In this document: piece by piece, positions 1 to 64,000 of the stretch | How positions within the stretch are numbered: the first letter of the stretch is position 1 | How the letters are laid out: each line of letters opens with the position of its first letter | DNA from: Eledone cirrhosa | Taxonomy: Eukaryota | Direction: 5' to 3' | Assembly: GCA_964016885.1 (NCBI GenBank) | Contig: OZ024741.1 | Coordinates: 16,492,001-16,556,000, forward strand | DNA length: 64,000 nucleotides | Position numbers and translations under genes: made by a program | The notes under the pieces: model-generated | Databases searched by the model: none | What the model was told of the DNA's origin: nothing | Seen by the model: only the letters and a program-made list of their open reading frames with translations

Positions 1-338
1 GTGCAGTTTTAAATCAACATATGAAAAGTAGTTTTAGATTGATGTGTGATATTGAGGAATATTTTTTTTTTTTGAGGGGGTGGGTGGAAAGGATGAAAAA
101 GAGGAGGAGATGAGAGTAAAAAGTGGAGGGGGAGGAGTATAATGAGGAAGGATGAGATAGGAGGAGAGATGGGTGATAGAGAGAGAGAGATAGAGAGAGA
201 GAGATAGCTTTTATAACTGAGAAAAATATATTGTTTTACATAGAGAGGTTGAAAAACCGTTGGAAGATAATGTATAAATTAAAAGAATTTGAAAATTAAC
301 GAAGAGAAAAATAATGTAAAGTTAAGGTTTGTATATTG

Positions 339-510
339 AAGGGTTTAATAATATGTGCGATGAAAAGAAATTGTTAATATGTATTAAGAATAATATTTAA
401 GGGTTTAATAATATGTGTGGTGGAAAGAAAATGTTAATATGTATTAAGAATAATATTTAAGGGTTTAATAATATGTGCGATGGAAAGAAAATGTTGATAT
501 GTATTATTAA
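339..510. repeat. ~60-bp minisatellite, ~3 copies, downstream of the Penelope remnant
   Basis: Unit aagggtttaataatatgtgcgatg(g)aaagaaa..gttaatatgtattaagaataatattt recurs at ~339, ~399 and ~459. Confidence 0.85.
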
Positions 511-940
511 AAAAAAAAAAGTAATGTAAGTAAGGATATATTGTGAGATGAGCATGAATAAGTTAGATGAAAGGGAGAAAAAAATAATGAATAGAGGATG
601 AATAATCTAACGTAAAAAAAAATGTTTATGTTTACGAAGGATTTTTTTCAAGGTGATATAAAGTAAGAATATATTGTATTGTGTAATAATTGTTTCTATG
701 TTAGGCACAGTGAGAAAAGGTACAGATTAGGGGTTAGAAATTAAAAGAAAAAGAAAAGAAAAGGAGAAGGAAGAAAGGGAAGTGATAAATAGGAGTGATA
801 TAGAATGAGTAACAAGTATTATATAATGTATAATAAATAACTTTGAAATAAGGTAGAAAGATGGGTATTTTTTAAAGAAGTATATATATATATATATGTG
901 CCTTTGAGAAAAGGATTCTGAATTGATAAAGTTTAGGATA

Positions 941-1660
941 TTAGCTGTATACTTTATGGAATGTTCTGTGGAATTTATGCAAGCAGAGAGAAAACAAGTC
1001 AGTGCGTCTATTTATTATAGAATCTAAATTAGATATAATGGTAAATTTTTCATTTAGACAGAGATTGCAAGTCTTGGATAGAGAACTGTTCAAGTATGAA
1101 GAAGCAGAAGAAACCTTTTTCCAAGAGATGTTATATTTAATATTTTTGTCTTTCAAGGACCATATGAGTTCTGAGAGAGCCGTGTTGGTTCTTTTAAGTT
1201 GGTATTTAAAAGACGAATGATCATTATAAAGACGAGCTTTAAAGGAGGTGGAAGTGGAGCCAAAATAGGTGAAGGAATTGGTGTCAGTTATAACTTTACA
1301 TTCGTAGATTAAGTTTTTATCAAGACAATGGTTGTTGAGAGGACATTTATTTTTAGCAGGGCAATTGCAATTGCGATTAGAGAGATTATTAACGAGTGAC
1401 CTAGTGTTATCTATAGAAGGAATTGGATTGGAGAAGTTATTTGCGATAGGAATAATAGTTTCTTGATTTAGAATGGGATTAAGAACATTTAGCGAAGTTG
1501 TGTTTGACGTTGTATTTGGGTTTGCAGAAATTAGCCTAGAGTTTACAATGACGTCGGGAGTACTATTACTATTATTATGATATTCAGTGTTGGAAGGAAG
1601 AGATTTAGTATTTAGTAATTTAGTATTTTATTGTTGTGTTTAGAGATAATGTTGGAAGTG
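941..1660 (-). mobile_element. Penelope-like element 3' remnant encoding a GIY-YIG endonuclease
   Basis: The frame is open well upstream of the ORF-track start: ...NCNCPAKNKCPLNNHCLDKNLIYECKV...FTYFGSTSTSFKARL...LSELIWSLKD...CNLCLNEK. A frameshifted NIISKHNNKIL motif lies at ~1625-1660. These are typical PLE RT-EN linker and GIY-YIG motifs. Confidence 0.85.
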
Positions 1661-1729
1661 TGTGTGTGTATGCATATATATGTGTGTGTATGTATATATG
1701 TGTGTATGTATATATATATATATATATAT

Positions 1730-1846
1730 ACGTTATTCCGGGTTGAATCGGAGGTAACCACAGTAAGTAAGGTACTCAATACATAGCAGAGTATAACAGT
1801 TTTAATATAGATGAGATTCTACAGAATCTCATCTATATTAAAACTA
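1730..1846 (-). mobile_element. Short PLE-type tail with a terminal 23-bp palindrome, inside (TA)n
   Basis: Arms 1798-1820 and 1823-1845 are perfect inverted repeats. The minus strand reads ctgtagaatctcatctatattaaa, similar to the post-HHR tails at 12003-12030 and 26363-26387. Confidence 0.6.
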
Positions 1847-1943
1847 TATATATATATATATATATGAAGATAAATTAACGGTGCCATAGAGTCGCGTTAT
1901 TCCCTGTAAATTATGTGCTCAAAGGGAAAGGAATCCTATACAT

Positions 1944-2513
<570 letters not shown>

Positions 2514-2703
2514 TTGAAAGGATAACAAGGACGATTGGTTACTCCTTCATTGCATTTATTGGTAGGTGACGCACGTTTCGCCACTGATCAGCTCAAGGTT
2601 CGATCTGTATCGATCTTACCCGACTCTATAATCGGCAGCTCGACGGACCCGGGTGAACATGCAGTAACTCCAAGTTACACTCCCTAGATATATATATATA
2701 TAT

Positions 2704-3101
2704 CAAGTAATAATATTTTCGAAACAGCGAGTTGGTTTGAAATTATTAGAAATGTAAGCTATCGCCGTATTTTGACTAAAGAAATTAAAGGAATTATTTA
2801 GCCTGATAGTGGGGTTAAGAACCCTCGGAGAAATGGAAAAAGATGAGTATTGACGTACATCGGAGTCGAACCCACATCTTTGGTTATCCGGACCACTGTG
2901 GTACCATTTACACCAACAGGGTAATGTGTTGGTGTAAATGGTAGCACAGCGGTCCGGATAACCAAAGATGTGGGCTCTACTCCGATGTACGTCAATACTC
3001 ATCTTTTTCCATTTCTCCGAGGGTTCTTAACCCCACTATCAGGCTAAATAATTTCTTTAATTTCTTTAGTCAAAATACGGCGATAGCTTACATTTCTAAT
3101 A
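2704..3101. mobile_element. tRNA-headed SINE-like element present as a head-to-head inverted duplication
   Basis: Arms 2744-2918 and 2927-3101 (175 bp, few mismatches). A-box-like TGGTGTAAATGG in both arms; perfect B-box GGTTCGACTCC in the minus copy. Flanked by (TA)n. Confidence 0.75.
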
Positions 3102-3126
3102 TAAATATATATATATATATATATAA

Positions 3127-3173
<47 letters not shown>

Positions 3174-3361
3174 GGTAATATAGAAAACCTACAGGACTAG
3201 AACTGTTTCATTCATGAGAAATCCTATATATATATATGTATGTATTTATATATATATGTATGTATTTATATATATGTATATGTATGTATTTATATATATA
3301 TATATATATATATGTATGATAAAGAACACAAGAGCGTCTACAACATCAAAAGATTTTTATT

Positions 3362-3408
3362 GGCTTACAATGTTTCTTCCTTACGTAACCGTAGGATTCG
3401 TCAGAACT
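3362..3408 (-). ncRNA. Type I hammerhead ribozyme motif with weak stem I, followed by AATAAA
   Basis: Minus strand: agtt CTGACGA atcctacggttacgtaaggaa GAAAC att GTA agcc aataaa. Confidence 0.65.
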
Positions 3409-4353
3409 ATAAAAGGGGTTTGATTGGTGTTATGGACTCTACCAACCAAACATTCAAGAACAAAGAGTAAAGAGAGTAAAGAGCAAAAGTAGGGGACGAT
3501 AAGTCTAATTTTGGTGCGGGAGGGTGGGGTGTGGGTCCTTGTTTACTAGCTGCGGTCATATTCATTCCCGGGAGTCGGGTGGTTAGCTGAACCATAGATG
3601 GGGTGGCGTGGATAGTATGGTGCAGAGGGTGTGCAGAGGCTACACAAACACAAAGGGCATACAATATATATATATATAACGGAGGAGAAAGTACATGAGG
3701 TAATTAGAAATGGAAAAAGAGTAATAATAATCATCTATAATTAATAGTGTATAATAAGGCATGGGGAAGATTACACTATAATAAGGTATAAAAGTAAGAA
3801 TAAGGTAAAATATAAAGGAGGATAAAAGTGGAAATAATAAAGATTAAAAAAATATATATGTAAAAAAATATATAGAGAATATATAAAGAAATATAAGCGA
3901 ATATTTGGAGGGGAAAACACAATGTAAAAAAACCGATTTTTTCAAATAAAAATAAAAATATTATAATTATGGGGGGAGAAAACGGGATATAGAAATATGA
4001 TCAAATGTGATTAGTTGAGAGAATATAAGATGATAATAGTTATGTCAAGTTTATACATCTTAATAATAAATAATCTGTGTATCAGAGTTACAGAACCTTC
4101 AATTCACTTACAGGTTCAAACCACGTGGCATAGTCCATTGTTTATCTGTGCGGTCATGCGCGTTTGTTTTTGACACCACAGCAGATGCACAAGTTCGTAA
4201 ATTCCAATGCAGATAGAAATCTATTGGCATCATATATACGGCTCTGCTCCAAAGAATAGAGCTAATTATTATGCTGCCAATACCTTAATGGGACACGGGT
4301 ATACAATACCTAACTCCTATTAACCTAAGTATTTATATATATATGTATGTATT

Positions 4354-4386
<33 letters not shown>

Positions 4387-4485
4387 ACATGTATGTATAT
4401 GTGTATATAGGTATGTATATGTATGTATATATGAATGTATAAATATATACATATATGTATATATATGTGTATATATATATATGTG

Positions 4486-4557
<72 letters not shown>

Positions 4558-4569
4558 TGTATATATGTC

Positions 4570-5030
4570 AGGTCACCAGTTGGTGCTACTGGTAACATGT
4601 ATCCATGGTCGGGTCGTTGGCGACTAAACTGGCAACCCCACCAAGGTTTCTTGGTGAGGAGGGTGACTTTGGACATCCTGCAGGACTAAAAACAAAACCT
4701 GTCAAAGGGAAAATGAGCTCTTAAGAGTCAATAGCCATCCAAAATCACCGGGAGAGATGACCCCTTAGCCTTTGTCAAGGCAGAATTCTAGGAGAAGGAA
4801 AACTCTGGTATAACACCTGCAACCCTGATGGTATCCAATGATGTTGACTTGTTCTTCTTTTTGGTAAATATCATCTTAGTTAAGAGAGTGGGACTGGCTT
4901 TATGCAGTGCCTTTGCTCACTATAAAAACTTCACGGCACAGGCATTGCTTTATATCTGGAGATCTCTCTGCACTTATCGTCACATGGTACCATGGGCCCA
5001 GCACTATGTGTCAATAATTATGACAAGTGT
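4570..5030 (+). mobile_element. Non-coding repeat resembling an RTE 5'UTR derivative (copy 1)
   Basis: Homologous to 27255-27875 (-). Shares ggtcgggtcgt.ggcgactaaac.ggcaaccccaccaag and ctaggagaagg.aa.tc blocks. Confidence 0.6.
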
Positions 5031-5044
5031 AGTGTATGTATATA

Positions 5045-5626
5045 TTAATTTCTAATTTTAAAAATTTTCTTATTTTACGTCTTTCATATAATTGTTCTGC
5101 ATCCTCCTGCATTGAACCACCTAGGTACTATGACATAACTTATGTATTTGCTAGCATTAGTGTACATCTGTACGCATATGTTCGTAAATATACTAATTCT
5201 CTATATTTATCTCCAAATTATTTATTTGTTGAGCAAACCTGCCAAATCCACTACTAACTTATTGTAGTGGTAGTAGGCTTTGTCATTTTACTACCCCACT
5301 CCTTCCGACTAGCCTCAGTGTCACGTGATTAATTCTTTAGAATCTGCCATTTGACCAGAAGCAGTGAACTTTTTCAGTGCTTTGGAATTCAGTCCTCGCT
5401 AGCTGTTCCATCCACCGAATTATTATTATTTTTATATGAGTCCCTAGTGTCCGCGCATTGCCTGGAGACTTAGCTGAGAATAGACTCCCTGATGACGTAA
5501 TGAATTCTCGACAGTTACATTACGTAACTATCTTTATCCCATTACAGAAACTAATTAGTTGGAGTGAAAATTTTAGTAAGTTAATTTTTAATTTTTAAAA
5601 TTTTCTTATTTTACGTCTTTCATATA
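5045..5626 (+). mobile_element. 536-nt non-coding HHR element with a ~46-bp terminal direct repeat (retrozyme/PLE-like)
   Basis: 5045-5090 is repeated at 5581-5626; internal HHR; flanked by TA-rich microsatellite. Confidence 0.75.
5484..5565 (+). ncRNA. Type I hammerhead ribozyme with palindromic stem III
   Basis: actcc CTGATGA [extended stem II] GAAAC taatta GTT ggagt. Stem I is actcc/ggagt; AACTAATTAGTT is a perfect palindrome. Confidence 0.8.
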
Positions 5627-5676
5627 TATGTATGTATGTATATATATATATGTATGTATGTATATATATATATACA

Positions 5677-5723
<47 letters not shown>

Positions 5724-6042
5724 ATGTATGTATATATATATATATATATATGTATGTATATATATATATGTATGTATATATATATATGTATGTATATATA
5801 TATATGTATGTATATATATATATGTATGTATATATATATATGTATGTATATATATATATATGTATGTATATATATATATGTATGTATATATATATATATA
5901 TATGTATGTATATATATATATGTATGTATGTATATATATATATATATGTATGGATATATATATGTATATATGTATGTATATATGTATTTATATATATATG
6001 TATGTGTATATATATATGTATGGATATATGTATGTATATATA

Positions 6043-7020
6043 TAACTTTGATAGTTTTGGGCCAGTATTGGCCCAGGCCATGTCTAACTTAATACCACCA
6101 CCTTTGCGAAGTCTTGCAAATCAGTGTTTGGGCACCATGGCCCACTCGAGAGGAGAGTTATTGTTTACGGAGGCATATCCGGTTGTAGGAGGCTTATCCA
6201 GGATTTCTTGAAGGAATTTGTCCAAAGACTTCTTGAACTTGATGGGGTCTGTTTCTGTTTTGATGTGTTTTGGTATAATGTTAAAGAGAGCAGGGCCAAT
6301 TGAGGGGAAATAATTGTGCCGTATTGTTGTTATGAGATAAGAGTGAGATAAGAGTGAGATAGCACGGGGCCAAAGGCTTGGGTGTGCATTAAAGGTGATG
6401 TCAACATCATTTGGACAAAGCTGATGGAATATTTTCCACATCATGTAAATAATGTAGCGCTCACAGCGACGTTGGAGAGAATAAAGGTTGAGCTTTTCCA
6501 ATCAATTCCAATAGTCAAGGCCTGTCATGCCATCTATCTTTTTTGTAATCGATCTTTAGGGTGCTTCAACTTTCATGATACATTGTTTTGTGTGGGGCGA
6601 CCACAGTGGACAACAGTATTCAAGGTGGGGGTCGGGCGAAAGTGGAGAAGAGAAGGATAACAGTGTGAATATCTCTCGACTGGAAGGTTCTGAGAATCCA
6701 GGAACACATTCTGCGAGCCATGTCAACTTTGCTGTTTATATGAGTGACCCAGCTTATGTTGTTCTCCACAATTACTCCCAGGTCTCTGATGATGTTGGAT
6801 GCCACTAGAGTTTCACCTGAAGGAAGCGAGTATGGGAGTTTCAAGGCATCCTTTTTCCAAAGTGGATTAATTTAATTTTATCCTCATTCAACAGCATATT
6901 CTTTTCTTCCCATTGGATAAAAGCCAGTAGGTCTGACTGAAGGCAAGTCCAGTCACCCACCTCATTGATGACCCTTTGGAGCTTGGAATCATCTGCGAAG
7001 AATCTTATGTTGCTGCGCTT
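6043..7020 (-). mobile_element. CR1-group LINE, 5'-truncated degenerate RT C-terminus and 3' end
   Basis: IRFFADDSKL, RDLGVIV, LNLYSLQRRCERY and KFKKSLDKFL fragments across frameshifts. Confidence 0.85.
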
Positions 7021-7783
<763 letters not shown>

Positions 7784-8089
7784 TTGTCAACTCTTATTAA
7801 TGGTCAGTCCACTTCTACGAAATGTAATGTAAAAAATACCATTTTCTTCTCACCATTCTTCGGTTCATTCCTCCATATATCTGTATAATCGCCCAGAATC
7901 CAATCCTGCTTTCTCAATGCTATTCTATAATTCTGTCTGGCTGTTCTAAATAATCTTGTGTATTTTAAAATTCCAGTATATCGCTTATTACTTTTATATG
8001 CTTTATTTAAAACCTTCTCCTTGCTAACTACTCCATACCCCTCCCACCCGCCCCCACTCTCCACCATTATTATTTGGACCAATCATAAG

Positions 8090-11000
8090 TCAGCGGCCTA
8101 TGCTATCACTTCCCCTGGTTGCTTTTCGATATGATGGATGGACTAAGGAATTCTGGAGAGTCTGAAGAATCTGGACACTCAGTGACAATGCCAAAGATAA
8201 CGACAGATTCACCTCATGCTGCCGGACGAAAGGGCAAGGACTCCTCCTCTTTGTTTCGGCCGCGGACCGCCCACCAAACGTAATCCAAAACTTCAGAGTT
8301 GGTACCATGAATGTAGGCACCTTAAAAGGTCGCTCAAACGAGGTTGTAGAAATGCTTGAACGTAAGGAGGTTGATGTTTGCTGTATCCAAGAGACCAGAG
8401 GGAGGGGCGGGTCTGCTAAATTCATTGTGGTTAAAAAACGATGCCATAAGCTTTTCTGGGTGGGAAATGACAATGGGCTGGGTGGAGTAGGAATCATGTT
8501 AGCAGAAAAATGGGTGGATAAGATAATAGACGTAAATAGAGTGAACGACAGAATAATTAAAATAAGACTTGTTCTAAATAGAACTACTGTGACAGTAATA
8601 TCTGCGTACACACTCTAATCCGGACTGCCTGGCGCTATAAAAGACAGATTCTATGAGACACTGATGCTCACTACCTCCCAAATAACCGACAGTGACTATA
8701 TAATTATTGCTAGCGACCTAAATGGTCACGTTGGACAACATTGTGACGGCTATGACGGAATCCATGGAGGCTATGGGTTTGGTACTAGAAATGAGGAAGG
8801 CTCCAGAATCCTGGAATTCTGTGACTCAAATAACCTAACTATCTGTAACACTAACTTCAAAAAACGAGACAATCACTTGATCACCTACAGATCAGGGGAA
8901 CATACCAGCCAGGTAGATTATATCCTTACCAGAAGACGTGACAGAGTGCCTGTTGTAAACACTAAATCCCTCCCCCATGAAGAATGCACCTCTCAACATA
9001 GACTCATAATTAGCGACCTCATAGTCAGGACGAGACGTACTCGACAACAGAAGAGGACTATGCTCAGGAGAAAAATATGGAAGCTGAAGGACACCACAGC
9101 CAGTAATAAATTTCAAAGCATATTACTTGATGCTTTCGACAGTAAGGAAGAGCAATTAGAGTCGTACAATATAGAGGAACAGTGGGAATTCCTGAAAGCA
9201 AACCTGCTGATGGCGGCAGATGAAGTCTGTGGCTGGAGCAGGCCTATAGGCAGGAGGAGAATAACGTGGTGGTGGAAGAGTAAGGTGGAGGAGTCAATTA
9301 AGGCCAAAAAGCAGGCTTGGAAAGTATGGCGGGATGGGGGAAGTAGAGAATACTATCAAGTGGCCAGGAGGGAAGCTAGGAGACAAGTGTACTTCGCAAG
9401 AAGGGAAGCAGAGGAAAGAAAGTTCAAGCATGTTCTACAACGCGAGGACCAAACACGTGAGGTGTTCAGGATTGCTAGGCAATGTGTCAAGGAAAACCGT
9501 GATATTGTCGGGGAGAAGTATGTCCTTAATGATGATGGTGTACTTGCCATCACTGACGCTGATAAGAATGTAGCTTGGAAGTGTCACTACGAAAGGCTGC
9601 TAAATGAGGAGAATAAATGGGAGAAAGACAGTCTCCCCCACATCAATCCAATAGAGGGACCAGCAGTGTTAGTCGAAGGTAGTATAATAAGTAAGGCAAT
9701 CAAAGATATGAAGACGGGTAAGGCGGCTGGGCCTTCGGAAATAGTTGCTGAAATGCTGAAAGCTTCTGGAACGGTGGGACACACTGTGGTCACCCGGATA
9801 GTAAACCAAGCCATACAGAATGGGGTTGTTCCGAAGGACTGGCGTAGCATCATCATCATTAACTGCTACAAGGGTAAAGGAGATACCCTAGATAGGGGTA
9901 ACTATAGAGGCATTAAATTAATCGACCAGGTCATGAAGGTCACAGAAAAAGTAATAGCGCAACTAATCAGAGAGCGAATTGATCTAGATGAAATGCAGTT
10001 CGGGTTTGTGTCAGGTAAAAGTACCACAGACGCTCTTTTCATTGTACGACAACTACAGGAGAAGTACCTAGCTAAAAGTAAACCCATATACTTAGCTTTT
10101 GTCGACTTGGAGAAAGCCTTTGACAGAATCCCCCGTTCCATTATCTGGTGGGCTCTTAGAAAACTAGGTGTTGATGAATGGCTTGTGAGAGCTATACAAG
10201 CCATGTATAAAGAAACAGTCAGCAAGGTTAGAATTAACAACGAATATAGTGAAGAGTTTAGCGTAAAAGTTGGTGTTCATCAGGGCTCCGTTCTTAGCCC
10301 CCTACTATTTATTATTGCCCTTCAGGCTATAACAGAGGAGTTCAAGACCGGCTGCCCATGGGGACTCCTATACGCAGATGATCTAACGCTCATAGCTGAA
10401 TCAATGGCTGAACTAGAGAAGAAATTCCAAACATGGAAGCATGGCCTAGAATCAAAAGGCCTTAAAATTAACCTGTCTAAGACTAAAGTTCTAGTTTGTA
10501 GGAAGGAAAATAGGGCACCGGTCCCATCCGGGAAATGGCCATGCTCAGTGTGTAGGAAAGGAGTAGGCAGAAACTCCATTTTATGTCCCAAATGCAAAGT
10601 ATGGGTGCATAAAAGATGTAGTGGGATCACAGGTAAGCTAACTAAGAATATAGATTTTATATGTGGCCGGTGCTCAGGTGCAATAAGTAGCAGCAAGTGA
10701 CCACAAAATACTAGCTCATTCCATTGCACAGATGGTTCTATAGAAATATTGGACACCTTCCGATACTTGGATGACAAAATCAGCAGTGGTGGAGGGTGCT
10801 CTGAAGGTACAGTAGCTAGAGTCAGAACTGGATGGAAAAAGTTCAGAGAGCTTATACCACTATTAGCCGCTAAAGGTTTCTCTCTAAAAATGAAAGGCAG
10901 GCTGTATGATGCCTGCATACGAACAGCAATGTTACATGGCAGTGAGACTTGGGCATTGTGTGCAGAGGATATACGCAGACTGGTGAGGAATGAAGCTTGC

Positions 11001-11722
11001 ATGCTCCGCTGGAGTTGTAATAGTAATATACGTGAACGGCAAAGCATAAACGAACTAAGGGAAAAATTAGAAATAAGAGGGATCAGATGTTGTTTACTCG
11101 AGAGAAGACTACGTTGGTACGGTCACGTGATGCGCATGAAAGTCGACAGCTGTATAAAAAAGTTCAGGGCAATGAAAATAGACGGTAGCCACGGAATAGG
11201 CAGACCCAGAAAAACCTGGGACGACCTGATAAATTCCGACCTCACACACTTACACCTCTCCAAGACAATGTCACTGGACCGAGATCTTTGGCGCTACACA
11301 GTAATACAGAAGACCTTCCTTACCTAAGTACAAAGTGAAACCTACTACAGTCAATAGGCACCTCTAACAAAAATACATCCCCGTCCCACTACCCCCACCC
11401 ATCCACACCACCCCTTTCAATGTAAAGTTATGTTGGTACCACAACATCCAGTCCGAAACAAATGAGGTCGTGTAGGTGTCACGACAAAAAAAAAAACACA
11501 CAGTCCACGCTGTAATGTGGCCGTGTAGGTAACACCGTAAAAACCTCCCAGTTCCACACTGTAAATGTGGTTGGTGTTAGGAAGGGCATCCAGCCGTAGA
11601 AAACCCGCCAGACAGTCCTATGCGAGCAAGACAACCACTCTTGCCTCAAGTGGGAAAACTCCCGTCCAAACCCATGCAAGCGTGGAAGATGGACGTTAAA
11701 CGATGATGATGATGATGATGAT
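8090..11722 (+). mobile_element. Near full-length RTE-clade LINE (APE endonuclease, RT, PHD-like insert), two in-frame stops, (GAT)n tail
   Basis: NVGTL..CCIQET and DLNGHVG..SQHR (APE); FVDLEKAFD, GVHQGSVLSP and YADD (RT); LRWYGHV..GRPRKTW. Stops at ~8616 and ~10698. Tail ggacgttaaac(gat)n. The 5' boundary is approximate. Confidence 0.92.
8307..11327 (+). pseudogene. RTE APE-RT polyprotein interrupted by two nonsense codons
   Basis: ORFs 8307..8618, 8664..10700 and 10749..11327 are all in the same frame. Confidence 0.9.
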
Positions 11723-11921
11723 AAGGAAAAGAGTCAGAAACCTGACGGCTGAGCTCCAGCCATTTCGACAGCTAGGTCCGAACTGATCTAGCTGTCGAAA
11801 CAGCAGGAGCTCAGCTGTCGGGTTCCTGACTCTTTTCCCTATTACCCACTCTACTACTCTAAGTATCGAGTACTCTGGTGCGTTATGGTCCACCTGGTAT
11901 CTTACCACACCTTCTTTGTTA
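11721..11921 (+). mobile_element. Short hairpin-headed PLE-type element carrying the 3' half of an HHR (copy 1)
   Basis: Inverted repeat 11721-11842; GAAAC agc..gct GTC; tail homologous to 31619-31815. Confidence 0.65.
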
Positions 11922-11936
11922 TATATTTATATATAT

Positions 11937-12002
<66 letters not shown>

Positions 12003-12006
<4 letters not shown>

Positions 12007-12120
12007 ATATGATAAAGCTTCTACAGGACTAGAACTGTTTCATTCGTGAGAAATGATCAACGTTTCCTGATGATTTCTCATGAATTAAACAGCTTAGATC
12101 CTGTTGTTGTCATTCTATGA
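12003..12120. mobile_element. Inverted pair of degenerate HHR-bearing tails
   Basis: ctacaggactagaactgtttcattcgtgagaaat is followed by cgtttcCTGATGAtttctcatgaatTAAAC. Same family as 3171-3224 and 26325-26390. Confidence 0.6.
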
Positions 12121-12639
12121 GTGGTCAAGAATTGTACACGTCATCGGTATTTTTGGCCACTCATGGCTGTCCTATATTTGGTTCCCTTCATTTGCTACCT
12201 GTCAATCAAAGCTGTTTCTTAAATCGGAATTACTACTGTAGGAGGTAAGGGGTTGTATGATTGAACCACTCGCGCCCTGTCGCCACCCTCTCAACCTGTA
12301 TTCGCTGCCCTCACCCATGTTTCACGCAGGCGTGATACATACGGGCACAATACACCCACAGCAATCACGTACACACCTGCAACTGTATTATATGCGACAA
12401 TCAAAGTAGATATTGAATGTGCAGTGAATAGTTATAAAGAATTTTTTAAAGAATGGAAAAACATTTAACAGAACGTTTCATTTAGGTTTGTTGGTTCACC
12501 ACTGGATAGAACTGGTCATTCCGTTTGGCAGCCACCCGGACTACAACTGCTAATTTTTTGGCCGCCTTCTCATCTTGGGCATCTCTCTGATTTTAGCCCC
12601 TTGGATTGTATCTATTATATTCCTTTGTTAAATTTCAGA

Positions 12640-12697
12640 ATACCTGATGATGTAACTGGATTCATACTGAACCTGGTCATTGAAATGTTCATAGTAT
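12640..12697 (+). ncRNA. Type I hammerhead motif (AUA site), followed by AATAAA
   Basis: atac CTGATGA ... GAAAT gttc ATA gtat aataaa. Homologous copy at 63792-63849 (-). Confidence 0.65.
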
Positions 12698-12740
12698 AAT
12701 AAACATTTAAGGAATTACACCAGTGCAGCCTCTTGTTATT

Positions 12741-12769
<29 letters not shown>

Positions 12770-12776
<7 letters not shown>

Positions 12777-13327
12777 TAAAAGGAATTCCACTTTGTCTGA
12801 TTTACTCGTTTTATTTACAAAACTTTAAAATTGTAATGGTATTAGAATGAAATAGTATGGTAAAATATTAAATGTTAAGTGTTAATTGAACAAGTAATTT
12901 CATGCTTTCGCAATCTTCAGGTTTATATTCTGTGGTGACAGTCAAGTTTGCAATTTTCAACTGTAATGAGATGGGTAAATTTTGTGTCTTATATACAGTG
13001 AAAAGCGGCTACAGAATGCTAAATTTTGCAAACTGTATTTCGACCAATCGGTGTGTAGTTTCACTGGATTACTGAAGCTGATTGGTTTAGGCGTCACGGT
13101 TGGCTGAGCATGTCTAACGACTTCTATTTGACCCCATCCAAAGCATCAATTGACTGTCACCACAGAATATGAACCTGAAGATTGCGAAAGCATGAAATTA
13201 CTTGTTCAGTTAACACTCAACATTTAATATTCTACCATACTATTTCATTCTAATACCATTATAATTTTAAAGGATTGTAAATAAAACAAGTAAATCAGAC
13301 AAAGTTGGAATTCCTTTTATTAATATA
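12770..13327. mobile_element. ~175-bp inverted repeat element, each arm with a minimal HHR-like motif
   Basis: Arms 12770-12945 and 13150-13327. tgaac CTGAAGA ttgcgaaagcat GAAA ttac TT gttca at 13170-13208 (+) and 12887-12925 (-). Confidence 0.7.
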
Positions 13328-13362
13328 ATTTTCTATGCACAATCATACACACCCGTGTATAA

Positions 13363-13420
<58 letters not shown>

Positions 13421-13609
13421 CTTTTAAGCTATTTTGTAGTATCTCTGTTCAGGAACACACCATTTATATTAAATTTATCTCCCTGGGGCTTTGTAAAAGT
13501 CTGAGATATTAGCTACATATATGTTTTATATATTTTTTTGTTTAGATGGAAGACAAAACAAAGATGATGAATACAAAGATGAAGAAGAGAAAGATAAAGA
13601 TGAAGAACC

Positions 13610-15430
13610 TCACCGCACCCCACTGCACCGCACAACACCGCACTGCACAATATCACACTGCACCGCACCACACTGCACTGCATCGCACCACACTGCACCA
13701 CACCACATCACACTGCACCACGTCACATCACACCACACTTCACCACACCACATAAAAACATACATCACTACACCACTCCACACTACTCCACACCACATAG
13801 CAACACAACACACCACTCCTCACTACATCACACCACATAAGAACACACAACACTACACCACATAAGAACACACCACACTACTCCACATAAGAACACACAA
13901 CACTACACCACATAAGAACACACCACACTACTCCACATAAGAACACACCACACTACTCCACACCACATAACACCACAACACAACACACCACTCCTCACTA
14001 CATCACACCACATAAGAACACACAACACTACTCCACAAAAAACCACAATACAACACACCACTCCTCACTACATCACACCACACTACTCCACACTACATAG
14101 CACCCGAAATTTTTTCCTCATCTTTTTATCATGTGTTATCAACTAATCCGAACTCCAAGATGTTTGTTATTGACTCTCTCTTCATGGAAAACGTAGGTGG
14201 AGGCACTTCTCTCATTTAACCACAGAGTTTTCTCTAAGATTTTTCGTATGTTATCAACGAATATGACCTCCAAACCAGTTGGAAATGATTAGTTGTTCTA
14301 GAAAAAAGGAGGGGTAAAGCGGGTGGAAAAACCATTGTCATTTTGTAGATATATACCCTAATGATTTTTCTTCGGTCTCCTTTTGAGTGCTATCAAGTAA
14401 TCTGACCTTTTAGTTGCTCTGAATCAATTTTTTTTCCTGGGATTTGGAAACTAAAACTAAATTAAACTTAAAATTAAATCTAGCCCCAACCCTAAACTAT
14501 AAATCTAAACCAAACCAAGCTAAATCTAAATATAAACATTACCCCAACCCTTAAACTAAACCCTAAACTATATCCCAACCATAAAACTAACCTCTAAACA
14601 TTACCCCAACCATAAAACTAAACCCTAAACATTACCCCAACCCTAAACCTAACCCAGGGAAATAAGTTGATTGGAAGCATCTAGGAGGTCAGATTAATTA
14701 ATAGCACAGGAAATATACCGAAAATGATTAAGTCCCACAACATGTGAGTGGGTGTAGATCTGCAAAACGCTTCCCCCTCCCTCTCCTCTTTCTCCAAAGC
14801 TAGTTGTTTTTGACTGGTTTGGAAGTCATATTCACTGATAACGCATGAAAATAGAATCAAAGAGGAAATTCCGAGTAAGCAGGGGTTATCCGGGTGAAGG
14901 GGGAACCACCTCACCCCGCCGTTTTCCTGGGGGGAAAAAGTCAGTTTCAAGCCTCTTGATAGTACATGAAAAATAGGATGAAAAAATTTCACATCACACC
15001 ACTCCACACGCCACATCACATCACACCACATCGCACGACACCACACCACACCACATCACATCACACCACTTCACATCACACCACATCACATCACACCACG
15101 CCACATTTCACCACACCACACGTCACCACATCACACTACACCACACCACATCACACCACATCACATCACATCACATCACAGCACATCTCACCACACCACA
15201 CCACGCCCCATCACACCACATCACATCACATGCCATCACACCACATCACACCACACGCTACCACACTACATCCCACCACACTCCACTACACCATATCCCC
15301 CAACCTACATTGAACCACACTCCACTCCACCACACCACTGTCCACTACAATAAACCACACTCCACTACCCTACACTACACTAGACTACACTCCACTACAT
15401 TTCACCACACCACATTACACCACACCACTG
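13610..15430. repeat. (CACCA/CACTA)n-type degenerate repeats flanking an old palindromic element
   Basis: Pentamer tracts at 13610-14104 and 14991-15430. Diverged inverted arms at ~14106-14425 and ~14670-14990 enclose a ctaaa/cccaa-rich spacer. Confidence 0.7.
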
Positions 15431-15777
15431 TCTATTCGACTGTTTTCTATTTCGTAGGTATGTCCAGTTACAGTAAGAGAAAGAAAGTTATTTCAAAGGA
15501 TCTGAGTAAGTAAACACTTCATTGACCATCATTTTAAGCAGGATCTCAGTGTAGTTTTAAATTGACCTTTTCATATGATTACACCTCAGTCTTAACTTAA
15601 TCACCTGTAGATGGATGCTACATGTAATGTTAAAATTAGTTAAACACTGTCTCCCCCTTCTCATCACATGTGGATGCTACATGTGTATTGTTAACATTCA
15701 TCTAACGTTGTGTCCTCCCCCCGCCCCACCATATCATACCACACCACATCACACCATGCTATACCATATATATATAT

Positions 15778-16030
15778 CATCATCATCATCATCATCATCA
15801 TCATCGTTTAACGTCCATCTACCACGCTTGCATGGGTTTGGACGGGAATTTTCCCACTTGAGGCAAGATTGGTTGACTTGTTCGTATAGGACTGTCTGGC
15901 AGGTTTTCTACGGCTGGATGCCCTTCCTAACACCAACCACGTTTACAGTGTGGACTGCGAGGTTTTTACCGTGTTACCTACACAGCCACATTACAGCATG
16001 GACTGTATTTTTTTTCTCGTGACACCTACA
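15778..16030 (-). mobile_element. 5'-truncated 3'UTR copy of the RTE at 8.1-11.7 kb
   Basis: Reverse complement of ~11470-11722 including the (GAT)n tail. Confidence 0.9.
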
Positions 16031-16050
16031 TATATATATATATATATATA

Positions 16051-17110
16051 TATATCATAAAACGTGTCTATAGAATCAATCAGATATTAAAATATATACT
16101 ATTTCTTCCTCTAATCAGCATAATTAACCATATACATAATCAAATCCAGCAAGCTTTAAGAGTAAATTTTCCAGTTAGAAAATTTACTCTTAAAGCTTGC
16201 TGGATTTGATTATGTATATGGTTAATTATGCTGATTAGAGGAAGAAATAGTATATATTTTAATATCTGATTGATTCTATAGACACGTTTTATGATATAAT
16301 GCTCTGAATTTTTTGATTTTAACTTATTAATTCTTCATTGAGCTTAAAAGTGAACAGTTGCAACACATATATGTATCATTGATTTAATTTAATTTAATTT
16401 TATGTATGTGATAACCTCTATATTTAATAATCTCCCTATCGGTTGAGATTAAATTTGGCGATATATAGCTGTGCTTTCTAGCAGCATGCCTACCCGCCGT
16501 AAGCGACCAATCACACGCTTTGTCTCTGGCTGGTACACAGCTACATAGCGATCTTAGCCATTTTTTAATCTAAATTTGGCGGGGTCTGTCTGAGAAATTA
16601 AATGTCTATTTCTGAGTTTGTCTCCTGATGATAATCCTGACTCGGGACAGTCCATATTATTTGGATGTCCTAAACAAGGAAGAAACTATGGTCGAGATAT
16701 AATTACGGTATGTGCGCATTTCTTCTAAGTTTAATTTTACTACTAATTACGTGCGGTTGACGATATGTTTGATCGGATTCTGCATGCTGCCGAAGTGTTT
16801 GATAAATAATGGAACGGGGTTAACGCGAACTGGCTGCGATCAGTTATTTGTCGGAGATTTCCCAGTTAGAAAATTTACTCTTAAAGCTTGCTGGATTTGA
16901 TTATGTATATGGTTAATTATGCTGATTAGAGGAAGAAATAGTATATATTTTAATATCTGATTGATTCTATAGACACGTTTTATGATATAATGCTCTGAAT
17001 TTTTTGATTTTAACTTATTAATTCTTCATTGAGCTTAAAAGTGAACAGTTGCAACACATATATGTATCATTGATTTAATTTAATTTAATTTTATGTATGT
17101 GATAACCTCT
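16051..17110 (+). mobile_element. 691-nt HHR unit with a 249-bp tandem overlap and a 120-bp 5' inversion (Penelope-style, non-coding)
   Basis: 16171-16419 matches 16862-17110; 16051-16170 is the inverse of 16179-16298; inserted in (TA)n. Confidence 0.85.
16619..16699 (+). ncRNA. Type I hammerhead ribozyme, GUC site, extended stem II
   Basis: tgtctc CTGATGA taatcct..ggacagtcca..tggatgtcc..agga a GAAAC tatg GTC gagata. Confidence 0.85.
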
Positions 17111-17139
17111 CTCTCTCTATATATATATATATGAGCTCC

Positions 17140-20100
17140 CCAGAAAAAAGAGGGAGGATGTGGGTGGAAATACCATTTACAAAGCTAGTCATTTTTTATT
17201 GCAGCGGAAGTGATATTTTTTGTTAATATGCTAAAAGCATAGTCCACTGCGACCATGTTGGAAGTTGTATTAGTTGATAGCTCATGCAAAAATGATGGAA
17301 ATATTTTTTTCCTAACATAAATCAAAGTGGAAATTTAAATCCTTACTTATAACAAAGCACATCACACCACATTAATCTACCCCAAACCACACCATATCAA
17401 ACTACACCATACTTCACCATATGGTAAATTTATTACAGAACACCTACTCCTACCATTTACATCGCACCCTGTTATGGACATCAATGTGACAAATTTGCTA
17501 CCTGTTTTTTTTTTTGTGGTTACCACCTAAACTAACATCAAAGGTGGTGCTTGCAAATGACTATTTTCCCACACATTATCAATGAATATGACATGGGAAT
17601 CTATCGTTTACAATTGGTTTCCATTTTATAACTACACCAAAAAAAACAAACCATACCATGTTACATCATACTACATCACACCAAGCTATTGATCTTGGTG
17701 TGAAAAACTTTCTTCCCGTTTCCTTTTTTTTTTATTTGGGTGTGTGCTTACCACCCAATCTGACATTAAAGGTGCTCCCAATTGACTATATTTTTTCACA
17801 TATCAATAATAATGACATGGAAACCTATCGAAAATGACTATCTTTGTAGAAACTTCACAAAACCACACTTTTGGTGTGACAAATTTTCATCTGGCATTGT
17901 TTTGTTTTTTTGTGCTTACAACCCAATTTGACATAAATGGTGCTCGCAAATTACTATTTTTTGCACATATTATCAATGGTTATGACATGGAAACCTGATG
18001 AAAAATGACAAGCTTTGTAGAAAAAAGAGGGAGGATGTGGGTGGAAATACCATTTACAAAGCTAGTCATTTTTTATTGCAGCGGAAGTGATATTTTTTGT
18101 TAATATGCTAAAAGCATAGTCCACTGCCAGCTTCTTGGAAGTTGATAGCACATGCAAAAATGATGGAAATATTTTTTTTCTAACATAAATCAAAGTGGAA
18201 ATTGAAATTCTTACTTATAACAAAGCACTCCACACCACATTAATCTACCCCAAACCACACCATATCAAACTATACCATACTTAACCATATGGTAAATTTA
18301 TTACAGAACACCTACTCCTACCATTTACCTCACACCCTGGTATGGACATTATGGTATGGACATCAATGTGACAAAATTGCTACCTGCTTTTTTTTGTGGT
18401 TACCACCTAAACAAACATCAAAGGTGCTTGCAAATGACTATTTCCCCACACATTATCAATGAATATGACATGGGAATCTATCGTTTACAATTGGTTTCCA
18501 TTTCATAATTACACCAAATCAAACCATACCAAGTTACACTGTACTACATCAAACCAAGCTCTTGATCTTGGTGTGAAAAACTTTCTTCCCGTTTCCTTTT
18601 TTTTAATTATTATTTGTGTGTGTGCTTACCACCCAATCTGACATTAAAGGTGCTCCCAATTGACTATTTTTTTCATATTTTCATATATCAATAATTATGA
18701 CATGTAAACCTGTCGAAAATGACTATCTTTGTAGAAACTTCACAAAACAATACCATACAGCAACACACCAAGCTATTGATTTTGGTGAGACAAATTTTCA
18801 TCTGCCATTTATTTATTTTTTTTTTGGCGGGGGGGCTTACCACCCAAACTAACATCAAAGGTGCCTGCAAATGACCATTTTCCCACACATTATCAATGAA
18901 TATGACATGGGAATCTATCGTTTACAATTGGTTTCCATTTCATAACTACTCCAAACCAAACCATACCAAGTTACACAGTACTACATCACACCAAGCTATT
19001 GATCTTGATGTGAAAAACTTTATTCCCGTTTCCTTTTTTTTTTTTATTTGGGTGTGTGCTTACCACCCAATCTGACATTAAAGGTGCTCCCAATTGACTA
19101 TTTTTTTCATATTTTCATATATCAATAATTATGACATGTAAACCTGTCGAAAATGACTATCTTTGTAGAAACTTCACAAAACAATACCATACAGCAACAC
19201 ACCAAGCTATTGATTTTGGTGAGACAAATTTTCATCTGCCATTTATTTATTTTTTTTTTGGCGGGGGGGCTTACCACCCAAACTAACATCAAAGGTGCCT
19301 GCAAATGACCATTTTCCCACACATTATCAATGAATATGACATGGGAATCTATCGTTTACAATTGGTTTCCATTTCATAACTACTCCAAACCAAACCATAC
19401 CAAGTTACACAGTACTACATCACACCAAGCTATTGATCTTGATGTGAAAAACTTTATTCCCGTTTCCTTTTTTTTTTTTATTTGGGTGTGTGCTTACCAC
19501 CCAATCTGACATTAAAGGTGCTCCCAATTGACTATTTTTTTCATATTTTCATATATCAATAATTATGACATGTAAACCTGTCGAAAATGACTATCTTTGT
19601 AGAAACTTCACAAAACAATACCATACAGCAACACACCAAGCTATTGATTTTGGTGAGACAAATTTTCATCTGCCATTTATTTATTTTTTTTTTGGCGGGG
19701 GGGCTTACCACCCAAACTAACATCAAAGGTGCCTGCAAATGACCATTTTCCCACACATTATCAATGAATATGACATGGGAATCTATCGTTTACAATTGGT
19801 TTCCATTTCATAACTACTCCAAACCAAACCATACCAAGTTACACAGTACTACATCACACCAAGCTATTGATCTTGATGTGAAAAACTTTATTCCCGTTTC
19901 CTTTTTTTTTTTTATTTGGGTGTGTGCTTACCACCCAATCTGACATTAAAGGTGCTCCCAATTGACTATTTTTTTCATATTTTCATATATCAATAATTAT
20001 GACATGTAAACCTGTCGAAAATGACTATCTTTGTAGAAACTTCACAAAACAATACCATACAGCAACACGCCAAGCTATTAATTTTGGTGAGACAAATTTT

Positions 20101-21480
20101 CATCTGGCATTTATTTATTTATTTTTTTGTGCTTACCACCCAAACTAACATCAAAGGTGCTTGCAAATGACTATTTTCCCACACATTATCAATGAATATG
20201 ACATGGGAATCTATCGTTTACAATTGGTTTCCATTTCATAACTACACCAAACCATACCAAGTTACACCGTACTACATCACACCAAGCTATTGATCTTGGT
20301 GTGAAAAATTTCTTCCTGTATCCTTTTTTTTTTTGTGTGTGTGCTTACCACCCAATCTGACATTAAAGGTGCTCCTAATTGACTATTATTTTTCATATTT
20401 TCATATATCAATAATTATGACATGTAAACTTGTCGAAAATGACTATCTTTGTAGAAACTTCACAAAACCATACCATACAGCAACACGCCAAGCTATTAAT
20501 TTTGGTGAGACAAATTTTCATCTGGCATTTTTTTTTTTGTGCTTACCACCCAATTTGACATAAATGGTGCTCACAAATTACTATTTTTTGCACATATTAT
20601 CAATGGTTATGACATGGAAACCTGATGAAAATGACTAGCTTTGTAGAAAAAAGAGGGAGGATGTGGGTGGAAATACTATTTACAAAGCTAGTCAGTTTTT
20701 ATTGCAGCGGGAGTCATATGTTTTGTTAATATGCTAAAAGCATAGTCCACTGCGAGCTTCTTGGAAGTTGATAGCACATGCAAAAATGAAGGAAAAATTC
20801 TTTTTCTAACAAAAATGAAAGTGGAAATTTAAATCCTCACTTATAACAGAGCACACCACACCATATGGTAAATTTATTATAGAACACCTACTCCTACTAT
20901 TTACATCACACCATAGTATGTACATCAATGTGACAAATTTTCTTCCTGCTTTTTTTTTTTTGTGGTTACCACCCAAACTAACATCAAAGGTGCTTGGAAA
21001 TGACTATTTTCTGACACATTATCAGTGAATATGACATGGGAATCTATCGTTTACAATTGGTTTCCATTTCATAACTTCACCAAACCAAACCATACCAAGT
21101 GACACCATACTAAAATCACACCAAGCTATTTATCTTGGTATGAAAAATTTTCTTGCTGTGTCTTTTTTTTTTGTGTGTGACAAATTGGCTACCTGCTTTT
21201 TATTTTTTCTTGTGGTTCCCACCCAAACTGACATTAAAGGTCCTCCCAATTGACTATTTTTTGCACATATTATCAATGAATATGACTTTGAAATCTGTTG
21301 TAAATAACTAGCTTTCTAGAAAAAAGAGGGCGGAAAGACCATTCATGAAGCTAGTCATTTTTGATTGCAGTGGAAGTCATATTCGTTGACAACTTGCAAA
21401 AAGAATGGTTGATTGTGTGCATCTTGGAGGTCAGATAAGTTGAAAACACATGAAAAACAAAGGAAAACAAATTTTCCAGC
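17140..21480. repeat. Complex satellite; core is a near-perfect 434-bp higher-order repeat (two ~215-bp monomers) at ~18.6-20.5 kb
   Basis: Identical 66-aa ORFs at 18688, 19122 and 19556 give a period of 434. Monomers start cttaccacccaa(t/a)ct(g/a)acat. The block gaaaaaagagggaggatgtgggtgg recurs at ~17142, ~18020 and ~20645. Confidence 0.9.
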
Positions 21481-22302
21481 TTAAATTGTTCTGTCTGTCT
21501 ACCTACCTAACCAATTATATACATATATACATATTACTGTCTATATATCTATCTATCTATCTCTCTATCAATCTATCTAGCTATCTGTGCATCAGTCTAT
21601 CTATCTAGTTAGCTAGTTACTTATCTACCTACCAAGCTAAGTATTTACCTGCCTTGCTATTTATATTTCTTACACTAATCCAGGAAAAAAGTTGACTACA
21701 AGCATCTTTAAGGTCATTTTTAAGTTAGAGAGAATAGACATTTCATTTTAAAGATTTTAAGTTAGAGAGAATCATACTATACCACACAACACAATGACTC
21801 AGCACACCACACTAACCTACATTACACTAAACCAGATTATACCACACCCCGAGAATTTATAGAACACTGGAATTTGTGTTTGAAAAGTTTTTTTCCTTTT
21901 TAGGGGGAGGTCCTATCACACAAGATGCTCGCAGTTGACTATTTTTTTCACATATTATGAATGAATATGACTTTGAAACCTATCGTAAATTATTAGCTTT
22001 GTAGAAAATGAAGGCAGAAAGTGGGCGGAAAAACCATTCACAAAGCTAGTCATTTTTAATTGCAGTGGAAATTATATTTGTTGTTAATGTGCTAAAAAAA
22101 TAGTCAATTGCAAGCATTTTGGAGGTCGGATTAGTTGATAGGATATAAAAAAAACAAAGGAAAACAAATATAGTCTATATGTTCCTGTGGAAAGTCGGGT
22201 CTTCTGTATTACTGCGTGACGCCAGAGGTCATGGTCGTGTGTCATTGCCCTTGAGAGGTGCAATTGGGTAAGGTCGGCTTCGAAATATTTACTTCTGCGT
22301 TC

Positions 22303-22379
22303 ACAGATTGATTTTTTTTAGTTTCAGAAGATCCCGTTAAGGGTGAAAGCAGCGATTCTTTGCTGAAACTTGAATCTGT
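22303..22379 (+). ncRNA. HHR-like fold with variant core CAGAAGA (second copy 22673-22750)
   Basis: acagatt..agttt CAGAAGA tcccgttaagggt GAAA gca..tgc T(G/T) aaact..aatctgt; stems I, II and III can all form. Confidence 0.55.
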
Positions 22380-22786
22380 TATTTTAATAAATATTTGCTC
22401 TACGGTTCTTATATATTTGATATATATTTATCCTTATCGAGCCCTCTTTGGATGTTAGTCTTCAAATTTATTATTATTACTATTTGGCTCCCTCGGTTGA
22501 GCACTCTATTGACTTATATCCATCATGCAGAAACAACATCTGAATATTTCTACAAAGAACATACTCGTACCAAGCAAGAAGAAATACCTAAAACTACGTC
22601 TCCACGAACCAAAGTATCGTCTTCCTGTCTTCCTTCGGTTGCAACGTTTTTCAAAATATTTACTTCTGTGTTCACAGATTGATTTTTTTAGTTTCAGAAG
22701 ATCCCGTTAAGGGTGAAAGCAGCCGATTCTTTGCTTAAACTTTAATCTGTTATTTTAATAAATATTTGCTCTACGGTTCTTATATA

Positions 22787-23705
22787 TCTATATATATAAA
22801 ACTGAGGATGTTTGTCTGTGTGAGTTTGAATCCCTAAAACTCGAGAAACACCCAACCGACTCTTTTCAAACTTTACACATGTAATACTTATGTTTCAGGG
22901 AGTGTTCTGAGCAAAAGAAATTTCAAATTTTCAATGCCCTAGGGACCGCATTAGGCGATTTAGCGATCTCTCTCTATAATTCTTAGTCTTTCTCTTTTTA
23001 GATAGATACATACATATAACGTCGCGCCCTTATAATATCTGTCTGTATGTCTGACTGTCTGCATTACGTCACTTCCCTGAGGATGTCTGTGTGTGTGTGT
23101 GTGTGTCAGTGAGTTTGAATCCTTAAAACTCGAGAGATACCCAACCGACTTTTTTCAAACTTTACATGTGTATTACTTATGTTTCAGGGAGTGTTATGCA
23201 CATAAAAAATTCCACTTTTTGATCCCCTTGGGCTCGCATTAGGTGAAAAACTGCGTTTTTTTCAGGTTTTTAGGGTTTTTTTGAGGCGTTACGTCAGACC
23301 GATTTCCTTGAAATTCTATGTATTAGTCAGTCTCTTCTTCATACCGTGAGCAAAGAAAATCCAACTTTTTTATGGCCTAGGACCCGCATTAGGTGAAAAA
23401 CTTCATTTTTTCAGCTTTTTAGGGCTTTTTTGAGGCGTAAAGTCTAACCGATTTTCCCGAAATTTCAAGGCATATTATGCACATAAAAAAATTTTAATTT
23501 CTTGATCCCCTAGGGCCCACATTAGGTGAAAACCTGAATTCTTCATGCTTCATCGAGTAAAATCTTAAAGATTATCCAGCCATCAGAGTATTCGGTTTAT
23601 TTTCTTTACATATTGTCCAGGCATGCAGTTTTTCCACGATTAGGTCTGTTGGTGGCCCACGTTTCAAAATACCTTATCCCGTGCAACGCCGGGTACCACT
23701 GCTAG
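22787..23705 (+). mobile_element. Non-autonomous Helitron
   Basis: 5' TCTATATATATAAAACTG; 3' hairpin cccgtgcaacgccggg (23678-23693) then CTAG. Inserted at A|T with no TSD. The empty site is visible at ~22408-22425. Confidence 0.9.
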
Positions 23706-23872
23706 TTTGATATATATTTATCCTTATCGAGTCCACTTTGGATGTTAGTCTTCAAATTTATTATTATTACTATATATATTTATTAATATTTGCTCTATGG
23801 TTCTTATATAATTAATATATATTTATCCCTATCGAGCCCTCTTTGGATTTTAGTCTTCACATGTATTATTAT

Positions 23873-23917
<45 letters not shown>

Positions 23918-23924
<7 letters not shown>

Positions 23925-24460
23925 CAATAGTAATAACACTAATGAAATCAATAACATTAGGAACGACAACCATCATAGCTCTAATGCAATACCTAGCAAC
24001 CAGACTTCTACACATAATAACCGACAAGTTAACACCCAAAATAAATGTAACTTTAGATCAAATAGAACCTGCCCTTTAGGTAACAACTGCTTAATCAAGG
24101 ACATCATTTACTCATGCACAGTCAACACTAACAACTCTTCTGAAACCTATATAGGCTCTACTTCGAACGAGATACAACTCACACCTCAATTCTTTCAAAA
24201 ACACAGTCTAGCCAACCCCACTTCACTATCTAGCTACATACACTATCTGAAAACTAGGAATAGATCATATACACTTCAATGGAAAGTGGTAGGTAGGGCT
24301 GCATCGTATAAACCACCTAATAAATTTTGTAACCTCTGTCTACTAGAGACCCATACTATAATCTTTTCGAATCTTAACCTCCTTAATAAAAAAATTGGAA
24401 GTGTTTGCATCGTGCCAACACCGCTTCCGACACTCTTTCCAAAACCTTAAACCTAGTATA
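23918..24460 (+). mobile_element. Second Penelope-like GIY-YIG remnant
   Basis: KCNFRSNRTCPLGNNCLIKDIIYSCTV..ETYIGSTSNE, then (frameshifted) LQWKVVGRAASYKPPNKFCNLCLLE. Confidence 0.8.
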
Positions 24461-25554
24461 TAACAATGTCAGATTTGAACTCATCACCACCATTAGCACT
24501 TCACCTCTAGTCTTGCCTTCCACCACTACATCACACTCTCTGATCCACCCTTTCCTCTACACAAATCATCTTATCTATAACTTTATACTCTGGAAATATC
24601 CTTATAATCACCACCTTTTAATATAATTACTTTAGATTACTTATAATTATATAGTGATTGAAATATAATACAGTTTATATAAACTTTAAATATTAAATGC
24701 AACAATGAATTATATATACATTTATAATTAAATGTATAAATTAATAACATTGTGTATATAGGATTAATTTATTAACATAAGGGATTTGTCTAACTTATAT
24801 GTAATATGGAACAATGAATTATATATACATATATAACATTGTATATAAAGAATGAATTTATTTACTCAAGGGATGCATCTAATTTATCATGCAAACAGCT
24901 GTACGTTGTTCCATAGCTTACCAAATGTTGGGTAGACAAAAATCTAATTGGACCTTTAATATGTTTTGAGAGTAGACTGTATTTAAGGTAAATTTGATAT
25001 AAATATATAGCACTTTTTATGTTTTCCACTGCAATTAAAAATGACTAGCTTTGTGAATGGTTTTTCCGCCCACTTTCTGCCTTCATTTTCTACAAAGCTA
25101 ATAATTTACGATAGGTTTCAAAGTCATATTCATTCATAATATGTGAAAAAAATAGTCAACTGCGAGCATCTTGTGTGATAGGACCTCCCCGCAAAAAGGA
25201 AAAAAAACTTTTCAAACACAAATTCCAGTGTTCTATAAATTCTCGGGGTGTGGTATAATCTGGTTTAGTGTAATGTAGGTTAGTGTGGTGTGCTGAGTCA
25301 TTGTGTTGTGTGGTATAGTATGATTCTCTCTAACTTAAAATCTTTAAAATGAAATGTCTATCCTCTCTAACTTAAAAAGTGACCTTAAAGATGCTTGTAG
25401 TCAACTTTTTTCCTGGATTAGTGTAAGAAATATAAATAGCAAGGCAGGTAAATACTTAGCTTGGTAGGTAGATAAGTAACTAGCTAACTAGATAGATAGA
25501 CTGATGCACAAATAGCTAGATAGATTGATAGAGATAGATAGATAGATATATAGA

Positions 25555-26050
25555 TATTTTCAAAATATCAATTCAAAACTTTTGTAAATAGGCATCATAT
25601 GTTGTCATTTACACCTGGTTTAAGTTTCATATAAATCGAAGGGGAAATTTTTTTAGCGGGGCTTTGTGCCCCCGGAGAACCCTAATAGGGGGTTTAACCA
25701 CCATTAAGGTGTCTTAATAGTATTAACATTTTCGGAATAGGCATCATATCTTGTCATTTAACTATGGTTTAAATCTCATATAAATCGAAAGGAAAAAGTT
25801 TGCAGCGGGGGTTTGTGGTCCCCTGGAACCCTAATAAGAGGGTTTAACCCCCATTAAGGTCTTTGATTAAAATGAAATATACTTATCCAAGTACTCAGGG
25901 AAATGTAATTTCAGAATATATATGGTTATGGGGGTCTATCTCCAAAACCATAGGAGGAGTTCGTAAAATCTTGTTCCATTTATTGGCCAACATTTTCACT
26001 ATAGGGCGTTTAACCCCCATTAGGGTGTCTTAATATTATTGAAATTTGCA
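25555..26050. repeat. Unclassified element with ~149-bp internal tandem repeats
   Basis: aataggcatcatat.ttgtcattta...aatcgaa.gg.aaa...gggtttaacc.ccattaagg occurs twice, plus a partial third copy near 26005-26030. Confidence 0.6.
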
Positions 26051-26324
26051 CACACACAAACACACTCACACACACACACACATATATATATATACACTAC
26101 ACTACACACATACACAAACACACACATATTTATATCTTTTAGCAGAGCAATTTATTATTGCCACTCAATGAAAACCCTTTGTTTGTTTGGAATAAATGAA
26201 CCTTGAAAATTAGGAGTGCCTGTCAGTGTGTATGTGTTTGTCTATAGATACTTAGCATGAATTTACTACCCTCCCCTACCACCAGAAAATGTATAAATAC
26301 CACCATATTACATTGACAGTCGGC

Positions 26325-26371
26325 TTTTCTGATGATTTCCTGCGAACGAAACAGTTCTAGTCCTGTTGAAG
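26325..26371 (+). ncRNA. Minimal type I hammerhead motif
   Basis: tttt CTGATGA tttcctgcgaac GAAAC agttctagtcct GTT gaag; stems I and II are weak. Confidence 0.55.
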
Positions 26372-26397
26372 TCATTTCTATATTAAATATATATATA

Positions 26398-27010
26398 TAC
26401 TCTTTTAGCTGTTCCAGCCACCCGGCTGAGGCCATGCTGGGGCACCACCCTTGTTGCTCCACATTCTATCTCCAGCCTGTGTTGGCTGGCCATTGATGTA
26501 AGAGAGAGTTCGTTGCTGCTGCCCTTAGGTTACCTTCGTACCGTGCTGTGGGCTCATCCAGGATCCTGGATAGCAGGGTGTCGAGAAGTTTCTTGAAAAT
26601 ATCCACGGCCACACCATGTAGATCTCTCAAATCCTTCGGCAGTTTGTTGAAGAGTTGTTGAACCCTAGTCTATTGCAATATCTGCTTCTTATTCTAGATG
26701 TGACGTCCTGTTCGGGGGTTGGTCCCGCTCTCAATACTAAAGTTTGGCGCTAGTCCCTCCAGGATTTTCCATATGTATATCACTGCGTATCTCTGCCGTC
26801 TTCGTTCCAAGGAGTCGAGTTTAAGTTCTTTTAGCCTCTCCCAGTAGCTCAACTCCTTCATCGTGCAATCCTCTTGGTGTAGCTTCGTTGGATTGCCTCA
26901 AGTTCCGTGGTTAGTTTGATACTATGGGGTGACCACAGCTGGGAGCAATAGTCCAGGCGGCTTAGGACAAATGGTCTTCATAGTATCAACATGGTCTCAC
27001 GGTCTCTTAT
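26398..27010 (-). mobile_element. 5'-truncated, internally deleted copy of the CR1-group family at 60.7-63.2 kb
   Basis: Reverse complement similarity to ~62530-63170 including the taaaagag tail. Confidence 0.88.
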
Positions 27011-27254
27011 ATAGAAAACCTGAAATAAAAAGTCAAGATTTGTTTCGATTTAACAGAGCAGAAAGAATTCGCGTCAGAATATTCCAACCAATCCAGCCTA
27101 TATCAGCTGAATAAATATGTATATGGAGATATATATACACACCCACATGCACATATACATATATATATATACACACACACACATATATATACACACACAT
27201 ATATATACACACACACACACACATTCAAACACACACACATACATGCATGCATGC

Positions 27255-27875
27255 ATGATGGCTGTCCCCTCGTTATCGAGTATGGCCATTGCACGATATA
27301 CCATTATTAATAATTATTAATTAATTCTATCGTGCAATGCCTGTGTGTGAAGATATTTTTTAAAGTGAGGAAAGACTGTGCACTGAGCCAATCCCACTCC
27401 CTGAGCGACAGTAGCTATAACCCGAAAAGAAGAAAATATCAACATCATATGTAACTACTGAGCCGAAGGTGTTATATCGGAGTTATCCCAGTTTCCTGAG
27501 TTACCTTCTCCTAGAAGAATGCCCTGACAAAGGCTAGGGGTCCTTCAATCCCAGTGGTTTAACCGCGCGATCGGGTGTCCAGCCCGACTATTTCTATGTC
27601 CCCGCGCATATACATACACATGCACCCATGTATATACACATATACATTTATATGTCCATGTGTATATACATATTTACACACTTTTGGATGGCCGTTGACT
27701 CTTATGAGTTCTTCCGCCCTTTGGCAGGTTTTGTTTTTTTGTCTTGCAGGGTGTCCAAAATCACCCTCCTCACCAAATAAACTTGGTGGGGTTGCCGGTT
27801 TAGTCGCCGACGACCCGACCATGCGACAGGTTGTACTGGGTTACATGTTACCAATAGTACTCAAGAGTGATCCGA
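27255..27875 (-). mobile_element. Non-coding repeat resembling an RTE 5'UTR derivative (copy 2)
   Basis: Homologous to 4570-5030; interrupted by a simple-repeat insertion at ~27560-27680. Confidence 0.6.
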
Positions 27876-27944
27876 CATACATACATACATACATACATAC
27901 ATACATACATACATACATACATACATACATACATACATACATAA

Positions 27945-30437
27945 TACATAATGGCTGCAAACTCGTGTTCGAGCATTGCCATCGCCCGGTAAAATGTTCA
28001 AAAATGTGAGGCACGAATGTGGCTCTTCAGACCAGCCAAATACTTCCACCCTCTGGCACACACATGGCAACTGTAGGCTCCCCTGAGACCTTCAATTGCT
28101 TTGTTCTGGCTGTGTTCTCGTGTGTCTTTTAAGACCTCCCATGATTGCACATTTCTTGCCACATTCCTTACACCTTTTCAGATCATAATCTACATGAGGT
28201 CCACTGATATGTTCGTGTCTAATCAAACCAGCTTTACTCAGCCAGACTCGACCACAGTGCTGGCAAACCAGATGATGTTCAACAGCAGACAGTTCAGAAC
28301 AGACTCAATCCTCACCTTCCTTTTCAGTGTTAGGTGTTCTCTTCGACGAGTTTCAAAGTGTTCACTTCCTGACTTGATCAAACGTCTCCACTTCACACGC
28401 TCGTCAGCCATTTTCTCCCATTCGTCAGATGAAATTCCAGCACAAGCCAAGGTGCCTCTGATACAGTCCCGGTACCGCCTTTTTGGTTTATGTGGTGGTC
28501 GCCTTCCTTCACACAGTTCTCCATAGAGAAGTTGCTTTGGAATACGATCATCAGACATCCGGACCACGTGACCGCACCACCTCAACCGATACCGAAAGAT
28601 TATGCTCTCTATAGTCACGCACATGCTCCGTTCTAGAACTTCCAAATCACTGACGAACATTTTCCATCGCACCCCAAGTTACTTATGAAGAGATTGTTGA
28701 TGAAATCTCTCCAGTTCCTTGGGGTGCTTTCTGTATGTGACCCACGTTTCACAAACATAAAGCAAAGAGGAGACGACACAAGTCAGATACACTTTCACCT
28801 TGGTTTCGATAGTGATACCTCGTCTGGACCATAAACGTTGATGCAGCCGTCCAAATACATCACTGGCTTTCTTGATTCTTAAGGGTACTTCATTATCATG
28901 TGTGCATGAAGTGTTCAACGTACTACCAAGGTAAAGAAACTTGTCAGCAACGTTTAGCCTCTTTCCGTACACGTACACACTTGGTGCAGTGTACTCGTTT
29001 CCAGGTACTGGCTGATACATCACAACAGTCTTTTCCAAGCTTATTGTGACGCCCAAAGCGCTGCAAGCTGCAGAAAAAGAGTTCATAATATGCTGCATGT
29101 AACTTTGTCAGTGTGCAAAAAGATCGCAGTCGTCTGCATACAAAAACTCTCGGATTATAGATGTTAATACTTTTGTGCTTGTACCAAAGCGCCTGGTGTT
29201 GAACAACCTTCCTGAAGTGCGATACCTGATGTAAACCCCATGAGAACAATATTTGAATGCCATGAGAAACACTATCGTAAAATATAAGGGAAACAGAGTT
29301 GGAGCCGGAATGTCCCCCTGCTTCACTCCATTTTCAACTGATATTGGTTCAGAGATGCTACCACCAATACTGACCAAAGCCTTCATGTCATCATGGAAAA
29401 GATGCAGAATCTTCTACCCTACCTTGGATTTTTTTCCCACAACTCAGTTCGATTGACAGTGTCAAAGGCGTTTGTCAAGTCAACAAAGACCTGGTAAAGG
29501 TCCATACATTGTTCGATACACTTTTCTTGCAGCTGCCGAGCAGAAACGATCATATCCACTGTTCCACTTTCGTTTCTGAACCCACACTGCGACTCATGCA
29601 ACACATTCAGAGCAACTCTTGGGATCAATCTATCCATCAATATTCGACACGACTTTACCAACTACTGAAAGAAGGGATATGACATGATAATTTCCACATT
29701 TGTCCTTGCCGTCCTTTCCTTTATGGAGAATCACCATGAGCGCATCCTTCTTGTGGACATTCTCATCTTCCCACACCATTTTCATGAGGTCAGTCAGGCG
29801 CTGCGTGAAGTTTTCACCACCACACTTCAAAACCGCTCCACTCAGACCATCCAGACCAGGAGACTTACCACAGTTCAGCTTATTGCACAACAGAAGTCCC
29901 CTCTGCAAGAGAAGATACATTAGCCATCTCATATGCTTCACTGGTTCAATAGGAATGGAACAAATGAAATCATCATCAACCTGGTTTAAGAGCTGGTTTA
30001 AGAGCTCATCAAAGTGATCTCTCTATCTGTCGAGTGTCTTTTGGGTCGCGCAGTAATTGCTTGCCATCTTTCGATCTCAAAGGGGCCACTGGAGAGCTGA
30101 AAGGGCCATACACCTCTGTGAGTAGAAAGTGCGGCAGTTTCACATTGTTGCCGTCAGATGCCACTTGAACTTCATCTGCATTGTTGCTCCACCAGGTATT
30201 TTGTATAGCCCTGAGTTTCACCTGCACTTCCTTCTTTACCTGTCTGTAACGCTCATAATTGTCACCAACAGAGCTACCTCCTTTAAGAACCGCATCCAGT
30301 GCCTTTTGTTTTCTGTCTAGCAGAGCCTTGACCTCCTGGTCATTCTCATCAAACCAGTCCTTGTTTTCTTGTGACAAAGCCAAGGACCTCTGCTGAAGCC
30401 TCATAGACCGAGCTCCTGAAGTCCTTCCAGTTGTTCT
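27945..30437 (-). mobile_element. Degenerate RTE-BovB-like LINE (RT region and 3' end)
   Basis: ESQCGFR, FVDLTNAFD, GVKQGDIPAPTLF, FLYADD and LRWCGHVVRMSDDRIPKQLLYGEL; many frameshifts; (TATG)n tail. Confidence 0.9.
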
Positions 30438-30894
30438 CATACACGCATACATACTTACATATATACATGTATACATACTTACATATATACATGTATACAT
30501 ACATGCATACATCCATACATCCAGCCAGCCAGCCATACATACATCCATCCATACACACATCCATCCATCCATCCATCCATCCATACATACACACATACAT
30601 CCATCCATCCATACACACATACATACATACATCCATACATACATCCATCCATCCATACATACATACATGTATACATACATACAAACACACACACATACAT
30701 ACATACAATGGTTAAAGTGTTTGACTGACGACCATAAGTTCATGGGTTCATATTTGGGACCGGGTAGTTATTGAATCAACCTGATATCAATGTTTATTAT
30801 ACAGCACACATCCTCTTTGGTTTAATATGACACATACTAATATCTAACATAGTACCCATCTAATCTGTTATAATATGATTTACCTTTCCTCTGT

Positions 30895-31030
30895 GAAGGC
30901 ACATGGCTTAGGGGTTACGGTACTGGACTAACCACCATAAAGTCATGGGCTCGTTTCTTCGATCCTGCAGCATGTTGCATCCTTCAGTAAAATACTTTAG
31001 TTCGTGTAGCATCTTCTACCAGGACTTGCG
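30895..31030 (+). mobile_element. Old tRNA-derived SINE remnant
   Basis: gaaggcacatggcttaggggtta (A-box-like) ... gggctcgtttc (degenerate B-box); a similar head lies at ~30708-30765. Confidence 0.4.
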
Positions 31031-31334
31031 GCAGACAGATAATATCACTAATGGAAAAAACCTTGTTTCATTAGTATGACCTGGAAATCAGTTCCACTCT
31101 ATTTATCTTCTTTATTAAAGACAATCAAATTATTTTTTTATTTTATTCTTTTTCTTATTTTTCCATGTTTGTTAAATAAATTCCAAAAAATCTAACTTTT
31201 ATGGAAATTTTATTACAAAATTTCAATTTAGTTTATGTTTACGATACAATAAAATGTAATAAAATGTATTGAAGTCGACGAAATGTGGACCTTCATTTTT
31301 GAAAGATGGCTAATGCTATAAGCAGACCTTACAA

Positions 31335-31597
31335 TATTGTACCACAATTTTCCTTTGTGTAAAAGTGAGCAGCCGAATTTAGGAAAGGATAGGGGATTCT
31401 TGAAGATGACCCAATGTCTGGACGTCCTACAACTGCCACTACCGAGGAAAACATTGATCTCAGTACTACAACACCGATGGAAGAAGTGTGTGGAACGCAA
31501 GGGAGACTATGTTGAAAAATAAACCTCATTTGGTCACATTCCATGAGAGTATGAGAGTATCTTTGTTAACCTATGACATTTTCAGTCAACCCTCGTA
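31335..31597 (+). mobile_element. Internally deleted mariner transposon remnant with 3' terminus
   Basis: LEDDPMSGRPTTATTEENID is joined to LQHRWKKCVERKGDYVEK*; ends ttttcagtcaaccctcg|TA. Confidence 0.8.
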
Positions 31598-31618
31598 TAT
31601 ATATATATATATATATAT

Positions 31619-31815
31619 ATAGGAAGAAGTATGATCTCGACGGCAGAGCTCAAGCCGTTTCGACGGCTATTCTGGAGTCCAGAAATAGCCGTCGAAACGG
31701 CTTGAGCTCTGCCGTCGAGGTCATACTTTTTCCTATTTCCCACTCTACTACCCTAAGTTTAGAGTACTCTGGTGCGTTATGGTCCATCTGGTTCCTTACC
31801 ATAATTCCTTTGTTA
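31619..31815 (+). mobile_element. Short hairpin-headed PLE-type element carrying the 3' half of an HHR (copy 2)
   Basis: Near-perfect inverted repeat 31619-31736; GAAAC ggc..gcc GTC; tail homologous to 11843-11921. Confidence 0.65.
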
Positions 31816-31834
31816 TATATATATATATAATATA

Positions 31835-31998
31835 AGTATGTACACGTACATACATATATGTATGTACGGTACATACTTATATGTATACAGACGTACAGTA
31901 CGTCTGTATAAATATATGTATGTACGGTACATACATATATGTATACAGACGTACAGTACGTCTGTATAAATATATGTATGTACGGTACATACTTATAT
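31835..31998. repeat. ~59-bp palindromic minisatellite
   Basis: tatacagacgtacagtacgtctgtata and atgtatgtacggtacatac motifs in tandem. Confidence 0.8.
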
Positions 31999-33544
31999 TT
32001 AAGTAACAGCCGTACTAAGTATGTATATATATATATATATATATATATGGGGAGCTATATACATTCGGTATACAAGGATGCAATTCACTTCTAGCACACT
32101 CAATGTCATATTACTTCCTAAAAACAAGTATGGTGGAGTATATTAATAAAGAGGAATATTAATAAAGTTGAAGATGTTAGAGTCCTTTATTAATTGAGCC
32201 GTTATATCTCAATGGCGATACACATCGTGATTTCTTCAGACAGCAAAAATTGATTAAAAGGTAACATTTCCGCGGCAAATGTGGGTGGAAGGAAGCGGAG
32301 TAAAAAAAAAAGGTGTATGTTTTTGCTTTGAGTGTCCACTCCCTTCTAATTTTCAGAACATCCCAACAGCCCTGCTTAGTCACAGGGGTGTGGGTGACTG
32401 ACCACTCGACTACAACCAAGAATACCACCAACCTTACGTGTTCTCTCTATTTATCAGTCCCCCACCATTTCGGCCGACAATCTATCTGGTCAGTTGGAGT
32501 TCAGACCAGCCGAAATTTATTTACTGCTAGCTTTGGTGGCCAGCAGAATTTAGTGCATTCGTACCCGCTACCCGTTTATGGCGGGATAATATACAGACTG
32601 TAACGAAATTTTGTGGTTGTAACGGATAGTGGAGAGAATGAATTGTTGGTATGGTGGTTTCAATGTAAAGAAAAATACCAGGATTGTGTTGTTACAATGT
32701 TTATTTTATTATAACAATATTCAATGATAAAATCAATAATTTGGTGGCTCTTCGAACCACATAAATACAAGTATCACAGAATAAGATTATAATATAATTT
32801 GTACTGTATCCGAAAGATACAACGTGAATAAACAGAAATGGTGCGTGTGAAGATGCAAACAGTGTGAACTTACTATGAATGCGCGTGTGGGTATTTATAT
32901 ATATATTTGCTTGTTTTAGTAGTAGAAGTAAGCGATCAGCCAGGCAGGTGAGAAATAAGTGACAGACTGGTATTTCGTGACGAGAGCTTGTAAATGCCAC
33001 TTGTCTAGTCTGTATATCACTTCTTTTCTGTCAGGCGTAAACACCTCTGACCTGTGTTTAGCCTCTCCCAAGGGGTTAGTCTCTTGAGCGTAAACAACTT
33101 ACCACGGCTTGTCCCAGAGGCGGGAAAGCTCAGATTCGGTTTCGAATCTTCGCCGCTGTTATAAGACCACCAACGCCAACTTGAGAAAGTTACCTACTGC
33201 TATGGTTAATATAACTTATCATAGAAAATATTAAAGGTTTCACAACCCGAAAAATCCACCCACAAAAATAAATTCTAGAATTCAGGCGTTAAGAGTTAAG
33301 AGTTAGAAGATTGGAGAGCTATACAACAGTTAATACAGTATTATACAAAGTGTATACAGTATTCGTATTAAGGATCGGGTTCAGAGCTGGATAGTAACTT
33401 GTTCTGAGTCCCTATGTTAGAAACTGGCCTCTTGTCGTGAATGACAGGCAATATTTAATGTATCTAATGTAACGAATGTAAAAATTAAACAATCAAGTAG
33501 TTGGTATCTGGTCAATCCGGTGGAGAGAAACAATACATTGATGA

Positions 33545-34160
33545 TTTAAGGAAAGATGTAAGAAAAGGTAGAAATTAGTAAGGATGAACGGGAAAAATGG
33601 GGATTATAAAGAGAATACAGGAATATATATATAAAGGTAAAAAAGAATATTAGATGAAAAAATTTATTGAAATATTCACTGTTGTATAAAAAAGAAATAT
33701 AATAATAGAATGGGAATGAAAATATGAACACATATGATATATACAAAAGCATATAAATAAATTTACAGTAGAATAACATAACAAATATGTTTTAAATATA
33801 TACATTACAAATGGCGAATCTCGCGAGGGCGCTTGGTTGTTCCAGCGCATTAGCCTCGCCATCACCCGAGGCAACGCTGCGAGTGTGCTGGCTTGCCTAA
33901 AAAATCATTAGAGAGGTTGCCCGGTACTCCTTGCGACGTTGCTGACTTTTGCTCTGGTGTTGGCTCGGTTGTTCACCCCTTCCTTTACATTTTCTTTAAT
34001 ATTGCAACATTAAAAGAATATATCTTTCTGGAAGAATCGCGAGCAATTTATAATTTATAATGTTATCTAAGCATTTGTAATGTTATTTATGTATATATTT
34101 AAAACATATTTGTTATGTTATTCTACTGTAAATTTATTTATATGCTTTGTATAATAAAAC
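33545..34160 (+). mobile_element. 3' end fragment of the CRE-like family with an inverted 3'UTR segment
   Basis: GESREGAWLFQRISLAITRGNAASVLACL at 33813-33900; ~33745-33812 is the inverse of ~34075-34150. Confidence 0.75.
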
Positions 34161-34171
34161 TATATATATAT

Positions 34172-37100
34172 ATAACATTACAAATGCTTAGATGACATAA
34201 ATTGCTCGCGATTCTTTCAGAAGGATATATTCCTTTAATGTTGCAAAAGACAGCAGCGTCGCGAGGAATACTGGGCAACCTCTCTAATGATTTGTGAGGC
34301 AAGCCAGCACACTCGCAGCGTTGTCTCGGGTGATGGTGAGGCTAATGCGCTGGAACAACCAAGCGCCCCCACGAGATTCGCCAGTTACCTCTATTAGGCG
34401 AGCCGCCAATGAAGAGAGGAACTCGCAGTCAGCGGCCCGACTCCGCCAAACGTCTCGAAAGCCACAGGCTGAAAAATGTAGCTAGCCGACATCACAGTAT
34501 TTGAGGGTCTTACTCCGCTCGGCTGCGGCAGCTGTGACTCTCGCCCTAACCGCAGCATCCAGGATGTGAGAAGAAGCAAAAGAGTCATTAACAGTGATGT
34601 CCCAGACAAGGCACCTGCCTCTCGACCAGGGGCACAGGGTAAGACCGTCAGGTCTTTTGCCGTCACTTCTGGACAACCCAGATGGTTCTAAGATTGTGGG
34701 GATGTTCGCCCGGGCCAAAGTTCTCTTGAGGTTTAGCTCCGTGTGACGTGCGAAGCGGCCGGCATTCAGGCGGCAAGAAAGACCGTGGTGGCCTGTGGAG
34801 TCGAGGAGTTTACCGCATTGGCACCTCAAACCCATGCAGACGTCAGCTTCCACTCTGAGGGTGATGGAGACAAGAAGTTCGTCCAGGCTGAGTAGGCCAC
34901 CAACGTTGGCCACGGGTAGGGCATCAACCCAGTCACCTGAGTATTTGGCGCTGGCAGATAGTAAGCGGCACCTTGCAAACTGATCCGACTGGATGATGAA
35001 GAGGGAGTCAAAGGTGGCCCTCGAACTTATGCTGTCCCAAGTTCTCTGACTTCGACTGTCCTCCACCTTCTCAGGAAGAGACAAGCCCAGCTCACTCTAC
35101 TGCTGGAGAGCTTCACCCAACTCCCTGTTGGAACTAGTCCATGTTGGAGAGGAGAGGATGCTCCTCACCAGGGTGGTGCAAGCGTGGGTGGAGGAAAGGA
35201 AACAGGAGAGAGAGATAGGACGAACACTTACGAAGACCAAGACCCCCAAATCACTTGGACAACGTAGCCTGATCGCGGGACTCCGGAGAGAATCTAACAT
35301 TGACTAGGCTCTTGAGTCTCTCGAAGATTAGGTCATCGAAGCGTTGGAGGCAAGACGGAAATCTATGAGAGGGGCTGACTCTGAGCAGATACAGCAGCTT
35401 AGGAATAGACAAGTAGCCCCTGAGTATGAAGAAACCTTGATGGAGTTCAATAATTTTAATATTCTTCAGCAGCTGCTCAAAGCCAACCATCTTCGATTGG
35501 AAGATTGACTCGACGGCAAGGTCTGTGATTGATTGGGGCTCCTAAGGAGCACCAAGCCGACGGGGGAGGGACCGCAATGGAAGGGAAGGACTCTGTAAAT
35601 AGTAGGTCAATTAGCTGTTGAGAAGCCGGCTGATTGAGGATCCAGGGCTCACATTTGGAGCTATTGACCTGGAGACCCCGGTGGCCAAGCTCCTCAACTA
35701 TTTTGTTGGCAGTGGCGAGAACCTTATCGGAGTTCCCCCCAAACAAGCATCGTCGAGGTTCCAGACATTGAGGTCCAACTCAACCCCCATCTTGATGACG
35801 TCATCAATGCCAAGTGGAAACAGAGCGGGCTCGAGTCGGTCGCCCTGTTGGACTCCGGGGCAGATGTGATGATTTGGTCACCGAAAGAGAGGTAGGAGGG
35901 CTCCCGATAAGCCTGCCAAGCAAAGCATTCCTGAGATCAAGTTTGAGGAGGGCAAGTTGGTAAAGGCTCTGGTAGCGTGGGCAGCAACCTCACATCCCAA
36001 CTTGGTACCCATCCCCAGCTTGATGGGGGAAAATACCTCCACCAGTGAGTCGGAGACCGCTATCAAATACGTCTTTGCAGTGAGGCGGCGAAGAGAACTG
36101 ATTCACAAACTGAGTCAGACTCTCCAAGACGTCGAGTCCGGCGTCACAGGCCGATAAGGAGATACCATCCTTGAGGTGTTGAGGACGAAGGCCGTCAATC
36201 CCCGCACCTGACCCAGCGGGGAAGGATGAAATCGCTTTTCTGACGATATCGGTGGTGCAAACCGGTCTCGAGTATTCTGGTGGTTCGGGCCAGTGTAGCT
36301 GATCATCTGGGGGTGCCGATGGGTGCTCCTCTTTCAGTCAATCAAGAGAATCAGAGTTGCACGGAGCAAGGGAGGACAGAGGAGACAGACAGCCCCTTTA
36401 ATGTCAAATTCGCTGAATTTGGCATTGACCACTCGCTTGAGGTCTATCGGTTGTCTGTTGGTGGACATCGCGCTCGATGTCGAACTGATGTGAGACGTAA
36501 TTGGGGTAGACTCAAACAGCTGGAACTGCCAGTTGAGAGAGGACATGGGGGAACCCGAATTCGCATTGTGCACGTGAAGAGAGATGAGAGGAAACAAAAA
36601 CAATTTCTGCCAGTCAGACCTATTGCTGGACGAACAAACGTTTTTCAATAAATTAGAGAGGGCACGTGCAAAGCTATTCCGAGTTCCCTTAGGGATCCGG
36701 TTGACGAGCTTTGATTTGGAGAAACCCTGGAGGGCTGTGGCAAAGTCCTCGGTAGAGAGTTGGTCATCGATGCGTGGGGCATCCCTACGGAATACGTCGG
36801 AGCTGAAGTGGCACCGATTACAGATCCAGTATTGAAGCCTTTCGGCTTGAGCTTTGGTGATGTCGACACAGCTTCTGTGGTAGCTTGCGTCGTGGCATAG
36901 GTGACATTTGATTGTCTTTAAGTACCGGCTAGTGCGGGCACAGAGAGCTCAATCAGGTGGTGGGCTGGCAGTAACCGGCAGTAGAGGGCCAGCGTTGGAA
37001 TTCGGTGGAGAGAGTGAGTGAGTAAAAGAGGCAGCAGTGGTTCTAACGATGGGACTAGAGCGGAGGTTGGGTGGTGGGCTAACAGTTGTAGGAGTGGTGG

Positions 37101-37300
37101 GGTCGGCAGGGTTGAATCGCTCGGAATCTGCGGTGAAGAGGAGGAGGAGGGGGTAAGTGGGGACAAGTTAGCTCCTCTCGTGCGTGCCGAAGTTGGTAGA
37201 GAATGAGAGGTCGAAGGCTGACCGGTTGTCACATAGTCGTTCCACCAAGCAGGTCTCTTGGTCGTTCGACGCATGCCTCCGCCACCTAGTGTGGTTTAGA
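34172..37300 (-). mobile_element. Degenerate CRE-like non-LTR retrotransposon (PHD-like finger, RT, restriction-like endonuclease)
   Basis: GVQQGD..PALF and WNLDDACLGG (RT); CQCG..HHGLSC..RHTELN, GKRPDGLTL..LVWD and FQPVAFETFG (RLE); many frameshifts. The 5' end is approximate. Confidence 0.85.
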
Positions 37301-38380
37301 TTAAAGTGGTGGCAACTTTATCAATCGGCAATCGCCGGTGTTAGTTCGATCGAAACATCGGGTCACCGACGGGTCGAGCGAAAACATAGGTAGGCTGTGC
37401 GCGAGGAAGAAGTAAGGGATGAGCAGAGAGAGGGATAGACAGTGGAGAAGGGGGGAGAAGATTACGAGTGCATGGAGATAGGCGTGGTCATGTGAGAGGC
37501 AGTGGAAGAGAAAGAGCAATGAACATGCAAAGAGAAGGAAAATAAAAACATTAGAAGTACAAATTCTGAGTTTGGGTAAATCCGCAGTAAAATCAGAAAT
37601 TGGGAGTTTGTGTAAAAACTACATGGACAAGACTTCAGTAAAATCAAAACCTGAATGTTAGTGATACAATATGTTTACAATTACAGAATGTTTACATTAC
37701 TGGTTCTGAATTCTATCAAGTGGTCAAAGCTTCTAATTCTGTGAAATAGAATGGAAGTTTGGATTGACCTTTCCGTCACACCTGTCTATAAATAGATTCA
37801 GGTTATTTTAAGAGGGAGATGGGATGGTGCCATGTGTTATCTCTTCTTGTTCCTCACCATTTATAATTATTAATTTTTATTTAGCTCCTCACCATTTATA
37901 ATTATTTACTTTTATTATTAGGGGGGGGGGGGATTGTAAGTGTACGTTAGGCGAAATGTGTAATTGTGTGATACAAATGCTCCAGGTAGGTTCCATGCCT
38001 TGCGACAATGGAATGTGACAGTGGATTCTGGTCCACAACCAATCGTTTTAAATTTAATTTTTCTTCTGAAGATCTGTTATTCCTCTCTGTAGATTGTAAA
38101 TGGTAAAATCTTTTCGAATGTCCCTGGGAGTTAAGTGATCCAGCGGAATGGTAAAATCCAGTTCTTTGAAGAATACTTTCAAGTTGTCTCAGACAAAGCA
38201 CACACTCATGCGAAAAAAGGGAAAAGTTAACAATGTTTACCTCGTTTGGTGTTGAATTTGTAGACCCAGAAACATTTTTCAATCACAAGAAAGTGCACAC
38301 ACTCGCATGCACATACATATATGTATATATACATACACATTAACATGTATTTCACATTAAACACAGAGGCACATCTGTAA

Positions 38381-38578
38381 ATAATAATTGTTTCTACTTT
38401 GGGCACAAGGCCAGCAATTACCCAGAGCATTACTGGTACTTTATTTTATCGACCCCGTAAGGATGAAAGGCAAAGTTAACCTCGGCGGGATTTGAACTCA
38501 GAATGGCAAGGACCGTAACTCTATACGTCAAAGCATGGCATCCGACCCTCTACCGATAGTGCCAACCCACCGCCATTT
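38381..38578 (-). mobile_element. tRNA-derived SINE with Nin/Deu-like central domain
   Basis: B-box gagttcaaatccc; gcctttcatccttacggggtcgataaaataaagtaccag; tail ggccttgtgcccaaaagtagaaacaattattatt. Confidence 0.8.
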
Positions 38579-38920
38579 ACATCTGTAAATAATAATAACG
38601 ATATTTAGATGAAGGAGAGGAAATGCAGGAAAAACTTGAAGGAAAATCCGTGATAAATGTCTGAGTGGGTGCGAATTATAGAGAGTCAGTGTGGCAGCTT
38701 CGGGTGTTTTGGTCCGTGCAGTAGCAGCCGGGTGCACCTCACAGGCTGATGAAGTAAGGCAGACTATACTCCGGGAAACCCCAATTGGTGGACACACCTA
38801 ACGGTGGCGGATATTTACTATGGAACAACTTTCGAACGGATTAATGAGAGAACCAAAAGCAACAACTACCTCTTATTCTACATGCAGCACCCTGTAATGC
38901 AGATCTCTTGCCGGGTCCCA

Positions 38921-39041
38921 CCGGGTCGATAAAATAAAGTACCAGTAATACACTAGGGTCGATTTAATCGATTTTACTCTAATGCAAAAGTTATTGGCCT
39001 TGTGCCTTAATCAGAAACCATAATAATAATAATAATAATAA
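38921..39041 (+). mobile_element. 3' half of the same SINE family
   Basis: gggtcgataaaataaagtaccagta ... ggccttgtgccttaatcagaaacc(ata)n. Confidence 0.75.
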
Positions 39042-39198
39042 TGATTTCTTTATTGGCCACAAGGGCTGACATAAAAAAAAACATTACAGACGGCACAGGG
39101 CTGTACAGGACGGTACGGTGTGGGTTTTGTGCGTGTAAAGATTTTTATTATTTATATAAGAAAAGAAAAAAAAAGGACATAGAAACATATATATATAA
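39042..39198 (-). mobile_element. Very short 3' end copy of the Tx1 family
   Basis: Homologous to 47474-47620. Confidence 0.8.
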
Positions 39199-39199
39199 T

Positions 39200-39436
39200 A
39201 ATAATAATTGTTTCTACATTTGGCACAAGGCCAGCAATTAATCCAGTGTATTACTGGTACTTTATTTTATCGACCCCGTAAGGATGAAAGGCAAAGTTAA
39301 TATAATAATAATAAATTCAATTATACTCATTGGAAGCCTTTTTGTGCGGGATTTAAACTCAGACCATAAAGGGCCGTAACTCTTTGCTGCAAAGCATGGC
39401 GTACAACCCTCTACCGATACTGCCAATCCACCGCCC

Positions 39437-39437
<1 letters not shown>
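39200..39437 (-). mobile_element. SINE copy with a ~45-bp internal insert
   Basis: Matches 38381-38578, with added tataataataataaattcaattatactcattggaagcctttttg. Confidence 0.8.
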
Positions 39438-39486
<49 letters not shown>

Positions 39487-39487
39487 C

Positions 39488-41560
39488 TGATAATGAAAGA
39501 CCGAATCAAGGGTAATGATGTTACCAACTATAGACCTATCACATGTCTGCCCGTAATGTGGAAACTGTTGACGAGCATTGTGTCTGAGGAAATCTACCAT
39601 CACCTCCACACAAACAACTTGTTGCCGGACGAACAGAAAGGATGCCGAAAGAAGTCACGTGGTAAAAAGGACCAGTTGCTTATTGATAAGATGGTAATGG
39701 GGAATTGCAGGAGGAGACACACTGATCTTGCCATGGGATGGATAGACTACAGAAAGGCATTTGACATGGTGCCTCATTCCTGGATCACCAAAAGCCTGGA
39801 GATCTTCAGGGTGGCAGATAACATCAGACAGTTGCTGGGCAGGAGTATGGGGTCCTGGGAGACAGAGTTGACATCAACTGGAGTATCCTTGGGAAGCGTG
39901 AAGATCAAGAGAGGTATCTTCCAGGGAGATAGCCTGTCCCCTCTGTTGTTTGTCCTTGCCCTGATGCCCTTGACCATTATGCTGCGAAAAGTGAGAGCAG
40001 GATACAAGTTGGGAAGGGGAGAGCTTACCATCAATCACCTCCTCTTCATGGACGATCTTAAGCTCTTCGGGAAAAGTGAGAAGGAGTTGGATGTGCTTGT
40101 TGACACTGTCCGTATTTTCAGCAGTGATATATGTATGCAGTTTGGTATTGGTAAATGTGGAGTCATTGTGATGAGGAGGGGTAGGTTGAGCAGAAGTAAC
40201 GGGATCCAGATACCAACAGGTGAGATGATAAAGGAAATTGACTCTGAGGAAGGACACAAGTATTTGGGCGTTCTGGAGGCTGATGGCATAAAGAACAAAA
40301 AAATGAAGGAATTGTTAAGAACTGAATACATTCGGAGAGTAAGGAGCGTATTGAAGTCACATCTGAACAGCAGAAATGCCATAAGCGCAGTAAATTCCCG
40401 AGCTGTGTCTATTATTAGGTACAGTGCGGGAATTCTGAGATGGAATGTTGCTGAACAAAAAGAAATGGATAGGAAGACTAGGAAGCTATTGACTATCTAC
40501 AACATGTTCCACAGGAGGAGTGATGTCGATAGACTCTACCTAAGGAGATCTGAGGGTGGAAGAGGTCTTATCAGCATAGAGGACTGTGTTCAGATGGAGA
40601 AAAACAACCTATACAAATACGTGACCTATAGTAAGGAGCCAATGCTCAGAGCTGTACTGAAGGAGGGGACAGTAGGCCAGGGGATACCCAAGGAGGAAAT
40701 AACATCAAGGAGGAAGAGCAGCCTTAAGGGAAAATCCCTTCATAGTACCTTCTTTGAGAAAACTGAATTTAGAGATCCACAGACATGGAACTGGTTGAGA
40801 AGAGGAGACCTCAAAAAGGCTACAGAAGGAATGCTAATGGCTGCGCAGGAGCAGGCCCTCAAAACGAAGTGGTTGAAGCACCATATCTACAAGGAGGAGG
40901 CTAGCCCACTGTGCAGGATCTGTGGAGAGAGAGAGGAGACTGTGGCTCACATTGTGTCCGAGTGTAAACACCTAGCCCAGACCCACTATAAGGGCTGGAG
41001 ACACGATGTGATGGGCAGGGTGATCCACTGGCACCTGTGCAAAGTAAACAATCTACCACATTCTGAGAAATGGTATGAGCATAGGCCAGAGGCGGTGATG
41101 GAGAACAGTCAGGTGAAGGTGCTGTGGGATTTTAGGATACAGACGGACAAAAAACTGGAACACAATAGACCTGACCTGGTGGTTGTGGACAAAGAAAAAA
41201 GATCGTGCCTGATTGTGGATGTGGCCTGCCCGTTCGACACGAGAGTGCAAGAGAAGGAGAGGGAGAAAATTAACCGATACCAGGACCTAAAGTGGGAGGT
41301 GAAAAGGATTTGGAACTGCCATGAAGTCAAAGTGATCCCGATTGTCATAGGCGCACTGGGTTATATCTCCAAAGGTTTCCAGGGATGGTTAAAGAAAATC
41401 GGCCCCTTCACGCTTTTTGGAACGCTTCAAAAGGCATGCTTGCTTGGAACGGCAAGAACCCTCCGATACGTCCTGAATATCTGAGGCTGCAGGTAGTGGC
41501 TTGATATTCAATCCAACGGACTTTCCAGTTAACCAACATCAATGACTGAGATTCAAGGAA
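39488..41560 (+). mobile_element. 5'-truncated R4/Dong retrotransposon (family A) in (TAA)n
   Basis: Uninterrupted 663-aa ORF; (TAA)n on both sides. Confidence 0.92.
39493..41484 (+). CDS. R4/Dong RT, CCHC knuckle and restriction-like endonuclease (N-terminally truncated)
   Basis: [52 protein letters not shown]. Confidence 0.9.
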
Positions 41561-41584
41561 TAACAATAACAATAATAATAATAA

Positions 41585-44500
41585 TGATTTCTTTATTAAC
41601 CACAAGGGTTTACATAAAGTAGACATTAAGGACAGCGCAGGACAATACAGGACGGTACAAATGGGCATTTCTGCGTGTAAAAAACAAAAACAGAGGATGT
41701 AACAAAAAATAACAATGAAAAATTCCCCAATAGGGGGGAGACTTCGGAGGGACATTTGTGGAGAAAGCCCAGTAAAAGGCCACAGTGACCCTGACCACCA
41801 AGGCAAGTGCCCTCTCCCAGTTTTCCACCTTTAATTTACAGATACATACTCAGAGATACATACTCGGGCCATTCTTGCTTCTCTCACCCATCTTTCAACA
41901 AAATGCTGGGAAGAGAGCACTTCCCTCCCTACTCTGATTTTCCTTTTCAAATGAAATTTGAAAAAGTCAATCAGGGCATCACCGAAGAGGTAAGTGCTCG
42001 CCTTCAGTCCTTTCAAACGTGTCCACCATACTATCTCTTTCGCCATGACCACAAGACAGATAAAAACTGCCTGCCCTTCCGGGCTAAAGGAAGAGGGCGG
42101 GGCAATCCTCACGATGGACTCAGATGATAGCCGGATCCGTCCTACACGCGACAGCAGGTGTTTGACATAAACCCACAAGTTAGCAATTTTCGGACACTGG
42201 ACGAGTGCGTGCAGGACGGTTTCGTCGCCCTGCGCGCATCTCGGACATGCCCGGCTGACGGCACCTCCATGCCTGTAGAGTTTATCTCGAACTGGCAAGG
42301 CTCCTCGGTAGCACTGCCAGGCCAGAGATTTCTGGAAGTTGTCCATAGGCCCCGGCCCGAAAGTTCTTCCGAAGAGATTGGCTAGTTGATTTTCGTCGAC
42401 GCCTAGAGTTTCCCCAAGTACGTCGTCGCTCTTCCCCTCCACTAATCCTCTATAGAACGCCAAGGTGGAGTTTCCACCGATCACATTGCCCGATTGGTCG
42501 AGGGCTGTGAGCGCCTGAAGACATTCCAGTCTCCAAGCGCTCCCTCTCGGTCTTCGCTTGACCCAGGACTGCAGCTCCGTCAAGGAGACGAGCTGGGGAA
42601 AGACGTGTCTAGCAAACGGCGACCACACCTGATCACCGTCAAGGAAGAGGTGAAGATGTCGTAGCCTGAGCGCGTGTCTGCGCATCATCAGCCACGGCAT
42701 ATCCAGCCCTCCACGTAGCGAGTGTTGACAGCAGATCGACCGCCTGACCATCAGAGCGCGTCCCTTCCACAAAAAGCGAAAGAGCAAACGCTCCAGCGCA
42801 GTCAGGCGGGGCTTAGGACAAGGTACGACGGTCAGGCGGTAGTAGATGACGGACGCGATGTACGCGTTAACCACCTCCGCTCGACCTTTCAGGGATAACT
42901 TCCTCTCCGCCCATTTCTGGGTAAGAGAAGCCACCCTGCTCGTCACCTCGTCCCAGTTTTTGTCCGTCTGGAGATCCGGACCGAACCAGAACCCTAGCAA
43001 TTTAACCGGTCCGTCCGTCCAGCGCCCGACGACGCTGTTGGACGGCATGGACCTGCCTCTCCAGGTGCCGAGCTGCAGGCCCACTGACTTTTCCTGGTTG
43101 ATCATTGCTCCTGTCACCGCTTCGTATTCTCTTAGTGTAGTGCCGATCGCCTCGATGTGTTTGGCGTTCGACACCACTACGGTGACATCGTCCGCATATG
43201 CTGACACGGATCTTCCGCATCCTAGTTCGCGCGGGACCCCCCTCAACGTCTCCAGTTTGTGCAGCAATGGCTCGAGAGTCAATACGTACAAGAGGGACGA
43301 GAGGGGACATCCTTGGCGGACCGAGCGCATGATGTTGAACGGTTCAGAAAGGTGACCGTTCACTCTCACCACAGAGCAGATGTCACTGTGCATGGCAGCA
43401 ATCCAGCCTCTGAAGACGGGCCCAAAGCCAGCGGCCCTCAGGACTGCTGCTAAGTAACGATGGTCGACCCTATCGAAAGCTTTCGACTGATCTAAATTGA
43501 TCAAGGACCCACCCGTGCCAGGTTCCCTAGCTACCCTCTCTACGATGTATCGCATGCGGTGGAGGTTGTCGTGGATGGATCTGTCGGGAATGGCGCATGT
43601 CTGCGCCTCTCCCACCAGACCACCAACGACAAGCGCCAACCTCTTTGCTAGCACCTTGGCCAAAATCTTGAACTCTGTATTTAGCAGAGTTATGGGCCTG
43701 AAATTATCTATGTTATCCCCCTTGTTCGGATCCTTTCTCAGCAGCTCCTCGGCTCACAGAGCTGGGAATTCTCCCGTTCTGTTGCCAGTTGCAGTAGACG
43801 TCTGCCAAGAGGCCTCCGAACAAGTCTGGCATCTGTACGTAAAGTTCATAGGGCAGACCATCCAAACCAGGCGATTTACCCCTTGTGCAGCCAGTCATTG
43901 CCTCCCGTACTTCAGCAGCTGTTATCGGCTTTTGGCAACACTCCGCCTCAGTGGTCGAGAGTCGCGGCAGTCCGTAGAGGTAGACACTAAAGTCCATCCC
44001 TCGATCCGGCCCGCCGCTGCCCCCGAACAGCTGTGCGAAGTGTCGCTGAAAAGCTTTACACATTTGCCCGGGATCGAGTAGCATGCGCCCGTCGTGGTCC
44101 ACCAAAGACCGGATCGTGGCTTTGTTGCCACGACGTGCCTCCGCCACTCGGGCCCATTGAACGGCTTTCGTCCCCTCGTGTCTGAGAGCACGCACCCTAG
44201 CTCTGACAACGCAGCCTTCGTGCTTTGCATTGAAGAATTGGTCAAGGGCCAATTTCGCTGCAAGTACGTCGGTCGCGATGCCTTTGTAAAGCGCCCCGTC
44301 TAATTTTCTAACTAATTCTCCCTCTGCTCTATTTTTCTCTATTGCTAAAGCCTTACTAAACCTAATGGACTCTATTCTAATTGCTCTTTTCAGAGCAAAC
44401 CACCACTTGTTGTTGACGATGGCCCCCGTCAACGCCCGCTTAACTAGTTCGCTAATCCGATCTCTGTAGGCCTTGCGCGCTGGTAAGGGCGCGTTTAGCT

Positions 44501-47443
44501 TCCAGTAGCCGGGTCCTCGTCTATGAAGCCTATCTACGTCAAGCACACAGATCACGAATTTGTGGTCCGTGTAGCTGACTATCTTGAATTGTGGACAACC
44601 TATGCTAGACCTATCTATTTCCCTACAAAATACTCTATCTAGATATGATCTGGATGACCCTATGCGATTTGTCCAAGTCCACATTGGCACATTCGGGAAA
44701 TCCAATCGGTACCTGTCAGATAGTTCAAAACGCCTGAGCAGGTTGGTGAGACTCTTGCACCCTCCTCCCCTATTCGCTAATCCCACACAGTCCCAGCGTG
44801 CATCTAAGATCCCGTTCCAGTCGTCCACTAACACTAAAGAGCGGGACGTTCCAAGAAAGGTCTCCAGACGCCGGAAGAAATCAGGCCACCCTGCTCCTGT
44901 CGGGGCATAGACGGCCACTAACCTGAAAGCTTGCCCGTCTCCGCTGGTCACGTTCAGCACCACCAACTTACCTTCTGGGTCCAGGAAGATGGCCCGTATG
45001 GCAAGATCCAAACCTCTCCGAAAAAGCACAGCAACTCCTCCCCCCGATCCCGGACGGCTGGGAGATGCGTACACATCGTAGCCGCCGAAGATCGGTGCGA
45101 AGGCCCGTGCTTCGGAGATTCTGGTCTCGCTGATGGCCACTACATCTATGTTTAGTGACCTGAGGTCGTTGAGCAGGTGACCCTGCTTCCATGACGACCC
45201 CAAGTCACGTGCATTTATGCTGCCTATTCTGAGTGAGGTCATGTTGAAAAGGAGTGGAAAAGATGGCAAAGACCACTTACCTTACTCCTCGTAGAGGAAG
45301 GACGATTTCTCCATCCCTTTCACTGCTTGTAGCCTCCTCAGGAAGGATGTCCTAATAAATCCTCCTGGAGAGTGCTTGTCGGAAGTCTCCGATGTCTTTG
45401 GGGAATTTTTATTTTAGTGTCATGTACGTTTTCTGTGTGATGCGAGTGATTTGTATGTGTGGAGGTGGTGTGAACTTTTGGGTTGTTGTGTAGTCTTTTT
45501 CTGTGATGCTAGTGTTGTTTTGGATGTAGTGTAATAATTGCTTGTTGTTCAAATTTAATGCTGTGTAGTGTGTATCGTTTTGGTTCTTTTGTTTTGTTTG
45601 TGTTTGTTGTGGGTTTGTTTCTGTTTCGCTTTTTGGTGTTGGTGATGGTGGTGTTAGGGTTAATGATGGTGATGGTGTTGGTGTTTGTAGTGATGGGGTT
45701 GGTGATGCTGGTGTGGATGGTGGCATATCTGTCCTAACTTTTTTGTTTGATAGTTTATTTGTTTCCCTCTGTATTTTGTTTTTGGAGGGGGAAGGAAGAG
45801 AATTTTTTCTTTTTTGGTTTCTTTTTTTCTTTTTTCCTGATACCGTTTCCCACTCCTCGTCGTCACAATCTGTCTCCAGTTGTGATAGGCCGGGGAGTGG
45901 AAAATCCTCCACAGCCGTTAGTTTTGGTTGTGGCGTGGTGGATGGTGTAGGCGCTGGTGCTAGTTCTGGCGCGTTGGGTGGTGGTGGTGTTGGTTTTCCT
46001 ACTGTTGTTGGGGTTGTTGCTGTTACAGTTGCTCCTGTTGTTGCTGCTACAGTTGTTGCTGCCATCTCTGCTGCTGGTGGTGTTGATGGTTGAGTCACTG
46101 GGGTGGGTAGGAGAGGTGGCCTCAACCTTTTAGCCTGAGGGTAGAAAGCCCTTAGGTGGGTTCCTTCACCACAAACGACACACCTAGGCCTTCTGCCCCC
46201 GACAATTACGGTGAGGTGGCTGCCGTCAGTGGGGTCTATTACCTCTGGGATCTCCTCAATGCTTTTTTGGTCCGCTTGGATCAGGAGCTCCATCCCAGAT
46301 CCGGACCAGTTCTCCTGCTTTTCTTTCGCTATTTCGATCATCTTGGTGTTGGCTTCGATGCCGGCGAGGATGGCAGCTATTAGCCAGGGAATTTCGATGG
46401 CCGGTGGAACGTGGGTGACCCTGATCTTTACGAGTCTCTGGCCACAATAGCTTGGGACGAGTGTGAAGTCGTCACTTCTTAATGGGGCCATGGAGGGTTC
46501 TCTAGCCTCCTGTGGTGTTTCAAAGAACACGTCCACGGTTCCATACTTCTGCCCACGTCTGATGTGGGTTTTTTTGCCCACACATGTCCCAAAGCTTTTT
46601 GGATTTGGGACTCGGATGTCCGTTCCACTCGGCGCGATTTTATATTAATTGTTCGATAAGACACGGTGCATAGGCGCCTATGCTCCATTTTATTAGGTGT
46701 GTGTGTGTGTGGGGGGGGGGGGGGCTGACCCTGTACCCATCTTTCTTTACCATTTTTTTGGCTTCTTCTAATTCCCCCTGAGTTACCTGAAATGCTTCGC
46801 ACTGTTTTGCTACTCTGGCAAAACTCAGGGTGGTTTTCTTAATGTCATTGTTGCTGTTGTTGTTATCGTTATTTTTGTTATTATTAATTTTAGTTTCAGT
46901 TGTGGTGGTGGTGGCGTCAGTGGTATTCGGTGTGGAAGAGTTCATTTTGGTTGAATTCATTTCGATATCACGAGTTAATTTATTTTTTATTTTGTTTCTG
47001 TTGTCGCGGTGGTGGTGGGGGTGGTGGTTGTCGCGGTGGTGGTGGTGGTGGTGACGGCTTTAACACCTGCAGTCATTGGCAATGGCAGGAAATGAATGTC
47101 TGCCTGAGACAAATTTAAAATATTGCTACTGCTTATATTTTTAGTGTTGGCAAACGTAGTAATATTTACAATGGTGGTGTCGGTGTGAGGTGTTAGTTTG
47201 TGAGAAAGGAGTGACTCTGAGTCAGCCATGATTTTTCAAAGAAAAATTTTTGTTTGATAATTATAAAAGTTTAAATTTTGGGCTCAAGGCCCCAATCTTT
47301 TTGGATGTCCTCTTCAGATAACAATGTATGTGCACTTATATACAGTTAACAATAAAAAATTTCCATGAATGGAAATTTTAAACAACTGAAAATAACAAAC
47401 CTTTGCGGAGCTCACGATGATACGATTTACTACGTAGGTCGTC
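41585..47443 (-). mobile_element. Full-length Tx1-clade (L1 group) element, copy A
   Basis: ORF1 ~47229-45280 (frameshifted; degenerate knuckle CVVC..H); ORF2 APE, RT and Zn finger; ends aataaagaaatc(att)n; (TAA)n at both ends. Confidence 0.92.
41831..45242 (-). pseudogene. Tx1 ORF2 (APE-RT) with one frameshift near 43745
   Basis: ISET, YTDH, LDQSKAFD, VRQGCPLS, YADD, CPRC..HALVQC. Confidence 0.9.
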
Positions 47444-47473
<30 letters not shown>

Positions 47474-47478
<5 letters not shown>

Positions 47479-50400
47479 TTTCTTTATTGGCCACAAGGGC
47501 TGACATCAAGAAAAACATCACAGACGGAACAGGACGGTACGATGTGGGTTTTGTGCGTGTAAATATTTTTATTATTTATATAAGAAAAGAAAAAAAGACA
47601 TAAAACATATATATATATAAACAATAAAAGGAAAATTGAAACAATGAAAAATTCCCCAATAGGAGGGAAACCTCCGAGGGTTACTCGTGGCGAAAACCAC
47701 ACAAAAGACCACGGCCACCCTGACTACCAGGGCAAGCGCCCTCTCTCAATTTTTCCATCTCTCAAACTACAGACGTATATTCAGAGTGGTCCCGTCCACT
47801 CGGACCATTCTCGCTACATTCACCCACCTTTCAACAAACTTGCTAGAAAGCAGCACTTGCTTCTCCACCATGATTTTCCTCTTCAAGTGAAACTTGAAAA
47901 AGTTAATCAGGGATTCGCCGAAGAGGAAAGTGTTTGTCTTTAATCCTTTTAACCACACAATCTCTTTCGCCATGGCCACCAGGCAGATGAAAACCGCCTG
48001 CCCTTCCTCCTCAAAGGAAGACGGCGAGACCATCTGCACAATGGACTCAGTCGACAACCGGATCAGTCCCACACGTGACAGCAACTGTTCGACATAGCTC
48101 CACAAGTCAGCAATGCTCGGGCACTGAACGAGTGCGTGCACAACGGTTTCGTCGCTATGCGCGCATCTCGGACAGGCTCGGCTGACGGCACTTCCGTGCC
48201 TGTAGAGCTTATCTCGAACCGGCAGCGCTCCCCGGTAGCACTGCCAGGCCAGGGATTTTTGGAAGTTATCCATAGGCCCCGGGCTGAAAGTTCTCCGGAA
48301 GAGAGCAAGCAGCTGATCTTCTTCGACGCCCAGGATCTCTCCGAGAACGTCGTCGCTCTTCCCCTCCACTAGTCCTCTATAGAACGCCGAGGTGGATGTT
48401 CCACCGATACTGGTGCCCAACTGGGAGAGGGCAGTGAGCGCCTGGAGACATTCCAGTTTCCAAGCGCTATCCCTCGGTCTTTTTCTGACCCAGGACTGCA
48501 GCTCCGTCAAGGAGACGAGCTGTGGGAAAATGTGCCTGGCGAACGGCGACCACACCCGTTCACCATCAAGGAAGCACCAGAGATGTCGCAGCCTCAGCGC
48601 ATGTTTGCGCATCATCAGCCATGGCATGCCCAGTCCTCCACGCAACGGGTGTTGACAGCAGATGGATCGTCTGACCATGGGAGCGCGTCCCTTTCACAAA
48701 AAGCGGAAGAGGAGGCGCTCCATTTTGGTGAGAGTTGGGCTGGAGCAAGGGACGACGGTGAGGCGGTAGCAGATGACGGATGCGATGTACGCATTCGCCA
48801 CTTCCGCCCGGCCTTTCAGGGACAGCTTCCTCTCAACCCATTTCTGGGTGAGGGAGGCCACCCTGCTCGTCACCTCGTTCCAGTTTTTCTCCATCTGGAG
48901 GTCCGGTCCGAACCAGACCCCGAGCAATTTAACCGGTCCGTCCGTCCAACGCCCCACGACGCTGTCGGACGGCATGGACTTGCCTCTCCAGGTGCCTAGC
49001 TGCAAGCCCACCGACTTTTCCTGGTTTATCTTTGCTCCTGTCACCGTTTCGTATTCCTTGAGAGCGGTGCCGAGCATCTGGACGTGTCTGGTGCTCGACA
49101 CCACCACGGTGACGTCGTCAGCGTAAGCCGACTCGGATTTCCTGCATCCTACTTCGCGTGGGACGCCCCTCATCGCCCCCAGTTTGTGCAGTAACAGCTC
49201 GAGAGCCAATACGTACAAGAGGGACGAGAGGGGACAACCCTGGCGGACTGAGCGCATGATGCTGAATGGCTGCGACAGGTGACCGTTCACCCTCACAACT
49301 GAGCAGATGTCGCTGTACATTGCTGCGATCCAACGCCTGAAAACGGGCCCGAAACCGGCTGCCTCGAGGACTGCCGCCAGGTACCGATGGTCGACCCTAT
49401 CGAATGCTTTGGATTGATCCAAGTTGATCAGGGCCCCACCCTTGCCAGGTTCCTTAACCACCCTCTCTATGATGTATCGCATGAGGTGGAGGTTGTCGTG
49501 TATGGATCTGTCCAGAATGGCGCATGTCTGCGCCTCTCCCACCAGACCCTTGACGACAAGCGCTAACCTCGTTGCTAACACCTTGGCCAAAATCTTGAAC
49601 TCTGCGTTTAGCAGAGTTATGGGCCTGAAATTATCAATAACATCCCCCTTGTTCGGGTCTTTTCTCAGCAGCGCCACTGCTCCCCGGCTCACAAAACTGG
49701 GAATGCTCCCGTTCTGCTGCCAGTTGCAGTAGACGTCTGCCAAGAGGTCACCGAACAAGTCTGGCATAAATGCATAATGCTCGTAGGGCAGACCATCTAA
49801 ACCTGGCGATTTACCTCTTGTGCAGTTAGCCATCGCTTCCCGTATTTCACCGGCTGTTATTGGCTTTTCGCAACACTGTGCTGCGGTCGTCGAGAGCCGA
49901 GGCAATCCGTCGAGGAATGCACTGAAGTCCACGTCCCGATCCGGGCCACCGCCGCTCCCGAACAGTTCAGCAAAGTGCTGCTGAAAAGCTTCACACATCC
50001 GCTCGGGTTCGAACATCACGCACCCGTTTTGGTCAGACAAAGACCGAATTGTGGCTTTATTGCCACGTCGCGCCTCTGCCACCCGGGCCCATTGGACGGC
50101 TTTTGTCCCCCCGTGTTTCAGAGCAGGCGCTCTAGCTCTGACAACGCAGCCTTCGTGTTTTGCGTTGAAGAATTGGTCGAGTGCCAATCTCGCCGCAAGC
50201 ACGTCGGTTGCGATGCCTGTCCTAAACGCCTCTTCTAGCTTTCTGACAAGCTCTCCCTCTACTCTATTTTCCTCTATCACTACTCCTTTGCTAAACCTAA
50301 TCGACTCTACTTTAATTGCCCTTTTCAGGGCGAACCACCACCTGTTGTTGACGACCGCTCCCGTCAACGCCCGCTTAACTAATACGCTAATCTGGTCTCT

Positions 50401-53400
50401 GTAGGCCTTGCGCGCCGGGAAAGACGCGTTCAGCTGCCAGTAACCAGGCCCTTGTCTATGAAGTCTGTCTATGTCGATCTCACAGATCACAAATTTGTGG
50501 TCTGTGTAGTCGACTATTTTAAATTGTGGACAACTTATACTAGCCTTATCTAGTTCCCTGCAGAATACCCTATCTAGATATGATCTGGATGACCCGATGC
50601 GGTTTGTCCATGTCCACATTGGCACATTCGGGTGATCCAGTCGATACCTGTCAGACAGTTCAAAACGTCTGAGCAGGTTGGTGAGGCTCTTGCACCCTCC
50701 TCCCCTATCCACTAGCCCCACACGATCCCAGCGTGCATCCAAGATACCGTTCCAGTCGCCCACTAACACTAAAGAGCGGGACGTTCCAAGAAACGTCTCT
50801 AGACGTCTGAAGAAATTTGGCCGTCCTGCCCCCGTTGGGGCGTAGACGGCTACTAGCCTGAAAGCTTTGCCTTCGCTGCCGGTCACGTCCAGCACCACCG
50901 ACTTACCTTCTGGGTCCAGGAAGATGGCCCGTATCGCGAGATCCAAGCCTCTCCGAAAAAGGACGGCAACCCCTCCCCCCGATCCTGGACGGCTGGGAGA
51001 TGCGTATACATCGTAGCCGCCGAAGATCGGTGCGAAGGCCCGTGCCTCGGAGATTCTGGTTTCACTGATGGCCACTACATCTATGTTTAGTGACCTGAGG
51101 TCATTGAGCAGGTGACCCTGCTTCTAAGATGACCCCAGGCCACGTGCATTTATACTGCCTATTCTGAGTACAGCCATGTTGGATGAGAAACGGGGCAAAT
51201 GAGAAAGGGTCACTTACCTTGTTCGTGGGGTGAAGGGACAGTAGAACCGTCCCTTTCGCTGGTCATGGGTGTTTCCAAGAGGATGTCAGTGTATATCCTC
51301 TTGGTAACCGTCCCTCTGAAGTCTCCAACTGCGTTGGGGAATTTTTGTTTTAAAGGTTTGTATTGTTCTAATGAGATTTCGATGATGCTTATGTTTGTCG
51401 GGAGAGTTCTTGGTGTTGGTGGGGTGTAGTAATTTTTTTCCGTGATGTCTGTGTGCTGCTTTATATATTTTATGAGTTCTTTTTTTTGCTATGTTTATGG
51501 CTGTGTACTTTTTGGGGGGAGGGGTGATTTTGTTGCCGTTTTCTTCTTGTTGCTGTTTGGTGTGTGTGTCTTGTTGTGTTTGCGTTGTTGGTGTTTGTGG
51601 TGGTGTTGCTGCAAGTTTCCTTGCTGCCTTTACCCCTCTTTGTATGCCTTCGCTTTTGGGAGGTGAATCTAAGTGTATTTTTGTTTTTTGTTTTTTGTGG
51701 CAGACTGTTTGCCACGTCGCTCCCGCCTCAAACTCCATGTCGGATTCTGTGGCGTCTGGGAGGGGTATGTGCTCCACTGCTGTTGGTGGTGGTAGTGGAG
51801 CCCTCTTCGGCAATGTTGTTGCTGGTGTAGCTATTTCAAATGTAGCTATTGACGTTGCCGCTACTGATGATGCTGCTTTAGTTATCCGTGGCCTCGGTAC
51901 GGGTGCTACGGACGTTGCCCTCCTACTCACCGTGGAAGGGGCTTCTTCGTTTGTTGCCTGTCCTGCTCTTGGTAGCAGCGGACCAGGTATTGGAAGGAGA
52001 GGGGCCCTCTTCGGTGTCTTCTGCGGGCAAAAGGCCCTGAGGTGACCTTTCGACCCACAGAGATAACATTTTGGCCGTCTTCCTTCTACACTTATAGGGA
52101 GTTGGAGTCCTTCCTCAAAGTCTATGATATCGGGGATAGCCTCGATACATTCCTGGTCAGTTTGTATAAGCATTTGCATGCCTATACCTGACTAGTTCTC
52201 TCTCCCTATTTTTTCTACTTGCAGCATGGTCGCCCTGTTCTCAATTCCAGCAAGGACAGACGCGGCCAGCCAAGGTATGGGCACGTCGGGTGGGACCTGG
52301 GTCACTTTGACCCTCACAATTTTCTGCCCGCAGTAGGAGGGCAACAAGACTAACTCCTCACTCTTTAGGGTTTCCAAAGAGTGAGACTTTGCTTCCTGGG
52401 GGGTGGCGAAAAGTACGTCTACTGTGGCGTACTTTCTGCCTCGGGTGATGTGGGTTTTGCGTGCCCAGACGCACCCCAATGCCTTTTGGATTTGAGCCTC
52501 CGTGGCTCTCTCCACTCGATGTGAGATTTTGCTTACGGTGCGGTAAGTCACCGTTCGTAGCTGCTAGTCCTTGGTGGAGGTTTCAGGGAAACTCTATTTG
52601 CGCTTCTTGTCACCATGGCTCTTGTGACTGCCATCTCCTCCTCTGTAACTAACACTGTCTCGATATTTCGGGCGACACCTGCAAAAGAAGTGGTCCCTTT
52701 TTCAGCAGCACCACTATTGCTGCCGCTACTGGTCTTACTGGTGGTTCTGAGGTCGCTATTACAGGTATCGGTGTCATTGTTGTTCTTTTCGCTGGTACAG
52801 TTGTTGGTGTTGTTTTCATTGATACTGTTGCTGCTGTTACTGTTATTGTGGCTGTTGTTATTATTGTTGTTTTTGTTGATACTGTTCCTACTATTATTGT
52901 TGTTGTGGCTGTTGTTATTGTCATTGTTATTGTCGTTCTCGACCTTACCGCTGTTATTTTTGTTATTGTTGTTCTCGACTTTACCGCTGTTATCTTTGGT
53001 GTTGTTGTTGATGTTGTTGGTGTTATTGTTGGTGTTGTTGTTGGTGTTATTGTTGGTGTTGTTTGTGTTAGAAATATTTGTTAATTTTAAATCTGTAACA
53101 ATCTTTTTTTCCTTTGTAATATTTTCGTTTATATTTACCTCCGCTGGAACGCTGTCTTGTTGACATGCTCATACAGTCTCCCTCTCTCTGTGTTGTCTGA
53201 CAGCGCTCTCTCTCTTTTTTGTGTTATCCATGTTGAAATTTTTCAAAAAATATTTTTACACAAATACGAATACGACACCCCGTAAAGGGGTGTCGTATTA
53301 TTTACTAGTGAACTAGTATTAGGTGGGTCACTTCTTCTAAACTTTTATCAAATTTAAAACTTGAATAAAAGGTTTAGAACGGTTGAAAAAGAGGTAAAAC

Positions 53401-53445
53401 GTTTAAAAAGACTGGAGGCGATAAGAAGCGTGGCTTCACCAACCA
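47474..53445 (-). mobile_element. Full-length Tx1-clade element, copy B, head-to-tail with copy A
   Basis: ORF1 ~53231-51210 with intact CYLCGSKGHLRAFC knuckle; ORF2 51177-47767; (TAA)n at both ends. Confidence 0.92.
47767..51177 (-). pseudogene. Tx1 ORF2 (APE-RT) with an early stop (~51124) and a frameshift (~48695)
   Basis: ORFs 48694..51075 and 47767..48678 are collinear with copy A ORF2. Confidence 0.9.
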
Positions 53446-53467
53446 ATAATAATAATAATAATAATAA

Positions 53468-54975
53468 TAAACTATTTGCAAAAAATGATGAACAATTGCC
53501 AGGGCTATTATCCACTGTGAAGCAGTTCAGTGATGACATTAAAATGGAGTTTGGACTAGATAAATGCGCCAAAGCAACGTTCACCAGAGGAAAGCTACTG
53601 AAAAGTTCAGACATTAATCTTGATCGGGGGAATGTGATAAGAGAACTTGATCAAGAGGAAACTTACAAATATCTAGGTGTTTGTGAAGGAGACGGAATCA
53701 AGCACTCGACAATGGGGGAAAGGATAAGGAAGGAATGTTACCGCAGAGTAAGAGCAATCTTAAGAACGGAATTGAATGCAAGGAATAGGATCGATGCCAT
53801 ACCAGTAGTATCCTACAGTTACAATGTCATCAACTGGTCAAGCACAGAGATCCCTAGGCTCGATACAAAAATTCTAAAATTCTTAACCATGCACAGAATG
53901 CATCACCCTAAGGCAGATATAGATCATACTCCATTACAAAAGATTGCCAAAGATACAGTAATGGACTACAAATTTCAGAAGTTCCATTTAGTGCTGAAAT
54001 GAAAAACACAGAAAAAGCAAAGCAGGTAAAAGTAACTGCAAAGAAAGGACTGCTACAGAAACTGGCTAAGAAATGGCAAGAAAAACCTCTGTATGGAAAA
54101 TACCCAGAAAGAGCTAACAATCCTGATGTTGACAAAACTTTAACCCATCAGTGGTTGGCATCCTCTGGACTGAAATCGGAGACTGAAGGACTAATTATAT
54201 CAGCACAAGATCAGTGTCTGCCAACAAAAAATTACCAAGCCAACATAAAAAATGGATGCACCCCATTATGCCGTGTATGTAAAAAACAACCAGAGACCAT
54301 TGATCATATAATTTCAATGTGCAGTCCTATAGATCCAACCGAATACCTAAACAGGCACGACAGAGCTGCACAATACATACATTGGATAATGTGTAAGCAT
54401 TTTGACCTGCCCCATCAAAAGAATTCGTGAGAGCATCAACCACCTCCCCTACTTGAAAAAGATCACATCTCAATGTTGTGGAACTTTAGCATCCAAACAG
54501 ACCGAAAAATAGATGCAAATAGACCTGATATAATATTGAAGGACTTTAAAAAGAGGATATGCCTGCTAATTGATATGTCCGTTCCAATAGACAAGAATGT
54601 ATCTATAAAAACATTTGAAAAATTGAGCAAGTATAAGGATCTGGAGATAGAAATTGGAAAAATGTGGAAATTGAGAACTAAAACAATACCAATGGTTGTA
54701 GGCTCTCTAGGAATGATACCTAAGGGGTCTAATGATTACTTATCACAAATCCCAGGAAACCCGCGTATAGGAGAAATACAAAAGATAGTACTAATGGGAA
54801 CTGCCCATATACTAAGGAAGATTCTGTTAATATAAGTACATCACAAGTCTAAACACCTAAAGATGCATGTGTGTGTATGTATGTTCTTTCTTGAACATGG
54901 CGGACCTTGTTGTCTCTTGAGGTTACTGGTTGTGACTTGGTGATAACTCGTATGAACATAAAGATAAATGCAACT

Positions 54976-55025
<50 letters not shown>
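53468..55025 (+). mobile_element. 5'-truncated R4/Dong (family B) with internal deletions
   Basis: Near-identical to 58425-60115; starts directly after (TAA)n and ends in (TAA)n. Confidence 0.92.
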
Positions 55026-55027
<2 letters not shown>

Positions 55028-55450
55028 AATAGACCTGACCTGGTGGTTTTGGACAAAGAAAAAAGATCGTGCTTGATTGTGGATGTGGCCTGCCCATTCG
55101 ACACGAGAGTGCAAGAGAAGGAGAGGGAGAAAATTAACCGATACCAGGACTTAAAGTGGGAGGTAAAAAGGATTTGGAACTGCCATGAAGTGAAAGTGGT
55201 CCCGATTGTCATAGGTGCACTAGGTACTAACTCAAAAAGTTTCCAGGGATGGTTAAAGAAAATTGGCCCCGCCACGCTTTTTGGAACGCTTCACAAGGCA
55301 TGCTTGCTGGGAACAGCAAGAACCCTCCGATACGTCCTGAATATCTGAGGCTGCAGGTAGTGGCTTGATATTCATTTCAACAAACTTTCCAGTTAACTAA
55401 CATCAATGACTGAGACTCAAAGAACAATAATAATAATAATAATAATAATA
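55026..55450 (+). mobile_element. Short 3' copy of Dong family A
   Basis: Near-identical to 41162-41580; (TAA)n on both sides. Confidence 0.92.
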
Positions 55451-56139
55451 AGAAGAAGAAGAAGAAGGGAAGAAGACGCACGTGGTGGATAGAAGGTCAT
55501 GAAATCGCTCCCGTAAGTTTTTGATTTTTAACATATTTAAATCAATTGTGAAATAACAATTCTTAGTACAAATGATACATAAAGCACCAGACTCAAGTCT
55601 CAGAAAAATTCGGATCCATAATATATTGTTATATCGCTCAAATATTCAATTTTGTATTATACATTTTATATTCAAAAAAGAAAATGGTTATAAATGGAAG
55701 AAAACCCCCTCTGTCTACACTATATAGTACAGCCAAATAACAGTAGTTTCACCAACACCAGAAACTAGATACACCACCTATCCCATCACTGCCGCCACCA
55801 CGCCTTCATTGCTACCACCACTATTCCCCCATTACCTTCTGTTAACTTAAGAAAGGGGAAGGTGGCGGTATCACTAGACAAGGGAGAGGCTAGCAAAAGA
55901 TATAAATAGATTGACTTAGTGACCCGGCCACCGGCCAAACGTCAACGACTATGGCACTGCTGGCTCCCCCTTCCCCACCAACAATAGAAAAAGCCCCAGC
56001 ACCACCACCGACATAGCCAACAACAATAACAGGCAACTTCAGCAAAAAGTATATTATATTATTAATAATTTCATTCTTGAGCCACGCAATGCTCACATTA
56101 AGGAACCACTCATGATAATAACAATTTAAAAAACAACAA

Positions 56140-59100
56140 AAAAGAAAACGCCGTGACCAAGAAATACCGGGATGGCGGCCGGCGGGGAATAGCCGTGTCT
56201 CTAGGGGAGGACGACCCCTCTAGTCTTGGTTGACACTCGTCCTAGAAGTGGTAACACGAAATGATTACCCCTTGGCGGATAAGGATAAAACGCGACAAAA
56301 TAAAGTAAATGTCTAATGATAAAATCTCATACCGGATCGGCCGTCACCCGGGTCAAAAAGGGCCGCGTCCCTCAGAGAAGAACCAGACTGGGGTCGAAAA
56401 ATCAGCTAATGGTTCAAACCTTCCCATCACTTCGGAGCTGGAGACCTCCCATAACCGGAATACTCCTACTGTTGGCCCTCCATGCTCACCACCAAGAAAT
56501 CCAAAGAAAAAGAGAGAAAAATGGTCAAGGGAAGATAATAAAGAAGTCCTTGAGGCTTTCTACACTGCCATGTACTACCCATCAAATACATCGAATACAG
56601 AACAGACATATATCAACTGGAAAAAGAAACATCCCGAAAACAGAGGTTATATTGACAGTAACAAACTAGCCAATATACGAAGAAATATTGTAAAAAAAAA
56701 GTTACTAACTGATATAGAAATTGATCAGATCAAGCTATTAGCACAAAGTCAGCGAAAGGGAAATGAAACATGTGTCAGTGAAAACGAGGTAAATTGTAAC
56801 ACTTCGAATCCCAGGGTTGGGGCGGAATCATTGACAACAGAACAAATTAAAGAAAGGATCGAAAAAGTGGAGGGAGTGCATGCTCAAGATGAAACTCCAA
56901 ATGAAAACAATGAGATCGTAAATGATAAAGAAATGAATGAGAATGAACTTGCCAACTTGAAGGATGAAATTATGATCGAATGGATGAAAATGAAAGAATC
57001 TGACATGGGGCAACGAGACACCCTCCCTAAGATCCAGAACTCCAAACAGAACCAAAAGATAATACACAAGACTAACATAATTCTCAGAAACATTATCATC
57101 ACAAACAAACTAAACATTACTGATTTAAATCATCTCTATTATGCATCGGCTAAAGTCACCACTCACTTATGTGGAGTGAAGATGAAAAAACAAAGGAATT
57201 CCCACAAGAAATCTACTTGGCAAGAGAACATCAATCGCCAAATAAACCTTCTCCGATCTGACATAGAAATTTTAACAAACTATAAAGTAGGCGAACATGT
57301 TAAACAAACTAAACTTAGAAAATTGAAAAGAAAGTACAGTATAAAATCAACAAGTGACATAGACATGCTGATAGAAATAATCAAGCAAAAAGTGTCGGCC
57401 AAAGCTGCTCGTATAAGGCGCTTTGAAAAACGATCTAGATTCTATAAGGACAATAATATGTTCAAAAACAACCAAAGAAACTTCTACAGAAAAATTGGTA
57501 AGTCAACAATAACTGCTAAATCAATACCACCCAAGGAGGAAGTGCATGAATTCTGGGAAAAGATCTGGGCCGAAGAAAAAGTTCATAATATACATGCCCC
57601 ATGGATAGACAGACAAATGAAAGATACAGCTCACCTTGAGGAACAAATATGGGAAAATATAACAGTTGAACAGTTGCGTTTGGCTCTAAGAAAAACCAGC
57701 AAATGGAAATCCCCAGGAAAAGACAAAATACAAATGTTTTGGATAAATGCCTTCACAGAGTCTCATGAGCTGTTAGCCCAACTTTACAATGAAATAGTTA
57801 AGGAGCCAGAAAAGATACCATCATGGCTAGTTAACGGCATTACATTCCTGCTTCCGAAGAATGATGAGACAAACAATCCCAAAAATTACAGACCGATAAC
57901 TTGCTTGACCACAATGTATAAAATTTTAACATCAGTCCTATCTGAATATACATATGACCACCTGATAACAAATGACCTATTTCCCATTGAGCAGAAAGTG
58001 TGTAAACGAGGCTCATATGGCTGTAAGGATCAGCTTTTGGTTAACAAAATGATACTGGAAGATTGTCATAATAGACACAAAAATCTATCAATTGCTTGGA
58101 TAGATTATAAAAAAGCATTCAATAGTTTGCCACACAGTTGGATTGAAAAATGTTTAGAGATTTTCAAAATATCTCCCGTTGTCAGGAGGTTTTTGTCATT
58201 CAGTATGAAGACATGGAAAACGACACTCCTTTTGAATAGTGAAACAAAATCACTGGAAGCTGGAGAAGTTAATATTAATTGTGGAATTTTTCAGGGTGAC
58301 TCTTTATCATCGCTTTTATTCTGCATTGCACTTATACCATTAAGTAAAATGCTCAATGAAACAAAACATGGATATAAAGTCTATGACAAAACCATTAATC
58401 ACTTGTTCTACATGGATGACCTGAAACTATTTGCAAAAAATGATGAACAATTGCAAGGGCTATTATCCACTGTGGAGCAGTTCAGTGATGACATTAAAAT
58501 GGAGTTTGGACTAGATAAATGCGCCAAAGCAACGTTCACCAGAGGAAAGCTACTGAAAAGTTCAGACATTAATCTTGATCGGGGGAATGTGATAAGAGAA
58601 CTTGATCAAGAGGAAACTTACAAATATCTAGGTGTTTGTGAAGGAGACGGAATCAAGCACTCGACAATGAGCGAAAGGATAAGGAAGGAATGTTACCGCA
58701 GAGTAAGAGCAATCTTAAGAACGGAATTGAATGCAAGGAATAGGATCGATGCCATAAACACTCTTGCCATACCAGTAGTAACCTACAGTTACAATGTCAT
58801 CAACTGGTCAAGCACAGAGATCCGTAGGCTCGATACAAAAATTCTAAAATTCTTAACCATGCACAGAATGCATCACCCTAAGGCAGATACAGATAGAATA
58901 TATCTCCCTAGGAAAGAAGGAGGACGTGGGTTAATCCAGTTAGACATTGCGTTGAAAACTGCAACAATTGGATTATCTACATATCTAAGGGAATCACATG
59001 ATTGGATGATCAAACTCGTTTTGAAACACGAAAGCATCAAAAGATCATACTCCATTACAAAAGATTCACAAAGATACAGTAATGGACTACAAATTTCAGA

Positions 59101-60117
59101 AGTCCCATTTACTGCTGAAATGGAAAACACAGAAAAAGCAAAGCAGGTAAAAGTAACTGCAAAGAAAGAACTGCTACAGAAACTGGCTAAGAAATGGCAA
59201 GAAAAGCCTCTGTATGGAAAATACCCAGAAAGAGCTAACAATCCTGATGTTGACAAAACTTTAACCCATCAGTGGTTGGCATCCTCTGGACTGAAATCGG
59301 AGACTGAAGGACTGATTATATCAGCACAAGATCAGTGTCTGCCAACAAAAAATTACCAAGCCAACATAATAAAAAATGGATGCAGCCCATTATGCCGTGT
59401 ATGTAAAAAACAACCAGAGACCATTGACCATATAATTTCAATGTGCAGTCCTATAGCTCCAACCGAATACCTAAACAGGCATGACAGAGCTGCACAATAC
59501 ATACATTGGATAATGTGTAAGCATTTTGACCTGCCCCATCAAAAGAATTCGTGGGAGCATCAACCACCTCCCATACTTAAAAAAGATCACATCGCAATCT
59601 TGTGGAACTTTAGCATCCAAACAGACCGAAAAATAGACCTGATATAATATTGAAGGACTTTAAAAAGAGGATATGCCTGCTAATTGATATGTCCGTTCCA
59701 ATAGACAAGAATGTATCTATAAAAACATTTGAAAAATTGAGCAAGTATAAGGACCTGGAGATAGAAATTGGAAAAGTGTGGAAATTGAGAACTAAAACAA
59801 TACCAGTGGTTGTAGGCGCTCTAGGAATGATACCTAAGGGGTCTAATGATTACTTATCGCAAATCCCAGGAAACCCGCGTATAGGAGAAATACAAAAGAT
59901 AGTACTAATGGGAACTGCCCATATACTAAGGAAGATTCTGTCAATATAAGTACATCACAAGTCTAAACACCTAAAGATGCATGTGTGTGTATGTATGTTC
60001 TTTCTTGAACATGGCGGACCTTGTTGTCTCTTGAGGTCACTGGTTGTGACTTGGTGATAACTCGTATGAACATAAAGATAAATGCAACTGTAATAATAAT
60101 AATAATAATAATAATAA
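56140..60117 (+). mobile_element. Essentially full-length R4/Dong retrotransposon (family B)
   Basis: Single ORF 56309-59949 with one frameshift at ~59636; (TAA)n tail; 5' boundary approximate. Confidence 0.92.
56309..59949 (+). pseudogene. R4/Dong polyprotein (Myb-like N-terminus, RT, CCHC, RLE) frameshifted in the endonuclease
   Basis: [35 protein letters not shown] 10-nt loss relative to 54508-54524 breaks the RPD motif. Confidence 0.9.
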
Positions 60118-60253
60118 TTTTTTCTACTTTTGGCACAAGGCCAGCAATTATCCAGTACATTACTGGTACTTTATTTTATCGACCCCGTAAGGATGAAAGG
60201 CAAAGTTAATATAATAATAATAAATTCAATTATACTCATTGGAAGCCTTTTTG
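60113..60253 (-). mobile_element. SINE 3' part carrying the same insert as 39200-39345
   Basis: Direct similarity including tataataataataaattcaattatactcattggaagcctttttg. Confidence 0.8.
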
Positions 60254-60536
60254 ACCGTCTGCCTCACGAAGGTTACGGTCAGTGAACAGCGTTTTAGATT
60301 GCTTCGTTTCATGCCAGAAATCAGCGTTCTCTGTCCAAGGTATTGCATATCTCTTTCACCTCTCTCTATCTACCAGTACACACACACATACACACACACA
60401 TAGAAAATATATTAGGTATGATCCCGATTGCTTACAATTACTACTCAATCAATGATATATGGTTTGGACGTATAATCGAGCAAATTTGTCCCAGCGTGCT
60501 AACCAAATATATATTCATAATATGTGTATATATATG

Positions 60537-60603
<67 letters not shown>

Positions 60604-60719
60604 ATATATGGTTGGCGGCTGAGAGAAAGGAGTATTCAATACCGAAGTAGAGTTTAAATATTCAATATTATGAAGGTGCTGTGATCAGGAGAAACAGAGA
60701 CAGATAGAGTTCCTGCTGG

Positions 60720-63183
60720 CCCTCACAGACAGGCTGTTCATGGAACAAGCACTACTCCTCCCAACAAGAGGCGAGAATGTCCTGGATCTCTGCTTTACAA
60801 ACAACGCAGTGCTCATCCACAATATAAAGGAGACACCAACGATTTTCTCGGATCATAACATAGTAGAACTAATGATATGTGGTTTGAGAGAGTCACCAGA
60901 GACGCAACCATCAAGAAGCACCGGGAATTTATCCAGCCTCTCACAAGGCTAACTGGAAAAAGATCAAGAAAGATATCTGTAAGCAAAAATGGAGCGACAA
61001 CATCACCACACAAGACACCAACACACATTTTCAACATTTCATGACAACAATACGAACTATATGCCATAGGTTTTTCCCGGAGAAAAAGGCCAACGGACAC
61101 AAAATCTTATTCCCAGAGACAGGAAAATCCTTGAGATGAAGAACTAAGCTCTCAAACCAGTTAAATGCACAACAGAAAAACAAGAAAGAGCCCTGTTTGA
61201 AACAGGCACTCAAACTGCACTCAAACTTTCCCATGAGAAAGAGAGGTTAGAGAGAGAAGCCAGGGCCATAGAAAATATTAAAACAAACCCTAAAACCTTC
61301 TTTAAATTTGTAAAAGAAAGTGCCTCGGTACACTGCATGATTGGGCCACTCTACCATAAAAATGGTTCATTAACCGAGGTTCCTCAAGGGATAAGTGAAA
61401 TACTGAATGAACAGTACAAAAGGGTATTCACACTCCTATTGAGGCACATGAAAATAACAAAGCCAAAGGATTTCTTTGATGCCACAACACTCCAGAAAGA
61501 AATGGCGACCTTCAAGCACATAAACATAACAGAGGTTATATCCGTGATAGACGAAATTAGAACAAACTCAGATTCTGGACCTGATGGATTAACAGAAATC
61601 CTCCTATAAATGTGTAAGCGTGCCTTAACAAGAACTCCGAAGACCCTCTTCAGAAGTTCTTTGGCTAGCGGTAAACTACTCTGAGAGCTAAAAGAAGGCA
61701 CAATATGCCGTATCCATAAAGGAGGAAGTAGAGCGAAGGCCAAAAACTACCGGCCAGTCTCCCTGACATCACATATCAGTAAGATCATGGAACGAATCAT
61801 CAGAAAGAAACTGATCGCAGCATCAGCATAGCTTTCGCCCAGAAAGAAGCTGCCTTACACAGCTGTTACAATACTATGACTGGGTACTGAAACAACTGCT
61901 AGACAGCTCACATGTGGACATGATATATCTTGACTTTGCGAAGGCCTTTGACAAGGTCGACCACGGAATGATATGTCACAAACTACACAGACTCGGCATA
62001 ACTGGAAAAGTAGGTGAGCGGCTGCATGATTTCTTAAAAGACAGAAGACAGACAGTTGCAGCTATGGGGCCCTCTCAAAAGAAACATCCATAACAAGCGG
62101 CGTGCCCCAGGGCACAGTCTTGGGACCACTTCGAGTTTTGGTAGCTCTCTCAGACTTGCCCTCTGTAGTACATACAACATCCTCACTAGCTTTGCTGATG
62201 ACACAAAGGTAGCAGAGGTAATCAAAAACCCGGCTGATGCTACCCTTTTACAACAAGATATGGATGCCATATACAAATGGGCTGAGGAGAACAATATGCA
62301 GTTTAATGCTGGAAAATGTCAAGCCTTACAATACCAACCAGCAAACACAAAGACAATACAATACAGCTACACCGGACCAAGAGGGATCGAAATCCCCGTG
62401 TCGAAATCGATACGAGACCTGGAGATAGACATGAGCGACGATACAACTTTTTCTTCACACATCATGAGGGTGGCGACAATGTGCAGACGACTCACTGGTT
62501 GGATCTTGGGGACTTTCCGGACAAAAGACCGAGAGACCATGTTGATACTATGGAGGACATTTGTCCTAAGCCGCCTGGACTACTGCTCCCAGCTGTGGTC
62601 ACCCCAGTGTATCAAACTAACGATGGAGCTTGAGGCAATCCAGCGAAGCTACACAAAGAGGATTGCGACGATGAAGGAGATAAGCTACCGGGAGAGGCTA
62701 AAAGAACTGAAACTCTACTCCTTGGAACGAAGACGGGAGAGATACGCAGTGATATACATATGGAAAATCCTGGAGGGACTAGCGCCAACATTTTGCATTG
62801 AGAGCTGGACCAACTCCCGAACAGGACGTCACTGTGTGGTGCCAAAGGTCCCGTCTTCCACATCTAGAATAAGGAGCAGATATGGCAATAGCCTGGGGTT
62901 CAAAGGCCCTCAACTCTTCAACGAGCTGCCAAGAAATTTGAGAGATCTGCATGGTTTGGCTGTGGATATTTTCAAGAAACTTCTCGACACCCTGCTATCC
63001 AGGATCCCGGATGAGCCCACAGCACGGTACGAAGGTAACCCAAGGGCAACAGCAACTCTCTCTCTCTTGCATCAATGGCCAGCCAACACAGGATGGAGAT
63101 AGAAGGTGTAGCAACAAGGGCGGTGCTCCAGCATGGCCTCAGAAGGATGGCTGGAACAGGTAAAAGAGTAAAAGAGTAAAAGA

Positions 63184-63186
<3 letters not shown>
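60720..63186 (+). mobile_element. CR1-group LINE, 5'-truncated and degenerate, (TAAAAGAG)n tail
   Basis: PTRGENVLDLCFTN..FSDHN (APE end); NYRPVSLTS, YLDFAKAFDKVDH, FADDTK, LKLYSLERRRERY. Confidence 0.9.
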
Positions 63187-63272
<86 letters not shown>

Positions 63273-63511
63273 CGTGTGTGTGTGTGTGTGTATATCTTTC
63301 TTCTAACTTTGAGAAAGACCAAAAAATTCGTATTTCGTCTGTAAAATACTGAGGTATTTTTTACTCAGAATAACTTAATAGAGAAGAAAACCCAATTTTT
63401 AATCAAATATTTCACATTCAATACTTACTGCCACCTGTTGTTAGATAATGGAAGGTGTTGAGGAGGAAACTATTGTTGCTGGGATGTGCTTAAGGCATTA
63501 CTTGGCCTTAA

Positions 63512-63597
<86 letters not shown>

Positions 63598-63599
<2 letters not shown>

Positions 63600-64000
63600 G
63601 GGTTTGAGGTTCACCACTGTATAAAGCTGGTCTATTCCGTATGGTCAATCGTAATGCAATAATATAGAGAGTACTCAACGTAAAGCAGTTCAACCGTCTT
63701 TGTTTTTGTAGTTGGTGGTGCTATTACGGAGTTAAATATTATAATGAAATGACAGGAGGCTGGATTTGTGTAAATCCTTGAAAGGTTTATTATACTATGA
63801 TCATTTCAATGACCGGGTTCCGTATGAATCCGGTGATATCATCAGGTATTCGAAATATAATACGTGAATGTAATAGATAAAATCCATGGGGCTGAAAATC
63901 GAGGACCCGAGGGCGACCGCTATTCTGCTCCTTCAACTTCAGCCGGTCGCCCTCGAGTGACGTGGCTAAAGTTTACAGTATGCTACTACCGGTCAGATAA
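63598..64000 (-). mobile_element. HHR-bearing non-coding element, same family as ~12.5-12.75 kb; runs off the window
   Basis: The reverse complement gattttcagccccatggattttatctatta..gaatacctgatga matches 12589-12650. Confidence 0.7.
63792..63849 (-). ncRNA. Type I hammerhead ribozyme, palindromic stem III, AUA site
   Basis: atac CTGATGA tatcaccggattcatacggaacccggtcatt GAAAT gatc ATA gtat aataaa; ATGATCAT is a palindrome. Confidence 0.75.

Follow-up and report, generated by a model that had tools for sequence, protein, structure and literature searches.

A non-coding hammerhead retrozyme family of Eledone cirrhosa that inserts at TA repeats with two fixed 3′ ends

Structure of the window copy and its surroundings

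We analysed a 64-kb stretch of the Eledone cirrhosa genome (hereafter the window) that contains a hammerhead-bearing element at 16051–17110, for which an earlier note had described a 691-nt unit in about 1.36 tandem copies preceded by a 5′ inversion. The tandem part is as described: a full 691-nt unit of subfamily A (16171–16861, forward strand) is followed by a second, partial unit (16862–17110, forward strand; unit positions 1–249, with q denoting position in the unit and q1 at 16171), the segments 16171–16419 and 16862–17110 are identical at 249 of 249 positions with a period of 691, and the forward part totals 940 nt, or 1.36 units. The inversion is also perfect, but it measures 121 bp (16051–16171 against 16178–16298) and not 120 bp. 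Nor is it a 5′ inversion: on the reverse strand, 16051–16171 corresponds to unit positions 8–128 and ends at 16051, exactly at a 3′ end used throughout the family (the proximal end, P) and abutting (TA)n, which makes it a second, outward-facing 3′ arm. The two arms meet head to head at 16166–16177, with one exactly shared base, five of six bases that fit both arms and a 6-nt loop at 16172–16177. While the left arm ends at P, the right arm ends at 17110 at the second site used by the family (the distal end, D). Both sites are also read through on the forward strand, P (…TTATGATATA) at 16290–16298 and 16981–16989, and D (…CCTCTATAT), which lies at the end of an internal TA-rich tract, at 16416–16426.

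On its left, the element adjoins an (AT)13 target microsatellite (16030–16055), whose last 5 nt, judged from the sequence and the family end context, are common with the end of the inverted arm. On its right, a (CT)4 run (17111–17118, forward strand) separates it from an (AT)7 target microsatellite (17119–17132). CT runs occur at several independent D ends in subfamily A, and the run seen here likely reflects slippage when copying starts.

The window copy is young, its repeats and arm being identical, and it encodes nothing of use (only three overlapping ATG open reading frames of at least 30 aa, each 33–38 aa), in agreement with the earlier description of a young hammerhead retroelement without coding capacity. 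GC content is 0.32 in the 2-kb bin containing the element, where the retrozyme criterion is under 45–50%. An extra A at position 137 is common to both repeats, and the single-copy part carries four substitutions (q297, q302, q352 and q517), each found in 1 of 24 loci; given the identity of the repeats and arm, these changes were likely already present in the template. Perfect identity of the repeats would also fit an assembly artefact, or duplication and inversion at the DNA level after insertion, but both ends fall on the P and D sites used by the whole family, and dozens of loci whose arms have diverged repeat this layout, which makes the explanation extremely improbable.

Open reading frames of the 64-kb window matched LINE-type reverse transcriptase (RT) and endonuclease domains and no protein of Penelope-like elements (PLEs). 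The LINE-type frames lie at 8619–10697, 39370–41481, 41834–45281, 47770–51123 and 56309–59644, the first with a PHD-finger match directly after its RT domain. A head-to-head remnant of the 3′ part of a coding Neptune-type family (L104; 84–90% identical) occupies 12769–13419. Roughly 10 nt past the right TA tract begins a tandem repeat (17142–19500) that is imperfect and has periods near 434 and 877 nt; related pieces, inverted, occur near 14100–14850.

Ribozyme, RNA fold and family

The type I hammerhead spans 16619–16699 on the forward strand, with predicted cleavage after 16693, and was the sole match when the window was scanned on both strands under strict type I criteria. As noted earlier, stem I has six base pairs (TGTCTC at 16619–16624 with GAGATA at 16694–16699, one pair being G-U) and the cleavage triplet is a GUC, which ends at 16693; the core further comprises CTGATGA (16625–16631) and GAAA (16682–16685). 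Stem II is long (50 nt, 16632–16681) and contains the previously described nested helices in the predicted fold, while stem III and its loop occupy 16685–16692. Searching Rfam gave no hammerhead match at the gathering score or at E values up to 10, only chance hairpin matches; we attribute the missing hammerhead match to the 50-nt stem II. The motif is not due to chance, since a gapped core pattern with ACCATGGT had 2,556 matches genome-wide compared to one for a reversed control.

Across subfamilies, the catalytic core and ACCATGGT are nearly invariant and the ends of stem II covary (TCCT/AGGA, TCCG/CGGA). The first stem II pair was T-A in 36, G-C in 25 and A-T in 16 of 122 ribozyme contexts, but A-C in 36, a tally with some double counts from overlapping loci. 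Stem ends were tabulated directly, since a one-column shift of stem II in the alignment kept RNAalifold from recovering the hammerhead. The near-palindromic stem III noted earlier applies to the window copy but not to the family, in which it is the perfect palindrome ACCATGGT: the T at 16687 (q517, C>T) occurs in 1 of 24 subfamily A loci. This change leaves the monomer fold energy as it was but makes the dimer helix weaker by prediction (-6.6 kcal/mol compared to -11.2). In animals, hammerheads of type I with this build are reported to act as dimers (PMC4209133), but in vitro only one of nine Xenopus retrozyme dimers cleaved (bioRxiv 10.64898/2026.07.22.740005), a point against the route favoured below.

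The earlier note had ranked this locus as the best candidate for experiments. It is instead an ordinary family member and not the best test substrate. With a single ribozyme, unit-length RNA could not be released by double cleavage, and this, together with the predicted weakening of the dimer stem III, makes the window copy a poor choice, whereas the at least two consecutive ribozymes that Li et al. take as the mark of an active retrozyme are present elsewhere in the family (two at L006, L007 and L010, three at L016/L032). Natural loci with several ribozymes lie at G000 C1:193285700-193288150 (three in tandem) and at C4:256951700-256952900 and C2:22970200-22971500 (two). In addition, in RNA transcribed from further upstream of the window copy, the 121-bp arm would pair with q8–128. 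A hint that some RNA is cleaved in vivo comes from 5′ ends at q524–527, just past the predicted cleavage site: there are 6 such ends among 144, where 0.8 would be expected if ends were uniform, which they are not. Two of the six belong to subfamilies without a TA patch at this place, and four have TA microhomology.

The unit folds better than its shuffles (z = -5.0, 20 shuffles). A predicted long-range helix (16219–16255 paired with 16710–16763, within 16219–16763 on the forward strand) is kept across 20 aligned units, in which 14 of 100 predicted pairs show two-sided change; among subfamilies it is maintained mostly through one-sided G-U/A-U/G-C changes and few two-sided ones. Conserved hairpins are predicted directly 3′ of P (GCTC…GAGC) and directly 3′ of D (ATCTCCC…GGTTGAGAT), and although both are conserved, neither had compensatory changes. 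A terminal hairpin is predicted at 16792–16861 (forward strand).

The superfamily has roughly 2,600 matches in the 3.0-Gb genome. Searching with the unique part of the unit revealed 2,725 candidate loci, of which the best 40 scored were 95–100% identical, and the 25-mer just before the common 3′ end had 2,630 exact matches. Three reference units of 691, 661 and 656–658 nt are 67–80% alike over their whole length. The unit is closed head to tail, non-coding and multi-copy, with a conserved hammerhead core; its head-to-tail series, which have no coding capacity or LTR structure, range from 1.36 units in the window to about 3.5 in L032. Like animal non-LTR retrozymes, as described in PMC7229834 and bioRxiv 10.64898/2026.07.22.740005, the family combines a non-coding head-to-tail unit, a type I hammerhead and low GC with a weak palindromic stem III suited to dimer cleavage and co-occurrence with PLEs. 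The monomer had been thought unusually long, but 691 nt lies inside the published range of retrozyme consensus lengths (51–972 bp, with a mean of 650 in ray-finned fishes; bioRxiv 10.64898/2026.07.22.740005). Earlier work has argued that retrozymes derive from PLEs. The window element is very probably a PLE-mobilised member of this non-coding superfamily.

Two fixed 3′ ends and their pairing

We mapped arms at 32 loci of subfamily A and at 60 loci picked off the list of motif matches, for the most part following chromosome order. A further 29 loci, found via a sister unit, are biased to long ends and were kept apart, and 16 loci picked by ribozyme pattern, blind to their ends, formed a replicate. 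The earlier note had raised permutation of ends among copies, but only 5′ ends vary: 3′ ends are fixed at P (q126–130, about 128) or D (q249–256, about 250). Both sites end in a UAUA-like patch, and (TA)4 or more follows 173 of 183 3′ ends (104 of 107 for P alone), compared to 5% of random windows. Single arms ended at P in 49 of 55 cases and at D in 6, with five others elsewhere and with short D arms under-sampled because the search motif lies upstream of P. On their 5′ side, 41 of 55 single arms have TA as well, and they are often cut at internal TA-rich patches.

Insertions with two arms almost always pair one short (P) and one long (D) end. Overall, 44 of 47 classifiable head-to-head pairs were P+D, while independent choice predicts half. 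The chromosome-order set held 30 pairs, of which 27 could be classed (one was at a locus edge and two had other ends), revealing 24 P+D, one P/P and two D/D pairs; one of the D/D pairs is L209, whose arm runs into a Neptune ORF. Subfamily A contributed 14 pairs, with 10 P+D, no P/P and no D/D (10/10 of those classifiable), the remainder being two that joined P to an intermediate end (q197, q202), one interrupted pair and one at an edge. The blind replicate gave P+D in 10 of 10 pairs. Compared with independent choice, binomial probabilities were 2e-5 for 24/27, 1e-3 for 10/10 in subfamily A and 6e-8 for the first 37 pairs. In the set biased to D and long ends we found 13 P+D, two D/D and five other pairs, and these two D/D pairs, together with the one P/P and two D/D pairs of the chromosome-order set, are the exceptions to the rule. 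The Penelope-like insertion geometry recognised earlier is borne out, with the (TA)n target and the P+D pairing as features that had been missed.

In 47 P/D pairs, a count that includes the biased set and leaves out the blind replicate, the P arm lies within the D arm 31 times, the D arm within the P arm 4 times and neither within the other 12 times. Such nesting, with about five pairs near-symmetric, would be expected if cDNA primed at D folded, was copied back and was resolved by the endonuclease at P, a route using the same element and enzyme that would also account for private alleles shared between arms. Self-priming and endonuclease-mediated resolution have each been proposed for PLEs (PMC3846280 and PMC8557442, respectively), and lopsided loss at the palindrome centre could yield non-nested arms too. 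Even so, in 16 of 47 pairs the P arm reaches beyond the D arm, the two arms of L206 have no overlap whatsoever, single arms end at P and not at D, and for another PLE in vitro work showed reverse transcription starting directly on the RNA at two sites (PMC11167929). We consider fold-back unlikely.

Arm junctions overlap by at least 2 nt in 32 of 62 cases. An intact cleavage site is spanned by 87 of 148 arms, and 47 of 148 exceed one unit, indicating that the templates were circles or uncleaved multimers.

A putative Neptune-type helper and a proposed route of insertion

The genome contains 10,597 GIY-YIG candidates. We examined 50 of these loci and found no coding partner whose end is homologous to the unit, apart from a 14-mer, and no examined coding element has the unit as its terminal repeat, while 21 of 57 Xenopus retrozyme families matched annotated PLEs (PMC7229834; bioRxiv 10.64898/2026.07.22.740005). 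In 17 translated frames a cysteine linker precedes the GIY-YIG domain, in most of them of the CX4CXXC form, which is a mark of Neptune and Nematis (PMC8557442); the coding elements are provisionally called Neptune-type here after this linker, and not from a tree. Coding elements with RT, GIY-YIG domain and CX4CXXC linker have inverted arms; one of their ends is short and the other tailed (tails of about 40 and 63 nt), and each lies in (TA)n. Because their geometry matches that of the retrozyme, one of them likely mobilises it in trans, and frames of 938 and 844 aa in the same genome are candidate near-intact helpers. Near-intact Neptune ORFs lie at G000 C1:145872300-145875100 and C5:100718000-100720500.

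These counts bear on an alternative in which a coding PLE is still active, the unit is its terminal repeat (pLTR) left on its own, and the locus in the window is a 5′-truncated copy. PLE copies are mostly truncated to one repeat (bioRxiv 10.64898/2026.07.22.740005; PMC4209133), PLE ORFs lie within the flanks of nine element loci plus L099, and the share of PLE content examined is small. However, in each of the 47 arms that exceed one unit the sequence runs on into that unit again, and subfamilies that are only 67–80% alike keep the same closed unit. The neighbouring ORFs at L099, L119, L184 and L204 are separate insertions, divided by TA tracts or by their own ends; L099 and L119 had been considered as coding elements carrying the unit and were rejected as separate insertions into TA tracts. 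This reading, which the earlier note had named as a way to refute its own, is already largely refuted and highly improbable. Three further leads were discarded: widely spaced motif pairs (L150–L154) had no PLE ORF between them, a C/A-rich loose end (run X5), which had suggested that an ORF begins behind the ribozyme, matched a single unrelated locus without an element, and a second loose end from sequencing reads had no match.

Two observations hint, at the level of sequence, at the L101 Neptune family as the helper. The 14-mer (16821–16834), which on the retrozyme side forms the apical part of the terminal hairpin, recurs exactly in the L101 terminal repeat near 8075–8090, with a chance probability of about 0.006 per family where several families were compared; past the 14-mer, the L101 repeat leads on to an E2F-like site. 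The second is found at L209:1641 and L234:8641, where a retrozyme arm is joined, with no TA tract, to a 5′-truncated Neptune ORF 98% like L101, which lies 3′ of the arm in L209 and comes from a family unrelated to the unit; the short end there is of Neptune origin, and its partner is a D end of the retrozyme. This join could be a template switch or a later insertion with deletion. We dropped it as a template switch that names the helper and kept it as a hint only, because divergence per copy is about 3% in the L209 arms and 1% in the Neptune part, so that the arms seem the older, a mismatch in age that possibly means two events. Our scans of the L101 and L119 Neptune families found no hammerhead. 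Separately, a coding Neptune-type family (L104, L105, L108 and L113) has a small hammerhead with the palindrome AGTACT near its 3′ end.

On balance we lean towards a recent insertion of a non-LTR retrozyme into (TA)n by the RT-endonuclease of a Neptune-type PLE, with both cut ends priming at P and D of the same RNA and the products joined by microhomology. Transcripts with at least two ribozymes would cleave as dimers via the palindromic stem III, and some would be ligated to circles, which are probably the template. The Neptune-type enzyme would cut (TA)n and, since TA repeats are self-complementary, both 3′ ends would be equivalent primers. The first end would anneal at the UAUA patch of P and be extended; RNA 3′ of P would stay single-stranded, so that the second end could anneal at D, about 110–125 nt downstream, and be extended by strand displacement. 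The two cDNAs would halt at variable points and join head to head by microhomology, while if one end alone were extended, its 5′ end would join the TA tract at an internal TA-rich patch.

We give the two-primer, one-RNA part of this route about even chances. Private alleles are shared by both arms and by all tandem units at L008 (3 sites), L099 (13 sites) and L030 (1 site), all three units of L032 share them at 3 sites, and the window repeats share their extra A, but these could stem from one homogeneous source locus or from later gene conversion. Among the sequences sampled, the nearest match to an arm was its sister in only 19 of 35 pairs (15 by a strict count), so arm identity denotes the same subfamily and not always the same molecule. 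An unlikely alternative has two RNAs held on an asymmetric enzyme dimer, whose nick registers differ so that the protein sets the pairing, and the RNAs copied may be linear multimers that were never cleaved. The two arms frequently diverge by several percent, ribozyme cleavage was unnecessary for insertion in vitro (PMC11167929), and L209/L234, if a single event, would imply two RNAs. Against this, private alleles are common to both arms, the L209 arms and Neptune part may date from two events, and arms are always of the same subfamily although many coexist, rare ones included (L175, 95% versus 76% for the best other; L158, 98% versus 88%).

Building on the preferred one-RNA route, we tentatively suggest that a dimer of a PLE-type enzyme uses a single circular ribozyme RNA to prime both (TA)n ends, each at its own fixed register, and keeps copying round the circle by strand displacement. 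If true, this one mechanism would account for three features of all endonuclease-positive PLEs (the tandem, the inverted arm and the one-sided tail), and the hammerhead RNA would be an independent parasite, unrelated in sequence to its helper, that borrows a ribozyme-less Neptune enzyme.

In LINE-1 twin priming, two target ends prime on one RNA, producing outward-facing arms, and the LINE-1-type 5′ inversion has a poly(A) end and non-overlapping arms. The retrozyme has no poly(A), its arms mostly overlap and repeat the same unit positions, and its default primer site lies upstream with the extra one downstream.

Inverted arms, one-sided tails and a (TA)n bias are already known for coding PLEs: endonuclease-positive Neptune and Naiad PLEs have a partial tandem, an adjacent inverted truncated copy, a tail at one end and (TA)n targeting, which is tied there to the CX2-5CXXC linker (PMC8557442, PMC3846280). 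The retrozyme differs in having no ORF, in a tail of about 110–125 nt compared to their 30–40, and in a tail rule quantified as P+D pairing. For the green anole Poseidon element PAc, two internal RT start sites whose spacing equals the genomic tail were shown in vitro, with both strands cut and extended (PMC11167929). The PAc sites are adjacent, are not homologous to the target and show no strand difference, whereas P and D are over 110 nt apart, match the TA target by 4–7 nt and are used once each per two-armed insertion. Non-autonomous elements of Chlamys such as MRC1 (PMC8557442) are likewise non-coding, multicopy, head-to-tail PLE derivatives, but they share 3′ sequence with autonomous families and mostly have no hammerhead, while the retrozyme has a hammerhead and no shared end was found.

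Compared with animal retrozymes, the Eledone family is set apart by dispersed insertions of one to four units, fixed 3′ ends, a strict (TA)n target, two arms and a 50-nt stem II. Target choice, fixed ends and inverted arms are undescribed for retrozymes in the available portions of PMC7229834 and bioRxiv 10.64898/2026.07.22.740005, although comparable families may be present in the supplements of the latter. Our literature search, which left older subscription Penelope papers outside its range, found no paper reporting fixed ends, a microsatellite target or a P+D rule for a retrozyme, or twin priming for PLEs. How retrozymes are copied into genomes, and how the inverted arms and one-sided tails of PLEs arise, appear as open questions in the literature consulted (bioRxiv 10.64898/2026.07.22.740005, PMC8557442, PMC3846280, PMC7229834). 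The family turns both into direct tests, as it offers a template that is short and non-coding, with both start sites mapped and the DNA target defined, besides natural products in the thousands and candidate helper ORFs, and its P+D rule is a sharp constraint for any model that can be tested in vitro.

The genome carries a varied set of such hammerhead RNAs. Pieces of related ribozymes also occur in small samples of sequencing reads from organisms B–D, which were kept out of the evidence. A tandem array at L100:218-3391 (G000:C3:308736200-308739400) represents a second retrozyme family, more canonical in that many ribozymes follow one another; it has six units of about 480–510 nt, and every unit contains a TA tract and a compact type I hammerhead with the palindrome ACTAGT. 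Further hammerhead families (L106:7462, L107:3979, L109:533, L109:6825, L111:8889, L099:9351 and L234 near 4300) are short TA-flanked elements with a long stem II and six-base palindromic loops (TGCGCA, TGATCA, TATATA). A divergent group of ACCATGGT hammerheads (L214–L217) was excluded from the family, having no similarity to the unit and no PLE ORF nearby. TA tracts also serve as nesting sites: at L163:11-1842, L175 and L016:2564-3229, independent insertions of different subfamilies are stacked in the same TA tract, some of them tail to tail.
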